A DNA stretch of 64,000 bases, taken from contig JANMHX010000328.1 of NCBI GenBank assembly GCA_031375485.1, positions 64,008-128,007 on the forward strand, in the 5' to 3' direction. Under the pieces are notes generated by a model. It had not been told where the DNA came from. It saw only the letters and a list, made by a program, of their open reading frames with translations, and made no database searches. Position numbers and translations under genes: made by a program. Shown in pieces: positions 1-64,000 of this stretch. The stretch comes from Gemmatimonadota bacterium (GTDB lineage Bacteria > Gemmatimonadota > Gemmatimonadetes > Gemmatimonadales > GWC2-71-9). Each line of letters starts with the position of its first letter. Positions within the stretch are counted from its first letter, which is position 1.

Positions 1-1
1 G

Positions 2-445
2 CATTTCCCGATCGGGATCTATGCGATTCCGGAGATCTCGATGGTCGGCGAGCCGGAGCATGTTCTCACCAAGAAGAAAATCCCCTACGAAGTGGGGATC
101 GCCCGCTACCGGGAAATTGCCAGAGGCCAGATCTTGGGCGACGGCGACGGGTTGCTGAAGTTGCTGTTCGCCAGGGATGACCGGCGGTTGCTCGGCGTCC
201 ACATCATTGGAACCGGAGCCACGGAACTCCTCCACATCGGGCAGACCGTCATCGGACTTGGCGGCGGTCTCGACTATTTCCTCCGGACGGTGTTCAACTA
301 TCCGACCCTCGCGGAGTGTTACAAGGTGGCGGCGCTGAATGCGTCGAACAAGATGATGGCGGGCGAGGAGTCCCCGGTCCGACCCGCGGCCGATACCGCG
401 TTGCCGTCCGCCCGGCCGGAGATCCTCAAGTCGGCCACCTACTAG
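2..445 (+). CDS. sthA: soluble pyridine nucleotide transhydrogenase-like flavoprotein, C-terminal part (5' end outside window)
   Basis: The reading frame is open to the window edge. The sequence IPEISMVGE...PYEVG...[19 protein letters not shown]...[17 protein letters not shown] matches the conserved dimerisation-domain C-terminus of SthA and class-I pyridine nucleotide-disulfide oxidoreductases. Confidence 0.8.
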
Positions 446-502
446 AAACCGGCACCGCCATCGTGCCGGGTGGGTGGCCACGCCCGGCGCTATCTTCCGG
501 TC

Positions 503-3124
503 ATGACACGATTGTCGATCGCCGCGGCGGCTGCGTTGCTGCTGGCGCCTCCGTTGCTCTCGGCCCAGGCTGCCGGACCCGCGTTCATGGGACCTGGGAT
601 TTCCCACGACCTCGCGGTCTGGCGGGGCCGGACCGTCCGGGATGTCCGCTATGACCTGAGGCTCGACCTCACCCCGCTCGACAGCGCGATCGGTCAGGTC
701 ACGATCCGGTTCGTTCGAGAAGGCGGAGACGATGCCATCATCGACTTCCGGGGCCGCCGGCTGCGCTCCGCCACCGCCAACGGCCGGCCGGTTGCCCCCG
801 GCGGGTTCAACGGCCATCACCTTCGGGTGCCCGCCGCGCTGCTGGCCCCGGGCCGGAACACGGTGGAAATCTCGTTCGTGTCCGACATCGCGCCGTCGGG
901 GGCGAGCATCATCAAGGTGCACGACCCGGCCGACCGGACGGACTACCTCTACACGTTGCTGGTTCCGGCCGACGCGAATCAGCTCTTCCCTTGTTTTGAC
1001 CAGCCCGACCTCAAAGCCCTGGTCACCCTCGCGCTGACGACGCCCCGCGACTGGAACGCGCTCGGCAACGGTTCTCTGGCGCGGATCGACTCGGCGGCGG
1101 GCCGGACGACCAGTCATTTCACCGAAACTAAGCCGCTTCCGACCTATCTGATTGCCTTCGCCGCCGGACCCTGGGCCCGGGTGGCCTCGACCCACCATGG
1201 CCGCACCGTGAACCTGTTGGTCCGCCGGTCCCGCGCCAAAGAGGCCGACACCGACACGCTGCTCGCGCTCCAGCACCGGGCCCTCGACTGGATGGAGCGG
1301 TATTTCGGAAGCCCCTATCCTTTCGAGAAGTACGACATGGTGCTGGCCCCTGCCTTTCCGTTCGGCGGGATGGAACACCCGGGCGCGATCATGTACAGCG
1401 AGGACCGGTTCATTTTCCGGGAACGTCCCACGCTGACGCGGCGGCTCGGCCGGTTCTCGGTCATTCTGCATGAGACCGCCCACCAGTGGTTCGGCGACCT
1501 CGTCACCATGAAGTGGTTCGACGATCTCTGGCTGAAGGAGGGCTTCGCAACCTACCTGGGCGCCAAGGCGCTGGCGGAGCTCGAGCCGGGAAGTGACGCA
1601 TGGAAAACCTTCTATCAAGGGAACAAGCCGCCGGCGTACGCGGTGGATCAGACGCTTGGAACCACGCCACTCTGGCAACAGATGGCCAACCTCGACCTCG
1701 CCAAGAGCGCCTACGGGGCGATCGTCTACAACAAAGCGCCCAGCGTCCTGAAGCAGCTCAACTATCTGGTCGGCGACACGGCATTCCAGCGGGGCGTTCG
1801 AGCGTTCCTGACCACTCACGCGTATGCCAACGCCACCTGGCAGGATCTCCTCGGCGCCATCGGGCGTGCCGGCCATCGGTCGCTGGCGGGGTTCGGGCAG
1901 AACTTCATGCTCCGCCGCGGGATGCCGGTCGTCGAGGTGGAGATGGTCATCCGGCAGGGGACCATTGCCCGATTGGCGCTCCGCCAGCGCCCCGCCCAGG
2001 TCACCATGTCGGGCCCCGCTCCCTGGCCGATGCGGACCCAGGTGCTCTTGGCCTACCGAGACGCGCCCCCGGTCCGGATTCCGGTGACGTTGGCCGCTGC
2101 AACGACGGAAGTGATGGGCGCCCGGGGCCGGCCGGCGCCGCTTTTCGTGTTTCCGAACGCCGAGGACTACGGGTACTTCCTTACCCTTCTGGACTCGGCG
2201 AGTACCGAAGCCCTCGAGACCGGAGCCCTGAGCGGCGTCAAGGATGGCCTCCTTCGCTCGATGCTCTGGGGCGCGCTCTTCGATCAGGTTCGCGATGCCC
2301 GGATGGACCCGGCGCGATATGCGGGGCTCGTCCTCCGCGAGCTGCCGGGGGAGCAGGACGAGCAGCTCGTTTCCGCGCTGGTGGCGCGCCTCGAGCGGAC
2401 CGTCGGCGCTTACCTCGCGCCGTCCGAGCGGGAACCGGTCCGCCGGGAAGTAGAGCGGGTGCTCTGGGCGGGTGCCCTCGACGCCAGTCGGTCGTATGGG
2501 ATTCGCCGAAGTCACCTGGATGCCTTCGTAAACCTCGCAGCGTCGTCGTTCGGAACCGAGCGCATGCTGGCCCTGCTCGCCGCCGACTCGGCGGCGGGCG
2601 AGCCCGTCCGTGACCCGACTCGCTGGACCATCGTGGAACGCCTCCTGACCCTTGGAGTGCCGGAGGCCGAGGCCGCACTGGCCGCCCAAGCTGCCCGCGA
2701 CACCACGCCGGATGGCCGCCGTCGCCGGTTCATCGCCGAGGGGGCCCGGCCAACCGCCGAGGCCAAAGCGGAGTACTTCCGGCGCTACCTCGCGGACGCG
2801 GCGCTCAACGAGGACTGGGCCAGCGGCAGTCTCGGTCCATTCAACGCGATCGAACACGAGCGTCTGACTCTCCCGTACCTTCGGCCCGCGCTGGATTCAC
2901 TTCGCTACATCCAAGCGAACCGCCGGATCTTCTTCTTGGGCGCCTGGCTCGGTGCCTTCCTCGGAGGGCAGACCGGTCCAGCCGCTCTCGACGTCGTCCG
3001 GGGGTTTCTCGCCGACAACCCGACGCTTCCCGCCGATCTCAGGCAGAAGGTCCTTCAGAGCGCCGACGAGTTGGAGCGGACGGTCCGGATCCGGCTCGGG
3101 TCCTCCACCCCAGGCCGCCGATGA
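503..3124 (+). CDS. M1 family zinc aminopeptidase (aminopeptidase N-like), secreted
   Basis: Contains the GGMEHPG exopeptidase motif and HETAH-X18-E (ILHETAHQWFGD...WLKEGFA) zinc site. The N-terminal signal peptide is MTRLSIAAAAALLLAPPLLSAQA. The start was set at the ATG at 503 rather than the ORF-track start at 470. Confidence 0.9.
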   Translation: MTRLSIAAAAALLLAPPLLSAQAAGPAFMGPGISHDLAVWRGRTVRDVRYDLRLDLTPLDSAIGQVTIRFVREGGDDAIIDFRGRRLRSATANGRPVAPGGFNGHHLRVPAALLAPGRNTVEISFVSDIAPSGASIIKVHDPADRTDYLYTLLVPADANQLFPCFDQPDLKALVTLALTTPRDWNALGNGSLARIDSAAGRTTSHFTETKPLPTYLIAFAAGPWARVASTHHGRTVNLLVRRSRAKEADTDTLLALQHRALDWMERYFGSPYPFEKYDMVLAPAFPFGGMEHPGAIMYSEDRFIFRERPTLTRRLGRFSVILHETAHQWFGDLVTMKWFDDLWLKEGFATYLGAKALAELEPGSDAWKTFYQGNKPPAYAVDQTLGTTPLWQQMANLDLAKSAYGAIVYNKAPSVLKQLNYLVGDTAFQRGVRAFLTTHAYANATWQDLLGAIGRAGHRSLAGFGQNFMLRRGMPVVEVEMVIRQGTIARLALRQRPAQVTMSGPAPWPMRTQVLLAYRDAPPVRIPVTLAAATTEVMGARGRPAPLFVFPNAEDYGYFLTLLDSASTEALETGALSGVKDGLLRSMLWGALFDQVRDARMDPARYAGLVLRELPGEQDEQLVSALVARLERTVGAYLAPSEREPVRREVERVLWAGALDASRSYGIRRSHLDAFVNLAASSFGTERMLALLAADSAAGEPVRDPTRWTIVERLLTLGVPEAEAALAAQAARDTTPDGRRRRFIAEGARPTAEAKAEYFRRYLADAALNEDWASGSLGPFNAIEHERLTLPYLRPALDSLRYIQANRRIFFLGAWLGAFLGGQTGPAALDVVRGFLADNPTLPADLRQKVLQSADELERTVRIRLGSSTPGRR

Positions 3125-3176
3125 GGCGCCCGGCGTGATCCAGTTCGTCGAACACGGTCCGGTGTCCGAGGTGGTG

Positions 3177-3914
3177 ATGTCGACGGCGTTCAGCCGGGCG
3201 ATTGGTTTCCGAGTCAGCGCCTTCCGTTATCGCGGCTTGGTGATCGATACCGGTTTTCCCAGGATGGCCGAGGGGTTCTTCTCATGGCTTGCGACGGTGC
3301 CGGTGACCGGATTCATCGTCACCCACTTCCACGAGGACCACGCCGGCAACCTCGGGTTGGTCACGGCCCGCGGCATTCCGGCGACGGTGTCGGCCGTGAC
3401 CTTGGGGCGTCATCGGGATCTGAGGCGGGTGCCGCCGTACCGGTGGATGGTGTGGGGACACCCCCATGTGAGCGTCCGCGATCCGGAGCCGGCCGAGCAC
3501 CCGTTCCAGTTGATTCCGACACCAGGCCATTCGGCCGACCAGGTGGCCGTGTACGATCCGGACGCGCGGATCGTATTCTCGGGGGACCTCTTCCTCGGGG
3601 TCAAAGCCGCACTGGCTCATGCCGATGAGTCGCCGAGCGCTACGGTGGCAAGTCTCCGAACGATCGCGGCGCTGGGTCCGAAGGCCGTGTTCGACTCCCA
3701 CCGCGGCTCGCTCCGGGATCCGGTGGCGACGCTCACCAGCAAGGCGGACTGGCTCGAAGCGACCATCGCGTCCATCCATACCGCCGATCGGGCGGGGCAG
3801 CCGGCCTCGGTGATCGTGCGTGAACTGCTCGGCGGGGAGGACCGGGCCGCGCTGGTCTCCTTCGGTCAAGTGTCGAAGCGAAACTTCGTCCAGGCCGTCC
3901 TCGCCGGTCAGTGA
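3177..3914 (+). CDS. MBL-fold metallo-hydrolase
   Basis: Contains the HxHxDH motif (THFHEDHAGN) and a downstream TPGHS motif. The ATG at 3177 is preceded by GAGGTG. An alternative GTG start lies at 3135. The stop overlaps the GTG at 3911 of the next ORF. Confidence 0.8.
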   Translation: MSTAFSRAIGFRVSAFRYRGLVIDTGFPRMAEGFFSWLATVPVTGFIVTHFHEDHAGNLGLVTARGIPATVSAVTLGRHRDLRRVPPYRWMVWGHPHVSVRDPEPAEHPFQLIPTPGHSADQVAVYDPDARIVFSGDLFLGVKAALAHADESPSATVASLRTIAALGPKAVFDSHRGSLRDPVATLTSKADWLEATIASIHTADRAGQPASVIVRELLGGEDRAALVSFGQVSKRNFVQAVLAGQ

Positions 3915-3970
3915 GGGTCCTATGCCAACCGGCGGACTCCCACTCATCGGCACCTGAACCAGAGGCTTCT

Positions 3971-5038
3971 GTGCTCCGACCGATCCTCCCAGCCGCGGTG
4001 GCGGCCCTGTTGCTCGCGGGATGCCGGGCCGACCTCGGCGGCCCCGGACCGTCGGGGGGATCCACGCGACCATTCTACATGGGGTTTTCCGGCTTTCCGC
4101 CGCGGATCGATCAGGATGTGGCGATCCAGGCGCTGGAGGCCTGGACCCGTCGCGCCGACATCGCGATCGTCCACGAGGAACTACCCTGGACCGACCTGCT
4201 CGCGGGGGTGGCCCCCGATACCATTCTCCGCCGTGAAAAAGACGGCCTGATCAACTATTACCGGGCGAAGGGCCTCAAGCTGGTGTTCATCGCCGATCCG
4301 AATGACGGCCTTGCCCGCCAGAGTGAAGCCCCGCGGCTCCGGGCGTTAGGGAGAAGTTTCACCGAACCCCCGGTCCAGGCGGTGTACCGTGAGTGGATCT
4401 TGGCATTCGTTCGCCGGTTCCGGCCTGAGTACGTCGGTCTGGTGGCCGAGACCAACCTGATCCGGATTGCCGCCCCGGCGCCACTCTATCAGGCCATCGT
4501 CGCGGCCGCGGGGACCACCGCCGCCGCAGTCAAAGCCTTGCCCAACCCGCCCAAGCTTTTTGTGTCGGTACAGGTTGAAGCCGCTTGGGGCAAGCTGGTC
4601 GGGGGGCCCTACCTCGGGATTGAACAGGATTTCGTGGATTTTCCCTTCCTCGAACTGCTTGGCCTCTCGTCGTATCCCTACTTTGGCTGGCCGGACCCGG
4701 ATCAGCTTCCCACCGACTACTACCGACGGCCCCTCAACGGCCGGCGCGTGCCGGTGATGATCGTGGAGGGTGGCTGGGCCAGCCAATCCGCCGCCGGATT
4801 TACCACGAGCCCGGCCACCCAGGCCCGGTACTTCCGACGCCAACTGGCCCTCTTAGCCGAGACGACGGCCATCGGCTGGTTGCAACTGGCTCCGACGGAT
4901 ATCGACCTGCCGTCTTTTCCAGCCGACATCAGAGAGTCGATTCGCCCCTTCGCCTCGCTCGGCGTGTATGACGTTGAGCTTCGGGCCAAGCCGGCCCTGG
5001 CGGTGTGGGACAGCGTCTTTGCCCTGCCCAGGAAGTGA
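3971..5038 (+). CDS. hypothetical lipoprotein, possible clan GH-A-like TIM-barrel hydrolase
   Basis: A GTG at 3971 gives the lipoprotein signal MLRPILPAAVAALLLAGC, with AGAGG 5 nt upstream. The VAETNL and MIVEGGW motifs resemble the acid/base and nucleophile strands of (beta/alpha)8 glycosidases. The functional call is weak. Confidence 0.55.
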   Translation: MLRPILPAAVAALLLAGCRADLGGPGPSGGSTRPFYMGFSGFPPRIDQDVAIQALEAWTRRADIAIVHEELPWTDLLAGVAPDTILRREKDGLINYYRAKGLKLVFIADPNDGLARQSEAPRLRALGRSFTEPPVQAVYREWILAFVRRFRPEYVGLVAETNLIRIAAPAPLYQAIVAAAGTTAAAVKALPNPPKLFVSVQVEAAWGKLVGGPYLGIEQDFVDFPFLELLGLSSYPYFGWPDPDQLPTDYYRRPLNGRRVPVMIVEGGWASQSAAGFTTSPATQARYFRRQLALLAETTAIGWLQLAPTDIDLPSFPADIRESIRPFASLGVYDVELRAKPALAVWDSVFALPRK

Positions 5039-5116
5039 GCCGTTAACATCTGGCGGCCGGCCTCGTCTGTGATGAGGATTCGTTTGAACCCTCGATTCAC
5101 AGCCGGAGTGGGCCCC

Positions 5117-6355
5117 ATGCACAAACTACCGCCGTCGGTGTTATTGCCGTTCACGGTCATCGCCGTGCTCGGATGTGGCGACAATCTGTCGTCGGGGCCG
5201 GGCCCCGAGCCGGCTCCCGAGCGGAGCCGTGCCATGGGCGCCTGGACGCCGGGACCGGGAGACACCTGTCCGATATCCGTCCACGACCAGTTCACCACGA
5301 TCGGCCCGGACGGGAAGCTCTACCCGACCTGGCATCCGCCGGTCGACCCGGCCACCGGTTGCACCTTCGGCCACGAGCACGGGCGGGACCCCAGGGCCTC
5401 GAGCCTGTATGCCGAGACCGGGGCGATCCCGTTTGGCTACGCGAACGAAGTCCTCGACCGGTTCGATCCAGCGGGCCCGCGCCATGAGGACCATGTCGGC
5501 CACAAGGTCGAATGGGAAGATGCGATGCCGATGCACGTCGAGGGCGTCCCGGTGGCGATCACGTGCAGTGTCCTCACGAAACTCCACCAGGGCACCCACT
5601 CGAAGGACGCGTTCACCAACAACCTGCACGAGTTGGCCTATCACCTTCGCTGCAGCGACGGCAGCGCGTTGCACCTCACCCTGATGACGCCGATCGGCAC
5701 GCCGGGAGAGTTCGTCCGGTCCTGCGACCGGGAGGCCCACGTGATGGTCGGGCCGGCCACGCCGGCGAACTCGCCGATGGGCAATGGGAAACGGGTCATC
5801 GCCGACCGCGGGTGCGCCGAGCAGTTCGTGCTCGTGCCACTGGCCCAAGCCTCGCGATTCGACACCGGCGTCCGAGAAAGCTGGCAGGTGTCGGCTCGAA
5901 TCCGGCTGGCTACGGGGCAATACTTGGTGACGGCCAACCCGTACTTCCAAGTGCTCAACCCAAGCCGGTTTCATGATCCGGCCTTGGCCGGCGGGGTCGG
6001 CCGGACGATTGATCTCTGCTACGAGGTGGAGCCGAACGGCGATCGGGCCCGGGGCGGCGGCTGCCAAGTGGCCACCGGTAACGGCGCCATCACCGGGATT
6101 GCCTGGAACGATCCCCGCTCCGCCTTTGCCGGCGACGCCCGGTTCGTCGACATCAACACCAATCGGATCACGAACGCCACTGGTCCCGATACCTGGTACA
6201 CCGATCCCTTCGGCAGGAACGCCAGCCGAGAGCTGTTTCCGGGCTCGATCACCCAGCGCATTGGGGTGATCGACAACACCAGAATTCCATTTACCGGGCC
6301 GGTGATCGGCCGGACCCGCAGCTACGGCGGACCCGGTGTCCACGCGCCGAACTGA
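5117..6355 (+). CDS. conserved hypothetical lipoprotein with His-rich motifs
   Basis: Lipoprotein signal MHKLPPSVLLPFTVIAVLGCGD. Motifs are TWHPPVDPATGCTFGHEHGRDP, HEDHVGHK and HQGTHSKD, plus several Cys residues. It was preferred over the antisense ORF 5141..6439, which lacks any motif. Confidence 0.65.
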   Translation: MHKLPPSVLLPFTVIAVLGCGDNLSSGPGPEPAPERSRAMGAWTPGPGDTCPISVHDQFTTIGPDGKLYPTWHPPVDPATGCTFGHEHGRDPRASSLYAETGAIPFGYANEVLDRFDPAGPRHEDHVGHKVEWEDAMPMHVEGVPVAITCSVLTKLHQGTHSKDAFTNNLHELAYHLRCSDGSALHLTLMTPIGTPGEFVRSCDREAHVMVGPATPANSPMGNGKRVIADRGCAEQFVLVPLAQASRFDTGVRESWQVSARIRLATGQYLVTANPYFQVLNPSRFHDPALAGGVGRTIDLCYEVEPNGDRARGGGCQVATGNGAITGIAWNDPRSAFAGDARFVDINTNRITNATGPDTWYTDPFGRNASRELFPGSITQRIGVIDNTRIPFTGPVIGRTRSYGGPGVHAPN

Positions 6356-7482
6356 GCGGTAGCGATCGCTTGCCCCAATCGCCGGCTTCCTTCGAGGAGC
6401 ATGGGCGTGTCGTAGAACGCAAAGCTCAGTCGCAGGCAATCACGGAGGCCGCCCTGGCTCGAGAACATGGTTCCCGGCCGGAATCCAACCCGGAGCGCGT
6501 TCGCAGGAGCCAGCAGGGCCGCAGTGTCGAGGCCGGGCAGCCGGAGCCAGAAGAAGTATCCGCCCTGTGGCACGGCGAAGGAGGCCGCGGGCAGGTCGCG
6601 CCGAAGCGCCTCCGCCATGGCGCCGATCCGTTCCCGGAACGTGTTCCGCAGGTCCGCGAGGTACGGCCTGAGCAGGTCGAGTTCCAGGACGGAGCGGACC
6701 AGGCCGGACGTTATCGGGCTCAGGCCGCCGCCGCTATCCAACAATCCACTTCGGACCATTCGTTCGATCATGCCGGCGTCGGAATAGACCCAGCCTAGCC
6801 GGAGGCCGGGGGCCAGGATCTTGGAGAACGATCCCAAGACCGCCACGTGGCCGCCATCGACATAGGCGCCGAAGGACGAAGGCGGGGCGTCATCGTAGCT
6901 GAGGCACTGGTACACTTCGTCGGCCACCAGGAGAACCCGGTGCCGGCGGCAGATCTCGACCAAGCGCTCCCGTCGTTCGGGGGGCAGGGTGGCGCCGGTT
7001 GGATTCTGGAACGTCGGAATGAGGTACAGCATCGCCGGTGTGAGCGCCGCGAACCGATCGTCGAGGCCGTCGAGGATCAATCCGTGCTCGTCGGTGGGCA
7101 GGCTCACGACCCGGAGCCGATGATCGGCCAGGATGTTAAGCGCCAGAAAATAGGAAGGCTCTTCGACGCAGACCACTGCTCCGGGTTCAGTAAACAGGGT
7201 GCAGATCAAGTCCAGTGCCTGAGACGCGCCGCTGCTCACGAACAACCGATCGGGCCGGGCCTCGAATCCGTGAGAACCGGTCAGGAACGCGGCCAACGCC
7301 TCCCGAAAGTATCCGTCCCCTTGCTCGGCTCCGTACTGAAGGTAGCCGGTCGGATCCCGAGAGAATCGGTGCTCGGCCGCTTGCCGGATGATCGGGCCGG
7401 GAAGCAGCGACCGCCCGGGTTGGCCGACGCCGAGATCGATGAAGTCAGGGGGAACCTCGACTTGGGCGGTTCTCTGCGCCAC
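6322..7482 (-). CDS. PLP-dependent aminotransferase, class I/II fold
   Basis: Contains the SFSKILAPGLRLGW PLP-lysine motif and an N-terminal IDLGVGQP motif typical of the fold-type I aminotransferase family. The start codon is GTG. Confidence 0.85.
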   Translation of the reverse strand: MAQRTAQVEVPPDFIDLGVGQPGRSLLPGPIIRQAAEHRFSRDPTGYLQYGAEQGDGYFREALAAFLTGSHGFEARPDRLFVSSGASQALDLICTLFTEPGAVVCVEEPSYFLALNILADHRLRVVSLPTDEHGLILDGLDDRFAALTPAMLYLIPTFQNPTGATLPPERRERLVEICRRHRVLLVADEVYQCLSYDDAPPSSFGAYVDGGHVAVLGSFSKILAPGLRLGWVYSDAGMIERMVRSGLLDSGGGLSPITSGLVRSVLELDLLRPYLADLRNTFRERIGAMAEALRRDLPAASFAVPQGGYFFWLRLPGLDTAALLAPANALRVGFRPGTMFSSQGGLRDCLRLSFAFYDTPMLLEGSRRLGQAIATAQFGAWTPGPP

Positions 7483-7556
7483 TAGCGGACTACCATGCTC
7501 GGTTCGATTCGGTCACGAGACGGGGTCCGCCCGGTGAAGCTGGCTCGGCCATCGGA

Positions 7557-8960
7557 TCAGCGAATCTTCTTGGCCGGCGTCTTCCCTCCGCCCTGCAGGA
7601 GCAGCAGGTGGGTGACGGTGCCGCCCTCCGCGACGAATGTCACCCCGATATCGTCCTCGGTGATGAAGAAGGTGCTGTCGGACTCGGCGAGCAGCTTGAC
7701 CTTGGGCTGGCCGGTGGCCGCAACGAAGAGGACCCCGTCTTCGAGCGTCACGGTGAGAGCCATTTCCGGCGCCAGCTGGTAGGTGCCGACATAGGGCGGC
7801 AGGAGTGCCGGGTCGATGGATTTGGCCACTTTCGCCACCGGGGGCTTTGACAACGGGATGGCCGCATCGATCAAATGGAGTCCGACATCATCCGCGCTGA
7901 TGGTCGAGTTCGTGAGGACGATGATCCCGATTCGCTTGGCCAGGTCGAACCCCATGAACGTCCGGTAGCCGCCGGTGCCGCCGTTGTGCCAGACGATCGA
8001 GCCCCCCGGCGATTTCAGAATGTGCCAGGCCATCCCGACGGTCAGGTTGGGGTTCCCGGTTTCGGTTCGCGCGGTGTGGGTGGTTGCCATGACCCGGCCG
8101 AGCGGCCGGCTGGTCGAATCGAGATTCGCGGCCAGGTACTTGAACATGTCGTTGACCGTGGAGCGGAGCGCGCCGGCTCCGGCCAACGTCGGCAGATCCC
8201 AATTGGCAACGACTTTGCCCGATTTGTCATGCCCTAACGCCAGCCGCCGCTCGAGTCTCGGTGACAGGATGATTTCGGTGTCGCCCATCTGGAGAGGTTT
8301 CAGGATCCGGTCGTTGAGCAGGTCGAAGTAGCTCTTGCCGGCCTTCAGGGCCAAGGTATGGCCCAACAAGCCCATGCCGAGGTTCGAATACTCGTACTTC
8401 GACCCGATGTCGCGGGTCAAACTGTAGCCGCTCAGGAAATCATACATCTGCTGGACGGTGTAGTCGGCATACGGATTGGCTGGGTTCCCGGGCTTGAAGT
8501 TGCTCGGCATCCCCGGGAGGCCGGATGAGACGGTCGCCAAGTCGAGCAAAGTGATTTCGCGGCCGTTTCGAGTCGGGATCTTGACCGAGGCCGGCAGGTA
8601 CTGCTGGACCCGGTCGCTCAGTTTGACGTCGCCGCGAGCCACCATGTCGGCCAGCAGCGATGCGGTAAACGTCTTCGTGATCGAACCGATCTCGAAGACG
8701 GTATTGCCGTCGAGCGCCAAGTCCTTGTTGTCGGCCTTGCCGGCCGCGAGCACCCGCCGGGTGCCGTCGACGTCGAGCAACCCGACGACGATGCCGGCGG
8801 TCTTCTTCGCGGTGACCTGCTCGTTCAGGATCGCTTGGACGGCGGCGTCCGAAGGGAAACGCGCGCCCTGCGCGGCGAGAGCGGAATGGCCGAACCAGAC
8901 CCCCACAAGAATCAGGAGCGACCGGAGTCGGGCAACGGGTTGGGTCATGGATTGGTCCAC
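7557..8960 (-). CDS. serine hydrolase of the beta-lactamase / class C-like (S12) family with C-terminal extra domain
   Basis: Has a signal peptide, the SxxK motif (SITKTF) and the YxN motif (YSN). The C-terminal ~90 aa (YVGTYQLAP...) resemble the accessory domain seen on S12 D-aminopeptidase/esterase-like proteins. Confidence 0.85.
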   Translation of the reverse strand: MDQSMTQPVARLRSLLILVGVWFGHSALAAQGARFPSDAAVQAILNEQVTAKKTAGIVVGLLDVDGTRRVLAAGKADNKDLALDGNTVFEIGSITKTFTASLLADMVARGDVKLSDRVQQYLPASVKIPTRNGREITLLDLATVSSGLPGMPSNFKPGNPANPYADYTVQQMYDFLSGYSLTRDIGSKYEYSNLGMGLLGHTLALKAGKSYFDLLNDRILKPLQMGDTEIILSPRLERRLALGHDKSGKVVANWDLPTLAGAGALRSTVNDMFKYLAANLDSTSRPLGRVMATTHTARTETGNPNLTVGMAWHILKSPGGSIVWHNGGTGGYRTFMGFDLAKRIGIIVLTNSTISADDVGLHLIDAAIPLSKPPVAKVAKSIDPALLPPYVGTYQLAPEMALTVTLEDGVLFVAATGQPKVKLLAESDSTFFITEDDIGVTFVAEGGTVTHLLLLQGGGKTPAKKIR

Positions 8961-8976
8961 GGAAAGGGTGGGGTGG

Positions 8977-9726
8977 TCAGGTTGTATTGGTCAAACGCTC
9001 GGGGAGGACGACCTTCGCGTCCTCGATGATGATGGGGTACGTGTAACCGGCGCCAAAGTCTCGGTTCGTTCGAACCGTTCCCCTGATCGTGACGGTTTCT
9101 CCCTTGGCCGCCTGGTCGAGGGTGGTCACGGTGATCTCGCCCGTGCCCTGGCCGGCGTTGCCGCTGCCGTCCTGCACATGGAGCCAGTTCTTTCCCATGA
9201 CCCCGGGATTGTACTTCACCACCACGCCGCGCACCGTCACCGTCTTGCCCTCGAGACTCGCCCGTTCCGCCCACACCTCGGCGACGGACCGGGCGTCGGG
9301 GCCGATGGCCTTCGGGACCTGGCCCACGTCAACCGGTGTGCCAGCCGCGACGCCGGCGTGGGGGTTGTCGCCATGGCCGGCCGGCGCCGCCCCTTCGGTC
9401 GCGAGGGTTCCGAAATAGACCTCGGCAAACGTGCGTTTGAGTGACGTCGATTCGAAATCGGTCATCCGCATCGCGTTGACGACGGTCACTTCGGTGCCGT
9501 CCTCAATTCGTGCCTCTGGGACCGCGGCCCAGACGTCGCCCTTGGCGGTCTTGATGCGAAGGTAGAGATACGGCGGTGCGGCCAGGTGCTCTTGCACCGG
9601 GCCGGTCAATTGGTCGCTGGTTGGCGCGCCGGCCGGGTCCGGTGGAGCCTTGGCGGCGTCCGGGGTCTTGGCACCGCAACCCGTGACAGCCGATACGAAG
9701 AGCAGAATCGCGAGCGCTCGGGCCAT
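8977..9726 (-). CDS. hypothetical lipoprotein with two OB-fold-like repeats
   Basis: The internal ATG at 9726 gives the lipoprotein signal MARALAILLFVSAVTGC. Two related segments are present: (KGDVWAAVPE...EVTVVNA) and (GKTVTVRGVVVKY...ETVTIRGTV). Confidence 0.6.
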   Translation of the reverse strand: MARALAILLFVSAVTGCGAKTPDAAKAPPDPAGAPTSDQLTGPVQEHLAAPPYLYLRIKTAKGDVWAAVPEARIEDGTEVTVVNAMRMTDFESTSLKRTFAEVYFGTLATEGAAPAGHGDNPHAGVAAGTPVDVGQVPKAIGPDARSVAEVWAERASLEGKTVTVRGVVVKYNPGVMGKNWLHVQDGSGNAGQGTGEITVTTLDQAAKGETVTIRGTVRTNRDFGAGYTYPIIIEDAKVVLPERLTNTT

Positions 9727-9797
9727 GACCGGAACTCCTGGTTGAATCGCAACAGTGACGGCGACCAGCCCAATATAGCCGTTGGAGTCGGTGTCGA

Positions 9798-10148
9798 TCA
9801 GACGAGCGGAACGTAGAAATAGGACTTCCGCCGCCAGAGGAGGCCGTCCTTGAACCGGTAGCAATCGGCGAATTGGAGGTCGACCGGCGCCCCATCCTTC
9901 CTGGTTCCCACGAACCGGCCCCAGCAGGCCCCTGCCTCGGCCTCCAGGGCGAAGCACTCGAACCGGTGCTCGCCCCGGATCGCCCGGACTTCCCGGTAGA
10001 ATCGGAGGTTCTGGTCCCGGCCTTCGATCAGATCGAATCCCGGGCGATCGTAGACGAGATCGGGATGAAAGGAACGCGCCACGGTATTCCAGTCGGAGGC
10101 ATCGATTGCACGGAACATGGCCTCGAGGTCGGTACGAGTCACAGGCAC
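9798..10148 (-). CDS. SnoaL/NTF2-like fold protein
   Basis: A 116-aa protein whose pattern (AMFRAIDASDW...FHPDLVYDRPGF...GEHRFE) is typical of the ketosteroid-isomerase/SnoaL-like family. Confidence 0.6.
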   Translation of the reverse strand: MPVTRTDLEAMFRAIDASDWNTVARSFHPDLVYDRPGFDLIEGRDQNLRFYREVRAIRGEHRFECFALEAEAGACWGRFVGTRKDGAPVDLQFADCYRFKDGLLWRRKSYFYVPLV

Positions 10149-10265
10149 TCCTGAATCAAGCGACAGACATCAATCCCTCTGGAGCCTACGGCCGTGGCCT
10201 CGTTTGGACAAGCGCGGGGAAGGGCGGTAGCTTCGGCGCTCGACCTTCACGAACCGGTCCGCCCA

Positions 10266-11471
10266 ATGTCCCTGTCACGCCGTTCGTTTCTGGCGACCAC
10301 CGCCATGGCGCCGCTGGTGCCCCCGCGGCTCGGGTTATCGAGTGCCGACACTCCTTACGCGGTCGATCCGGCGCGGTTCGAGCCCTGGATCGAGGTCGAT
10401 TCGGCCGCACTCCGGGTCAACGTCGCGGTGCTGTCGAAGCTGGCCGGGGGCCGGCCGATCATCGCCGTCATCAAGAACAACGGTTACGGACTCGGCGTGA
10501 AGGAGGTGGCGAAGGCGCTGGACGGCGACCCGCGGGTCAGCGGCTTTGGCGTGGTGAAGGTCGCCGAGGCGCTGGCGCTCCGGGGCGCCGGGATTCGGAA
10601 ACCAATCCTCTTGATGGCTCTGTTCGACGCGGCCGATGGCGAGGAACTGGTGCGCCGGGGGATTACTCTAAGCCTCTGCATTCCGGACATCGGCACCCGA
10701 GTCGCGAGGGCCATCGCCAGGGCCGGTCGTTCCGCTCGCGGGCAGTTCTACATCGATACGGGGATGAGCCGGATGGGGCTGCCGTATCACCAGGCGCTTC
10801 CCATTCTGCGCGACCTCTCGGGCCTGCCACGGCTCACCATCGCTGGAATGATGACCGAGTTGGCCGAGGAGCCTGACTTCGATGGCGAGCAGGTCCGCCG
10901 GCTCTCGACCCTGGCCGCGGAAGCCCGAGCAGCCGGGGTGACGACCGGTCCGTTGCACGCCGCGTCCTCGCACGCCGTCTTCAACCGCCAGGAGACGCTT
11001 CTCGACGCGGTGCGACCCGGGATCTCGCTGTTCGGCGCCTATCCCACGGACGATGGCAGCGAACGCTCGATTGCGGCGTTGACGGTTGGGTTCCGTCTCA
11101 AGGCGCGGGTCGTCAGGGTGGAGGAGCTTCGCACCGGAGACACGGTGAGCTACGGTCGCCGGTTCAAGGCCGAGTCGCCGACCTGGGTGGCGACGATCCC
11201 GATCGGGCATGCCGACGGCTATCCGCGGTCGGCGGTTCGAGGCGGGCAGATGCTGATCGGCGGCCGGCCGTATCCGGTGGTCGGGGCCGTCAGTGCCAGT
11301 CATGCCATCGTCAACCTCGGGGCGGCCACCACCGTGAAGGTCGGCGACGTCACGACGATTCTAGGGCCGGACCACCCCGCCATCCATCCGAATACCCTGG
11401 CCGGGACGACGGGGATTTCGGTCTACGATGTCCTGATGCACCTGAGCCCGAGTCTGCCCCGGATCGGTTGA
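10266..11471 (+). CDS. alr: alanine racemase family PLP enzyme with twin-arginine (Tat) signal
   Basis: The N-terminus MSLSRRSFLATTAMAP matches the S-R-R-x-F-L Tat consensus. The PLP-lysine motif is AVIKNNGYGLG, the catalytic Tyr context is DTVSYGRRF, and IPIGHADGY is present. Confidence 0.8.
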   Translation: MSLSRRSFLATTAMAPLVPPRLGLSSADTPYAVDPARFEPWIEVDSAALRVNVAVLSKLAGGRPIIAVIKNNGYGLGVKEVAKALDGDPRVSGFGVVKVAEALALRGAGIRKPILLMALFDAADGEELVRRGITLSLCIPDIGTRVARAIARAGRSARGQFYIDTGMSRMGLPYHQALPILRDLSGLPRLTIAGMMTELAEEPDFDGEQVRRLSTLAAEARAAGVTTGPLHAASSHAVFNRQETLLDAVRPGISLFGAYPTDDGSERSIAALTVGFRLKARVVRVEELRTGDTVSYGRRFKAESPTWVATIPIGHADGYPRSAVRGGQMLIGGRPYPVVGAVSASHAIVNLGAATTVKVGDVTTILGPDHPAIHPNTLAGTTGISVYDVLMHLSPSLPRIG

Positions 11472-11487
11472 GGCGCGGATGAGAGGT

Positions 11488-11982
11488 TCACCCCTCCTTG
11501 GGACGCCGCGGCCGTTGCCGCGCCGAGATTGACCGGATAATGAGGCTCCGCTTGGCGGTCGGGCGAATCGGGACCCGGGCCTGTGCCAGCGCCGCCTTGA
11601 TCAGCGCTCGAATCGGAGCAGTGTCGAGATCCTTCGCCGATCCGAGTCGGACGTTGCGGACCCGGGTACCGCTCCCCCGGAGCAGCTTCAGAGGATCCGG
11701 CAGTGCCGGGCCGTTTTGCAAGAAACACACAATGATCCACCGCGGCGCGAAGGCCACCGAGAGCACGGCGTCCGAGGCCCGTTCGGACGGACCGAATCCG
11801 ACGACGAGGAAGCTCCAGTTGTCGTAGACGAGTTCGGTGGCGCCGGGCACCAGCCGGCGCATCTTCACCAACGCGGCCCGGCCCTCGGCCGCGACCGGCG
11901 GGGTGTACTTCGCGATGAACTCTGCGAGCTGGGTCCGGGCCGGCTTTGCGGTGCCTTCGGACCGGTGTTGTCGCAGTGGCAT
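11488..11982 (-). CDS. DUF1801-like (YdhG-like) domain protein
   Basis: The sequence resembles the DUF1801 family (YTPPVAAEGRAALVKMRRLVPGATELVYDNW...). The first ATG is at 11982; the ORF-track start at 12024 is a TTG. Confidence 0.45.
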   Translation of the reverse strand: MPLRQHRSEGTAKPARTQLAEFIAKYTPPVAAEGRAALVKMRRLVPGATELVYDNWSFLVVGFGPSERASDAVLSVAFAPRWIIVCFLQNGPALPDPLKLLRGSGTRVRNVRLGSAKDLDTAPIRALIKAALAQARVPIRPTAKRSLIIRSISARQRPRRPKEG

Positions 11983-12071
11983 GGCTCGCGTCCGGGGCTG
12001 ATGGCCGTCATGCGGATTGCGCAAAATAGAGCGCCCGCCCCTGGAGCCGTCAAGCCGACCGGGTGGGGAGG

Positions 12072-12815
12072 CTACGGCGTTTGCGGCGTGAACGGAATTC
12101 GGAATGGAGTGCTATCCGGAGCCGGGGTCGTGATTCGGCTGCCCTGCTTCAGAAAGACCCGACGCCCGCCAATCCGAATCTCGACCCGGGGCGCCGCGCG
12201 CGGAACCGCAATGTCGAAGTCCGCGGCCGAATTGCTGTTATCGATCACCAGCCGATCGGTGTTGGAGGTGAACGATGGCCCGGTGGCCCTGGCTTGCACG
12301 ACGAGATCAGCCCCGTCGGTCAGGGTCACCCTGATTTCGCCCGCCGTTTGAGCGCTCTGAAAGACAACCTCGAACGACGGCCCTGGGACAACCGCGATGC
12401 CACCGGTCACTGGTGCGGCGGGCGCCGGCGGTGGAGCCGCGATCACGGTTTGGGGTGGCGGAGCCGATCGAACCAGCGCCCGAAGCCAGCCGCGCACTGG
12501 AGAGCCGGGAATGGCATAGGCAGCCCCGGCGAGACCAACGGCCAGGAGCCCGGCGGCGGCCCAACGAATCCAAGTCGATTCCGGCCGCACCGAGCGAGCG
12601 ATCACGGTCGCGACCTCGATCCGCGGTTGCCCATGATCGACCCGGCCGAGCAGCCCCATCACCTCGTCGTCTTCAGCTTCCGCCTCGTCAACCCGGGCCC
12701 GGCATTCAACGCAGCCGGCAAGATGATCGCGCACCAAGGCCGCGCCCCGGGGCGTCAGCTCGTTATGGAGGAGCCGCTGAACCTGCTCGTCGTCAAGATG
12801 GGTCGAAGGCATCAT
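12072..12815 (-). CDS. anti-sigma factor, zinc-finger (zf-HC2 / ZAS-like), single-pass membrane
   Basis: Contains the Hx3Cx2C motif HLAGCVEC and one TM segment (WAAAGLLAVGLAGAAYA). The start (ATG at 12815 or 12812) overlaps the 3' end of the upstream sigma gene. Confidence 0.8.
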   Translation of the reverse strand: MMPSTHLDDEQVQRLLHNELTPRGAALVRDHLAGCVECRARVDEAEAEDDEVMGLLGRVDHGQPRIEVATVIARSVRPESTWIRWAAAGLLAVGLAGAAYAIPGSPVRGWLRALVRSAPPPQTVIAAPPPAPAAPVTGGIAVVPGPSFEVVFQSAQTAGEIRVTLTDGADLVVQARATGPSFTSNTDRLVIDNSNSAADFDIAVPRAAPRVEIRIGGRRVFLKQGSRITTPAPDSTPFRIPFTPQTP

Positions 12816-13395
12816 CGTAAAGCTCCCGAAAAGCCCGTTTGGCCCGCGCCAGCAGGGTCCCGACGCTGGCCTCATTGAGGTGGAGGACGGCCGCCAGATC
12901 GCGATAGCTCATCCCCTCCGCCCGAAGCAGGAGGAGTTGGCGGTCGCGCTCCGGCAGTCGGTCGAGTGCCAGCCGGACCTGCCGGCCCCGATCCAGAGCC
13001 ACCGTCGTGCTCTCCGGCGAGGGCGGCGGGTCGGCGTGGACGTGCTCGGCCCGTTCCACCGTCAGGAGCCGAAGCCGGCGGCTCGCGGTGGAACGGGTGT
13101 TTCGAAACAGGTTGAGGGCGACCGTGACCAGCCAGGCGTTCGGGCGGTCCGGGAGCGAGCCCCGCCGGTACAACTTGACGAAGCTCTCTTGCGCGAGGTC
13201 TGAAGCCAAATCGGGGTCGCCCGACAGCCGGTCGAGGAACCGACGGAGGCCGGCGAATTGCTCCGTAAACAGAGCGACGAACTCCTGGTGGAACGGGGTG
13301 GCTGAATCAGACATGCCCAATGCCATCCCCGCCGGTAGTTCCTTGGCGGTCATGTCCAAGGAACCCCGACCTCCTGGGGTTTGTGACAGCGCCAT
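12793..13395 (-). CDS. ECF-type RNA polymerase sigma factor
   Basis: Region 2 is DLAQESFVKLYR...NAWLVTVALNLFRN. Region 4.2 is LPERDRQLLLLRAEGMSYRDLAAVLHLNEASVGTLLARAKRAF. The ATG lies 6 nt after the stop of the upstream TBDR gene. Confidence 0.9.
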   Translation of the reverse strand: MALSQTPGGRGSLDMTAKELPAGMALGMSDSATPFHQEFVALFTEQFAGLRRFLDRLSGDPDLASDLAQESFVKLYRRGSLPDRPNAWLVTVALNLFRNTRSTASRRLRLLTVERAEHVHADPPPSPESTTVALDRGRQVRLALDRLPERDRQLLLLRAEGMSYRDLAAVLHLNEASVGTLLARAKRAFRELYDDAFDPS

Positions 13396-13401
13396 CGCGG
13401 A

Positions 13402-15660
13402 TCAGAAGCGCCAGTCGAGACCAACGACCAGGGGCGCAAACGGCCGCATTTCGATGGGAATCGGAGCGCCGGTCACGGCATTCGTGGCGTACGTCAGGAT
13501 GTTCTTCCGGCCCAGCAGGTTGGTGACCGTGCCGAACAGACTGAGTTCGACATTTCGGCCCCCCAGATCAAAGTGCCAATGATGGCGAAATCCCAGGTCG
13601 ACGCGGAGATAGTGGGGCAATCTCGTGCCGCCCAGGGCCCCTCCGTATCGTGGGCTGCCCGCGAACTCGCAGCCCCGATCGATCAAGTTGCAGCCCTCCC
13701 ACTCGAACGCCCCCGCCACGCCGGTGCCTCGCCGGCCCCAGGCGCCGGCCACCCCAAGCCGGATCGACGAGGCGGGGCCGGGGAAGACGATCACGCCGCC
13801 CTCTAACCTGTGAGTCGCGCCGTACCCCGGCCGGTAGCTCGAATCGCCGTATGTTAGGCGGACCTGTTCGATGCCATAGCTGGCCAGGATTCCAATCCGG
13901 GCGGTACTGACGCCGGCTTCGAGCGAGGCGCCCCGCGCCCGGCCCGATCCAATCGCGAAGGCGCCGGCCGTGAACGGGCGGGCGTCGCCGGGTGCCACCA
14001 AGAGGAGCCCCCGCTGGTGCCGGTCATACGCTTCGGCCGTGACCCGGGTGGCCGTCGAGGGGCGATAGTCGAATGAAATCAGGCCTTGATCGCTCGTGGC
14101 CACTGGAAGCCCCGCGGACCCGGCGCCAAGGTAGAGGTCGGTCGGAAAGATCCGGTCCGCGATCGATTCACTGTTTCGCGCCGATTGGGCAACCTGGCGG
14201 AATCGGGCAAAGCTCGCCGTGACGGCCAGGCCCCGGTGAGGCTGCCACCGGAGCGAGGCGTTCGGGCTGACCAAGACCTCGGCCCGCACCAGGGCGATCG
14301 AGCTGCCGATCGTCAGGGCGAGCCCTGGCCCGATGGCCCGACGATGGTCGACAAATCCGGTGACCAGTGGGCCGGAGGAGTTGGCTTCGAAGCCGGAGCC
14401 CACCGAGTCGGCGGTGGCCCGGTATTGGATCCGCCGGGCTTCGACCCGGAGCCCGCCAGTTCCGACCCCCCCGGCGACCGGCCGCTCGATCGTGGCCAGC
14501 AGGCCGAGGTCGTTCCGGCTGGCCCGGAGGTCGAGCGGCCCGTTGGGATCGACCCACTGCGAGGTGGCGTCACTCGACGCGCTCCAACCGACCAACCGGG
14601 TGGTGGCGGCCCCGCGGGTCCGGTGCCACGAAGCGCCTAACGAACGGTTGCCCCACTCGAACCCGTGCCGGGGCAGGGTCGGGTCGTCGGTCGCGACCGG
14701 TTCGGCCCCGGCGGAGGCACCGAGCTCGTTGCCGCTTCCCGTGCCCAGGACCGTGAGCCGGCCGCCGGCCACGGAGGCTTCCAGTTTGGCAAGCCAGTCA
14801 TGGGTTTCCCCGCGCACATGGGAGGCGTCCCCGGCCGGCGCGAACGCGGCAGGGAACCCGGAGCGAATGCTGGCCAGGTACCCCGCGCCCTTGGTTCCGA
14901 GCGGGCCGGTGACCGTAAGACGAGCCTGGCCGGTGCTGAGACTCCCCTGGGTCTCCTGCCGCCGGCCCGGCGATCGGGTGGTGGCCGAGATCACGCCCGC
15001 CAGGGCATCCGGCTGATCCGGCGTGCGGGCAACCGAGGTCAACCGGACCGACCCGACGGCGTCCGGATTGACGGCGCCGAAGACCCCGGCCGCATGATAG
15101 GGACTCAGCACCGGAATGCCGTCGACCTGGTACGCCGTGTGGTCGCCGGCCCCGCCCCGGACATGGACGCCGCTCGGGGATTCCGGTTCCACCGACACCG
15201 GTCCTCCGCTCAACGCCAGGAACCCGTCGGGTTCGGCAAGCAGCGGGTGATTCCGGGCCGCGGCCATCGAAACGATCCGGTCGGGATCGAGGGAGCCGGC
15301 CGGTTCGGTGCCGCGGAACGGCGGAACGCCCCGGACCACCAACGTCTGGAGCCGGGCCGGAACGGCCCGAAGCGAAACGGTCAGATCGAGGGTCCCGACC
15401 GACGGCACCAACGCATGGATCGTCCTCGGCGCGTAGCCGATGAACCGAACGACGAGATGGTTCGGGCCGGCGGGCACCGGGCGGACCTGGTAGCGCCCGG
15501 CCGAGTCGGTGACGGCCTGGAGCCCCAAGTCCGGAAGGGCGACAATCGCACCGGGAAGCGGCCGGCCGGTGGCCTCGTCGCGGACGGCCCCGGTAATCGA
15601 CGCACCGGGTTGCTGCGTTAGGCCGCCGATCCCGATCACGATGGCGAGCAGATGGGTCAC
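13402..15660 (-). CDS. TonB-dependent receptor-like outer-membrane protein with N-terminal carboxypeptidase-regulatory-like domain
   Basis: The N-terminal segment is SITGAVRDEATGRPLPGAIVALPD. A plug-like segment HVRGGAGDHTAYQVDGIPV is present. The beta-barrel-style C-terminus ends in ...GLDWRF. The start codon is GTG. Confidence 0.8.
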   Translation of the reverse strand: MTHLLAIVIGIGGLTQQPGASITGAVRDEATGRPLPGAIVALPDLGLQAVTDSAGRYQVRPVPAGPNHLVVRFIGYAPRTIHALVPSVGTLDLTVSLRAVPARLQTLVVRGVPPFRGTEPAGSLDPDRIVSMAAARNHPLLAEPDGFLALSGGPVSVEPESPSGVHVRGGAGDHTAYQVDGIPVLSPYHAAGVFGAVNPDAVGSVRLTSVARTPDQPDALAGVISATTRSPGRRQETQGSLSTGQARLTVTGPLGTKGAGYLASIRSGFPAAFAPAGDASHVRGETHDWLAKLEASVAGGRLTVLGTGSGNELGASAGAEPVATDDPTLPRHGFEWGNRSLGASWHRTRGAATTRLVGWSASSDATSQWVDPNGPLDLRASRNDLGLLATIERPVAGGVGTGGLRVEARRIQYRATADSVGSGFEANSSGPLVTGFVDHRRAIGPGLALTIGSSIALVRAEVLVSPNASLRWQPHRGLAVTASFARFRQVAQSARNSESIADRIFPTDLYLGAGSAGLPVATSDQGLISFDYRPSTATRVTAEAYDRHQRGLLLVAPGDARPFTAGAFAIGSGRARGASLEAGVSTARIGILASYGIEQVRLTYGDSSYRPGYGATHRLEGGVIVFPGPASSIRLGVAGAWGRRGTGVAGAFEWEGCNLIDRGCEFAGSPRYGGALGGTRLPHYLRVDLGFRHHWHFDLGGRNVELSLFGTVTNLLGRKNILTYATNAVTGAPIPIEMRPFAPLVVGLDWRF

Positions 15661-15746
15661 GGTGGTGCCAGTCGTTGCAGTCGGGGGCCCATGGCTCGGG
15701 CGGTGGCCCCGTCTCTCAAGCTAGGATTTGGACTCGGTTGGAGCAA

Positions 15747-15772
15747 GGAACGGCTGTCACAATCGTGGTTCC
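15747..15772. promoter_or_regulatory. inverted repeat GGAAC-N16-GTTCC in divergent TBDR intergenic region; minus-strand reading gives GGAAC-N15-CGTT (ECF-like)
   Basis: Seen directly in the sequence between the divergent TBDR starts (15660 and 15810). A further GTTCC lies at 15779-15783. The spacing is one nt shorter than the usual ECF spacing. Confidence 0.3.
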
Positions 15773-15809
15773 CCGCGGGTTCCTTGGGCATCCTCAACAG
15801 GGTGATCCC

Positions 15810-18206
15810 GTGCTGGTTCGAACCCGACTCACAGCCGCCGTGCTGGCCTCGCTCCTTGCCGCGCCAGCCTGGGCGCAATCCCCGGCCGCTACCGGGTCGA
15901 TCCTTGGCGATCTGGTCGATGCCTCCTCAGGCAGTCCGGTGGCCCAGGCCCAGGTGTCGCTCCGGGGCACCATCCTCCAGGCCACGACCGACCTCAGGGG
16001 ACACTTCATCCTCCGGGCGGTACCGGCAGGATCCTACACCCTCGATGCCCGGCGGATCGGCTACCAACCGGTGGTTCGCGACAGCCTCGTCGTCGCCGCG
16101 GGCGACACCGTCCGCCTCGCGTTGTCGATCAGCCCGGCGCCGTTTCAGCTTGCCGAAATCACCGTCACGCCCGGTTCATTCTCGATCCTCGATGCCGGTC
16201 CGGCCAGCCGGCAAACCTTGTCGCGGGCCGAACTCCAAGGGGCCCCGTTCGGCGAAGACCTCTTTCGGGCGGTTAACCGGTTGCCGGGCCTGGCCTCGGG
16301 CGACTACGGGGCCCACTTCTCGATTCGCGGGGGTCGCGCCGACGAAACCCTCATTCTTCTCGACGGGCTCGAGATCTACGAGCCGTTTCACTTGAAGGAC
16401 TTCGACGGCGGCGCGCTCAGCATCATCGATGTGGACGCGATCGACGGGGTCGAGCTCCTGACCGGCGGTTTCCCGGCCCATTACGGCGACAAACGAAGCG
16501 GGGTGATGAACATTTCATCGCGGACCCCGAAGCAGGACGGGACTCGGCTGACCCTGGGGGCGAGCTTCACCAATGCCCATGCCCTCGCGGAGGGGAGTTT
16601 CGGCAACAAGAAGGGCTCGTGGCTGGTGTCCGGCCGCCGCGGATTCGTCGATCTTTTGCTTGGGCTCATCAACAAGAAGGAGACCAAGGCGCCGACCTAT
16701 TACGATGTCTTCGGGACGGCGCGGTATCAAATTCATCCCAACCACACGCTCGCGTTCAGCGTCCTCCGCGCCGACGACAACTACCGCTTTACCATCAAGG
16801 GCACGACCGGGTTCAACGATTCGATTCCCACGGTGGAAACCGCCAACAACGGCTACGGGAACTCCTATGCTTGGTTGACGCTCCGGTCTTTGCTTGGCCC
16901 CCATGTCAGCGTCCGAACGCTCGCCTCCGTCGGGTCGGTCACCGCCACCCGTTTGGGCGACGAAGTGGCGGTCAGAGGCCCAGTTGAGCTCTACGGAGTG
17001 AATGGCAAACGCAACTTTTCGCTGGTTGGGTTCAAGCAGGACTTTGAGTTCCAACCGTCGAACCGGGTGATCATCGATTGGGGCTACGACCTCCGATCGT
17101 TAGACGCGACCTTCGATTGGACCAACCGGGTCACCAAGAACCCCGACGATCCAACCCCGGATACCACGGGTTACTACCCCAGGGTGACCCGGCGTGCGAA
17201 GACGGCCACCGGCACGACCCTCGGCGCCTACGTCAGCAATCGCCTTCAGGTCCTCGATCCGCTCACGCTCGAGCTCGGGCTCCGGTACGACGGGGCCGAC
17301 TACAGCCACGACCGCGACGTAAGTCCCCGGATCCACGCCCTCGCTCGACTCTCGGAGCGAAGTTCGCTCCGGGCTGGATGGGGTCTCTACCGCCAGCGCC
17401 AGGGCATCGCCGACGAGAACGCGTTCGATCGGTTGAATCGCTACTTCCCCTCCGAGCGGACGTCGCAGTGGACCGTCGGGTTCGAGCATAAGTATGCCGG
17501 CGGATCGTTCCGCGCCGAGGCCTACTATAAGAGTGGGTCGAAGCTCCGTCCGATCCTTCGGAACTGGAAGAGCGGCCTCAACGTGTTTCCGGAGTCGGCC
17601 GAGGACCGGATCCTCGTCTACCCCGACTCGTCGACGTCCAAGGGCATCGAACTATTTCACGAGGGCACGATCGGGCGGCGGGTGAACCTGCGGGCAAGCT
17701 ACTCGCTGGCGTTCGTCGAAGAACATGTGAGCCGGATCGACCACGTCAATGATCCCCTGAAGCCGCCGTTCAATCCAACCCACCCCGGGCCGCAGGACCA
17801 GCGCCACGCGCTCAATCTCGATCTGAGTTACCGGCTGTTCCGGAACTGGACCGCCACCGGGGCGTTCACCTTTCACTCCGGTTGGCCGTTCACGGACGAA
17901 TTCGGGGTCCCGGTTACCCGGCGGAACGGGACGAAAGATCTGGTCGTCCGGCCCGACACTCTCTACGGCGGCCGGCTGCCGTCCTATACGCGAATGGACC
18001 TCCGAGTGACTCGGCGGGTGCAAACCCCGAAGACCGAATTCCGTTTCTTCGTCGAGGTCATCAACCTGACCAATCACGAGAACGTGTTAGGCTACGATGT
18101 CTTCCGGGTCCGCGACGCAGCCGGGGCCTTGAGCCTCCAACGTGACCGGGAAACCTGGTTCTCGATCCTTCCGTCGCTTGGGGTGAGCTGGAGCAGGCGG
18201 TTCTGA
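15810..18206 (+). CDS. TonB-dependent receptor with N-terminal carboxypeptidase-regulatory-like domain
   Basis: A GTG at 15810 gives the signal peptide VLVRTRLTAAVLASLLAAPAWAQ. The plug motif is IRGGRADETLILLDGLEIYEP. The C-terminus ...GVSWSRRF ends in an aromatic residue. Confidence 0.85.
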   Translation: MLVRTRLTAAVLASLLAAPAWAQSPAATGSILGDLVDASSGSPVAQAQVSLRGTILQATTDLRGHFILRAVPAGSYTLDARRIGYQPVVRDSLVVAAGDTVRLALSISPAPFQLAEITVTPGSFSILDAGPASRQTLSRAELQGAPFGEDLFRAVNRLPGLASGDYGAHFSIRGGRADETLILLDGLEIYEPFHLKDFDGGALSIIDVDAIDGVELLTGGFPAHYGDKRSGVMNISSRTPKQDGTRLTLGASFTNAHALAEGSFGNKKGSWLVSGRRGFVDLLLGLINKKETKAPTYYDVFGTARYQIHPNHTLAFSVLRADDNYRFTIKGTTGFNDSIPTVETANNGYGNSYAWLTLRSLLGPHVSVRTLASVGSVTATRLGDEVAVRGPVELYGVNGKRNFSLVGFKQDFEFQPSNRVIIDWGYDLRSLDATFDWTNRVTKNPDDPTPDTTGYYPRVTRRAKTATGTTLGAYVSNRLQVLDPLTLELGLRYDGADYSHDRDVSPRIHALARLSERSSLRAGWGLYRQRQGIADENAFDRLNRYFPSERTSQWTVGFEHKYAGGSFRAEAYYKSGSKLRPILRNWKSGLNVFPESAEDRILVYPDSSTSKGIELFHEGTIGRRVNLRASYSLAFVEEHVSRIDHVNDPLKPPFNPTHPGPQDQRHALNLDLSYRLFRNWTATGAFTFHSGWPFTDEFGVPVTRRNGTKDLVVRPDTLYGGRLPSYTRMDLRVTRRVQTPKTEFRFFVEVINLTNHENVLGYDVFRVRDAAGALSLQRDRETWFSILPSLGVSWSRRF

Positions 18207-18297
18207 GCCCCGATCTCTGATCGTCAAACGGCTGGCGGCCGTCGCCTCCCCGGGGTATTCTGGACTGGCGGGCCACTCCCTTTCGCCAGGATACGGG

Positions 18298-18816
18298 ATG
18301 TACGGAGTCCTTGGGTCAGCTCGGCCGGTGTGGGCGGCGGCGGTCATCGCGCTCGCGACCGTCGGCTGTAGCGAGCCGGTCGAACCGGTGGCGGCGATGC
18401 TCGAGCCGGGCCGGTATGTCCTCAGTACGATCGACGGCGCACCGCCACCGTTCCTCCTGACCTGGCTCGAGCGGGAGGGGCAGGCAACCGTGTTGACCGC
18501 GACCTCCTACGATACCATCACCGTGATCGACGACTCGACGGCCCGGCAGCACGTGCGGCAGGCGACCCAAGAGCAAATCGGCAACGCGGCCCCGGTGGAA
18601 GTGGCTGCCTCGGAGATCGACGCGGTGAAGCGGATGCTTCGGCGCGACGACGAGATCGTGCTCGTGGCCTTTGGCGCCGAAGGCCCGGTCTATCTCGTGC
18701 CCCGCGATGGCGGCTTGATTCGGCGGGTCCAGATCATCCAGGCTCGTTGTTCCGCGACCGGGGCGTGTTCGACCCTTTCGAATCGAATCGTCGAGGCCCG
18801 CTATGTCCGCCGGTAG
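18298..18816 (+). CDS. hypothetical lipoprotein
   Basis: Lipoprotein signal ...AAVIALATVGCSEP. It sits 92 nt downstream of the TBDR, and its 3' end overlaps the next gene by 14 nt. Confidence 0.6.
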   Translation: MYGVLGSARPVWAAAVIALATVGCSEPVEPVAAMLEPGRYVLSTIDGAPPPFLLTWLEREGQATVLTATSYDTITVIDDSTARQHVRQATQEQIGNAAPVEVAASEIDAVKRMLRRDDEIVLVAFGAEGPVYLVPRDGGLIRRVQIIQARCSATGACSTLSNRIVEARYVRR

Positions 18817-19588
18817 GCTGCTGGCCGCCGGGGCACTGGTCCTGGCCGGATGCGGGGCGGAAACCGGGCCGGCCCCGGCCGGCCTCAACGGGAGTTTCGG
18901 CGGCCGGATGTTCGGCGTCACCGACTTCTTCGGGTTGTCGCTCCGGGAGTCGGGCGGCGTCATCACCGGCTCCGCCTGGTCCAGTATCTCGGCGACCCTG
19001 GATCGAAGCGCGCGAGTCACCGGATCGTTGGCGGGGAAGACCGTCGCGCTTCGGCTCAAAGGGCCGGCCGGCCAGCCCGACTGGTTCTTCAACGGTACCT
19101 GGGACGCGGATTCCCTTCGGGGCGAAGTGGCGATCGTGGTAGGGCGGGGCTTCAACGTCGATTTGGGCCGAGTCGACACGATCCCCAGCGGGAACGCCAC
19201 GATCGCCGTCCGCGGCGCCGAGACGAGCGACGCCGCCGGGCGGGCGCTGTTCGGCTACGACCAGAATGACAATTACGCCCCCGTGCTGGCCATCGAGACC
19301 GGCCCGCCGTTTGCCGCGCTCGTGTCTTTCAAGTGGCCGGGGCGAGTCCGCCCCGGCGTCGGTGATGTCCCACTTGGGGAATCGTCGCGCCCGGCCGTTT
19401 TCTTCCTCCGCGACCAGAACAGTGGCAATCCGATCAGCTACACCGTCACCGGAGGGACGCTCCGGATCGAGCATGCGAACCGGTTCACTCTGGCCGGGCG
19501 GATCGAGTTGACCGCGCGAAGCCCGTCCGGCGGTGTCGTGACCGTGACCGGGACCTACAGCGCCGGTTGCGTCTTCGGATACTGCTGA
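18803..19588 (+). CDS. hypothetical lipoprotein
   Basis: Lipoprotein signal MSAGRLLAAGALVLAGCGAE. It overlaps the preceding lipoprotein gene. It was preferred over the long antisense ORFs, which lack motifs. Confidence 0.6.
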   Translation: MSAGRLLAAGALVLAGCGAETGPAPAGLNGSFGGRMFGVTDFFGLSLRESGGVITGSAWSSISATLDRSARVTGSLAGKTVALRLKGPAGQPDWFFNGTWDADSLRGEVAIVVGRGFNVDLGRVDTIPSGNATIAVRGAETSDAAGRALFGYDQNDNYAPVLAIETGPPFAALVSFKWPGRVRPGVGDVPLGESSRPAVFFLRDQNSGNPISYTVTGGTLRIEHANRFTLAGRIELTARSPSGGVVTVTGTYSAGCVFGYC

Positions 19589-19712
19589 TCCTGCGCGCGC
19601 GACGACCAACGCGGCCCGGCTCTGAATCCCAAGCGCCTGGGCATCCGTCAGGAGAAAGGTATTGCCCTAGAACCTGAGTCCGATGACCTCGACCCCCCGC
19701 ACAGGGAGGCCC

Positions 19713-21398
19713 ATGCTTCGTTCGTCACGCCAGGCCCGCGCTTCGCTGGTCGCTTTGCTTCTCGTGGTGCTGACCCGGGCCGCCTTCGGGCAGGGAAGGG
19801 GGACGGTCGCCTTCCGCGACGTCAACCTGATGCCGATGACATGCCAGTGCATCCTACCTCACCAGGTCGTGGTCGTATCAGGCGGGGCAATCGGACGAGT
19901 TGGCCCGCTCGGCCAGGTGGCTATCCCTCGCGGGGCCCGGATCATCGAGGGCCGGGGGAAGACCTGGCTCCTTCCCGGCCTCGCCGACATGCACGTCCAC
20001 ACCGCTGACGCCGAGGAACTGCCGCTCTACCTCGCGAACGGCGTCACCACCATTCTCAACCTCGGCGATGGCGCCGGGCACCCGAGCGGGCAGCTACGCG
20101 ACCTCGTCCGAGCCGGCCGGGTCGACGGACCGACGATTTTTGCCGCCCTGTTCCTCGACGGCCCCGGTGGTGGCGGGCTCATCGTTACGACCGACTCGGC
20201 GGCCCGGGCCGCGGTTCGGTGGGGCAAGGAGCGCGGGTATCAGTTCGTCAAGGTCTATAACTCGCTGTCCGCTCCGGTCTACCGCGCCATCCTCGCGGAG
20301 GCCGCGACGCTCGGTCTCGGCGTCACCGGCCACGGGGTCCGCTCGATTCCGTTGCCCGAGGCGCTGGCGGGTGGACAGTCGCTCGTCGTCCACGGCGAGG
20401 AGTACCTCTACACGGTCCTCCGCAACACGACCCGTGCCGACGAGATCGAGGCCGCGGCCGGCATGACCCGACAGGCGGGCGGATCGCTGATCCCCAATCT
20501 GTCGGCCTACGAAGTGATCGCCCGGCAGTGGGGGTCGCCATCAGTGGTCGACACCCTGATGGCCCTGCCGTACGTGAAGTACCTGAGCCCGAAGAATCAG
20601 GACGAGTGGCGCCGAAGCGACTACGTCCGGCGATCGGGCAATCTCAACGGGAAACTCCCGATCCTCCGCCGCCTGACCCGCGCGATGCGGGACAGCGGAG
20701 TCCGGCTCCTGACCGGCACCGACAGCCCTGGCATTCCGGGTATGGCGCCGGGGTTCGCGCTCCATGAGGACCTCCGGACCTTGATCGAGGCGGGGATCAC
20801 GCCCTGGCAGGCGCTGACGGCAGCCACCCGGTCGCCGGGCGAATACGTCGGCCGCTTCCTTTCCGGCGAGCCGGCCTTCGGGGTGATCACCGAGGGGAGT
20901 CGCGCCGATCTGATCCTGGTGGGCGGGAACCCGATTGAAAGTTTCGCGACTCTGCGAAACCCGTTAGGCGTCATGGCCCGGGGGCGCTGGTACCCGGAGG
21001 CCGCGCTCCACGGGATGCTGGACAGTCTGGCCCGCCTGAACGCCGCCGAGCGGGCGGCCATGATCGCGGCCGGGAAACGGGCTCGCGCCGCGGGCGGCGC
21101 CGTTCTGGCCGCGGAACTCGGGTCCCGTCCGTTCCGTTTCGAGTACGCCCTCAACTCCCTTGGCTATGCCCTCATCGACGAAAAGCGGGCGGCCGACGCG
21201 GTCCCGCTGTTCGAGCTCAACAGCCGGGCATTTCCAACGTCTTCGAACGTCTGGGAGAGTCTTTGTGAGGGGTACCAGGCGATCGCCGACACCGCGCGGG
21301 CCAAGCTGAGCTGCCGGAAGGCGTTGGAGCTCGATCCCTGGAACCAGGACGCCCAGGGTGTGTTAGCTCGCCTGGCGGGGGCGCCGACTCCTCACTGA
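19713..21398 (+). CDS. secreted amidohydrolase-family metallohydrolase with C-terminal TPR-like region
   Basis: The ATG at 19713 is preceded by GGGAGG. The signal peptide is MLRSSRQARASLVALLLVVLTRAAFGQ. It has the LPGLADMHVH (HxH) metal motif, and the C-terminal ~100 aa are helical-repeat-like. Confidence 0.8.
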   Translation: MLRSSRQARASLVALLLVVLTRAAFGQGRGTVAFRDVNLMPMTCQCILPHQVVVVSGGAIGRVGPLGQVAIPRGARIIEGRGKTWLLPGLADMHVHTADAEELPLYLANGVTTILNLGDGAGHPSGQLRDLVRAGRVDGPTIFAALFLDGPGGGGLIVTTDSAARAAVRWGKERGYQFVKVYNSLSAPVYRAILAEAATLGLGVTGHGVRSIPLPEALAGGQSLVVHGEEYLYTVLRNTTRADEIEAAAGMTRQAGGSLIPNLSAYEVIARQWGSPSVVDTLMALPYVKYLSPKNQDEWRRSDYVRRSGNLNGKLPILRRLTRAMRDSGVRLLTGTDSPGIPGMAPGFALHEDLRTLIEAGITPWQALTAATRSPGEYVGRFLSGEPAFGVITEGSRADLILVGGNPIESFATLRNPLGVMARGRWYPEAALHGMLDSLARLNAAERAAMIAAGKRARAAGGAVLAAELGSRPFRFEYALNSLGYALIDEKRAADAVPLFELNSRAFPTSSNVWESLCEGYQAIADTARAKLSCRKALELDPWNQDAQGVLARLAGAPTPH

Positions 21399-21419
21399 CC
21401 AGCTTGACGCGACCGAATA

Positions 21420-23843
21420 CTATCCGTCGCCTCGAAGCGAGATCCCCGGGTCGATTCCCATACTCACCTGGGCTGGAATCAGGCTGGAGACCGTCGCCAC
21501 GCCGAGGATCAGGGCTGCCGCGAGGCCGAGGGTGATGAGGTCCGATGGGCCGACCTCGAAGAGCAAGTCGGTGAGGAGGCGGCTCGTCACCAAGGCCCCT
21601 CCGATCCCCGTCGCCGTTCCCGCCGCCGCGATCGCCAGTCCGCGACCCATGACCAGCCGGCGCATCCCGGCCGGCGTCGCGCCCAGGGCCATGCGGATCC
21701 CAAACTCCCCGGTTCGGTAGCGCACCATCGTGGCGATCACCCCGAACAAGCCGACGGCGGCGAGGATCAGCGCCGTCGCCGCGAACGCGGCCAGGAGCAT
21801 CGCGTTCAACCGGGGCTGGGCTCGCGGCTGGTCCAGCAGAGTCTCGAACGGCGAGGCGCTCGCCAAGGCAACGCCCGGGTCTCCCTCGGCGATCGCTTTT
21901 CGGACGGCCCCCACGATCGATGCCGGCGGGCCGGCCGTCCGAATCACCAAGGTCAGCGGGATCACCGGGAACGCCGCCTGGGGAAGAGGGAAATAGGCAG
22001 TCGCCCTGGCGGTGCGGAGTTCCCGGTAGCGGGTGTTCGGCACGACGCCCACCACGGTGAGCGGCGGGTCGGTCGGCCCGAACGTCAGGGTCTGGCCGAG
22101 CGGGTCGGCTCCGGGCCAGTAATGTCGCGCCGTCGACTCGCTGATGATCACCACCGGGGTACCGCCCTTGACGTCGGCGGCCGAGAACGGCCGCCCCCGG
22201 AGCACCGGGATGCCGAGCGTGGTGAAGTAGTTCGGGGCGATGACTTCCATGTTGAGCAAAGGATTCTGGGCCGACTCGTCCTTCGTTTGCCCGGGCCTGG
22301 CGAGGAATCCGGCGATTCCGAATCCGGTCGGAGCGAATGGCACGGTCAGCGCCGGTGATACGGCTTCCACCCCCGGAACCGCCGCCACCCGGGCCAGCAC
22401 GCCATCGAGGCGGGCGAGCTGTTTAGCGACGCCGTCGGCGGCCTCGACCCGGAGCGCCAGCTCGCCGATCAGGACTCGCTTTGGCTCGAAGGCCAGATCG
22501 ACCCGCTCCAGCTTGAGCAGGCTCTTCCCGATCAATCCGGCTGCGAACAGGACCATCACCGCGAGCGCGATCTGGGCGGCGACCAGCCCTTCCGTCGCGA
22601 TCCGGACCCGCCGGCCTCGTCCGCTCTGGCGCGAGCCGGCGCGAAGGACGTCGTGCAGCGTGACCCGCGATGTCGCGAACGCCGGCGCGAGGGCGAACAG
22701 CATCGTGGCCGTGGCCGTGATGCCGATCGCGGCCAGGATGGCCCCGCCGTCCACCCGGATTTCGTCGAGGCGCGGGATCTCGCCCGGCGCCATGGCAACG
22801 AAGCCCCGCACGGCGGCGAGCGCGAGGCCGACGCCGAGAACTCCGCCGGCCAGCGCGAGCAGGGCGCTCTCCGACAGCAGCTGGCCCACCAAGCGGCGCC
22901 GGCCGGCGCCGAGCGCCGATCGGACCACGAATTCCCGGCTCCGGCCGAGTCCGCGGACCAGGAGGAGATTGGCCACGTTGATGCAGGTGAGGAGCAGCAG
23001 GAGTGCGGCGGCCGCCACAAAGATCAGTACCGCCGGTTTGGTGCGGCCGAGGACCAGCGTGGGAAGTTCTTCTCCCGCACCCCGGAAGTCCCGCGACCAC
23101 GCCGGTGCCTCGGGCCGTTGGAGATAGCTCGTCAGCTCCGCTTCGGCGTCCGCTCTCGACGCGCCGGGGCGAAGCCGGCCGACCAGATGGAGCGAGACCA
23201 GGTTGAGGGAGTCGGCCGTTCCGGTGCTGGTCGCCACGAGGGGCGCCCAGAAATCGGTGGCCTCGGGATAGTCGAGTCCTTGCGGCATGACGCCGACGAT
23301 CCGGTAGGCTCGGCCGGTGTCGTGGATCCAGAGTTGGCGGCCGACGATGGCCGGGTCGCCGCCGAACCGTTGCCGCCAGGCGCGGTGGCTCAAGACGGCA
23401 ACGGGCGCGGCCCCGGGGAGGTCGTCCTCGGCTCGCAAGGCGCGGCCGAGCACCGGCGGGCTTTGGAGCACCTCGAAGAAGTTGCCGGACACCAGGGAGC
23501 GTCGGAGCCGATAGACCTGATCGCCGTCTTGGATCGTCTGGGGCGCGGAGCCGTAGTAGCCCACGAAGCCGGCCTGCTCGAGCGCGCCTCGCCGGCGGGC
23601 CATTTCCCGGATGTCGTCGAGGGCGAAGGGCCAGTCGGCGGTTTGCTCTCGGGTTTCACTCCAGAGGACGACCAGGCGGTCTTGGTCGCCCACGGGGAGG
23701 CGGCGAATCAGGATGGCGTCGGCGACCGTAAATACCGCGGTCGAGAGGCCGATGCCCAGGGCCAGCGTGAGGACGGCGGTCAGCGCAAACCCGGGCGCGC
23801 GCCGCAGGCTGCGGGCGGCGAGGGCAAAAGGGAGTTGGGTCAC
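21420..23843 (-). CDS. ABC-type permease, duplicated MacB/FtsX architecture (ADOP-type orphan permease)
   Basis: An 807-aa protein with two MacB-like periplasmic-domain/FtsX halves. The N-terminus PFALAARSLRRAPGFALTAVLTLALGIGLSTAVF is characteristic of the ADOP family. No ATPase gene is adjacent. Confidence 0.85.
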   Translation of the reverse strand: MTQLPFALAARSLRRAPGFALTAVLTLALGIGLSTAVFTVADAILIRRLPVGDQDRLVVLWSETREQTADWPFALDDIREMARRRGALEQAGFVGYYGSAPQTIQDGDQVYRLRRSLVSGNFFEVLQSPPVLGRALRAEDDLPGAAPVAVLSHRAWRQRFGGDPAIVGRQLWIHDTGRAYRIVGVMPQGLDYPEATDFWAPLVATSTGTADSLNLVSLHLVGRLRPGASRADAEAELTSYLQRPEAPAWSRDFRGAGEELPTLVLGRTKPAVLIFVAAAALLLLLTCINVANLLLVRGLGRSREFVVRSALGAGRRRLVGQLLSESALLALAGGVLGVGLALAAVRGFVAMAPGEIPRLDEIRVDGGAILAAIGITATATMLFALAPAFATSRVTLHDVLRAGSRQSGRGRRVRIATEGLVAAQIALAVMVLFAAGLIGKSLLKLERVDLAFEPKRVLIGELALRVEAADGVAKQLARLDGVLARVAAVPGVEAVSPALTVPFAPTGFGIAGFLARPGQTKDESAQNPLLNMEVIAPNYFTTLGIPVLRGRPFSAADVKGGTPVVIISESTARHYWPGADPLGQTLTFGPTDPPLTVVGVVPNTRYRELRTARATAYFPLPQAAFPVIPLTLVIRTAGPPASIVGAVRKAIAEGDPGVALASASPFETLLDQPRAQPRLNAMLLAAFAATALILAAVGLFGVIATMVRYRTGEFGIRMALGATPAGMRRLVMGRGLAIAAAGTATGIGGALVTSRLLTDLLFEVGPSDLITLGLAAALILGVATVSSLIPAQVSMGIDPGISLRGDG

Positions 23844-23861
23844 GGGAGAGCGAATTCGATG

Positions 23862-25463
23862 TTACCTGTCCCGGTGAAAGAAGTACCGGCCCTTCCACCG
23901 TGGCCGGGTGGCCTGATTGGCCACGTCATATCCAATCATCAGGTTCGCCGTCGCGTACGCCACCGCCGCATCCCAATCGATTCCTTGGTCGAACCGGTCC
24001 CGCGGCGTGTGGTGAATCCGGCCAAACCAATCCTTCAAGCCCTTCTGGTTGGCCCTGCCGGGAAAGAGCATCACCGCTGGTATCCCGGCCATCATGAATG
24101 GGTACTGATCGCTCCGGGTGAAGATGGTCATGTCCGGAAGCGGGTCCTCGCTGGCCCGGACCCCTAATCGCTTGAATGCCGACTTGGCCACATCGCCTAA
24201 CGACGAGTACGCGCCGGCGTAATCCATGAGGTCCTGAATCGGAGCGGTCAAGACCGCATTGTCGAGATTGACGTTCGCCACGATCGCCCCGATCGGAACC
24301 GGCGGCTGGTGGACGAAGTAGTCCGAGCCGAGAATCCCTTTCTCCTCGCCGGTGACCGCCAGGAAGATGACCGACCGTTTGGGCCGGCTGAGCCCGGCAA
24401 AGGCTCGCGCCAACGCCGCCACCACCGCCGTGCCGCCCCCGTTGTCGATGGCACCGTGGTAGACGCTGTCTCCGTCGACCGGACTCCCGACCCCGACGTG
24501 ATCAAGGTGCGCCGAGTAGACGACGTACTCGCGCTTCAAGACGGGGTCGGCGCCCTCGATCATTCCGATCGCGTTGTGGACGACCAGCGCCCGGTGCCGA
24601 AACTCCCCGCGAAACGCCAGGGTTACCCCGGTCGGAAACGAAGCTGGGCCCTTGAGGAGCTTCTGCAGGGTGGCATCGAACGACTGCCCCGCGGCATCGA
24701 AGAGTTTCTTGATGCCGGTGTCCGTCAAGCGGACCACGGACCCCGTTTCAAAGAAGGGGGAGTGGGCGGCCCCGGAACTGTCGGTCCACCCGAATCCCTC
24801 GAGCTGTCCAAGCTGCCGAGCGAGGATCGGCCCTGGCGCCGGCATCAGCGTGATGACGCCGACGGCTCCCCGGGACCGCGCGTTCTCCTCTTTGATCGTG
24901 AGGGCGGCGTAGTGGCCGCGCTCGTCGGGCGGTACGGACGCGGGACCTCCGAACACCATCGCCACCACCTTGCCTCGGACGTCGAGCCCGCGATAGTCAT
25001 CGTATCCCTGCTCGGGCGCGGTCACTCCCCAGCCAACGAATACGACTTCGGCGTCGAAGCTCGCTCGGTCAAGCTGCTTGTCTGGGTGGACCAAGTAGTC
25101 GACATCGAGCGCCAGCGGAACGGGAGTGCTTCGCCCGCCCAGACTCGCGCTGGTTCCCTCGGCCACCACCGTCGAGTGCCGGAGCGGAACCGGCATCAAG
25201 AACGACGTGAGGCCGCCCACCGGCTTGAGGCCGGCCTCCTCGAATTGGGATGCCACGTACTTGGCCGCGAGCTCCGCGCCCGGTTGACCGGTTTCCCGGC
25301 CCCGGAGCAAGTCATCCGACAAATACCGGATCGAGGCGGCGATCCACTCCGGCCGGACCCGGCCGATCAGCGGGTCCGTCTTTCGGGGCCCGGATTGCGC
25401 GGTGAGGACGGGGCCCGGTGTCGCAGCGGCCAGAACAAGGATCAAGGCGAGGCGGTGTGGCAT
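23862..25463 (-). CDS. M28 family metallopeptidase with PA domain, secreted
   Basis: The internal ATG at 25463 gives the signal MPHRLALILVLAAATPGPVLTAQ. Metal-site motifs are YSAHLDHVG, IDNGGGTAVV and VTGEEKGILGS. Confidence 0.85.
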   Translation of the reverse strand: MPHRLALILVLAAATPGPVLTAQSGPRKTDPLIGRVRPEWIAASIRYLSDDLLRGRETGQPGAELAAKYVASQFEEAGLKPVGGLTSFLMPVPLRHSTVVAEGTSASLGGRSTPVPLALDVDYLVHPDKQLDRASFDAEVVFVGWGVTAPEQGYDDYRGLDVRGKVVAMVFGGPASVPPDERGHYAALTIKEENARSRGAVGVITLMPAPGPILARQLGQLEGFGWTDSSGAAHSPFFETGSVVRLTDTGIKKLFDAAGQSFDATLQKLLKGPASFPTGVTLAFRGEFRHRALVVHNAIGMIEGADPVLKREYVVYSAHLDHVGVGSPVDGDSVYHGAIDNGGGTAVVAALARAFAGLSRPKRSVIFLAVTGEEKGILGSDYFVHQPPVPIGAIVANVNLDNAVLTAPIQDLMDYAGAYSSLGDVAKSAFKRLGVRASEDPLPDMTIFTRSDQYPFMMAGIPAVMLFPGRANQKGLKDWFGRIHHTPRDRFDQGIDWDAAVAYATANLMIGYDVANQATRPRWKGRYFFHRDR

Positions 25464-25467
25464 GGTT

Positions 25468-27264
25468 TCAACGATCCGGGGTGATCGGGAGGAGAAGATA
25501 GGACGCGCGCCGGCCACCGGAGTATACGGTGTTGGTTGCGGTGAGCCAGCTGGTTTCGGTAACGTTGTCGCCGCCGGTGTTGAGGTTCCGGTCGTGGAGC
25601 GGGAAATCGCTGCTCGACACCCAGAGCCGAATTCGGTGCCCCGGCGCAAAATGGTGGGCGGTGGCCTTGAGATTGACGTCGAGCCGGACCACGTGGCCCG
25701 GCGAGAGCCAGACCGGCTTCGTCATCCCGTTTCGGTACCGGGCCCGGATCACGCCGCTCGCCACATTCCAGGAGCGTCCCTCGGCATCGACGTCGATCAG
25801 TTTGGCGGTGAAGTCGGTGTCGTTGCGATCCGACGAGACGTAGAGAGTTGCCTTAACGCTCCCGGCAATGGTGACCCCGCGTTCGAGGGGCGGGGTCGAG
25901 TAGATCAGCAGATCCTTCCGCCCCTCGAGGTCGCTCTGGTCGAAGGCGCCTGGTTGGTCCTTCGGATTTCCGGTGCAGCAGACGGTCCCGCCCCGGCTCG
26001 GCACCGGATCATCGGGATCATAGCGAAAAACGTCGCGACCCGGGGCAGGGGGGCGGGTCGACAACCGCCCGTCACCCAGGAAGTACCGGGTTGGTTTAAC
26101 CGCGGGAACCGGCCAGCTCGGCGCGGTCCGCCATTCATTGAGGCCGGTCAGGTAGTACTGGACCCGCGGACGCTTGGTGACGCCGTTGTCGATGCCTTTC
26201 AGCCAGTGGTCGAACCAGTCGAGATAGATCTGGAAGTACGGCAACCGGGCATCCCCGAACTCGCGATCGCCGACCTTGGTCGGGGCGCCGGCGGCTTCGC
26301 TCAGGCAATGCGCTGTCGGTGACATGATCACGAATTGGTTGTCGCGGGCCCGGGCGGACAGCGAGGTCTGGCGCATCAGGTTGAACAAGTACATCGTCTG
26401 GTCGGGCGTCACGTCAAACCACGAGTTCACGTGCAGCGCGGGCACGTCGAACCGGTCGTCGTCCCGGACGTAGTGCATCTGGTCCCAGTAGGGATCGGCC
26501 GGAGGATGGGTGACGAAATCCTTGAAGTCCGACGGCGGGTACCCGGCCCGCTCGGCCATGGTCGCGAGCGGCAGGCTCTTCAGGACCTTGGCGAAGTCGA
26601 GATTCGCAAGGTCTCCGGTCCGGCCCTTCACTTTGGATCCCGATCCGCCCATCCACCCGAACAGGGCCGAGAGCGTGATCGTGCCGCCCTCATAGGTTCC
26701 CCAATTGGTGTAGTAGCCGCCGGCAGGCCCCATGGCGCCGGTCGAGGACTGCGGGATCATGGCCGCATGGTTCGGGTGCCGGTTCTTGGCGGCCAGCAGT
26801 TGGACTTCGCCCATATAGGAACATCCGTAGGTGCCGACCTTCGGGATTGCCCATGGCTGCTTCACGATCCAGTCGATCGCGTCGTAGCCGTCCTCGCCGT
26901 CTTTCATCTGGACGGCAAACTCGCCATTCGATTGGAATTTGCCGCGGATGTCCTGGGTCACCACGAGATAGCCCTGCCCGGCGAAGAACTTGGCCGGCTC
27001 GGTCACGAACGGCATGGCCTCTTGGTTATAGGGGGTCCGAATCAAGATGACCGGAAACCGAGGGCCTGGTAGCGTTGGGCGGAAGAGGTTGGTGGCCAGC
27101 CGCACCCCGTCGCGCATTGGGACCATGACGCCGCGTTCGATCGTGAATTCGTTCTGGGCCGCGGGAGGGGCAATCGGCGGTTGGGTTTGTCCGGCACCAG
27201 CCCGCGGCCAAAGCAACGCCAGGGTCGCGAGTGCGGCTGCGATTCTGAATCGCCGATCAAACAT
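25468..27264 (-). CDS. CocE/NonD family hydrolase (S15 X-Pro dipeptidyl-peptidase-like), secreted
   Basis: Has a signal peptide, the LIRTPYN motif, the nucleophile elbow GCSYMG, and a C-terminal beta-sandwich region typical of CocE/NonD proteins. Its stop lies 4 nt from the next gene's start. Confidence 0.85.
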   Translation of the reverse strand: MFDRRFRIAAALATLALLWPRAGAGQTQPPIAPPAAQNEFTIERGVMVPMRDGVRLATNLFRPTLPGPRFPVILIRTPYNQEAMPFVTEPAKFFAGQGYLVVTQDIRGKFQSNGEFAVQMKDGEDGYDAIDWIVKQPWAIPKVGTYGCSYMGEVQLLAAKNRHPNHAAMIPQSSTGAMGPAGGYYTNWGTYEGGTITLSALFGWMGGSGSKVKGRTGDLANLDFAKVLKSLPLATMAERAGYPPSDFKDFVTHPPADPYWDQMHYVRDDDRFDVPALHVNSWFDVTPDQTMYLFNLMRQTSLSARARDNQFVIMSPTAHCLSEAAGAPTKVGDREFGDARLPYFQIYLDWFDHWLKGIDNGVTKRPRVQYYLTGLNEWRTAPSWPVPAVKPTRYFLGDGRLSTRPPAPGRDVFRYDPDDPVPSRGGTVCCTGNPKDQPGAFDQSDLEGRKDLLIYSTPPLERGVTIAGSVKATLYVSSDRNDTDFTAKLIDVDAEGRSWNVASGVIRARYRNGMTKPVWLSPGHVVRLDVNLKATAHHFAPGHRIRLWVSSSDFPLHDRNLNTGGDNVTETSWLTATNTVYSGGRRASYLLLPITPDR

Positions 27265-27399
27265 AGCCAGCGCCTTGAACGGGACGACGGTCGGGGTCGG
27301 ACCCGAAAGGTGTCTCCCGTCGCGGCCCGTCGCAACCGCACCGAGGTACGGTCGGCCGGCTCCGAGTCGCCGTTTCAGCGATCGGCAGGCCCGGCCTGG

Positions 27400-27424
27400 C
27401 CCCGCCGCGGAATCGGCGGCGGGG
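27400..27424 (-). terminator. G+C-rich hairpin downstream of lipoprotein gene (putative terminator without U-tract)
   Basis: The sequence is CCCCGCCGC-ggaatcg-GCGGCGGGG, a 9-bp perfect stem. It lies 13 nt beyond the stop at 27438 on the minus strand. No T-run follows. Confidence 0.4.
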
Positions 27425-27437
27425 GGCCTCGTGCTGG

Positions 27438-28121
27438 CTACAGCGCCCGGAGGGTCATCGAGAATGGAAGGCTGAAGTACCCGGTAAGCGTCGGTCCCTT
27501 CCGGATCCTGGTGTCGGGGTTATAAGTCACTCCGGCGAGATCGGCGGTTCCCGGACACGATCCGTTGGAAACGACGGTCCAAGTGGTGGGGCTGGTGCGA
27601 GTGATGTACCCATAGATCGACGGGCTCGCCGCGTAGTTCTCGGTCGTGCTATGGAAGAACATCCGCGTCTGGGTGGTGGCGGTCTGATAGCCGAACGAGA
27701 CTGGATAGCAGGCCGAGGTACCGACCGCCAAGTCGGTCAGCTTCGGTTCCGGCAACACGGCCCCGTTGGTCTGATTCAGCATCTGGATCAGGCCCGTGTT
27801 TGGCACCGGTGTGAAGGGCGCTCCCGAGACCTGGACGCTGAAGTCGACGATCAGAGAACGTGAGGTTCCGCCCGGATTGAAGTGCAGGTTGCCGACGCCG
27901 TCGATGTACGAAGAGACTCCCGCCACCCCATCGATATACTCGCCGCTTCCGTCGCTTCGGATCCGGCTTCCGGCATCCGATACCGTCACGCCCAGCCGGA
28001 CATTCGGTGCCGCTCCCGTGGCAAGTTGGATCGGCACCGCCGGCGTGGGGGCGTTGGGGTTCGAATCAGTACAACCCAGCGACAAGCCTGACAGCACGAC
28101 GAGCGACAGCAGTTTCCGCAT
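27438..28121 (-). CDS. hypothetical lipoprotein (part of the CHAT/ECF locus)
   Basis: The ATG at 28121 is preceded by GGAGG at 5 nt spacing. The lipoprotein signal is MRKLLSLVVLSGLSLGC. I recognise no family. Confidence 0.65.
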   Translation of the reverse strand: MRKLLSLVVLSGLSLGCTDSNPNAPTPAVPIQLATGAAPNVRLGVTVSDAGSRIRSDGSGEYIDGVAGVSSYIDGVGNLHFNPGGTSRSLIVDFSVQVSGAPFTPVPNTGLIQMLNQTNGAVLPEPKLTDLAVGTSACYPVSFGYQTATTQTRMFFHSTTENYAASPSIYGYITRTSPTTWTVVSNGSCPGTADLAGVTYNPDTRIRKGPTLTGYFSLPFSMTLRAL

Positions 28122-28169
28122 AACGACCTCCGAAAGTGTTCTGACGAGGAAGGAAAGTGACGTTATGAA

Positions 28170-28196
28170 ATACGGATGGCGTTCGAGTCGATTGCG
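28170..28196 (-). promoter_or_regulatory. bipartite motif CGCAATCG-N11-ATCCGTAT (minus strand), candidate ECF-type promoter of lipoprotein gene 27438..28121
   Basis: The plus strand reads ATACGGAT-N11-CGATTGCG. The motif ends 48 nt upstream of the ATG at 28121. An identical copy with identical spacing lies at 29643..29669. The AAT-N16-CGT geometry resembles ECF -35/-10 elements. Confidence 0.55.
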
Positions 28197-28200
28197 CTCG

Positions 28201-29589
28201 TCAGAACAACCGCCAATAGGTTGCGACGCGGGTGCCTTTTCCGCCCTCGACGGCTTGCCCGGTCGTCCACGTGCCGAGGCGCGAAATGGCGAACCCCAAC
28301 CCGGCTTGTTGTCGGTCACCGAGGCCACTCAGGCCGACCACGGAGGTGCTCGTATACGGCGGGAGCCAAACGACCGACATCCACCGGAAACCGTCAGGCC
28401 GGCACTGAGGTCCGAGAATCCGCCCGCGGTCGTCCACGCTGGTGGCCTCGTTGCAGGTTCCGGGAAGGAGCGTTGCCTCGCTCCAGGTCGAGCCGGTCCG
28501 GCGCCACAAGGCGGGTCCCGAACCTAATTGGCCGACCGCCAGGTCTCCCGCCGAATTGAGTCCGTTGATCTTGCTGGAGGGCCCGCCGAAGACAACGAGG
28601 GTCCAGCCTCCGGCGCCATCGGGAGTCCAAACCGCCGCGCTGGGCGCTGACGCAATCCCGACATATCCGGCGACCATGCCCGAGGCACTCGCCGCCGTCG
28701 CGAGGCCGAGCGGGCTTCCCGCTGGGGTCGGAAGCACGGTTCGCCGCCAACCGGTTCCCTCGGCGATCCAGGCCCGCGGTTGCCGGACGAGCGACGGATC
28801 GGGGTTGGTGCCAATGCCTTCCGTTCCGGCAATGACGCGGGCCCGGCCGGTCAAAGGGTCTGAGCCCACCGCTAAAGCCAGGCTGTGGCTTGCGGCCGGA
28901 TCCGTCGGGAGATTGGCCCGGGTCCACGCCCCGCCTTGAGAGGTCCAGGTAACGGCATTGCTGGCGGACGTCCCGACCACCGTCGTTCCAGCTTCATCGA
29001 CCGCCCAGGCGCCGTTGGTGCTGCTGGGGCCTTGGTCGGTGGGTAGGACGGTCGCTCCGCTGGTCGCGGTCCAGACGAAGCCGGGCACTTCGCCCCGGTC
29101 GAACCAGCCCACAACCGTTCCGAGTTCGTTGACGCCGCGCCCGCCGACCGCCCCCGCGATCGGGACGGCCCGAGTCACCTCGAACAAAGCTGACCCGACG
29201 CCCTTCTTCGAGTCGGGGTTGGTGACCGTGATATCGTACAAAGTGACCGGCGCGTCCGCCGCGATGGTGATGGCGGCAACCAGCCGGGTCGGGCTGGTCA
29301 CCTGGACCGCTCCGACTTGGATCTTCGATTCGGGCGCGCCGGCGAGCTCCCAAGCGACTTGGGCGCCCGAGGCGAAGTTGGTACCCGAGATCGTGATCTG
29401 CACCGCCGCGTCCCCGCCGCGTCCGATGACCGGACCGGACGATGTGACGGTGGGGGCGGCGGGGGGTGGAGGTGGCGGCGGCGGATTCACTGGACCATTG
29501 GTTGAGGCGCCGCCGCAACCCAGCAAGCCTGCAACTGCCAGGGTGGGGAGCCACGCTCGAACGCTACGGACGGAGCAACAGCATCGCAT
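28201..29589 (-). CDS. lipoprotein with IPT/TIG-like Ig domain and HAF-like extracellular repeats (paralog 1)
   Basis: The ATG at 29589 is preceded by GGAGGG at 5 nt. The lipobox is LAVAGLLGC, followed by a run of 8 Pro. The IPT-like segment is VQITISGTNFASGAQV...YDITVTNPDSKKGVG. Repeats resemble the HAF type (NELGTVVG, DEAGTTVVG, NSAGDLAVG, DDRGRILG). Confidence 0.7.
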   Translation of the reverse strand: MRCCCSVRSVRAWLPTLAVAGLLGCGGASTNGPVNPPPPPPPPAAPTVTSSGPVIGRGGDAAVQITISGTNFASGAQVAWELAGAPESKIQVGAVQVTSPTRLVAAITIAADAPVTLYDITVTNPDSKKGVGSALFEVTRAVPIAGAVGGRGVNELGTVVGWFDRGEVPGFVWTATSGATVLPTDQGPSSTNGAWAVDEAGTTVVGTSASNAVTWTSQGGAWTRANLPTDPAASHSLALAVGSDPLTGRARVIAGTEGIGTNPDPSLVRQPRAWIAEGTGWRRTVLPTPAGSPLGLATAASASGMVAGYVGIASAPSAAVWTPDGAGGWTLVVFGGPSSKINGLNSAGDLAVGQLGSGPALWRRTGSTWSEATLLPGTCNEATSVDDRGRILGPQCRPDGFRWMSVVWLPPYTSTSVVGLSGLGDRQQAGLGFAISRLGTWTTGQAVEGGKGTRVATYWRLF

Positions 29590-29628
29590 GACGACCCTCC
29601 AACGGTGAGTGACCTCGGGTTGCCGATG

Positions 29629-29655
29629 TGGAATGGAAGCAGATACGGATCGTGG
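29629..29655 (+). promoter_or_regulatory. degenerate ECF-like element TGGAATGG-N11-GATCGTGG (GGAAT-N16-CGT), possible autoregulated promoter of the sigma operon
   Basis: It lies on the plus strand, upstream of the sigma gene. It shares the AAT-N16-CGT spacing with the two minus-strand motifs and physically overlaps the copy at 29643..29669. The match is only partial. Confidence 0.3.
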
Positions 29656-29669
29656 GGCAGCCGATTGCG
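29643..29669 (-). promoter_or_regulatory. bipartite motif CGCAATCG-N11-ATCCGTAT (minus strand), candidate ECF-type promoter of HAF-like lipoprotein gene 28201..29589
   Basis: Both 8-mers and the 11-nt spacer length are identical to the copy at 28170..28196. The motif ends 53 nt upstream of the ATG at 29589. Confidence 0.55.
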
Positions 29670-29685
29670 GGGAGAGGTCGTCGCG

Positions 29686-29714
29686 TTGACAGGCTGCCTG
29701 CGCCGCCGTACTAT
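29686..29714 (+). promoter_or_regulatory. sigma-70-type promoter candidate TTGACA-N17-TACTAT upstream of the ECF sigma gene
   Basis: A perfect -35 hexamer lies at 29686-29691. A 17-nt spacer precedes the -10 hexamer TACTAT at 29709-29714. The orientation is toward the sigma/anti-sigma/CHAT operon. Confidence 0.55.
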
Positions 29715-29805
29715 CGGCCCTTCCACCTCACGACGGTTCTCTCTGAGCGTCTCCGGACCCGATTCGCTAGGAAACTTGCTCGGCGCGAGCGAGGCGGACC
29801 GGCCG

Positions 29806-30399
29806 GTGGCGTGGGCCGCCTTTCTCGCGGAGTTCAGCCCTCTCCTGCTGCATGTGGCGCGAAGCCAGGGCGGTGATCACGACGCCGTGATGGATCGGTA
29901 TCTATCACTGGTCGAAGCCTTGCAGGACCGCGACTTTCGGCGGCTCCGGACCTATTCGATCGAGGCCGGCGGCAAGTTCACGACTTGGCTGATCGTCGTG
30001 GCTCGCCGGATCTGCTTCGACCATCACCGGGCCCGGTACGGACGTCCCCAATCCGATTCACCCGCCGCAGCGGCTCGACACTTCGAGCGTCGCCAACTCG
30101 TGGACCTCCTTGGCGGCGAAGTCGGGCTCGACGGAGTCGAGACGCCGGCGGACAATGATCCTGAAACCGACTTCCGACAACGGGATCTCCGTGGCACGCT
30201 GACTCTGGCTTTGGCTTCGTTGTCGGCCCCCGACCGACTCGTTCTCAAACTCCGGTTCGAGGACGACCATTCCGTCCCTCAAGTGGCCCGGTTAGTTGGC
30301 GATGCATCCGCGTTCGCGATGTACCGCCGGATCGACCGCCTGTTGGCCCGGCTTCGGGGGCGGCTGCGGCAAGCGGGCGTCGAGGACGGCGTGCCGTGA
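29806..30399 (+). CDS. ECF-type sigma-70 family sigma factor
   Basis: Region 2 is TWLIVVARRICFDHHR. Region 4.2 is LSAPDRLVLKLRFEDDHSVPQVARLVGDASAFAMYRRIDRLLARLR. The start is uncertain: GTG 29806, TTG 29776, or the ORF-track GTG at 29605. I disfavour 29605 because a strong promoter-like element lies inside it. Confidence 0.75.
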   Translation: MAWAAFLAEFSPLLLHVARSQGGDHDAVMDRYLSLVEALQDRDFRRLRTYSIEAGGKFTTWLIVVARRICFDHHRARYGRPQSDSPAAAARHFERRQLVDLLGGEVGLDGVETPADNDPETDFRQRDLRGTLTLALASLSAPDRLVLKLRFEDDHSVPQVARLVGDASAFAMYRRIDRLLARLRGRLRQAGVEDGVP

Positions 30400-30457
30400 C
30401 CGCAATTCAAACCGCCGCTATCCGTTTCTTGTCACGGACTCCCTGGAACCGCAGCCA

Positions 30458-31063
30458 ATGAACCTCGAACGGCCGGACCACCTCGCCGCCGCCGACATCG
30501 CCGCGTATCTCGACCGATCCGCCGCCCGGAGTCGCCGCGATCGGATCGAGCAACATCTTGAGGCCTGTCCGGAATGTCGGGAGGAACTCGTCCTCGTGGC
30601 CCGACTGGTCGATTCGGCGCCGCCGGCAACGGCGCCCGGCCGCAACCGGCCGCGGCGGTACGTCAGCCGGATCGCCGTTGGCGTGGCACTGGCCGCTGGC
30701 CTTGCGGCCTTGGCGATTGCCCGGCCCGGGCTGATCAGCCCCAGTCGCCGAGACCCGGTCCGGGCGCCCGATTTCTCCGAAGGGCGCTCCCCGCTCGATG
30801 TCGTGTCGCCGGTCGGGGATTCGCTGCTGACGCGGGACGGCCTCGTCCTGTCGTGGCGCGGAGCCCGGGTCAGTCTCTACCGCGTGACGGTCATGACACT
30901 GGGCGGCGAGCCGGTTTGGACGACCGATACCCCTGACACCGCCATTGTCGTTCCGGACACCGTGCGTTTGGTTCCCGGCAGCACCTACTTCTGGCGGGCC
31001 GATGGGATCGCCATCGGCATTGCGGCCTCGACCGGAGCCCAACGCCTCCGGGTTGGTCGTTGA
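30458..31063 (+). CDS. anti-sigma factor, zinc-finger (zf-HC2 / ZAS-like), single-pass membrane with ~100 aa extracytoplasmic domain
   Basis: Starts at the ATG at 30458. Contains the Hx3Cx2C motif HLEACPEC and a TM segment IAVGVALAAGLAALAIA. Its TGA stop overlaps the TTG start of the next gene (TTGA). Confidence 0.8.
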   Translation: MNLERPDHLAAADIAAYLDRSAARSRRDRIEQHLEACPECREELVLVARLVDSAPPATAPGRNRPRRYVSRIAVGVALAAGLAALAIARPGLISPSRRDPVRAPDFSEGRSPLDVVSPVGDSLLTRDGLVLSWRGARVSLYRVTVMTLGGEPVWTTDTPDTAIVVPDTVRLVPGSTYFWRADGIAIGIAASTGAQRLRVGR

Positions 31064-34023
31064 CTCTCCGTCGCACCTTCGGCCTCCTTCTCGCCGGTCT
31101 CACGGGCTGCCGGGCGAGCGGTCCTCGCACGACCACTGGCTCAGGGGCGCCGGATTCACTGATTGCGGCCGGCGAGGCGCTCTATTCCGCCGAACGCTTC
31201 GATTCGGCCCGTGCCGTATGGACACTCGCCCGACTGGAAGCGGAGCGAGTTCCGGACGAACCCCGGTTGGCACGATCGCTCACCTGGCTTGCGCTCCTGG
31301 CCGGGAGGCTCGGTCAACTCGACACCGCCCGGCGTTTGGGCGAAGAAGCGCTCGCGATCAAGACCCGTCGCGGGATGAGTCGGGAGTTGTCCGCCTCGTA
31401 CCATGCGCTTGGTCTCGTGGCGTTGGATGAGGGGCGGAATCAGGAAGGGCGACGGCTGTTCGAACAGGCCCGCGATTGGGCTGAAAAATCCGGGGACAGC
31501 CGCGGCACGGCCCAAGCCGAGGGTGGGCTCGGCCTGGCGGACGGGTACCTCGGCGATCTCAAACAGGCCCGGGCTGGCCACCGTCGAGCGCGGGAACTCG
31601 CCCGGGCCATCGGGGATCCCCGGCTTGAAGGCCACGGGCTCGCCAATGAGGCCATGGTCGACATCTGGGAGGGCCAGGCACTTCCGGCGGTCGCCCGACT
31701 TGACACCGCCCGCAGGCTCTATCAAGTGGCGGGCTCTACGGCTGGGGAGCAGAACGCGCTCGGCCAGTTGGCTACCGCACATGAAAGCATGGGGAGGGAG
31801 GATCTGGCCCTGGCGGCCCTCGACTCGTCGCTCACCATCAGTCGCCGCCTCGGTCTCGCCGAGCAGGAGACCGATCTGCTTCGGCTCATCGCCGGTGTCC
31901 ATCTTCGGCTCGGCGACTATCGTGAAGCCCTCGCGACCTACCAACGAGCCGAGACCGGGATGCGAGCCGGCGGCCTGTGGTCCAACCTCGGGGCGGTGCT
32001 CCGAGGCGCGGCGAACGCCAGCCTCCGACTCGGCGATCTCCCAACCGCTCGCGTCAAGCTCGCCGAAGCCCTGACTCGCCATACCGAGTCGGCCGAGCCC
32101 CTCGAGCGGCTCGACGACCTCTTGCTCGCCGCGGAAGTTGATGCTCGGCTCGACGGGATCGACCGGTCTGAGGAACGAATCGGTGAAGCCCGTGGCCTGG
32201 CCGATCGACTCAAGACGCGCGGCGCCAGAGTGGTGGTCGTGCTGGCAGAGGCCCACATCGCCAGTCGCGCGGGCGATGCGAGGCGGGTACTCCGAGTCCT
32301 CCGAACCGCGGCCCCCGACCTGGCCGGCGATCTCGGGGCTGAGTGGATGGCAAACGCCCTCGCCGCGAAAGCCTACGCCCGCCTTGGCAACCTCGATTCC
32401 GCTCGATCCACAGGCCGGCGGGCCGTCGCCGCGATCGACCTTCTCCGGGGCAATCTTGCCTCAGAAGCCCTCCAATCCACGTACCTGGCCGATCGCGCTG
32501 AAGTCTTTGGCGAGCTGGTCGTCACCCTGCTCCGGATGGGGCGGCCAGGCGAGGCCTTCGAGGTGGCCGACGCCGCTCGAAGCCGCCGACTCCTCGATCA
32601 CATCGGCGCGACCAGAACCGCGGCCGCCTCGGGGGCGCCGACGACCGAAGTCATTTCCGGCGAACGGCTCCTCGAGCGGATCGACGAATTGGTCCACCGC
32701 CTTCGAGCGACGGAGCGGAGCTGGTCTCGCGAGCGCGGCGGGGCCCTGGATCGGAGCGGAGTGGAGCTGGCGTCGGAGTTGGCGCAGGCGCGCCGCGAGT
32801 ATGAGGGTCTCATGGTCCGGGCCGCGCAACAGAACACTCGCTCGACTGCAATCCTGGGAGCCCGTCGGGTCCAACTCTACCAAGCTCAGCGGGCCCTTCG
32901 GGAGGAGGAGGCGCTCGTCGAGTACCTCATTGCCGGCAACGAGCTGGTGACATTCATACTGACGAGGGACAGCCTCCGGGTAATCCAGCGACCCATCGCG
33001 CCGGGCACCCTGGTGCAACAGGTCCGCTTGCTTCGCGATCTGTGGGAACGGCACCGGCCGGACTGGGAGCTCGGGCTCACCGCCTCCCGCAATTTGTATC
33101 AGACCCTGATTGCCTCGGTGCTGGCAGAACCCGAACTTCGTCGGGTCCGCCGGTTGATGGTGGTGCCCCAGGGAGTCTTGAACCAAGTACCCTTCGCGGC
33201 ACTGCAGGATGGGGTGAGCCGGCGGTTCCTGTCCCAGGACCTGAGCCTAGTCTTATTGCCGGCGGCGGCGGCCTTGACCGCCCTTCGAGAGCAAGGAATT
33301 GCGCCCAGCGTCTGGAGCGCCGGCGGATCCGGGTTCGCGCCGTTCACCGGCCGAGACGAATTGCCGGCAACCGGGCTCGAGGTCGAGGCGTTTCGGGCGG
33401 CGGCGCCGGGTCGGGTGGTCCGGTTGCGGGGACAGGCTACCGAGACGGCACTGCGCATCGCTTTGGCTCAAACGGGCATCGTTCATGTCGCAACCCACGG
33501 CGTCCTCAATGTCCACAGCCCGCTGTTCTCACGGATTGAACTTGCCGTGCCGAGTCGCGTGACCCGCAATGACGACGGCCGGCTCGAGATCCACGAAGTT
33601 CTCGGCCTGACCGCTCGAAGCAGTCTGGTGTTCCTGTCGGGCTGTGAAACCGGCGCCCGCCAGGAGTGGCTCGATGACCCGCTCCGGGGTACCGGCGATC
33701 TCTCGCTCGCGCAGGCCCTGCTGTCGGCCGGCGCGGAGAACGTCATTACGACGCTGTGGCGGATCGAAGACGCCGGAGCCGCCCGGTTCGCGACGCACTT
33801 CTATCAGAATCTGACCCGGATGCCGCTAGCGGAGGCGTTCGTGACCGCCCAGCGGGCCATGGCGGCCGATCCCCGGTTTCAGAACCCATATTATTGGGCG
33901 GGGTATGTTTTATCGGGTGAGGGCGGGGCGGAGCCCCTGCCGCAAACGGCTGCCGTCCCATCCGTACTAGAATTGACCGCTCGTCGTTCCGCGAGCGAGT
34001 CTTCGAAGAGGAGCAGGCCATGA
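31060..34023 (+). CDS. TPR-repeat / CHAT-domain (caspase-like) protease, predicted lipoprotein
   Basis: The N-terminus is (M)TLRRTFGLLLAGLTGC, with a lipobox. About 600 aa of TPR-like helical repeats follow. The C-terminal CHAT domain has VHVATHG (His codon 33496-33498) and LVFLSGCETG (Cys codon 33643-33645). Confidence 0.85.
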   Translation: MTLRRTFGLLLAGLTGCRASGPRTTTGSGAPDSLIAAGEALYSAERFDSARAVWTLARLEAERVPDEPRLARSLTWLALLAGRLGQLDTARRLGEEALAIKTRRGMSRELSASYHALGLVALDEGRNQEGRRLFEQARDWAEKSGDSRGTAQAEGGLGLADGYLGDLKQARAGHRRARELARAIGDPRLEGHGLANEAMVDIWEGQALPAVARLDTARRLYQVAGSTAGEQNALGQLATAHESMGREDLALAALDSSLTISRRLGLAEQETDLLRLIAGVHLRLGDYREALATYQRAETGMRAGGLWSNLGAVLRGAANASLRLGDLPTARVKLAEALTRHTESAEPLERLDDLLLAAEVDARLDGIDRSEERIGEARGLADRLKTRGARVVVVLAEAHIASRAGDARRVLRVLRTAAPDLAGDLGAEWMANALAAKAYARLGNLDSARSTGRRAVAAIDLLRGNLASEALQSTYLADRAEVFGELVVTLLRMGRPGEAFEVADAARSRRLLDHIGATRTAAASGAPTTEVISGERLLERIDELVHRLRATERSWSRERGGALDRSGVELASELAQARREYEGLMVRAAQQNTRSTAILGARRVQLYQAQRALREEEALVEYLIAGNELVTFILTRDSLRVIQRPIAPGTLVQQVRLLRDLWERHRPDWELGLTASRNLYQTLIASVLAEPELRRVRRLMVVPQGVLNQVPFAALQDGVSRRFLSQDLSLVLLPAAAALTALREQGIAPSVWSAGGSGFAPFTGRDELPATGLEVEAFRAAAPGRVVRLRGQATETALRIALAQTGIVHVATHGVLNVHSPLFSRIELAVPSRVTRNDDGRLEIHEVLGLTARSSLVFLSGCETGARQEWLDDPLRGTGDLSLAQALLSAGAENVITTLWRIEDAGAARFATHFYQNLTRMPLAEAFVTAQRAMAADPRFQNPYYWAGYVLSGEGGAEPLPQTAAVPSVLELTARRSASESSKRSRP

Positions 34024-35336
34024 AACGGGTGCCGCTGCAGGTGATCTCTCGGTTGTTGGTCGCGGCGGGTGCGGGTTTGGGGTTCGGCTGCGGCCGGTCG
34101 CCGGAGCCGGTCACCGGTCCGAATTTCGGGAAGGCGGCCACGGGACCAACGGTCACCGCGTCCTTGCCGGCGTACGGCTACGAGGGCGAGGTCTCGAAGC
34201 AGGTGGCCATTACGGGATCGGGGTTTGCGATCGGTGCGGCGGCGTCGTGGGAGCGGAACGGATCGCCGGACCCGAAAATTCAGGTGGTGTCCACCCAGTA
34301 CCTGAGCCCCACTCAAGTTGTCGCGACGGTCAACATCGCGCCGGACGCGGCTCTCACCTTTTACGACCTCGCCGTCACCAACCCCGATCGCAAGAAGGGG
34401 ATTGGTTATCGCCTGTTCGAGGTCACCCGGGCGATCGTGGTCGACAGCGTCGCCAACTTCCGCGCCGCCAACGGCGGGGGTGGTTTGGTCGGTGTCTATT
34501 TTCCCAAGGCGAACAAGCCGCAACTCGCCCGATTTTGGAGCCAGAGCACCGGGTTGGTCACGCTCCCCGGCAGCGGCACGTCGGCCTGGGCCATCGACGA
34601 AGCCGGCGAGACGATTACCGGAAACGCAAGCGGCGGGACCGGCGGGTTCATCCCGATCTGGACTAAGTCGGGATCTGGGTGGGTCATGGGAACGCTGCCG
34701 ATTGGCCCCGGTTCGGCGGGTGGGAACGGTCGGGCCATTGCGTCCGATCCGGTGACGGGCCTGGCCCGATACGTCGCCGGGATTGAGGAACGGTCGGCGA
34801 GGGTGTGGCGGCGAGGAACGTCGGGGTGGGAGCGCGTGGTCCTGCCGTCGCTCACGAGTCCCGCCAACGACGTGGTCCAAGGGGTCAGTCGCACCGGCGT
34901 GGTCGTCGGGTTCTCGGCCGCTCACGCCACGGTGTGGGAGCCCGATGGTCAAGGTGGCTATACCGCCACGGCCCTGCCTGGGACCGCCAACTACGCCAAC
35001 GGCATCAACGGCGCCGGGGACCTGATCGTCGGTTCGTACAACCAGACCGGTGGAGCCTTCTACTGGGTGCGCCTGCCCGGGGGTGGATGGAGCGCGCCGC
35101 AGGCGCTGCCGATCGCGTGTGGCGCCGCGATCGACGTCGATGATCTGGGCCGGATCGCGGCCAACGATTGTCCGCGATCAGGGCAGAACGTCGCGCCCGC
35201 CGTCTTCCTGCCTCCGTACACCGGCGCCCCGATCTGGCTCGGCACCTTGGGCGGCAACGGTACGCTTCGGGTCGAGGGGATGTCGCGAACCGGTGGCTGG
35301 CTGGCGGGCGCCAACGTCTACTGGCACATCGACTAG
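34020..35336 (+). CDS. lipoprotein with IPT/TIG-like Ig domain and HAF-like extracellular repeats (paralog 2)
   Basis: The start has an ATGA overlap with the CHAT gene stop. The lipobox is GLGFGC. The N-terminal domain aligns with paralog 1 (YDLAVTNPDRKKGIGYRLFEVTRA vs YDITVTNPDSKKGVGSALFEVTRA). Repeats resemble the HAF type (NGINGAGDLIVG, DVDDLGRIA). Confidence 0.75.
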   Translation: MKRVPLQVISRLLVAAGAGLGFGCGRSPEPVTGPNFGKAATGPTVTASLPAYGYEGEVSKQVAITGSGFAIGAAASWERNGSPDPKIQVVSTQYLSPTQVVATVNIAPDAALTFYDLAVTNPDRKKGIGYRLFEVTRAIVVDSVANFRAANGGGGLVGVYFPKANKPQLARFWSQSTGLVTLPGSGTSAWAIDEAGETITGNASGGTGGFIPIWTKSGSGWVMGTLPIGPGSAGGNGRAIASDPVTGLARYVAGIEERSARVWRRGTSGWERVVLPSLTSPANDVVQGVSRTGVVVGFSAAHATVWEPDGQGGYTATALPGTANYANGINGAGDLIVGSYNQTGGAFYWVRLPGGGWSAPQALPIACGAAIDVDDLGRIAANDCPRSGQNVAPAVFLPPYTGAPIWLGTLGGNGTLRVEGMSRTGGWLAGANVYWHID

Positions 35337-35505
35337 ATCCCCGGGCCGGTCCCCGATCACTCTGCTCCCTCGCGAGGCTCCCTCGGCAAGGACGTCCTTG
35401 ACCCCACGCGCGGTCGGACCGACCTTGTCGGGGCCCGTTTGGTTCGCGCGTCGCTACCCAAGACGGACGTCCCGCAACACCAGGCTGAACCCGCTCGCTT
35501 AGGCC

Positions 35506-37242
35506 GTGAACGTGACCAAACTGGAACCGACGGACCTCTCTCGCCGGACCCTTCTGCTGTCGATGGCAGGTGCCGCGACCTTGCGCTGGCCGAGTTCTCT
35601 TTGGCAGGATGCCCCCGCCGATCTGATCCTCCATGACGGCGACATCCATCTCGTCGACCGTGCCTTTCGCCGGGTCGAGGCAATCGCCCTCGGTGGCGGT
35701 CGAGTCCTGGCGGCGGGCGCAACGGCGGAGGTCAGGCGCCGGGCCGGCCCTCGGACCGCATCGGTCAACCTTCGGGGCCGGACCGTCCTGCCCGGCGCCA
35801 ACGACACCCATCTCCACGGACTCCTCTGGGGCTACGCTCAACCACCGTTCACGGTCGACGTGAGCTATCCGACCGTCCGCTCGATCGCCGACGTCCTCGA
35901 ACGGGTTCGGCAGGCCGCCGCCTCGCGCGCGCCGGGCCAGTGGATCCAGGGCAACGGCTGGGATCAACGGTACTTCGCCGAGGGCCGCGCGCCGACCCGG
36001 CAGGATCTCGACCGGGTCGCTCCCGACCATCCGGTGGTGCTGAACGAGTTCTCGTTCCACGCGGTCTGGGCCAACTCGAAGGCGCTGGCGCTGGCCGGCA
36101 TTACCCGAGAAACCGTGCCGGCGAGCCCGGGAGGGATCGTGAAAGACGCCGCGGGCGACCCGACCGGGGTGTTGCTGGAGGAGACGTCGGCCCTGGTGCG
36201 GCGGGTCATTCCGCCCTACTCGGCGGCCGAGCGCCGCCAGGGCTTCGACAATGCCATGGCCCTGATCGCCTCGAACGGCATTACCAGCTACACCGATCCA
36301 CTGGTCGATGCCGAGGGCGTCGCGCTCTACGCCGAGATGGCGGCGGCCGGCAAGCTCAAAGGCCGGGTCACGATGCTGCTCGGCGGCGGCCGATCCCTGG
36401 CGGATCTCCGGGCAGCGTTAGGCGGGCTCCGGCTCCCCGCCGCGATGGACCCGCGCTGGTGCCGGATGGCCGGCGTCAAGATCGTGGCGGACGGGATCCC
36501 CACCAACAACAAGACCGCCTGGTTGCATCAGCCCTACGAGGGCGGCGGCAACGGGTCGCTCCTCGTCGGTGATGGGCGCGACGCGGAACGGGTGGCCGAA
36601 CTCGAGGCCATGATCGGGCTGGCCCACGAATCAGGGTGGCAAGTCGGGACCCATGCCACCGGCGACCGGACGATTGATGTGACGGTGGAGGCCTACGCCA
36701 ACGCCTTGGCCAAGAAGCCGGACCGGAACCGGCGCCATTACCTGATCCACGCGGACTTGGTGTCGCCCGCCACCCTTCGGCGGATGGCCCGGCTTGGGAT
36801 CGGTGCCAACTTCAACTCGACGATCAAGTATCTGATTGCCGATGGCCAGGTGGCGAGTCTCGGCGCCGTCCGGGCGGCCTATGAATGGCCCTACCGCACC
36901 GCCCTCCAGTCCAAGGTGATCGTTACGACCGGCTCGGATGCGCCGGTGACCGACGGGAACTGGCGTCAGGGCCTGGCCACCTGCGTGACCAGAAAAGGGA
37001 AGCAAACCGGCGCCGTGTCCGGCCCGGCCGAGTCGATTACCCTCGATCAGGCGATCTGGTCGCACACGGCGGCGGGTGCTTGGCAGGATCATGCCGAGCC
37101 GTGGAAAGGGACCTTGACGCCAGGGATGGCGGCGGACCTCGTGGTGCTTGACGGGGCCATCGGCCGGGTGGTGCCCGACGCGATCGGGGCTATGAAAGCC
37201 GACCTGACGGTCGTGAACGGGGCGGTGGTGTTCGAGCGATAG
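35506..37242 (+). CDS. amidohydrolase family (Amidohydro_3-like) metallohydrolase with Tat signal
   Basis: The start codon is GTG. The Tat-like N-terminus is LSRRTLLLSMAGAATL. It has the LPGANDTHLHG (HxH) metal motif and GSDAPV near the C-terminus. Confidence 0.8.
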   Translation: MNVTKLEPTDLSRRTLLLSMAGAATLRWPSSLWQDAPADLILHDGDIHLVDRAFRRVEAIALGGGRVLAAGATAEVRRRAGPRTASVNLRGRTVLPGANDTHLHGLLWGYAQPPFTVDVSYPTVRSIADVLERVRQAAASRAPGQWIQGNGWDQRYFAEGRAPTRQDLDRVAPDHPVVLNEFSFHAVWANSKALALAGITRETVPASPGGIVKDAAGDPTGVLLEETSALVRRVIPPYSAAERRQGFDNAMALIASNGITSYTDPLVDAEGVALYAEMAAAGKLKGRVTMLLGGGRSLADLRAALGGLRLPAAMDPRWCRMAGVKIVADGIPTNNKTAWLHQPYEGGGNGSLLVGDGRDAERVAELEAMIGLAHESGWQVGTHATGDRTIDVTVEAYANALAKKPDRNRRHYLIHADLVSPATLRRMARLGIGANFNSTIKYLIADGQVASLGAVRAAYEWPYRTALQSKVIVTTGSDAPVTDGNWRQGLATCVTRKGKQTGAVSGPAESITLDQAIWSHTAAGAWQDHAEPWKGTLTPGMAADLVVLDGAIGRVVPDAIGAMKADLTVVNGAVVFER

Positions 37243-37297
37243 CGGGAGAGGACCCGAAGAGAGTCTCGACCTTGCGACCCTGGCCGATGCCGAGGCG

Positions 37298-38353
37298 CTA
37301 CCCCCCGCCGACGGCGACCATGAAGGCGGCCAGCTTGGCCGGATCGAGCCGTCCGTCGGTGCGGACCCGGCTGCAAAGATCGAGGCCCCAAGGCCTTACC
37401 TGATCGACGGCCCGAGCGGCGTTGCTGGCGTCGAGGCCCCCGGCGAGGAACACTGGAATCGAGACCGCCCTCCGAATCGCCGCGCTGACCTCCCAGTCGT
37501 GAACCCGTCCCGTGCCGCCCAGTTCCTTGACGGCGAGGTTTTGGTTCCCCGAATCGAGCAGCAGTCCATCAGCCTCGCCCGAGATGGCGACGGCCTCCGC
37601 CACCGACTCGGGGCCGGTGACATGCACCACCTGAATCAGCGACGCTCCAGGCCGCAGTCGGCGGAGCTCCGGGTACGCTCCCGGTCCGAGCCGGTCACAA
37701 ATCTGAATGGTCGATGTGCCGCACCGCCGGTGCTGCTCGGCGATGCCGGCCGCCGTCTGGATGCTGGTCAGGAGAAACGTGGCCGTGGGCGGCCGCACCT
37801 CTCGAGCAATGGTGGCGATCAACGAGTCCGGGATGATCCCTGGCCCGCTTGGCATTGAGGACACCAACCCGACAGCGCTCGCGCCGGCCCGGACCGCCAG
37901 CTGCGCCTCGGCCACGCTCGCAATGCAACAAATCTTGATCCGCGGTGCGACCGGGGCGGCCGGCCCGGGCTGGTAACGATAGAGCAACAGGCCCCTGCTG
38001 TCGACGAACGGCGAGGTGAGTGAGAATCCGGCCCGGTGCAGCATCCGTCGGACCGGGCGGTCGCCGGGCGACACCCAACCCTGGAGGCCCCGGACCTGCC
38101 CCAAGGGAAGCTGCCGAGCCAGTGCCCCGACCAGCAACGAACCGATTCCCTGCCCCCGGCGAGCCGGATCGACGACGACCGTGAAACTGGCATCGCCATC
38201 GCCATCCGAGCGGACCTTCGCGTAGGCGACCAGCGTGTCGTCAGCCCACCCGCCCCACGCGGCGCCGCCGGGAGCGGTGACCGGTCGAAGCCAAGCGCTG
38301 TCAGCTGGCACATCACTTGGTTCGATCGGCCGCAGTGCAAGCGTCGGGGTCAT
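37298..38353 (-). CDS. fusion protein: N-terminal GNAT acetyltransferase domain + C-terminal phosphoribosylanthranilate isomerase (TrpF) domain
   Basis: The GNAT motif A is RRGQGIGSLLVGAL. The TrpF motifs are RIKICCI, LLLDSG and GGTGRVHDW...VFLAGGL. The start was set at the internal ATG at 38353. Confidence 0.7.
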   Translation of the reverse strand: MTPTLALRPIEPSDVPADSAWLRPVTAPGGAAWGGWADDTLVAYAKVRSDGDGDASFTVVVDPARRGQGIGSLLVGALARQLPLGQVRGLQGWVSPGDRPVRRMLHRAGFSLTSPFVDSRGLLLYRYQPGPAAPVAPRIKICCIASVAEAQLAVRAGASAVGLVSSMPSGPGIIPDSLIATIAREVRPPTATFLLTSIQTAAGIAEQHRRCGTSTIQICDRLGPGAYPELRRLRPGASLIQVVHVTGPESVAEAVAISGEADGLLLDSGNQNLAVKELGGTGRVHDWEVSAAIRRAVSIPVFLAGGLDASNAARAVDQVRPWGLDLCSRVRTDGRLDPAKLAAFMVAVGGG

Positions 38354-38459
38354 CGTGATGTTACTCCGGAGTTCTTGCCCGAATTGGTGCCGAAGGTTAT
38401 CGTAGCCCTCAATCCAAATCCACTGTCCCGTCCACCGTTCGTTCGGAGGCCCAAATATC

Positions 38460-41400
38460 ATGAGGCGAAACGTTGGTTTCACGGTGGTTGCCGTCGGGGC
38501 GCTGGTGCTAGCCTCCGGACCAGCGGCCGCTCAAACCCAGGCGTCGACCGGTCTCGTTCGAGGTGTTGTCCGCGACTCGGCCGGGACACCGGTCGTCGGG
38601 GCGACGGTGGTTCTCAAGAATCTGGAGACCAACAGCGATCGAACCCACGTCAGTAACGCGGCCGGTACCTACGTCGCGGCCCTCCTGCGGGTCGGAACCT
38701 ACGACGTCACGGTCCGCGCCATCGGCTATTCGCCCGAACGGCGCACCGGCGTGGTCGTTCGGCTCGGTGAGTCGACGGTGATCGACTTCGTTCTGGCGAA
38801 ACAAGCGGTCCAGCTTCAGGAAATCACCGTCCGGAGCGCCGCGCCGATCGTGGAGCAGTCCAAGACGTCGGCGGCCATCCGGCTCGATTCAGCGGTGGTC
38901 CAGGGGCTCCCGAACAACGGCCGGAATTTCCTCAGCTTGACCACCCTGACGCCGAACGTAGCCATCGTGCAGGGGCCGGACGGCGATGAAATTTCGATCG
39001 GCGGCCAACGCGGGATCCACAACAACGTGTCGGTCGACGGCGCCGACTTCAATAACCCGTTCTTCGGCGAGCAACGGGGCGGCCAGCGGCCTGCCTTCAC
39101 CTTCAACCTCGACGCCATTCAGGACATGGTCGTGGTTTCCCAAGGAGCCAGCGCCGAGTTCGGCCGGTCGGGCGGTGGGTTCGTGAACGTCATCACCAAG
39201 TCGGGCACCAACCAGTTCAAGGGCACCGCCCACTACTTTGGGAAATACGACGCCCTGTCAGGCGACTTCTCCCACACCTCGCCCACCGGGACCACGGGGT
39301 TCGCCCCCGACTACCGCCAACATCAGTTCGGATTCACGTTCGGAGGACCTCTCAAGCGCGACCGGGCCTTCTTCTTCGTCGCCTACGACCAGCAGGTGTA
39401 CCGCGAGACCAAGCAGACCACTCGCTTGGCGTCGATCGATGCGGGACTCCGAGCGTTCGTTGATACCGCCTTTTCGGGCGCTCTGAAGAACGACTTTGGT
39501 CCGATCGAGCGGACCAACGACGGCAACGCCCTCCTCGCCAAGATCGATGTCAAGCTGAACAACAAGAACTCCCTGTCGCTCAAGTACAACTACACCAATT
39601 CACGCCAGGAGAACGGCACGTTCGACGTCGACATTTGGGGTCGCAGCGCCAACGGCCTCGAGCGCGACTATTCCCACGCGGTCAACGGGAGCTTGGTGTC
39701 CCAGTTGTCGTCGTCGGCCTTCAATGAGTTCCGGTTCCAATGGTCGCGTGAAGATCGGCCCCGCCCCTACGAAGGCCCCAGGAATCCGCGGACCAGCCGG
39801 CCCTTCCCCGACACCGACATCTCCTTCACGGGTTACCGGATCGGCCAGCCGTTCTTCCTGCCGGTGACCGCGCACGACACCAGGTTCCAAGTCCTCAACA
39901 ACATTTCATACGCCACCGGGAACCACCTCTTCAAACTGGGAGGGGAGTGGAACCGAACTGAGGCCAACCAGACGTTCGTCGGGTTTGGCAACGGGCGGAT
40001 GGCTTTTAGTTCAGTGTCCGGCTTCCTGAATTACGTCAGGTTCGGCAACGGCTACGTCGAGTGTGCCAACAACACGACGAGCACCAGCGGCGCCTGCCCG
40101 AGCGGGGTCGACATTACCGGTCCCGTGGTGCTCTACCTCCAGCAAGCCGGTGTCAACGGCCTGACGGTGGAGCAGTCCGGAACCCAGTCGATTCCCCAAC
40201 AGGAGTTGGCGCTGTTCATCCAGGATAGCTGGAAACCGAACCAGCGCCTGACGGTGGACTACGGGGTTCGGTGGGAGGCCCAGATCCAGCCGTTTCCGAT
40301 CACCGATCCGAAGGACGTGTTCTTCGCCCCGCTCATCGGGAAGTCAGTGACCAATTCGACCGGGACCTATCGGTTCCCGTCCAACGGCAAGGTGCCGTCC
40401 GACTGGAACATGTTCCAGCCGCGGCTCGGGATCGCGTGGGACAAGTCGGGTGACGGGAAGCAGGTGTTCAGGGCGAGCGCAGGATTGTACTACGCCCGGA
40501 TTCCGGGGCTCAACTTGGCCAGCAGCCGCAGTACCAACGGCTCGCGGGGGCAGACGATCTTCAGGAACAGCGGTCTGATCCCGATCCTGGGCCGTCCGCC
40601 CGCCTACGGCGACCTGTTACCCTCGCCCAGCGGCGCGCCGTTCCAGCCGGGCGTCTTCGTGTTCGACGAGAATTTCAAAAACCCGCGGACCCTCTCAGCG
40701 TCGGTTTCCTACGATCAAGAAGTCGGGGCGGGTGTCGCGCTCTCATTCGCCTATACCCATGCCAGCACGGACAATCTGACCCGGTTCGTCAATCGGAATG
40801 ATGCCGTGTTCGGCAAGCCGTGGGCTACCGGACTGCCGAATGGGAACGGGATCGGCGACCTCACCACGATCGAGGCCACCGCCAAGTCCCGCTATAACGG
40901 CTTTACCCTCGGGATGCGCCGGATGACCAATCCGGACTTCCAGTTCCAGTTCAATTACACCCTTTCGTTTGACAAAGCGGATGACGATAACGAACGCGAT
41001 CCCTTCAGCTTCCGGTACGCCCGGGCCGACAAACTGGGCCCGGAGTACAACTGGAGTGATCGCGACCAACGGCACCGCTTCAACGGCTGGCTTTTGGCCA
41101 AGGTCCCCGGCAAGATCTACCTCAATAACCGGGTGAGCGTCTTCTCGGCCCAACCGACCTCGGAGAAGTGCGGCACCAACAACCAGGGTACCGGTGCCCG
41201 GGCGGTCGGTGCCGGCGAGCGAATCTGCCCGAACGGAACCATTCTCAAGCGCAATACGATTCGCAAAGACAACGCGTCGTTCAATTGGGACGTGAGGGCG
41301 TCGCGGCCCTTTAGTGTCGGCAAGGGGCAGATGATTGAGGCCGTACTCGAGGTCTTCAACTTGACCAATGCCGACAACTTCAAGGACCCCTCGGCGGGCG

Positions 41401-41486
41401 GGTTGTTCCTCAACTTCGACGGGACCATCCGGAGCGGGTTGAGCGAACCCCGGCAGATGCAACTCGGCCTTCGCTACGTGTTCTAG
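38460..41486 (+). CDS. TonB-dependent receptor-like outer-membrane protein with carboxypeptidase-regulatory-like domain
   Basis: GGAGG lies 11 nt upstream of the ATG. It has a signal peptide ending AAAQ and the segment GLVRGVVRDSAGTPVVGATVVLKN. The C-terminus ends ...QLGLRYVF. Confidence 0.85.
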   Translation: MRRNVGFTVVAVGALVLASGPAAAQTQASTGLVRGVVRDSAGTPVVGATVVLKNLETNSDRTHVSNAAGTYVAALLRVGTYDVTVRAIGYSPERRTGVVVRLGESTVIDFVLAKQAVQLQEITVRSAAPIVEQSKTSAAIRLDSAVVQGLPNNGRNFLSLTTLTPNVAIVQGPDGDEISIGGQRGIHNNVSVDGADFNNPFFGEQRGGQRPAFTFNLDAIQDMVVVSQGASAEFGRSGGGFVNVITKSGTNQFKGTAHYFGKYDALSGDFSHTSPTGTTGFAPDYRQHQFGFTFGGPLKRDRAFFFVAYDQQVYRETKQTTRLASIDAGLRAFVDTAFSGALKNDFGPIERTNDGNALLAKIDVKLNNKNSLSLKYNYTNSRQENGTFDVDIWGRSANGLERDYSHAVNGSLVSQLSSSAFNEFRFQWSREDRPRPYEGPRNPRTSRPFPDTDISFTGYRIGQPFFLPVTAHDTRFQVLNNISYATGNHLFKLGGEWNRTEANQTFVGFGNGRMAFSSVSGFLNYVRFGNGYVECANNTTSTSGACPSGVDITGPVVLYLQQAGVNGLTVEQSGTQSIPQQELALFIQDSWKPNQRLTVDYGVRWEAQIQPFPITDPKDVFFAPLIGKSVTNSTGTYRFPSNGKVPSDWNMFQPRLGIAWDKSGDGKQVFRASAGLYYARIPGLNLASSRSTNGSRGQTIFRNSGLIPILGRPPAYGDLLPSPSGAPFQPGVFVFDENFKNPRTLSASVSYDQEVGAGVALSFAYTHASTDNLTRFVNRNDAVFGKPWATGLPNGNGIGDLTTIEATAKSRYNGFTLGMRRMTNPDFQFQFNYTLSFDKADDDNERDPFSFRYARADKLGPEYNWSDRDQRHRFNGWLLAKVPGKIYLNNRVSVFSAQPTSEKCGTNNQGTGARAVGAGERICPNGTILKRNTIRKDNASFNWDVRASRPFSVGKGQMIEAVLEVFNLTNADNFKDPSAGGLFLNFDGTIRSGLSEPRQMQLGLRYVF

Positions 41487-41488
41487 GG

Positions 41489-42370
41489 TCAGACCATCAG
41501 GGCCCGGCTCTGGAGGCAAGGGACCGCCAGGGCCGGGTCGCCTCGCACGGCCGCCGCGGGGTCGGGCCCCCGCGGCCGGCGGGCCGAGTACCACAGCCGC
41601 CAGGCCTCTTCGTCGGTCAGCGTTACCTCCGTCGTGGCGGCGTTGCCATCCTCGGACGTTAGGCGCCACTGGTCCGGTTGCTTGACCAGCGTCCAACGGC
41701 CGCCGGCCGGGCCGGTCACCGTCACGGCGACTCGGGTTCCGGATGGTGCCTCGACCGCCCCGTAGTTCGCCGGCAAGGCCAGGGCGCCGAGGCTGATGAC
41801 CGGCACCAGCCAGTGGCGGCCGGTCAGCAGGGGCGCTCCGACCGCCGACCGGATTTGCTGTTGATGGTGCCAACGCTCGGTGTATTCGCGGCCCACGTCC
41901 ATCCAGTGACGCGACACCGATTCCCCTGCCCATGCCACCGGCCAACGTGCCTCGCCGTCGGGCGGAAGGCCAACGAGGAACTCGGCCATTTCGGGACCGA
42001 ACCGCTCCAGCATTGCCATCAGTACGTCCGGACTGAGGCGGTCCGTGGCCACGATCCAATCGGCGTTCAGCCGGTTGAGGAAATCGAGCAATGCTGGTCC
42101 CGAATCGATCGGCGGCGGGGGCGGTACATGCCCATCGCGGTGAAGCGAGATCCGTCGCAGCATGGTGTCCACCAAATGGGCCGCCACTCGGCGGACCGAC
42201 CAGCCGGGGGCGTCGGTGCCGCGGGCCCAGTCGGCAGGCGTCAGTCCACGGAGCAGGGCCATCAGTTCGTGATGGAGGGGAAGGAGGAGATGCCCCGTCA
42301 GAATGGGGGACGGCGGGGGACTCGAGGCGGCGCCGGCCGCCTCTGACGGGTCGCTGTTGAGTCCGCTCAT
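41489..42370 (-). CDS. DinB / maleylpyruvate-isomerase-N-terminal-like (MDMPI_N-type) metal-binding protein
   Basis: WSVRRVAAHLVDT... is the typical DinB-fold histidine context. The start has an ATGA overlap with the upstream DUF2164 gene stop. Confidence 0.5.
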   Translation of the reverse strand: MSGLNSDPSEAAGAASSPPPSPILTGHLLLPLHHELMALLRGLTPADWARGTDAPGWSVRRVAAHLVDTMLRRISLHRDGHVPPPPPIDSGPALLDFLNRLNADWIVATDRLSPDVLMAMLERFGPEMAEFLVGLPPDGEARWPVAWAGESVSRHWMDVGREYTERWHHQQQIRSAVGAPLLTGRHWLVPVISLGALALPANYGAVEAPSGTRVAVTVTGPAGGRWTLVKQPDQWRLTSEDGNAATTEVTLTDEEAWRLWYSARRPRGPDPAAAVRGDPALAVPCLQSRALMV

Positions 42371-42636
42371 TTCCGCCGGACCGACGAACCCTTCGGCCAG
42401 TAAACGAACTCCGGCTCGTAGCAGGTACCTTCGAGATCGGCGAGCCGGTCCCGGAGGAACGCCTGGGCATCGGCCACCCCAGAGTTGTAAACCGATGGGC
42501 CGATCTCCTTGAGGAAGAACTCGAGCAGCCCGGCCGCCTCGAGCTGACTCACCTCGGCATCGAGGTTCTCCGCGCAGTACCGTTCGATCGAGGCCACGGC
42601 CTGTTTCCGGTTGTCATCCCGAAGGGCGATGGTCAT
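42367..42636 (-). CDS. DUF2164-like small protein
   Basis: The ATG at 42636 is preceded by GGAGG. At 89 aa, it resembles DUF2164 (LLEFFLKEIGPSVYNSGVADAQ). Confidence 0.55.
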   Translation of the reverse strand: MTIALRDDNRKQAVASIERYCAENLDAEVSQLEAAGLLEFFLKEIGPSVYNSGVADAQAFLRDRLADLEGTCYEPEFVYWPKGSSVRRK

Positions 42637-42736
42637 CCCGGTCCTCCAAAACGGTCGAAGTGTGGTCGGTGACAAACCGGGTCCAGCAAGGGTATCCGCC
42701 GGTCGGGATCAACCCGGGTAATTTCCCAGGAGCAAT

Positions 42737-43126
42737 ATGGCGAAACGGTTTGGCGGACTCTGGCTCTTGACCGGTTGTCTGTTGGGGGGATGTGTCCCCC
42801 CAACCGACCCGAACGTTCCCGACGGCATTCCGAGTTGGCTCCAAGCCCGGATCGACCAGCTCGTCTCCGAGCCGGTTTCCGACCCGCCCTCGTCCGTGAT
42901 TCTCTTCCTCTATAAACGAGCGCCCGTCTACTACTTCCCCGCGAGATTCCGGTGCTGCGACGCCGCCAGTGAGTTGTTCAGCGCCGCCGGCGCCCGGCTC
43001 TGCGCCCCAGACGGCGGCATTACCGGCTCGGGGGACGGCGGTTGTCCCGATTTTGGCGCGACGGCCAAGCGGGTGCGGGTGGTCTGGGTCGACCGGCGCC
43101 CCGCCTCGTCGGCCGGCGATCGCTAA
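42737..43126 (+). CDS. hypothetical Cys-rich lipoprotein
   Basis: The signal is MAKRFGGLWLLTGCLLGGC. Several conserved-looking Cys residues are present (RFRCCDAASE..., RLCAPDGG..., GGCPDF). Confidence 0.55.
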   Translation: MAKRFGGLWLLTGCLLGGCVPPTDPNVPDGIPSWLQARIDQLVSEPVSDPPSSVILFLYKRAPVYYFPARFRCCDAASELFSAAGARLCAPDGGITGSGDGGCPDFGATAKRVRVVWVDRRPASSAGDR

Positions 43127-45087
43127 CCGGCGCGGCCCGGTGCCTCGACCTCCGATTGCCGCGCCACCCAGGCGTAGCATCCGGCGATCAGCGCCGCGAA
43201 CAGGGCCGCTCCTACCCACCGCGAGGCATTTGCGAATTCCGCCCCGACCAATCCGAGCGGCGCCGGGTTGTTCGTGGCGACGATCAAGCCGGCGTTGAGC
43301 ACGCCGAGGAGACTCTCGCCGACAATCAAGCCGGAGGCGAGCAGCACCCCAAACCGGAGCGCCATGTCGGCATTGCCCCGCCGCCCCATGGCCCGATTGT
43401 AAAACCACCCGATCACCGCGCCGAGCACCACCGGCTGGGTGGCATCCATCGGAAGATAGATCCCGATCCCGATCGCCAGCGGTGACAACCGGAGCAGTTT
43501 GAACACTCCGAGTAACTCGTCGACGAAGATGGCGGCGAGCCCCACCAAGGCCCCGATCCCGATCAGGTTCCAGTCGAGTTCCGCGTTGAGGACCCCGCGC
43601 GCCAAGGTCGAGATCAAGGCGGCTTGCGGGGCCGGCAACGGATCAGCGGTAATGGCCGAGCGGTTGGGGTCGCCGGGGAACCCATAAGCCTGATTCAGGA
43701 GGTCGAGGATCGGGGGGATGACGAGGGAGCCGGCAATGACGCCCACGATCAATGCCACCTGTTGCCGCCAGGGGGTGGCCCCGACCAGTTGACCGGTCTT
43801 CAAGTCCTGGAGATTGTCGTTCGAAATCGTGGCGATCGAAAACACGATCGCGACGGCAAACAGGGCAAAGGCCACCAGCGCATTGGTGGCGCTTCCACCT
43901 AACGCCGGCTGCACGAATACGGCCAAGAGCAGCGCCGCCGACACCGTGGCCAGGATGCCGATGCCCGACACGGGACTGTTCGAGGCCCCGATCAACCCCG
44001 CCATGTAGCCCGCCACCGTGGCCACGAACGCGCCCATCAAGAGCGTGAAGAGCACCCCGGTCACCACCAGCGGCCACTTGAGCGGACTCAGCGGCCCCGT
44101 TCCGATGAAATCGGCAAACAGCCAGCCGATCAGCACCAAGCAGCCCAGGCTCAGTCCGCCGATCAGGTTGAGCGGCAGATCCCGATCGTCCGTGGCGCCG
44201 GTCTTGGCCGCCGCACCCGCCCGGGCGGTCGCGATGATCCCCGTGGCCACCGGGCGGATCAATCTCAGCAGGCTCCAAATCGCCGCGACCCCGATCGTGC
44301 CGGCGCCGATGAACCGGACCTGGGTCCGCCACACCGTCATGGCCACTTCGGCTGCCGGCCCGTCAATGCCCGCGCTCAACAGCGGGGTGGCCACCCCCCA
44401 GGCGATCAGGAGTCCGGTGAGCATGGCCATGCCCACCGAGATCCCGACCAAGTGTCCCGCCCCGAGCAGCGCCAAACTGAAGCCGAGGTTGAAGCCCGTC
44501 GCGCCCGTCCCGATCCGGAAATAGTTGGCCAAGTTGGCCGCCGCGACCCCGGTGGCCGCCACGATCTGGGCCCCCGCCGCGACCAGCGCGCCGACCAGGA
44601 CGATCAGCGGACCGCGCTTCCGTTCGACGGCATTGGGGGAGGCTTCATCCCCGGTGGCTCCCACCTTGAGCACTTCGGCCGCGGCGACACCCTCGGGATA
44701 CGGCAGGGGAGAATTGACCACCAGGGCCCGCCGGAGCGGGATCGAAAACAGCACCCCGAGAATCCCGCCCAGAGCGCAAATCGAGAAGGTGACGAGGAAC
44801 GGGAAGCTCCGCCACCACCCCACCATGATCAGCCCGGGGAGCACGAAGATGATCGCCGAAAGCGTCCCTCCAGCGGAGGCCACGGTCTGGACGATGTTGT
44901 TCTCCTTGATCGTCCCGGTCCGGAGCGCCCGGAGGACTCCCATGGAAATCACGGCCGCCGGGATGGAAGAGGCGATCGTCAGGCCGACCCGAAGGCCGAG
45001 ATAGACGTTGGCGGCGGTAAAGACGGCGGCAATGATGGCGCCGAGGATCAGCCCGCGGATCGTGAGTTCGGATTCAGTCTTCGCCAT
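43123..45087 (-). CDS. OPT family oligopeptide transporter
   Basis: A 654-aa polytopic membrane protein. The N-terminus ELTIRGLILGAIIAAVFTAANVYLGLRVGLTIASSIPAAVISMG is characteristic of bacterial OPT-superfamily transporters. Confidence 0.85.
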   Translation of the reverse strand: MAKTESELTIRGLILGAIIAAVFTAANVYLGLRVGLTIASSIPAAVISMGVLRALRTGTIKENNIVQTVASAGGTLSAIIFVLPGLIMVGWWRSFPFLVTFSICALGGILGVLFSIPLRRALVVNSPLPYPEGVAAAEVLKVGATGDEASPNAVERKRGPLIVLVGALVAAGAQIVAATGVAAANLANYFRIGTGATGFNLGFSLALLGAGHLVGISVGMAMLTGLLIAWGVATPLLSAGIDGPAAEVAMTVWRTQVRFIGAGTIGVAAIWSLLRLIRPVATGIIATARAGAAAKTGATDDRDLPLNLIGGLSLGCLVLIGWLFADFIGTGPLSPLKWPLVVTGVLFTLLMGAFVATVAGYMAGLIGASNSPVSGIGILATVSAALLLAVFVQPALGGSATNALVAFALFAVAIVFSIATISNDNLQDLKTGQLVGATPWRQQVALIVGVIAGSLVIPPILDLLNQAYGFPGDPNRSAITADPLPAPQAALISTLARGVLNAELDWNLIGIGALVGLAAIFVDELLGVFKLLRLSPLAIGIGIYLPMDATQPVVLGAVIGWFYNRAMGRRGNADMALRFGVLLASGLIVGESLLGVLNAGLIVATNNPAPLGLVGAEFANASRWVGAALFAALIAGCYAWVARQSEVEAPGRAG

Positions 45088-45266
45088 GAGGCCTCGAGCA
45101 AGGGATGCCGAAGATACTGCCGATTCCGCGCCTCGTCGCCATCCGGCGACAATCCGTCCAAGTTTCAGTCCGGAACATCGCCTCGTTTAGATGAAACCAT
45201 CCGTGGGTGCCATGCGTCCAACTCTGATCCACCGGACACCGGTCATTCAATCGAAAAGGCACCTCT

Positions 45267-46610
45267 ATGCGATGGCTCCGAACCCGCGGCGCTCTGATCG
45301 CAGCCATCACGACCCTCATCCTCGTGCCAGGAGCTTGGTTGCTGGCCCGCGACAAGGGCACCGCCGATTCCCCGGTCGTGGCCCGGGTCAAACGGGGCGA
45401 ATTCAAAGTCACCGTCACCACCTCCGGCGAACTCCGGGCCCTCAAGTTCGTCCAAATAACCGTCCCGCAGAATTCTCAGCAGGCCGAGGCGTACCAGATG
45501 AAGATCGCCTCGATCGTGCCTGAAGGAACGGTGGTCAAGGCTGGTGACGTCGTCGCAGACCTCGATCGGTCTACCCTCGCCAACAAAATGGCCGAAGTGG
45601 GCCTCGCGCTCCAAAAGGCCGAGGCGGTGCACGAACAGGCCCGGCTCGACTCCACCCTCAATCTCTCCAAAGCCCGCGAAGAGATGAAGACTATGGAGCT
45701 CGGCTTGGAGGAAAAACGGCTGGCCAAAGAACAGGCCGTGTATGAAGCCCCCACGGTCAAGCGCCAAGCCGAGATCGACTATGAAAAGGCCGAGCGGGCC
45801 CTGGCGCAGGCCAAGATCGACTACAAAACCAAAACCGAGCAGGCCCAGGCCAAGATGCGGGAAGTCGGCGCCGACCTCGAGCGCCAGCGCAATAAGCTCA
45901 CCGTGGTCAGGGAAGTGATGGAAGGATTCACCATCCGCGCTCCGGCCCCCGGCATGGTGATCTACGTCAAGGAGTGGAACGGGAAGAAGCGCACCACGGG
46001 CTCGCAGGTCTCCGCCTGGGACCCGGGGGTGGCGACGCTGCCCGATCTCACGAAGATGGAGTCGGTCACCTATGTCAACGAGATCGACGTCCGGAAGATT
46101 GCCGTCGGGCAAATGGCCACGATCTCCCTCGATTCCGATCCGAGCAAAAAATTGACCGGTGCGGTGACGAGCGTGGCGAACGTGGGCGAGCAACGCCCGA
46201 ACAATGACGCGAAGGTGTTTGAGGTCAAGATCCAAGTCGAGGAAGCCGACACGACGCTGCGGCCGGGGATGACCACGGCCAACGCGATCGAAACCCTGAA
46301 GACTGACAGCGTCCTGTTCGTGCCGCTCGAGGCGGTCAACAGTGAAAACGGGATCCCGTTCGTTTTCAAGAAAACCGGGAGCCGGGTCACTAAGCAGGAG
46401 GTGGCCCCGGGGTCGTTGAACGACGATGAAGTCGTCATCCTGGCCGGCTTGGCGGTTGAGGACCGGGTCCTGCTCGCGCCGCCCGCCGACCGCGATCGCC
46501 TCGCGATCGTCCGCCTGCCCGGTTCGACGGCCGGCGCCAAACCCGAAGGCGGCGACACCGTGGCGCCGTCGGTTCCGCTCGGGGGTACGCCCGCCAAGCC
46601 GAAGTCCTGA
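45267..46610 (+). CDS. efflux periplasmic adaptor (HlyD/MacA-like membrane fusion protein)
   Basis: Has an N-terminal TM anchor, a long coiled-coil hairpin (EKAEAVHEQARLD...AKIDYKTKTEQAQAK) and beta-barrel motifs (IRAPAPGMVIYV). Confidence 0.85.
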   Translation: MRWLRTRGALIAAITTLILVPGAWLLARDKGTADSPVVARVKRGEFKVTVTTSGELRALKFVQITVPQNSQQAEAYQMKIASIVPEGTVVKAGDVVADLDRSTLANKMAEVGLALQKAEAVHEQARLDSTLNLSKAREEMKTMELGLEEKRLAKEQAVYEAPTVKRQAEIDYEKAERALAQAKIDYKTKTEQAQAKMREVGADLERQRNKLTVVREVMEGFTIRAPAPGMVIYVKEWNGKKRTTGSQVSAWDPGVATLPDLTKMESVTYVNEIDVRKIAVGQMATISLDSDPSKKLTGAVTSVANVGEQRPNNDAKVFEVKIQVEEADTTLRPGMTTANAIETLKTDSVLFVPLEAVNSENGIPFVFKKTGSRVTKQEVAPGSLNDDEVVILAGLAVEDRVLLAPPADRDRLAIVRLPGSTAGAKPEGGDTVAPSVPLGGTPAKPKS

Positions 46611-46612
46611 TC

Positions 46613-48007
46613 ATGCGGCTCGATCGGGAAACGCTGGCTCGCTGGCGGGCCCAGTTCATGGCCCAGGCGGTCTTCAGCCTGCGGATTGCCCTCGAGGCGG
46701 TCCAGCACAACAAGCTCCGGGCGGCCTTGACGTCGCTCGGCATCTTGTTCGGCGTGGCATCGGTCATCGCCATGCTGGCCATCGGCAAAGGCGCCGAGCA
46801 GGAAATCCTCGAACAGATGCGGCTGCTCGGATCGAACAACGTGATGATTACGCCGCTGGTCGAGCAGAAGGAAGAACTGGCCAAGGAGCAGCCCGAGAAG
46901 CAGGTCAAAAAATTCTCGCCGGGGCTCACCTATGCCGATGCCGTGGCCCTGGCGCGGGTCATTCCGGGTGTCGAAGCCACCAGTGCGGAGATCGTGATCA
47001 ACACCTCGTTGACGCGGGAAGGCCGCCGCCGGTCCGGCAAGTTGGTGGGTGTCGACACCTCGTATTTCCGGCTCACCAATCTCGATCTCAGCCGCGGAAA
47101 ATGGTTCACCCCCCTGCAGGTGGAGCGGGGCCTTCCGGTGGCCATCATCGGCTCCGGGGTCCGGACCCGGTTCTTTACCACCGAAAACCCGGTCGGCCGG
47201 CCGCTCAAAGTCGGCGATACCTGGGTGACCGTGGTCGGGGTGCTGGCCGATCGGCGGTTCAGCAACGCCACGGCCGACCGGCTCGGCATTCGCGACGCCA
47301 ACATGGACGTCTACATCCCGGTCCACACCATGTTGATCCGGTTTCGGAATCGGGCCCAGTTGACGCAACGCGACATTGAAGCGGCGGCCCGGGAAGGTGA
47401 CTTCACGCCCAACGCCGCTCCCGAGCCTGAGGAACAGCGGAAAGAGCGCACCAATACCAATCAGCTCGACCGGATCATTGTTCGCGTCGCCGATTCGAAG
47501 CAGGTGCCCGCGATCGCCGAGATCGCCCAGCGGATGTTGGCGCGGAGGCACAACGCGGTCATCGATTTCGAGGTGGCGGTGCCGGAGCTGCTGCTGAAGC
47601 AGGAACAACGCACCAAGACCATCTTCAATATCGTATTGGGGGCGATCGCCTCGATCTCCCTGATCGTCGGCGGGATCGGCATCATGAACATCATGCTCGC
47701 GTCGATTCTCGAGCGGATCCGGGAAATCGGGGTCCGCCGGGCGGTCGGAGCCACCCAGAACGAAATCCTGTTCCAGTTCCTGAGCGAGGCGGTGCTGATC
47801 AGCGTGGCCGGCGGGGTCGTCGGTATTCTGGTCGGCCTGGCGTTGAGCAGCGGGATCGAACGGCTCGCGGACATCCGGACGATCGTGTCGTATCCCTCGG
47901 TGTTCGTGGCCTTCGGGGTGTCGTTCGCCACCGGCCTCGTGTTCGGCATCGTGCCGGCCTATCGGGCGGCGAAGCAGGATCCCGTGGTCTGTCTCCGTTA
48001 CGAATGA
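46613..48007 (+). CDS. ABC transporter permease, MacB-like periplasmic domain + FtsX domain (no fused ATPase)
   Basis: The N-terminus is ALEAVQHNKLRAALTSLGILFGVASVIAM. The C-terminal FtsX motif is GGIGIMNIMLASILERIREIGVRRAVGAT. Confidence 0.85.
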   Translation: MRLDRETLARWRAQFMAQAVFSLRIALEAVQHNKLRAALTSLGILFGVASVIAMLAIGKGAEQEILEQMRLLGSNNVMITPLVEQKEELAKEQPEKQVKKFSPGLTYADAVALARVIPGVEATSAEIVINTSLTREGRRRSGKLVGVDTSYFRLTNLDLSRGKWFTPLQVERGLPVAIIGSGVRTRFFTTENPVGRPLKVGDTWVTVVGVLADRRFSNATADRLGIRDANMDVYIPVHTMLIRFRNRAQLTQRDIEAAAREGDFTPNAAPEPEEQRKERTNTNQLDRIIVRVADSKQVPAIAEIAQRMLARRHNAVIDFEVAVPELLLKQEQRTKTIFNIVLGAIASISLIVGGIGIMNIMLASILERIREIGVRRAVGATQNEILFQFLSEAVLISVAGGVVGILVGLALSSGIERLADIRTIVSYPSVFVAFGVSFATGLVFGIVPAYRAAKQDPVVCLRYE

Positions 48008-49464
48008 GGCCTCTCTCCATGGCGATGAGTCGTTCCGCCGGCCTGGCCGGTGTGCTGGTGGCTTCGGTCGCGTGGGCCCAGCCGCCGATCAAGTTGGCCG
48101 ACGCCATCAGGATGGCGCAGGAGCGGAGCTTTCAGGCCCAAGGGGCCAAAGCCACGTACGAAGCGGCCCGGTTTCGGGACAAAGCGTTCTATTCTCGGCT
48201 CCTGCCCCGGCTCTCGATCGGCGGAACCGTGCCGGCCTACAACCGGTCGATCATCCAAGTCATTCAGCCGGACGGGAGCACCCTGTTTCGGCCCCAGAAC
48301 CTGACCAGTTCGGCGCTCACGGCCACGATGTCGCAACGCCTCCCGGTGCTCGGGGGTGATTTCTTCGTGTCCTCGTCGCTGGCCCGGTTGGCCGTGACCG
48401 GTACTCAGTCGGTCAAGACGTGGTCGTCCACGCCGGTGTCCTTCGGAATCCGCCAGTCGATCTTCCGGCCCAACGCGCTCGAATGGGACCGCCGGGAACA
48501 ACCGGCCCGGGTCGAAGTGGCCGAGCGCCAATATCGGGAGGCCCGCGAAGACATCGCGCTCGCGACCGCCAATCTGTTCTTCGACGTCCATGCCGCCCGG
48601 GTGGCCCTCGCCAACGCGCTCACCAACGCGGCCGTCAACGATACGCTCTACACCCTGAACAAGGGCCGGTTCGAGGTCGGGAAGATCGGCGAGAACGACC
48701 TCCTCCAAAGCGAGCTGGCGCTGCTCCGGTCCCGCACCACGCTCGACGGAGCCCGGCTCGAGTACGACCGGACCGTGGCGGCCCTTCGGCTCGGCCTCAA
48801 CCTGCCGGTCGGATCACCGCTTGAAATCGAGGTCACCACCGTCGTCCCGACGTTCGAGGCCGATACCACGCGCGCCGTCGCCGAGGCGCTCCGCAACCGG
48901 TCCAGTGTCACGGAAGCCGAGCTGCAGGAAACCCAAGCCGACCGCCGGATCGCCGAGGCCAAACTGAACAACGGTTTTGGGGCGACGGTCCAGGCGAGCT
49001 ACGGCTTCAACGCCTCGGCGCCCGAGCGGAACCTCGCATATCAGAATCTGCTCGAAGCCCGGCAATTCTCGCTCTCGGTTGACGTGCCGCTGCTGCAATG
49101 GGGCGCCCGGAAAGAAGCGATCGGCGCCGCCCGCTCCGATCGAGACCGGGCAGTGAGCAACTCGCGCGGTGTCCTGGCCCAGGCCGCTCAGGATGCCCAT
49201 TTTGCGGCGCTCCAACTTTCTCAGGCCCGCCGCTCCCTGGCCCTCTCGGCCAAGGCCGATACCGTCGCGGGGAAACGGTTCGAGGTGGCCTACAACCGGT
49301 ACGTGATCGGGCGGATCCAGATCGACAACCTCTACGTGGCCCAAACGGAAAAGGACCAGGCGCTGGCCCAGTTCGTTCAGTCCCTCCGGGGCTACTGGCA
49401 GGCGTACTTCCGGCTCCGGCGCGCCACGATGTTCGATTTCGAAGCCGGAGCCCCGATTCAATAG
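48004..49464 (+). CDS. TolC-family outer-membrane efflux protein
   Basis: The start has an ATGA overlap with the permease stop. It has a signal peptide and two repeated alpha-helical/beta-barrel halves typical of the OEP family. Confidence 0.8.
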   Translation: MRPLSMAMSRSAGLAGVLVASVAWAQPPIKLADAIRMAQERSFQAQGAKATYEAARFRDKAFYSRLLPRLSIGGTVPAYNRSIIQVIQPDGSTLFRPQNLTSSALTATMSQRLPVLGGDFFVSSSLARLAVTGTQSVKTWSSTPVSFGIRQSIFRPNALEWDRREQPARVEVAERQYREAREDIALATANLFFDVHAARVALANALTNAAVNDTLYTLNKGRFEVGKIGENDLLQSELALLRSRTTLDGARLEYDRTVAALRLGLNLPVGSPLEIEVTTVVPTFEADTTRAVAEALRNRSSVTEAELQETQADRRIAEAKLNNGFGATVQASYGFNASAPERNLAYQNLLEARQFSLSVDVPLLQWGARKEAIGAARSDRDRAVSNSRGVLAQAAQDAHFAALQLSQARRSLALSAKADTVAGKRFEVAYNRYVIGRIQIDNLYVAQTEKDQALAQFVQSLRGYWQAYFRLRRATMFDFEAGAPIQ

Positions 49465-49529
49465 CCGGCCCCGATGGTGGCGGGTATCTTGGTGGGGTCG
49501 CCTCGTCCCCTACCATTCGGAGTCCCCGT

Positions 49530-51377
49530 ATGCTCCGCTCCGCCGTCCGTTCGCTCGTCTTGGTTGCCATGCTCGCGGGTCCCGCCGCCGCGCAGCGAAC
49601 CGTCAAACCCGTTCTCCACGGCCGCCATTGGGTGGCCATCACCGGCAAGCCGCTCGCCGCCACCGCCGGCGCGATGATCTTTCAGCGCGGAGGCAACGCC
49701 GTCGACGCCACCTGCGCGATGCTCGCCGCCGTCACCACGATGTGGGATGTGCTCTCCTGGGGCGGTGAGACCCAGGCCCTGATCTACCATCCCGGTCTGA
49801 AGAAAGTCATCGGGATCAACGCCCTCGGCGTCGCGCCGACGGGGGCCACGCCGGAGTTCTACCGCGCCAAGGGAATGAACTATCCGCCCGAGTACGGTCC
49901 CCTGGCCGCAGTAACCCCGGGGACCCCGGGTGGGCTGATGACGATGCTGGCGGAGTACGGCACCATGTCCCTGGCGGAAGTGTTGGCGCCGGCCATCCAA
50001 ATGGCGGACGGCTATCCGATCGAGGCCCAGACTGCCAATAGCATCGAGAGCCAGAAGGCCTGGATCAAGCAGTGGCCCTATTCGAAGGCGCTGTTCCTGA
50101 CCCATCCCGGCCAGAAGCGGGAGGCGCCAAACGCCGGGGAAATTTTCCAGCAAGCCGACTTGGCCGTCACGCTCCGGAAGCTGGTCGAGGCAGAAGCCCG
50201 AGCCAAAAAGGCCGGCAAATCGCGGAAAGAGGCGATCTACGCCGCGTACGACCGGTTCTACAAGGGAGACATCGCGGCAGAAATCGCCCGGTCCACCCAG
50301 GAGCAGGGTGGCTTGATCACGGTCGAGGATTTGGCCAACTGGAAGGTGAAGATCGAGGAACCCTTGTCGACCACCTACCGGGGGATCGAGGTCTTCAAAC
50401 TGCGAGAGTGGCAGCAGGGACCGGCGCTGCTCCAGGCCCTCAATATCCTCGAGAACGCCGACCTCAAGTCGATGGGCTACAACAGCACCCGGTACGTCCA
50501 CACCGTGTATCAGACCATGAGTCTGGCGTTTGCCGATCGGGACTTTTACTACGGTGACCCGGCGTTTCCGCCGGCGACCCCGATCAAGGGTCTCCTGTCG
50601 AAAGAGTACGCCAAACAGCGATTCGGCGAGATCAACTGGACCGAGAACGACCCGACAATCAAACCCGGTGATCCGTATCCGTTCCAAGCCGGCCAGAACC
50701 CGTTTCTCGAGGTTCTGAAGAACTGGCCGCCCAAGCCCAAACCGCAGCCGAACACCACCGACCAGGCCGCCATGTCGTTCGATGAGGCGTTCCGGGCGGG
50801 AACCACGTCCATTCAAGCGGCCGACGAAAGCGGCTGGGTCGTGTCGGTCACCCCGAGTGGCGGATGGGTCCCGGCGGTCATCGCCGGGAAGACGGGGGTC
50901 GGGCTGAGCCAACGAGCCCAGAGTTTCGTCCTCGACCCCGCCGAAAGCCCCTTCAACGTGATGGCGCCCGGCAAACGACCGCGGGTCACCCTGACCCCGA
51001 CGTTGGCGTTGAAGGACGGCAAGCCCTACGCGTCATTTGCCGTGCAGGGTGGCGACACCCAGGATCAGAACCTGCTCCAGTTCTTCCTCAACATGGTGGA
51101 GTTCGGGATGAACGTGCAGCAGGCCGTCGAAGCGCCCAACATCGCGAGCTATCAGATGCGGAGTTCGTTTGGGGCCCACGACTCGCGGCCCGGCCGGATG
51201 ACCCTGAACGAGAGCATGCCGCCCTGGGTCCGCGACGACCTTCGGAAAATGGGCTACACGCTCGACTTTGCCCGGAGCACCTCCGGGCCGATCAACGCGA
51301 TCTTCTTTGACTGGGTCCACGGATCGTTCTGGGGCGGCTCGAGCGCCGACGGCGAAGACTACGGCATTGCCTGGTAG
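49530..51377 (+). CDS. ggt: gamma-glutamyltransferase family protein, secreted
   Basis: The internal ATG at 49530 gives the signal MLRSAVRSLVLVAMLAGPAAAQ. The autoprocessing/nucleophile context is AGTTSIQAAD. The C-terminal motif is GGSSADGEDYG-like. Confidence 0.85.
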   Translation: MLRSAVRSLVLVAMLAGPAAAQRTVKPVLHGRHWVAITGKPLAATAGAMIFQRGGNAVDATCAMLAAVTTMWDVLSWGGETQALIYHPGLKKVIGINALGVAPTGATPEFYRAKGMNYPPEYGPLAAVTPGTPGGLMTMLAEYGTMSLAEVLAPAIQMADGYPIEAQTANSIESQKAWIKQWPYSKALFLTHPGQKREAPNAGEIFQQADLAVTLRKLVEAEARAKKAGKSRKEAIYAAYDRFYKGDIAAEIARSTQEQGGLITVEDLANWKVKIEEPLSTTYRGIEVFKLREWQQGPALLQALNILENADLKSMGYNSTRYVHTVYQTMSLAFADRDFYYGDPAFPPATPIKGLLSKEYAKQRFGEINWTENDPTIKPGDPYPFQAGQNPFLEVLKNWPPKPKPQPNTTDQAAMSFDEAFRAGTTSIQAADESGWVVSVTPSGGWVPAVIAGKTGVGLSQRAQSFVLDPAESPFNVMAPGKRPRVTLTPTLALKDGKPYASFAVQGGDTQDQNLLQFFLNMVEFGMNVQQAVEAPNIASYQMRSSFGAHDSRPGRMTLNESMPPWVRDDLRKMGYTLDFARSTSGPINAIFFDWVHGSFWGGSSADGEDYGIAW

Positions 51378-51380
51378 AGG

Positions 51381-51794
51381 CTACGGCTCCAGTCTGAAGG
51401 AGGGGGTGTGGCGGGGCCGGACCGCCGGAAAGTGGCGCCGGTCCGTCGTGAGCAAGGTGGTGACGAGACCTCGCTCGGCGGCCGCCACGAGGCTCGCGTC
51501 GACAAAACCGAGCCCAACCGACTCAAACTGCCTGACGAGCTCGGCGATCCGGGCCAGGTCGTCATCGGCCAGGAATGGGTCCAGCAGGAATTCGCCGTCC
51601 GCCAACGCTCGGATGAACAGTGATTCGGCTCGCGGCCCGATCCGGGTGGCCAGCAAGTGGGTGACCTCGGGCAGGATCGTCTCTGGGAGCCGAATCTGGC
51701 CGGCGTTCCGCTCCCAGAAACCGGCCACCCGGGCGTGCCACGCATCGTCCCGATCGAGCAGCGCGAACACGGCCCCGGTGTCGGCGAGGATCAC
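51381..51794 (-). CDS. vapC: PIN-domain toxin (VapC-like)
   Basis: The GTG start overlaps the antitoxin stop (GTGA). PIN acidic residues are present in ILADTGA, LPETIL, FVDASL and TTDRRHF. Confidence 0.8.
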   Translation of the reverse strand: MILADTGAVFALLDRDDAWHARVAGFWERNAGQIRLPETILPEVTHLLATRIGPRAESLFIRALADGEFLLDPFLADDDLARIAELVRQFESVGLGFVDASLVAAAERGLVTTLLTTDRRHFPAVRPRHTPSFRLEP

Positions 51795-52024
51795 CGATGG
51801 GGATCCTGCCACAAGAGTTCGTCGACCCGCTCCGCCGTATCGGAATGGCCCGAGGCGAACTGGCCGGCCAAGCTGGGCAGTTTGCGTTTCATGTGGTCCT
51901 CCTCTGTGATGTGCTCCAGGAGCGCCTCGCGCACCACTTGGGCGAAGCTCTTTCCTTCTTTGGTTGCGTAGCGCCGGGCCTTTTTCAAGAGATCCTCTTC
52001 CAGGAAAACCGTGGTTCGACGCAT
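51791..52024 (-). CDS. vapB: ribbon-helix-helix antitoxin (VapB/CopG-like)
   Basis: The N-terminus MRRTTVFLEEDLLKKARRYA has the typical RHH beta-strand plus helix. It sits immediately upstream of, and is coupled to, the PIN gene. Confidence 0.8.
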   Translation of the reverse strand: MRRTTVFLEEDLLKKARRYATKEGKSFAQVVREALLEHITEEDHMKRKLPSLAGQFASGHSDTAERVDELLWQDPHR

Positions 52025-52060
52025 GGCATATATATGCCATCATGGATATGCCTTCGTCAA
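52025..52060 (-). promoter_or_regulatory. vapBC promoter/operator: perfect palindrome GGCATATATATGCC abutting the vapB ATG, extra GGCATAT half-site, TTGACG -35-like box
   Basis: The minus strand reads TTGACG-aaGGCATATccatgatGGCATATATATGCC-ATG. The palindrome is at 52025-52038, the extra half-site at 52046-52052, and the -35-like box at 52055-52060. Confidence 0.55.
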
Positions 52061-52150
52061 GGGTCAGCCAGCCGACGACCCAAGCTAGGGCTTGGGTGAA
52101 GTCGGTGGTAACCAGATTTTCGGGGATTTGGAGCCTTCCGCCGCTGCCGG

Positions 52151-53485
52151 CTACCCGGGGATGACGAGTCGCTCCATCGCCTTCCAGCGGCCGCGGGTAA
52201 AATCCGGAATGGAGACCGGCTTGCTCCGGTTGGCCACTGACTGCTCGGTAGTGGCGCAGATCACGCTCCAGGCGGCGGCGTCATAGACGTTCTGGTCGGT
52301 CGGGAGCCCTTGGCGAAGGCAGTGGATGAGCCGCCAATCCTCCAGAAAATCCATCCCGCCATGGCCGCGGGTGGCCTGCTTGACCCGGTCCGATTTCCAG
52401 AGCGGGTGGTCGTGGCTTTCGAACCATCGCTCGATCGAATCCCACCGATCCTCCCGCTCGCTCTTGCCCTCGACGTAGACCCGGCGGGGATAGCCTTCGA
52501 CCAACCCCTTGGTACCCTGCAACACGTACTTGCGGCTATAGGGCCGGGGCAGGTTGGTGTCGTGGGTGATGTAGATGGTCTGGCCCCGAGTGGTGCGGAT
52601 CAGCGAGGTGTTCACGTCACCCAGCCGGTAGGTCTCCCTCCGCTTTGGGCTGTCGGCCGGGATGTGCTCGGCCGCCCAGGCTTGGAGGCCTCGGGACGGA
52701 CCGCTCATCGAGACCACGTAGTCGAACTGATTGCCTCGATTGATATCCATGGCCTGGGCAATGGGGCCGAGCCCGTGGGTCGGGTAGAAATTCCCGTTCC
52801 GTTTGGTGGCGTGGGCCCGCCGCCAGAGGCCTTCACCTTCGTCGGCGAACTTGATGGCCCGGAGGTCGTGGTTGTAGCCGCACTCTCCGTGGAGGATTTC
52901 GCCGAGGATTCCCTGCTGGGCGAGGTTCAAGGCCAGCATCTCGAGTTGGTCGTAGCAGCAGTTCTCCATCATGACGCAGTGCTTCTGATACCGCTCCGCG
53001 GCCTCGACCAGCGCCCAGCACCCCTCCACGGTATAGGCCGCGGGCACTTCGGTGGCGCCGTGCTTGCCATGGCTCAAGGCGGCCAGCAGAACCGGCACAT
53101 GCCATTCCCACGGCGTGGCCGTGAACACCAAGTCGAGGTCTTCCTCGGCGCAGAGCCGCTCGAAGTCGCGCTCCCCGCGGGTGTAGCCGGTCGGTTTTCG
53201 TTGGCCGGCCTTGACCGCCAGGTCCTGGGCCCAGGCCACCCGCTCGGGAACGATGTCACAGACCGCGGTGAGCTCGACGCCGTCGATGGCCAGGAGGTTC
53301 TCGACGTGGGTACCCCCCTGACCTCCGATGCCGACGAACCCGATCCGGACTCGATCCATCGGCGGAGCCCGGAAGAAACCGCCTGGCTCTGACTCGGCGT
53401 GGAGCAGCGAGGGCAGCAGCGAGGCTGCCGCCCCGAAGGCCGCGGTCTGTCCGAGAAAATCCCGGCGGGTCTGGTCAGGGGTCAT
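52151..53485 (-). CDS. Gfo/Idh/MocA-family NAD-dependent oxidoreductase with Tat signal (GH109-like)
   Basis: The Tat motif is TRRDFLGQTAAFGAAASLL. The Rossmann motif is IGFVGIGGQGG. Its length and pattern resemble the Tat-exported GH109/oxidoreductase group. Confidence 0.75.
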   Translation of the reverse strand: MTPDQTRRDFLGQTAAFGAAASLLPSLLHAESEPGGFFRAPPMDRVRIGFVGIGGQGGTHVENLLAIDGVELTAVCDIVPERVAWAQDLAVKAGQRKPTGYTRGERDFERLCAEEDLDLVFTATPWEWHVPVLLAALSHGKHGATEVPAAYTVEGCWALVEAAERYQKHCVMMENCCYDQLEMLALNLAQQGILGEILHGECGYNHDLRAIKFADEGEGLWRRAHATKRNGNFYPTHGLGPIAQAMDINRGNQFDYVVSMSGPSRGLQAWAAEHIPADSPKRRETYRLGDVNTSLIRTTRGQTIYITHDTNLPRPYSRKYVLQGTKGLVEGYPRRVYVEGKSEREDRWDSIERWFESHDHPLWKSDRVKQATRGHGGMDFLEDWRLIHCLRQGLPTDQNVYDAAAWSVICATTEQSVANRSKPVSIPDFTRGRWKAMERLVIPG

Positions 53486-54345
53486 GGGGTGCTCCCGGTG
53501 GTCCGGCGGATGAAGCCGACGAAGGCGGTCATGTAGGTGTCGCGGTCCAGTTCCCAGGCGGAATCGTGGTCTCCCCCTAACGCGATGAAGGCCTTGGGGT
53601 CGGGGGCCCCCCGGTAAAGCTCGGCGCCGTGCGCAAACGGAATCGTCCCGTCCGCCCGGGCGTGCATGACCAGGAGCGGCATTCGAAGCCTGCCGAGTTT
53701 GGCCTGGTTGTCAAACCGGTTCTCGGCCAGGGTTTCGATCGGCAAGTAGGGGTATCGCCCCTTGGCAACGCTCGGCACCGACAAGAACGTGCCTTCGAGG
53801 ATCAGCCCGGCGGCGGGCACCGTCACGGCCAGCTCCGTGGCCACGCCGCCCCCGAGCGAGTGGCCGTAGATGACGATCCTCGCCGGATCGATCCCGATCG
53901 TGTCTCGGACATAGGTGTACACCGACCGGGCGTCTTGATACAGGCCGAGCTCGGTCGGGGCGGAGTCGCTACTGGCGCCAAAGCCCCGGTAGTCGAACGC
54001 CACCACGTTGATGCCGTGCCGGACCGCATCGGCATAGAACCGCTGTCGCTTGAGGAGCGTGATGTTTCCGGCATTGCCGTGACACGTCACCAGCCAAGGC
54101 CCCGCGGGGTCGGCGGACCGGACGATCCAGGTCGCCAACTCGATACCGGGCGCCGGGCTGATCCGCCTCGTCTCGATGGCCAGACCGAGCGAATCGGCGA
54201 TCGGAATCTGTTCCCGGCCTCCGTATGAGGTAGGCTGGAACACCATCCGGGGCTCGTTGGCCAGCAGGTAGACGACCATCCCGCCGTAGCTCAACGCGGA
54301 AAGCCCGACCACGGCCACGACGCTCCGCCGAATGAACGGCCTCAT
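53482..54345 (-). CDS. alpha/beta hydrolase, membrane-anchored
   Basis: The ATG at 54345 has an ATGA overlap with the upstream gene. It has an N-terminal TM segment and the nucleophile elbow GHSLGG. Confidence 0.75.
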   Translation of the reverse strand: MRPFIRRSVVAVVGLSALSYGGMVVYLLANEPRMVFQPTSYGGREQIPIADSLGLAIETRRISPAPGIELATWIVRSADPAGPWLVTCHGNAGNITLLKRQRFYADAVRHGINVVAFDYRGFGASSDSAPTELGLYQDARSVYTYVRDTIGIDPARIVIYGHSLGGGVATELAVTVPAAGLILEGTFLSVPSVAKGRYPYLPIETLAENRFDNQAKLGRLRMPLLVMHARADGTIPFAHGAELYRGAPDPKAFIALGGDHDSAWELDRDTYMTAFVGFIRRTTGSTP

Positions 54346-55742
54346 GCGCTCTTGTCGGCGGACGTCAGGGCCTTGAGCAACTGATACCAGAAGGACACGG
54401 CTTGGTGGAACGGCTCCACCCCGACCCGCTCGTCTCGTCCATGGGCCCGGACGTCGTCGGCTTCCTCGAAGATCGCGCCGACCCCATACACCGGGATCCC
54501 GCCGTTCCGGACGAAGAGCCCGTCCGTGGCGCCGGTCGACATCTCCGGCACCATCACGGCCGAGGGCCACATTTGCTTGGCGATGCGTTCGACCGGCCCC
54601 ACCACATCCGAGCGGAGCGGCGACGGCGGGCTCGCCTCGGAGGGCTGGGTCACCGTGATCTGAATGGTGGGATCGGCGACGATCCGCGCCAGCACGGTCT
54701 GCACCGCTTCTCTCGTGTCATCGGGAAGCAACCGGCAGTTGACCGTGGCTCTGGCGAGCTGCGGGAGGGCATTGTCCGCGTGGCCCCCCAATAGCCGGGT
54801 CGCGACACACGTCGTCCGCATGACCGAGTTGAAATAGGGCGATTGGGCGCTCAGCCGAGCGGCGGCGGCCGGGTCGGCGGTGGCCGCGACTGCCTTCATG
54901 TCAGCCGCCGTCAGGCCGGTTTCCGCCAGGGCGCTTCGGTCGAAGAAGGCCCGAGTGGTTTCGTTGAGGCGGACCGGAAAGTCAAACTCGGCCAGGCGGC
55001 CAAGTCCCGCCGCCAGGCGATAGATCGCGTTGTCCCGGATCGGCAGCGAGCTGTGGCCTCCTTTGTTTCGCGCCTCCAATGAAAACGTGAGGTAGATCTT
55101 CTCGGCGGTCTGGACCGAAAACGCCCGGGGCTTCCCATTGACCAGCAGACCACCGCCGCCGTCGGTGTTGAGGGCGTACTCGGCGTCGATCAGCGCCCGG
55201 TGTTCCTTCATCAACCAGACGATGCTTTCCTGCACGGTCTCCTCATCCGAAGTCAGGACCATGATCAAATCACGGTCGGGTACGAACTTCTCCTGCTTCA
55301 ATCGGATGAAATTGGCTACCAAGGTAGCCACCCCGGCTTTGTTGTCCGCCGTGCCGCGCCCGTAGTAGAAGCCGGCTTCCTCCTTGAACGTGTAGGGATC
55401 GAACGACCAGTCTTCCTTGCGGGCGTCGACCACGTCCAAGTGTGCCATCAGCAGGATCGGCTTCTTGCCGGAGGCGCGGCCCCGATACCGGGCCACCACG
55501 TTTTGGTACCGCGGCTGATGGCCGAGGACGGTGACATCGCTCGCCGGGAATCCGGCGGCCTTGAGCCGGGCCGCGATGGCCGCCGCCAGCTCCGGGGTGT
55601 GGCCGGCCGAGTCGCTGGTATTGACCTCGATCAGTTCTTTGAGGATCGACCGCTCGAGGACCCGGGCCGGGTCGGCGGATTGGGCCACTGCCGGGATGCT
55701 CACCAGGGACCCCATGATCCCGATTGCCAAGACGACGCGCAT
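54342..55742 (-). CDS. M20 family metallopeptidase (carboxypeptidase/dipeptidase-like), secreted
   Basis: The ATG at 55742 is preceded by GGAG. It has a signal peptide ending PAVAQ. Metal motifs are MAHLDVVD, GRGTADNKAG and TSDEE. Confidence 0.85.
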   Translation of the reverse strand: MRVVLAIGIMGSLVSIPAVAQSADPARVLERSILKELIEVNTSDSAGHTPELAAAIAARLKAAGFPASDVTVLGHQPRYQNVVARYRGRASGKKPILLMAHLDVVDARKEDWSFDPYTFKEEAGFYYGRGTADNKAGVATLVANFIRLKQEKFVPDRDLIMVLTSDEETVQESIVWLMKEHRALIDAEYALNTDGGGGLLVNGKPRAFSVQTAEKIYLTFSLEARNKGGHSSLPIRDNAIYRLAAGLGRLAEFDFPVRLNETTRAFFDRSALAETGLTAADMKAVAATADPAAAARLSAQSPYFNSVMRTTCVATRLLGGHADNALPQLARATVNCRLLPDDTREAVQTVLARIVADPTIQITVTQPSEASPPSPLRSDVVGPVERIAKQMWPSAVMVPEMSTGATDGLFVRNGGIPVYGVGAIFEEADDVRAHGRDERVGVEPFHQAVSFWYQLLKALTSADKSA

Positions 55743-55877
55743 GCGGTGCTCCAAGAAGACCTGCGAAGGGTTGGTACCAAGTCTCAAATATACGCCGCCG
55801 CCACGAGGAAGGCCGCCGAGCCGCCGAAGAGGCGACCCGGCGGCCGGGGGAGTGGACCGAGGTGGTGCCCTTCAAGC

Positions 55878-56348
55878 CTACGGTATAGGCTTGCCCTCGC
55901 GTTCCACGATCGTGGGCCAGTTCCCATCGGCCAGCTTGAGCCGGGCCTCCGGTTCCTTCTTCCAGAGTTCCAGGACTTTCTTGCTGTTCTGGAGGATCAG
56001 CCGGCCGTTCATGACGGTGTACGCCTCAGGGTCGACCGGGGCGAGATAGCCCCGCGACGCGCCGTAGCCGCAATACCCCCCGAACTGGGGGGCGTACTTG
56101 GCCGGCTCGTTCAGGAACCGGTCCCGGTGGTCCGCCGACATGAAGTAGTAGGTGGCTCCAAGATGTTTGGCCGAGAACGCCTCCACGCCTTTGACCGGGG
56201 CGGTCTCGGTGAAGTAGCTGACCGGGTCGTAACCCTCGAGGGCCAGGCCGCTCTTGGCGTTGACGACGACTTTGGGTGCTTGGGCCTCGGCGGCGGGCCC
56301 CGAAATGAGGAGGCCGCCCGTGACGGCCATCAGAGAAAGGATTCGCAT
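55878..56348 (-). CDS. YHS-domain family periplasmic protein
   Basis: Has a signal peptide. The motifs ALEGYDPVSYF...ATYYFMSADHRDRFLNEPAKYAPQFGGYCGYG match the YHS-domain family. The family's Cys/Sec position is encoded here by TGC. Confidence 0.75.
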   Translation of the reverse strand: MRILSLMAVTGGLLISGPAAEAQAPKVVVNAKSGLALEGYDPVSYFTETAPVKGVEAFSAKHLGATYYFMSADHRDRFLNEPAKYAPQFGGYCGYGASRGYLAPVDPEAYTVMNGRLILQNSKKVLELWKKEPEARLKLADGNWPTIVEREGKPIP

Positions 56349-56425
56349 GCCGGATAAAATGCCGGACCGCGGGGTTTGGTTCCCACCGGCTAGCGCGGCA
56401 CCGGGGCCCGGACTACCGTTCCCTG

Positions 56426-57280
56426 ATGAGCCTCCCCTTTCGGCCCACCGACACCCGGTATCTCGACCTCTATCACAAGGCCAAAAAGCTCCACTGGGAT
56501 CCCGCCGATATCGATCTCAGCCGGGACCGGGCCGATTGGGACCGGCTCCGTCGCGACTATGCCGCCGAGCGGTTCGAGGAGCAGATCTACCGGCTGTGTT
56601 CGTTGTTCTACCAGGGCGAGGCGTCGGTGACCCGGACCCTGGCCCCTTATCTCGTGGCCACCTCGCGGCTCGGTCTCGGCATGGCCCAGGAAATGTTCCT
56701 GGCCACTCAACTCTATGAGGAAGCCAAGCACTTCGAATTCTTCAGCCGGTATTTTCGCGAGGTCATCGGGGAGGATGGCACCGCCACCGTCCGTCATCTG
56801 AGAGGGTCGCCGCAGACGCTCCTGATCGACGGATTGGACCGGCTGGCCGACCGACTGACCCGGGAAACCGACCCGGATACCCTCCGGGTCGTGTTTGTCG
56901 AAGCGGTGACCTACTACATGGGCGTGGTCGAAGCGATGGTGGCTCGTACCGGGTACTTGGGGGTGACCGATGCGCTGGCCAGTCGGGGATGGATGCCGGG
57001 CCTCTGTGAAGGTTTCCGGCTGATCAGGCGGGACGAGGGTCGTCATGTGGCGTACGGAATCCATTGTACCCAGGACTTGGTGGCGCAATACCCCGAGTAC
57101 CGGGCCGTCGTGGAGCGGACCTTCGAAACCAGTCTCCCCGATGTGATCGGCATCGTCCAGAGCTTCGCGTATCCGCACCCGATCGTCGACGTCGGCAAGC
57201 TGACCCAGTTTGCGCTCGCGGCCTCGGTTCGGTTTCTTCGAACCGGTCCTGAATTGATTCAGGAACTCGATGAGTCGTGA
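56426..57280 (+). CDS. ribonucleotide-reductase-R2-like ferritin-fold dimetal protein (R2c/R2lox-like)
   Basis: Two ExxH motifs (EEAKH, DEGRH) plus the carboxylate ligands QGE and VEAM. Phe sits at the position four residues after the first His, where class Ia R2 carries the radical Tyr. Confidence 0.65.
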   Translation: MSLPFRPTDTRYLDLYHKAKKLHWDPADIDLSRDRADWDRLRRDYAAERFEEQIYRLCSLFYQGEASVTRTLAPYLVATSRLGLGMAQEMFLATQLYEEAKHFEFFSRYFREVIGEDGTATVRHLRGSPQTLLIDGLDRLADRLTRETDPDTLRVVFVEAVTYYMGVVEAMVARTGYLGVTDALASRGWMPGLCEGFRLIRRDEGRHVAYGIHCTQDLVAQYPEYRAVVERTFETSLPDVIGIVQSFAYPHPIVDVGKLTQFALAASVRFLRTGPELIQELDES

Positions 57281-57295
57281 GGGGGCCGGGGCCCG

Positions 57296-58342
57296 TTAGG
57301 CCAGGCGCCGGCTCCGGCGGCCGGAGAGCCGCTGCCGGAGCCAGACCTGATGCCGGTGGAGATAGCCCAAGAGTCGCATGACCCACACGAGCCAGTCCGG
57401 CGCGGATTCAACCGGCCTCGCGGGGAGGCCGCTCTGGCCGTTCGACGCGGCCCACTGGCGACAGGCTTCCCAGTCGAACCGCCAGATATCATCGAGCCAG
57501 AACCGCCGGGCGCCATGCTGTTCGATGGCCCGAAGGACCTCCACGTCGTACCAATGGTAGGGCGGATCGGCCACGGTCCGCATATCGATACCGAGCGCTT
57601 CCCACCCGGCAAACCACTCGGCTCGGGTCGGTTCGATCCGGCCTTCCCAGGTGAAGTCGAGGTGGTTCTGGTACCGCAACCGGCGCTTGAACACCGGCCG
57701 GCAGGTCCCCAACCCATTCTCGACCACGCTGTACCACCGGAGCTTCGATGCCATCCCGGACGAGCGGAGCGGGGCATAGTGGAGGAGGCGGACGTCGTTG
57801 AGCTTGAGCCGCGGGGCATCGGGTGGCAGCGGGAGCCGGCCGCTGTGGATCAACCGTCCCTCGTGCGGCGCCCCATCATCGATGTATCCAAAGGGGCGCC
57901 AGCGGTCATGCCGCATGCACCGGTCGGTGGTCAGCAACAGATCGACGAGTTCAAAGGTCAGGACGGTCCCCGGCGGCGCCGCCAACATGGTTTGCCATCC
58001 CGGGCTGGCCGGGGCGTCGGCCGCGATGATCTCATCGGCATCGAGGGCCAGAAGCACCTTGGGGCCAGGGACCAGGCGCCGGGCCGTGTCGAGGAGCAGG
58101 GTTTGGCGAGCCGCCTCGCTGAAGCCGGGGTCGGGGTTGTCGACCACCGTGATCTTGGGGTACCGCGAGGCAATCCGGCGGGTCTCATCGGTGGAATGCT
58201 GGTCGGCCAGGATGACGTGGTCGGCCAGTCGCGTCGTGATCGCGAGAAACCGATCGAGGATCCACCCCTCGTTGCGGACCGGGGTGAGCACCACCAGCGG
58301 GAGCGGTCGGGGTTCGGTCATGGGGAGCCCATCGGATGCCAA
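57296..58342 (-). CDS. family 2 glycosyltransferase
   Basis: The N-terminal pattern is VVLTPVRNEG...ADQHSTDET. A DxD-like LALDADE motif is present. Confidence 0.7.
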   Translation of the reverse strand: MASDGLPMTEPRPLPLVVLTPVRNEGWILDRFLAITTRLADHVILADQHSTDETRRIASRYPKITVVDNPDPGFSEAARQTLLLDTARRLVPGPKVLLALDADEIIAADAPASPGWQTMLAAPPGTVLTFELVDLLLTTDRCMRHDRWRPFGYIDDGAPHEGRLIHSGRLPLPPDAPRLKLNDVRLLHYAPLRSSGMASKLRWYSVVENGLGTCRPVFKRRLRYQNHLDFTWEGRIEPTRAEWFAGWEALGIDMRTVADPPYHWYDVEVLRAIEQHGARRFWLDDIWRFDWEACRQWAASNGQSGLPARPVESAPDWLVWVMRLLGYLHRHQVWLRQRLSGRRSRRLA

Positions 58343-58372
58343 GTTAACGGGACCGGGGCTATTCTTTGAGTC

Positions 58373-59257
58373 ATGTCAGTCCGACCATGGGTCCTCGCCA
58401 CGGTGGCGCTTGGTGCCGGGATCATCGCCCGCCCGGCGACGGCTCAGACCGATGCTCTGGCTCGGGCGCCGTCCCGATTCGCGGTCCTCGACGGCGTTCG
58501 GATCCATTATAAGAGCCTCGGCACCGGCCGAACGGCGGTGGTCCTGGTCCACGGGTGGGCCTGTGATCTCGGGGTCTGGCGGAGCCAGGCCGCGGTCCTC
58601 GAAGGTCGGGTTCGGATCCTGGCCCTCGACCTCCCAGGACACGGCCGGAGCGACAAACCCACGGTTCCCTATTCGATGGCGTTCATGGCCCGGGCGGTCA
58701 ACGCCGTCGTCGAGGCGGCCCAGGTTGATCAGGTGGTGCTGGTCGGGCATAGCATGGGCACGCCGGTGGCCCGGCAGTTTTACCGGCTTTTCGGCGCCAA
58801 GGTCAAGGGAATCGTGGTGGTCGACGGGGCCCTCAAATCCCCAGGCCTCGATAGCGCCGCCATCGAGCGGACCGTCCAGGCGTTCTCGGGACCCGGCCGC
58901 GAAGCGATGTTTGAGCAGATGATTGCGCCGATGTTTCCCGGTGAGGCGCTAGCCGCCGCCCGGCGGGACGTCATTCGGATGGCCAACGCGACTCCGCCGC
59001 ATGTGGTGACCGGGGCGATGCGCGGCATGCTGGATCCGGCAATTTGGGGCGATGATCCGATCCGGGTGCCGGTCTTGGCGGTCATGGCCAAGGGTCCCAA
59101 CTGGCCCCCGGCCTACCGGGCGTATGTCACCCGCCTAGTCCCCGAACTCGACTATCAAGAGCTCGAAGGGGTCCACCATTTTCTGATGCTGGAGCGGCCC
59201 GATCTCTTCAATCCGATGCTGACCGACTTCTTGAAGACCCTCGGCGTCATGCCATAA
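58373..59257 (+). CDS. alpha/beta hydrolase, secreted
   Basis: Has a signal peptide, VLVHGW, the nucleophile elbow GHSMGT, and a C-terminal GVHHFLMLE (His of the triad). Confidence 0.8.
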   Translation: MSVRPWVLATVALGAGIIARPATAQTDALARAPSRFAVLDGVRIHYKSLGTGRTAVVLVHGWACDLGVWRSQAAVLEGRVRILALDLPGHGRSDKPTVPYSMAFMARAVNAVVEAAQVDQVVLVGHSMGTPVARQFYRLFGAKVKGIVVVDGALKSPGLDSAAIERTVQAFSGPGREAMFEQMIAPMFPGEALAAARRDVIRMANATPPHVVTGAMRGMLDPAIWGDDPIRVPVLAVMAKGPNWPPAYRAYVTRLVPELDYQELEGVHHFLMLERPDLFNPMLTDFLKTLGVMP

Positions 59258-59288
59258 AAAAGGCGGGCCGAAGCCCGCCTTCTTTTCC
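59256..59288. terminator. bidirectional intrinsic terminator between convergent genes
   Basis: The sequence is AAAAAAGGCGGGC-cgaa-GCCCGCCTTCTTTTCC. It forms a 9-bp G+C-rich stem (59260-59268 / 59273-59281) with a tetraloop, a T-run on the plus strand and an A-run (T-run on the minus strand). Confidence 0.8.
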
Positions 59289-59303
59289 AGCGATCTCGCG
59301 GGT

Positions 59304-60236
59304 CTAGTTCTCAACCAAGATCAAGAACTTCGAATTGGTCCAGAAGTTCTCCGGGTTGGTAATCTGCAGCGTGCCCCGGACTTTGCCCTTGGACTGGGCG
59401 GCCAAGTTCGCGAATGTCAGGTTCTGGTTGGTGACCACCTTGTACTGCTTGTCGGCCTTCGGCATCGGGATTTCGGCGGTCTGGCGCCGGTCGATGGCGG
59501 TAAAGGACGACGGATCGAGATTCTCGGCCGGCTTCAGGGTCTCACCGGTCCGGGTCACGAGCAAGAACCGGGTTCCGCCGACTTCGCGGATGATGCCCTT
59601 GTCCATCAGTTCCTTCTTGGAGCCGACGACGTAGTAGACTGTGTTCTCGCGAGTGGTCAGGGCCGAGACGGTATCCTGGAGGACCGTCTTTTCCTGGGCC
59701 AGGGTGGCCACCTGGGCCTTGGTCAGGTTGAGCTCGGACTCGAGGTTGGCGATCGACGTCTTCTGGCCCTCGACCATGGCCTTCAAGCCGTCAATCGTGG
59801 TCTGAAAATCGGCCAACACGACCCGGAGGCTGTCGGACTCGCCGGTGAGCAGCTTGATCTTCCGCTGGCTCGAGGCCAACCGAGCTTCGCTATTCTTGAG
59901 CCGCGCGGTCAGGTCTTTCACCTTCTTGAGCACGAGGGCCCGGTCGCTCGGCGAGGCGGCCAAGGGACTTTCCGGGGCCACCACTGGCTCGACGGCCTTC
60001 TTCTTGGACCCGCTTACCGTGGCCAACTCGACGTTGATGTCGGCCAGGAGCTTGGTGGTTTCGGCCAAATCCCGGAACAGGCTGTCCTTGGTGGCCGAGA
60101 CGTTGGACATCTGCTGGACCTGGGTCCGGAAGAATTCGGTTGAATCGGAGGGGATCGATTGGACGACCTGGCCCCGGGGGGTGGCGTTGCAGGCGAGGCC
60201 GGTGAGCGCAGCGAGGGTGACGAGATGGCGTTTCAT
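59304..60236 (-). CDS. coiled-coil lipoprotein of unknown function
   Basis: The lipoprotein signal is MKRHLVTLAALTGLAC. About 150 aa of heptad-like coiled coil follow, then a C-terminal globular domain (YYVVGSKKELMDKGII...). Base composition is visibly less G+C-rich than the neighbours. Confidence 0.65.
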   Translation of the reverse strand: MKRHLVTLAALTGLACNATPRGQVVQSIPSDSTEFFRTQVQQMSNVSATKDSLFRDLAETTKLLADINVELATVSGSKKKAVEPVVAPESPLAASPSDRALVLKKVKDLTARLKNSEARLASSQRKIKLLTGESDSLRVVLADFQTTIDGLKAMVEGQKTSIANLESELNLTKAQVATLAQEKTVLQDTVSALTTRENTVYYVVGSKKELMDKGIIREVGGTRFLLVTRTGETLKPAENLDPSSFTAIDRRQTAEIPMPKADKQYKVVTNQNLTFANLAAQSKGKVRGTLQITNPENFWTNSKFLILVEN

Positions 60237-60471
60237 GGGGTCGTCTTTCTCCGTAGCGGCAAGGCCTATCCCTGCCTAGGTCTTCAAGTTAGGAAAGATG
60301 ATCTGATCGCTTTCCAAAGCCAAGGGACGACCGAGTCCAGCCGGGTTGCACATCCTTGACACCGTCCGGTGCCTTGACACTTGGCCTATCTGATCCCGAA
60401 ATTGTTGTCAGGTAATCAGTTTGGCCCCTCCTCGGGGTCGATTTCCACTTCCCAACTTGAGGGACCCCGGT

Positions 60472-63252
60472 ATGCCTCGTTTCCTGCGATCGTGGCTGTT
60501 GGTGCTCACCCTGAGTCTTGTTCCAGCGTTGTTGGTTGCCCAGACCGGGTCCATTGCCGGACGGGTGACGGACAGCACTCGATCGGTTGGCCTCGGGGGC
60601 GCCCAAATCTCGGTTCGTGATGCCGCCGGTCGGGGCGCCGGGTCGGCCGTCAGCGCCTCGGATGGGAGTTTTCGGGTCGATCAGTTGGCTGCCGGGGCCT
60701 ATTCGGTGTCGGTGGCGTTGATTCCCTACGGGGCGAAGCGGTTCGACGGCGTGACGGTCACGGCCGGCGGCACCGCCACGGTCACCGCCGCGCTGGTCAA
60801 CCGGGCGTTCCTGCTCGATGAGGTCCGGGTCAGCTCGGTGTCGCGCGTGCCCGAGAAACTCAATGATGCCCCGGCCAGCATCACGGTCATTCCTGCGGTG
60901 CAGATCCAGGAACGGGCAGCGTTGTCGGTGCTCGATCACTTGAAGACCGCGCCCGGGGTGTCGTTCTCCGAGGGGGGCTTGGTTCAATCGAATATCGTGT
61001 CCCGCGGCTTCAACAACATTTTTTCCGGGTCGCTCTTGACGTTGATCGACAACCGGTATGCGGCGGTCCCGTCGCTCCGGGTCAACGTGCCGGCTTTCTT
61101 CTCCTCGACCAACGACGACATCGAACAAATCGAGTTTGTGCTCGGACCTGGGGCGGCGCTCTACGGTCCGAACGTCACCAACGGGGTGCTCCACATCATT
61201 ACCAAGTCGCCGTTGACCTCCCCCGGCACCACGATTTCGGTCGAGGGTGGCTATCGGGGCAAGTCGCCCTCGGTGGTCGGCACGTCGGCGGCGGACAAGA
61301 ACGGTGGCGTCTTCCGGATGGGCTTCCGCCATGCGACCCGGCTGTCCCCGAAGCTCGGCTTCAAGGTGTCGGGCGAGTATCTGGCCGGCGACGATTGGCG
61401 CTACGCCGACAAAGGCGACACCCTGCGGCCGAAGGTGGGGGGCGGCAAGTCGCGGTGTACGTCGACCGCCATTGGCTGCCGGGATTTCGATATCCGGCGG
61501 TGGGGCGGCGAGGCGCGGGTCGACTTCAAGCCCAATGACAACACCGAATGGATCACCAGCTACGGCCGGACCGAGGCCGGGAGCCTGATCGAGCTCACCG
61601 GCATTGGCGCCGGTCAGGCCCGGAATTGGCGCTTCCAGCACCTCCAGAGCCGGTTCCGCCACAAAGAGTTCTTTGCCCAGGTCTTTGGTAACTATAGCAA
61701 CGCGGGCGAGACGTTCCTGCTCCGCGACGGCAACCCGATCCGCGACAATTCCCGGACGCTCGTTGCCCAGGCCCAGCATGGTTTCGGGTTAGGGGCCAAG
61801 CAGACCTTCATCTACGGCGTCGACTACATCTACACCGACGCGCGGACCAGCGGCACGATCAACGGGTCGAATGAAGGCGATGACAACATCAAGGAGATCG
61901 GGGCTTATCTCCACAGCGTGACGAAGCTGAGCCCGAAGTTCGACATCGTTTCGGCGCTCCGGGTGGATAAGCACAGCCGGCTCGATAAGGCGGAGTTTTC
62001 GCCGCGGCTGGCGCTGGTCATGAAGCCGAACGAAGACGTCAATCTTCGGTTGACCTACAACCGCGCCTTCTCGACTCCCAGCAACAACAATCTGTTCCTC
62101 GATATCGCCGCCGGGCAGGCGGGCCCCTACACTGTTCGCGCGTTGGGCGTGCCGAGATCGGGGTTCCGTTTCCGGGTCAACGGAGGCTGCGCGGGCGGAC
62201 TCGACAACCTGTGCATGCGGGCCATCCCGGTTCCCGGAGCACCCACGTCGCTCTTGCCGGCCCGGGCTACGGCCCTCTGGCAATTGGCGGTCGGGTTGGT
62301 CTCGGCTGACCCGCGGTTGCCGGCCAGTCTGAAGCAATTGCTGGCGGCCATCCCGGCCCCGACGACGCAGGTCAACACCCAGCTTCGCCGGCTCAATGCC
62401 ACGACGGGGCAGTTTGTGGCCATCCCGCCCGAGCAGGTGACCGACATCACCTCCATCCGGCCGAGTATTTCCAATACCCTCGAATTCGGCTACAAGGGCA
62501 ATATCAGCGGCAAGGCGCGGCTCTCGGTGGATGTGTACTTCGAACGGCGGGAAAACTTCGTTGGCCCGTTGATCGTGGAATCGCCGAACGTGTTCCTGGA
62601 CGGCGCCTCGTTGGCGGCCTACCTCACGGCCGCCTTTACGCCGGCGATCGGCGCGGCGGGGGCGGCCCAAGCGGTGGGTGCGTTGGCCCCGGCGTTGGCC
62701 GGGATTCCCCTTGGTACCGTGGTGCCGAATGACGGCGGGTCGCTGGTTGGTCGGCCGGATATTTTCCTGACCTACCGGAACTTCGGGTCGGTCGACCTCT
62801 ACGGGAGCGACATGGCCTTCGACTACGTCGCCAACGACCGGTGGTCATTTGCGGCGACCTACTCGCTGGTCAACAAAGATTACTTCACCGCGGCAGAGGT
62901 GAACGGCCCGACGGATATTGCGCTCAACGGTTCCAAGAGCCGGGGGTCCGCCACGGTTCGGCTTCGGAACGATCCGCAGGGCTGGGCAAGCGAGGCGCGG
63001 GTCCGGTACGTCAAGGGCTTCCCGGTGAACTCGGGTGTGTACGTAAGCCCGCAGAATAGCGACGGGAGCTTCATCCCGACCGACTCCTACGGCGTGGTGG
63101 ACATCCAAGGGAGCTATCGCCCCAGGTTTGGAGCCCGGAACATGATCATGTCGCTCAGCGTCAACAATGTGTTCGACAAGGGCTACGCGACCTTCGTCGG
63201 GGTACCGAAGATCGGCCGCCTGGTCATGTCGAAGGTATCGTACACGTTCTGA
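60472..63252 (+). CDS. TonB-dependent receptor with carboxypeptidase-regulatory-like domain
   Basis: The ATG at 60472 is preceded by GAGGGA. It has a signal peptide ending LLVAQ and the segment GSIAGRVTDSTRS. The plug motif is IVSRGFNNIFSGSLLTLIDNRY. The C-terminus ends ...KVSYTF. Confidence 0.85.
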   Translation: MPRFLRSWLLVLTLSLVPALLVAQTGSIAGRVTDSTRSVGLGGAQISVRDAAGRGAGSAVSASDGSFRVDQLAAGAYSVSVALIPYGAKRFDGVTVTAGGTATVTAALVNRAFLLDEVRVSSVSRVPEKLNDAPASITVIPAVQIQERAALSVLDHLKTAPGVSFSEGGLVQSNIVSRGFNNIFSGSLLTLIDNRYAAVPSLRVNVPAFFSSTNDDIEQIEFVLGPGAALYGPNVTNGVLHIITKSPLTSPGTTISVEGGYRGKSPSVVGTSAADKNGGVFRMGFRHATRLSPKLGFKVSGEYLAGDDWRYADKGDTLRPKVGGGKSRCTSTAIGCRDFDIRRWGGEARVDFKPNDNTEWITSYGRTEAGSLIELTGIGAGQARNWRFQHLQSRFRHKEFFAQVFGNYSNAGETFLLRDGNPIRDNSRTLVAQAQHGFGLGAKQTFIYGVDYIYTDARTSGTINGSNEGDDNIKEIGAYLHSVTKLSPKFDIVSALRVDKHSRLDKAEFSPRLALVMKPNEDVNLRLTYNRAFSTPSNNNLFLDIAAGQAGPYTVRALGVPRSGFRFRVNGGCAGGLDNLCMRAIPVPGAPTSLLPARATALWQLAVGLVSADPRLPASLKQLLAAIPAPTTQVNTQLRRLNATTGQFVAIPPEQVTDITSIRPSISNTLEFGYKGNISGKARLSVDVYFERRENFVGPLIVESPNVFLDGASLAAYLTAAFTPAIGAAGAAQAVGALAPALAGIPLGTVVPNDGGSLVGRPDIFLTYRNFGSVDLYGSDMAFDYVANDRWSFAATYSLVNKDYFTAAEVNGPTDIALNGSKSRGSATVRLRNDPQGWASEARVRYVKGFPVNSGVYVSPQNSDGSFIPTDSYGVVDIQGSYRPRFGARNMIMSLSVNNVFDKGYATFVGVPKIGRLVMSKVSYTF

Positions 63253-63274
63253 TCCGGGGATTGGGAATCACCGA

Positions 63275-63955
63275 ATGCTGAAAAGTCTGATCGAGCGGCA
63301 CCCGTGGATCTCCTACGTGGTGCCGTTCGCGACGTTTATGGCCATGCTGGTCATCGGCCCCGCGCTGCCGGTGCCGCCTCGGGTCGAAGCGGTTATTCGA
63401 GTGGCCGTGCTGATGGCGGTCATCGTCTTGGTGGCCCGGCCGGTCCTGACCTTCCGGTTGACCCAGCCGCTCGGAACCATCGGGGTTGGGGTGCTGGTGT
63501 TCGTGCTCTGGATCCTCCCCGATCTCCTGATTCCCGGCTACCGCGACTCGGTTCTGTTCCAGAACAGCCTTACTGGTCAGGTCGAAAGCTCGATTCCGGT
63601 CGAGGCCCGGACGGATTGGCTGGTCTTGATGCTGCGCTTCGTTCGGGCCGCGATGATCGTGCCGGTGGTCGAGGAGCTCTTTTGGCGAGGGTGGTTACCC
63701 CGCTGGCTCGACCGGTCCGACGCGTTCTGGACCGTGCCGCTCGGCGAATTCAGCCGGTATGCGTTCTGGGCCACGGCCATTCTGTTTGCCTTGGAGCATG
63801 GTCCGTATTGGGATGTTGGACTGGTGGCGGGTCTGATCTACAACTGGTGGATGCAGCGGACCAAGAGCTTAGGCGATCTGATCTGGTGCCACGCGGTGAC
63901 GAATGCGTGTTTGTCGGTGTGGGTGGTGGGGATGGGGGAGTGGCGGTATTGGTAA
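63275..63955 (+). CDS. CPBP-family intramembrane glutamic endopeptidase (CAAX protease-like)
   Basis: A polytopic protein with motif 1 VVEELFWRGW (EExxxR), motif 2 FALEHG (FxxxH) and motif 3 HAVTN (HxxxN). Confidence 0.8.
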   Translation: MLKSLIERHPWISYVVPFATFMAMLVIGPALPVPPRVEAVIRVAVLMAVIVLVARPVLTFRLTQPLGTIGVGVLVFVLWILPDLLIPGYRDSVLFQNSLTGQVESSIPVEARTDWLVLMLRFVRAAMIVPVVEELFWRGWLPRWLDRSDAFWTVPLGEFSRYAFWATAILFALEHGPYWDVGLVAGLIYNWWMQRTKSLGDLIWCHAVTNACLSVWVVGMGEWRYW

Positions 63956-63958
63956 GGG

Positions 63959-64000
63959 GCTCGGTGCTCGGCACTCGGCGCTCGGCACTCGGCACTCGGC
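63959..64000. repeat. tandem heptanucleotide repeat RCTCGGY, at least 6 copies, running off the window end
   Basis: The copies read GCTCGGT GCTCGGC ACTCGGC GCTCGGC ACTCGGC ACTCGGC. The array starts 4 nt after the CPBP gene stop. Confidence 0.8.

Follow-up and report, generated by a model that had tools for sequence, protein, structure and literature searches.

This locus raises the question of whether a bipartite motif repeated in front of lipoprotein genes marks a set of promoters and, if so, which sigma factor reads them. The first-pass annotation of the window (the whole 64-kb stretch of Gemmatimonadota DNA analysed here) had reported two copies of CGCAATCG-N11-ATCCGTAT on the minus strand, and exact matches were confirmed at both places. 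One copy, the predicted ECF-type promoter of lipoprotein A (29643..29669, minus strand; position weight matrix (PWM) score 18.8), has the core CGCAA-N15-TCCGT inside it and ends 53 nt upstream of the ATG at 29589. The other, the predicted promoter of a small lipoprotein gene (28170..28196, minus strand; PWM score 20.8), begins 5 nt past the stop codon at 28201-28203 of the preceding gene and ends 48 nt upstream of the ATG at 28121. A GGAGG-type Shine-Dalgarno (SD) sequence precedes both start codons. The two copies described are real, but four exist. The third, CGCAAACG-N11-ATCCGTAC (33941..33967, plus strand; two mismatches to the 8+8 pattern; PWM score 20.7), is the predicted promoter of lipoprotein B and falls within the final 83 nt of the CHAT reading frame, 52 nt before the ATG at 34020. 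The fourth, CGCAATTC-N..-ATCCGTTT (30401..30425, plus strand), was found with a relaxed core or the PWM, reads CGCAA ttcaaaccgccgcta TCCGT and has the highest PWM score in the window (24.4); this predicted promoter lies 1 nt after the stop codon of the sigma gene (30397-30399) and 32 nt before the anti-sigma ATG at 30458. All four motifs end approximately 32-55 nt ahead of SD-bearing start codons, and together they span less than 6 kb around the sigma gene.

The earlier judgement that the motif is improbable by chance was upheld: the 27-nt pattern with up to two mismatches has three matches in the window compared to 0.03 expected from 100 dinucleotide shuffles, none of which reached three. With the PWM (score ≥18.5), five matches were found compared to 0.175 expected. 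The additional PWM match (TGCAA-N16-TCCGT; 18019..18044, plus strand; score 19.3) is inside a TonB-dependent receptor ORF (15675-18206), approximately 250 nt before the next ORF, and was rejected as a fifth promoter; a match at this score is expected in approximately 16% of random 64-kb windows, and this one is probably due to chance. The relaxed pattern GCAAWCG-N12-TCCGTA with two mismatches was not significant in the 64-kb window alone (three found, 2.8 expected), so it is the exact matches and where they lie, rather than the relaxed pattern, that make the motif significant within the window. Alignment of three upstream regions showed conservation of the motif and none in its flanks, indicating that the motif is not part of a longer repeat. 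A dispersed REP- or MITE-like repeat was rejected, as only two short blocks are conserved and the 64 kb hold only four clustered sites and the one likely chance match. A terminator scan returned a single weak hairpin, fewer than the shuffle expectation.

The gene at the centre of the cluster (29743..30399, plus strand) had been taken to encode an ECF sigma factor, and its product matches TIGR02937 at 55.2 bits (cutoff 42.9) over residues 12-199; this match and the co-encoded anti-sigma factor place it among the ECF (group IV) sigma factors. Pfam region 2 and region 4 matches are below gathering scores, profile matches are generic (sigma-4 of SigF and FliA, plus SigW) and point to no particular ECF group, and a phmmer search of the sigma factor against the PDB gave no match. 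The start codon is uncertain, with CTG at 29743 (ATG at this position in relatives), TTG at 29776 and GTG at 29806 as candidates. Homologues number 128 in Gemmatimonadota, typically of 219 aa (sigma length 207-219 aa), and by sequence comparison the family is divergent; the main text of the ECF reclassification paper makes no mention of CHAT or Gemmatimonadetes. Upstream of the gene lies a predicted sigma-70-like promoter, TTGACA-N17-TACTAT (29686..29714, plus strand), which is the sole such match in 27000-35600 and which close relatives share at the same position. It and the minus-strand ECF motif stand back-to-back, their -35 elements 16 nt apart, and TTG(A/C)..-N16-18-TAnnnT is present upstream of the sigma gene in 21 related loci.

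Downstream of the sigma gene is a membrane anti-sigma factor gene (30458..31063, plus strand; zf-HC2 28.7 bits, cutoff 22.2). The protein (~201 aa) combines a zinc-binding HxxxCxxC motif at the N terminus (HLEACPEC) with a single hydrophobic helix (IAVGVALAAGLAALAIA) and approximately 110 aa that form an outside domain. It is followed by the gene for a 987-aa TPR-CHAT lipoprotein (31060..34023, plus strand; lipobox LTGC; CHAT E = 1.6e-52, TPR_12 E = 1.3e-25), with a 4-nt overlap at the anti-sigma stop codon and another at the lipoprotein B ATG. The CHAT motifs of the protein, HVATHG and LSGCETG, keep their His and Cys without exception in 18 orthologues. A PDB profile search limited to the CHAT domain, the full-length profile being swamped by TPR proteins, matched craspase Csx29 (9.6e-7) and the 991-aa chain 8rot_B (1.3e-5).

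Three further lipoprotein genes carry the motif. Lipoprotein A (28201..29589, minus strand; lipobox LLGC) and the 227-aa small lipoprotein (27438..28121, minus strand; lipobox SLGC) had been called divergent, which holds relative to the sigma gene, whereas relative to each other they lie in tandem on the minus strand. The label "HAF-like" given to lipoprotein A was not sustained, as it has no TIGR03803 match; it has no Pfam match either, and NCBIfam at E ≤0.1 returned only the CoaZ_rpt_PGGG Ig-like domain. Its AF2 model, which rests on a 4-sequence alignment as the homologue search gave only four proteins, is all-beta (pLDDT 78.2, pTM 0.73), with an N-terminal Ig-like domain and a beta-propeller; Foldseek matched it to WD40, Sec12 and sialidase propellers (E ~1e-5). 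Lipoprotein B (34020..35336, plus strand; lipobox GFGC) is a paralogue of lipoprotein A, with a CoaZ_rpt_PGGG Ig-like domain at 27.6 bits (below the cutoff of 30), and its homologues come after CHAT in many loci. The small lipoprotein has no Pfam or NCBIfam match; homologues are present in five related loci (L003, L015, L032, L050 and L052), and in L003, L050 and L052 they are preceded by the motif.

Conservation of the motif was analysed in 52 related Gemmatimonadota loci (49 genome loci and three more), in which the gene order sigma, zf-HC2 anti-sigma, TPR-CHAT and lipoprotein is kept. The near-exact window core (GCAA[T/A]CG, spacer of 11-13 nt, TCCGTA, up to one mismatch) gave only six scattered matches in 49 of these loci, indicating that the full 8+8 pattern is clade-specific, and the scan was relaxed to the conserved core, which was chosen after inspecting the CHAT/lipoprotein junctions of related loci. 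Thus the 16 bases described as fixed are exact in both original copies, but the informative part is just CGCAA and TCCGT. The core, CGCA(A/C)-N14-16-(G/A)TCCGT (equivalent to AAn-N16(+/-1)-CGT), scanned as CGCA[AC]-N14-16-TCCGT, occurs 70 times in the 52 loci compared to 15.2 +/- 3.7 in Markov simulations and seven for the reversed pattern. The loci used to train the PWM were also those in which its matches were later counted; regex counts, the shuffles and a pronounced strand bias lessen this circularity. In the bin +500 to +1000 from the sigma start, just past the sigma stop codon, there are 36 plus-strand and no minus-strand matches; the region after CHAT has 28 and none, respectively; and within 400 nt upstream of the sigma gene the ratio is reversed (12 minus-strand, three plus-strand). 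Motif density is 1.4 per kb after the sigma gene compared to ≤0.03 per kb in the flanks and elsewhere. The motif is co-oriented with the downstream gene throughout, and an SD sequence and a long ORF that starts 15-120 nt downstream are present at 61% of sites (15% of random positions).

The most conserved copy is the one in front of the anti-sigma gene, which directly follows the sigma gene in 40 loci; 38 of these 40 spacers contain the motif, a median of 50 nt ahead of the anti-sigma start. Conservation at the lipoprotein genes of relatives, a check proposed in the first-pass annotation, was also seen, with the motif upstream of the lipoprotein gene following CHAT and present in 17 of 22 CHAT 3′ ends by regex (more by eye). 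In the C-terminal tail of CHAT, conservation is confined to the stretches coinciding with the -35, the -10 and the SD of the next gene, indicating that selection acts on the DNA. Some regex matches in the distant loci L008, L026, L034 and L046 coincide with CHAT codons that are conserved, and these are unlikely to be promoters. The minus-strand motif equivalent to that of lipoprotein A is found upstream of the sigma gene in seven loci (L050, L051, L052, L001, L002, L003 and L019), and this divergent motif is a trait of the clade of the window. The proposal that the motif represents promoters of the adjacent ECF sigma factor, defining a small local regulon, is thus well supported by the comparative data, including the 38 of 40 spacers, the strict strand and position bias and the variable spacer length. 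Given its conservation at the same places in approximately 50 related genomes, the motif very probably marks such promoters, which would drive the anti-sigma factor, the CHAT protease and the Ig/beta-propeller lipoproteins.

That the adjacent sigma, rather than another factor, reads the motif is itself inferred. Gemmatimonadota genomes encode many ECF sigma factors, and the promoters might instead be read by an alternative sigma encoded elsewhere (e.g. an ECF paralogue), with the adjacent sigma merely part of the same stress locus. An autoregulatory copy of the motif upstream of the sigma gene was not found in the window (best plus-strand PWM score 4.6), and the best plus-strand score in this region was below 12 in all related loci except L018, L022 and L036. 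The usual autoregulation argument is therefore missing in most loci, and what connects the sigma factor with the motif is their adjacency and co-conservation. However, in 38 of 40 loci the motif accompanies this sigma family, tens of nt from the stop codon, and its variants change together with the locus. Among pairs of sites from the same genome, 47 of 52 agree at the fifth base of the -35 (30.9 by permutation) and 39 of 52 at the base before TCCGT (20.9 by permutation), neither value being reached in 2000 permutations; this concordance is confounded by shared ancestry, but it is the pattern that a shared, co-evolving reader would produce. A distant sigma would need to have co-migrated across genomes whose own sigmas are 33-69% identical, including a Calditrichia locus (L048), and we consider this explanation quite unlikely. 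Sigma-4 residues that track whether the -35 is CGCAA or CGCAC (candidates in the columns of window residues 167 and 179) were not counted as evidence, since the groups are partly clades and the residue differences are likewise confounded by shared ancestry.

The architecture of the motif bears on whether the blocks are -35 and -10 elements or, instead, the binding site of a conventional repressor or activator. Operators can be short conserved boxes upstream of co-regulated genes, but the blocks are neither inverted nor direct repeats, as their earlier description as asymmetric had implied. The spacer is not conserved in sequence and varies in length (14 nt at 36 sites, 15 nt at 33 and 16 nt at five), which most dimeric regulators would not tolerate. 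The motif keeps a strict orientation towards the gene downstream, no further promoter-like element was found ahead of the motif-bearing genes, and the module contains no conserved transcription factor gene, just sigma, anti-sigma, CHAT and lipoproteins. A regulator site is less likely still than a distant sigma. The ECF promoter reading accommodates these features: an AA(C)-type -35 and a CGT-containing -10 stand approximately 16-17 nt apart, in line with the AAC/CGT rule for ECF promoters (PMC6061681) and with the ECF-like AAT-N16-CGT spacing that had been proposed. ECF promoters in general are likewise bipartite and asymmetric, with group-specific flanking bases, and lie near sigma/anti-sigma genes with a small envelope-related regulon (predicted here). 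Their -35 is GGAAC or GAAAC, whereas here it is CGCAA(n), with an extended (G/A)TCCGT -10, and in most ECF systems the motif precedes the sigma gene, whereas here the best conserved copy follows it. The Bacillus SigW promoter, for example, is TGAAAC-N16-CGTA.

Two copies lie at within-operon junctions (sigma/anti-sigma and CHAT/lipoprotein B) that could be processing sites, and the motif might then act in RNA, as a leader, processing or stability signal in a 5′ UTR or at operon junctions. A search against Rfam found no relevant family, and no palindrome was found; the blocks are not complementary and the spacer is unconserved, hence there is no conserved RNA structure. The minus-strand copies are in the divergent intergenic region, back-to-back with the sigma-70-like promoter, where a promoter is needed, and an RNA element is highly improbable. 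A functionless leftover of the lipoprotein A/B duplication, or chance similarity, is scarcely credible: lipoproteins A and B are 38% identical paralogues (E = 3e-74) and their motif copies share the spacer part GGCTGCC, but 14/16 to 16/16 motif bases are identical despite the protein divergence and unalignable flanks, that duplication cannot have produced the copies in front of two unrelated genes, those of the small lipoprotein and the anti-sigma factor, and the motif is kept across ~50 genomes.

Under the promoter reading, CGCAA would be the -35 and (A/G)TCCGT the -10 recognised by RNA polymerase carrying the sigma factor of ~29743-30399, and we infer that transcription begins a few nt past TCCGT. 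The two minus-strand promoters would drive lipoprotein A and the small lipoprotein; the promoter right after the sigma stop codon would drive the anti-sigma gene and, via the 4-nt overlaps, TPR-CHAT; and the promoter inside the CHAT 3′ end would boost lipoprotein B. The sigma gene would be read from its conserved housekeeping-type promoter, so that production of the sigma factor may be constitutive, with the zinc-binding membrane anti-sigma factor holding it until an envelope signal releases it. Freed sigma would then transcribe the lipoprotein genes as well as more anti-sigma and CHAT protease, which would reset the system. With a housekeeping promoter for the sigma gene and the motif before the anti-sigma gene, the wiring is best read as negative feedback and not as the classical autoregulation of a sigma gene. 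By analogy with DdvA, the CHAT lipoprotein may help to inactivate the anti-sigma factor.

DdvS/DdvA of Myxococcus xanthus comprises an ECF sigma factor and a zinc-binding transmembrane anti-sigma factor with a periplasmic TPR-CHAT (PMC6061681, PMC11506125), and the module looks like a split form of it. The two share an ECF sigma, a ZAS-type membrane anti-sigma and an extracytoplasmic TPR-CHAT, and several sigma-dependent promoters per locus (predicted for the module). The DdvS promoters, GTAA-n16-CGT, were mapped by 5′-RACE (PMC6061681) and resemble the GCAA-n16/17-CGT of the module, which is predicted from sequence; the length of DdvA, 991 aa, is that of PDB chain 8rot_B matched by the CHAT profile. 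However, DdvA is a single polypeptide (ZAS, TM helix and periplasmic TPR-CHAT), whereas anti-sigma and TPR-CHAT are separate genes in all related loci. The catalytic site of DdvA is described as incomplete (PMC6061681, PMC11506125), in contrast to the invariant His and Cys here. The DdvS/DdvA regulon consists of CBASS/CRISPR defence genes, whereas the genes downstream of the motif are lipoproteins, neither CBASS nor CRISPR (a predicted regulon). A DdvS-dependent promoter precedes ddvS (PMC6061681), whereas the sigma gene here has a sigma-70-like promoter. DdvS is absent from the profile matches of the sigma factor, which has no phmmer similarity to any PDB sigma. According to their authors, DdvA-like fusions are found only in Myxococcota and one Comamonas (PMC6061681, PMC11506125).

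Parts of the proposed arrangement recur in other systems. In BldN/RsbN of Streptomyces venezuelae, the rsbN promoter is a direct BldN target and the sigma gene is controlled separately (PMC6101532), the same negative-feedback wiring as proposed here; RsbN, however, belongs to an unrelated, non-ZAS anti-sigma class, the system lacks a CHAT protease, the regulon (chaplins and rodlins) is unlike that of the module, and the sigma factor here is not a BldN family member (TIGR02952 30 bits, cutoff 206). ECF54 has CHAT, carboxypeptidase and subtilase genes nearby and proteolytic control was proposed, but it is described without an anti-sigma factor (PMC8999054); a CHAT protein is conserved beside the ECF sigma in both cases, and the zf-HC2 anti-sigma always present in the module sets it apart from ECF54 by that description. 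Craspase (Cas7-11 with the TPR-CHAT protein Csx29, Csx30 and the ECF sigma RpoE; PMC10028731) also links a TPR-CHAT protease genetically to an ECF-type sigma, and the CHAT profile matches Csx29 (E ~1e-6), but its CHAT is part of a cytoplasmic RNA-guided complex, whereas the module has an exported CHAT lipoprotein and a ZAS membrane protein as its anti-sigma, outside any CRISPR context. A tentative, more far-reaching interpretation, which we regard as possible rather than probable, is that the module is a Gemmatimonadota-wide split DdvS/DdvA sensor operating as a pure negative-feedback ECF circuit. The sigma would be constitutive, with sigma-dependent promoters only for the anti-sigma, the catalytically intact TPR-CHAT lipoprotein and the Ig/beta-propeller lipoproteins; CHAT would be a signal-activated site-1 protease clipping the outer domain of the anti-sigma, and the propeller lipoproteins its ligands, partners or substrates.

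Gemmatimonadota are a soil phylum with few cultured members. The motif provides a testable promoter specificity, CGCA(A/C)-N14-16-(G/A)TCCGT, for an uncharacterised, divergent ECF sigma family widespread in this phylum, and defines a predicted core regulon of anti-sigma, TPR-CHAT protease and exported Ig/beta-propeller lipoproteins. The conserved wiring, with a predicted sigma-dependent promoter after the sigma gene, matters for ECF motif-prediction methods: these usually derive target motifs from sequence upstream of the sigma gene, assuming autoregulation (PMC7826278), and may thereby systematically miss the promoter of this group. Synthetic ECF switch toolboxes might also gain an orthogonal part from this sigma/promoter pair. 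The association of a ZAS anti-sigma with TPR-CHAT is extended beyond Myxococcota, in a split-gene form with conserved catalytic His and Cys, and this split form could make it easier to test whether CHAT proteolysis triggers destruction of the anti-sigma factor.

The first-pass annotation had described two identical motif copies on the minus strand, and both were confirmed as exact occurrences of CGCAATCG-N11-ATCCGTAT: one at 29669-29643, ending 53 nt before the ATG of lipoprotein A (29589), and one at 28196-28170, which starts 5 nt past the stop of the 462-aa lipoprotein A gene and ends 48 nt before the ATG of a small lipoprotein (28121). GGAGG-type ribosome-binding sites are present at both start codons. 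The set extends to further copies on the plus strand, with CGCAAACG-N11-ATCCGTAC at 33941-33967, ending 52 nt before the ATG of lipoprotein B (34020), and a copy at 30401-30425, brought to light by a regex scan, that runs from 1 nt past the sigma stop to within 32 nt of the anti-sigma ATG and has the top position weight matrix (PWM) score in the window (24.4). The pattern, allowing up to two mismatches, matched 3 times in 64 kb (0.03 expected). Alignment of the three lipoprotein upstream regions showed that two blocks are conserved and nothing else, indicating that the motif is neither a longer repeat nor a mere passenger of gene duplication. The four copies are co-oriented and promoter-proximal, with the ECF architecture AAn-N16-CGT. 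A fifth PWM match (TGCAA-N16-TCCGT, 18019-18044, plus strand, score 19.3) lies towards the 3′ end of an ORF for a TonB-dependent receptor (15675-18206), and two small lipoprotein ORFs (18298-18816 and 18803-19588) follow ~250 nt further on; it is probably a chance match (p about 0.16), though it may conceivably be an outlying regulon member.

The plus-strand genes of the locus (sigma, anti-sigma, TPR-CHAT and lipoprotein B) diverge from the two minus-strand lipoprotein genes. The ECF-type sigma gene ends at 30399, and its product scored 55.2 bits against TIGR02937 (cutoff 42.9), with weak Pfam r2 and r4 matches. It is followed by genes for a membrane anti-sigma with a zf-HC2 zinc motif (30458-31063), a 987-aa TPR-CHAT lipoprotein (31060-34023; CHAT E = 1.6e-52) and lipoprotein B (34020-35336), a paralogue of lipoprotein A (38% identity, E = 3e-74), these last three genes showing successive 4-nt overlaps. 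Lipoprotein signal peptides (LTGC, GFGC, LLGC, SLGC) are found on all four products other than sigma and anti-sigma, including lipoprotein A (28201-29589, minus strand) and the 227-aa small lipoprotein. Lipoprotein A was modelled with AlphaFold (pLDDT 78, pTM 0.73) as an Ig-like domain at the N terminus and then a WD40-like beta-propeller, and Foldseek matched the model to WD40, Sec12 and sialidase propellers; lipoprotein A scored above, and lipoprotein B just below, the CoaZ_rpt_PGGG cutoff for the Ig-like domain. The label "HAF-like" given to these proteins at first pass was not borne out, since neither matched any HAF-repeat model. Only 4 database homologues of lipoprotein A were retrieved, suggesting a sparsely sampled family.

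The sigma gene of close relatives starts at an ATG, which aligns with CTG 29743 in the window, and the conserved N-terminal residues follow this CTG in frame; the start in the window is uncertain, with downstream TTG 29776 and GTG 29806 as the other candidates. At 197 aa, the publicly annotated product (P0001) falls some 22 aa short of the 219-aa family norm. A plus-strand motif was absent upstream of sigma in all but three loci. Upstream of the window sigma gene lies a sigma-70-like promoter, TTGACA-N17-TACTAT (29686-29714, plus strand), the sole such match in 27000-35600, which adjoins the minus-strand ECF motif back-to-back; it is found in the same place in an alignment of close relatives, and TTG(A/C)..-N16-18-TAnnnT is recognisable in 21 related loci. 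No terminator was found between sigma and anti-sigma, so expression of the anti-sigma probably has two sources, read-through and the sigma-dependent promoter. A circuit of this kind, in which sigma is controlled separately and the anti-sigma gene is a direct sigma target, has a precedent in BldN/RsbN (PMC6101532) and is unlike the usual ECF autoregulation assumed by promoter-prediction pipelines (PMC7826278).

Sigma homologues numbered 128 at E <= 1e-10 (typically 219 aa), the named ones all from Gemmatimonadales. When one genome per species was scanned, 49 loci came up, almost exclusively in metagenome-assembled genomes (MAGs) of Gemmatimonadota, with sigma identities of 33-61%; three closer contigs were added to these: L050 (the closest relative, sigma 69% identical), L051 and L052. 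By tblastn, most loci keep the gene order sigma, anti-sigma, TPR-CHAT, Ig-domain lipoprotein, and CGCA(A/C)-N14-15-(G/A)TCCGT recurs at CHAT/next-gene junctions locus after locus. CGCA[AC]-N14-16-TCCGT matched 70 times in 513 kb of loci, compared with 15.2 +/- 3.7 in first-order Markov simulations and 7 for the reversed pattern. PWM matches scoring at least 18.5 were binned by distance from the sigma start: just after the sigma stop (+500 to +1000) there were 36 on the plus strand and 0 on the minus strand, after CHAT (+3800 to +7000) 28 and 0, and upstream of sigma (-400 to 0) 3 and 12, with a density of at most 0.03 per kb in >460 kb of other sequence; the loci counted are those that trained the PWM, a circularity that does not affect the regex counts, the shuffles, the reversed-pattern control or the strand bias. 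The short sigma/anti-sigma spacer carries the motif in 38 of 40 adjacent pairs (median 50 nt before the anti-sigma start), as do the 3′ ends of 17 of 22 complete CHAT genes by strict regex, several of the rest having a degenerate -35 discernible by eye. A Shine-Dalgarno (SD) sequence and long-ORF start lie 15-120 nt downstream of 61% of sites versus 15% of random positions, and ORFs downstream of additional sites mostly begin with a lipoprotein signal peptide. In the window clade the lipoprotein B promoter motif is embedded in the CHAT reading frame; comparison of window 33880-34023 with L050 14179-14301 and L051 14218-14340 showed a variable CHAT C-terminal tail whose only conserved codons are those overlapping CGCAA (-35), TCCGTA (-10) and the following gene's SD/ATGA, which points to selection on DNA signals rather than on protein.

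Matches in a distant subgroup (L008 12389, L026 12362, L034 12428, L046 7611) fall within the CHAT gene on conserved LRN....HPFYW codons and probably reflect protein-coding conservation, not promoters. Two tandem motif copies precede one small lipoprotein gene in the divergent intergenic region of L050 (9791-9902, minus strand), and the divergent copy in L051 is followed by a gene whose product combines Big_2 with a beta-propeller; what lies downstream of the divergent promoter thus varies, while the promoter itself is retained. A Calditrichia MAG, from another phylum (L048; sigma 33% identical), has CGCAA-N15-TCCGT (9098-9122), then ~34 nt later an anti-sigma-like ORF of the zf-HC2 type and, after it, a CHAT gene, so the module and its promoter may extend beyond Gemmatimonadota.

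Co-variation was assessed in 25 loci with at least two sites (52 within-locus pairs). Position five of the -35 (A or C) agreed in 47 of 52 pairs (30.9 expected by permutation) and the position just ahead of TCCGT (A or G) in 39 of 52 (20.9 expected), values reached in 0 of 2000 permutations; this statistic, inflated by shared ancestry among loci, fits one factor co-evolving with its sites. Some sigma-4 residues distinguish the CGCAA from the CGCAC group, but this contrast is confounded by phylogeny and was not counted as evidence. Reading of the motif by a different sigma is improbable, being hard to square with the co-conservation of motif and sigma. Marginally less probable again is an operator of a conventional regulator: the motif is asymmetric, its spacers are variable (14 nt in 36 sites, 15 in 33, 16 in 5, with no sequence conservation), the module has no conserved regulator gene, and no other promoter was found for the genes. 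An RNA element, lacking structural and Rfam support, is very unlikely, and a duplication remnant or chance, contradicted by the comparative data, is scarcely credible. The initial proposal that these are target promoters of the adjacent ECF sigma, defining a small local regulon, is supported by the tight, conserved linkage to the sigma family seen in those 38 of 40 spacers.

RNA polymerase carrying the locus sigma would initiate a few nt downstream of TCCGT, and the regulon would comprise the anti-sigma, TPR-CHAT and three lipoproteins, with induction raising anti-sigma levels to give negative feedback. More speculatively, the exported TPR-CHAT protease may take part in anti-sigma inactivation; its catalytic His and Cys, which lie in the motifs HVATHG and LSGCETG, do not vary among 18 orthologues, and its CHAT profile matched craspase Csx29 (E about 1e-6) and 8rot_B (1.3e-5), a 991-aa chain equal in length to DdvA. 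In Myxococcus DdvA, one polypeptide joins a ZAS anti-sigma to a periplasmic TPR-CHAT, and the promoters have the form GTAA-n16-CGT (PMC6061681); fusions of this type have been reported from Myxococcota and a single Comamonas only (PMC11506125). With its ZAS anti-sigma and separate TPR-CHAT lipoprotein, 30458-34023 looks like a split-gene DdvA relative in another phylum, an arrangement kept across Gemmatimonadota. Membership of DdvS/DdvA was rejected, as the defining fusion is absent and the regulon differs, and a module that may work like DdvS/DdvA was retained. CHAT genes also neighbour ECF54, a group described as having no anti-sigma (PMC8999054). Judged by sequence, the element is of an ordinary kind, a probable ECF promoter belonging to a sigma family not characterised before; two features are less ordinary, namely that the promoter follows the sigma gene and that TPR-CHAT and anti-sigma are split into separate genes.
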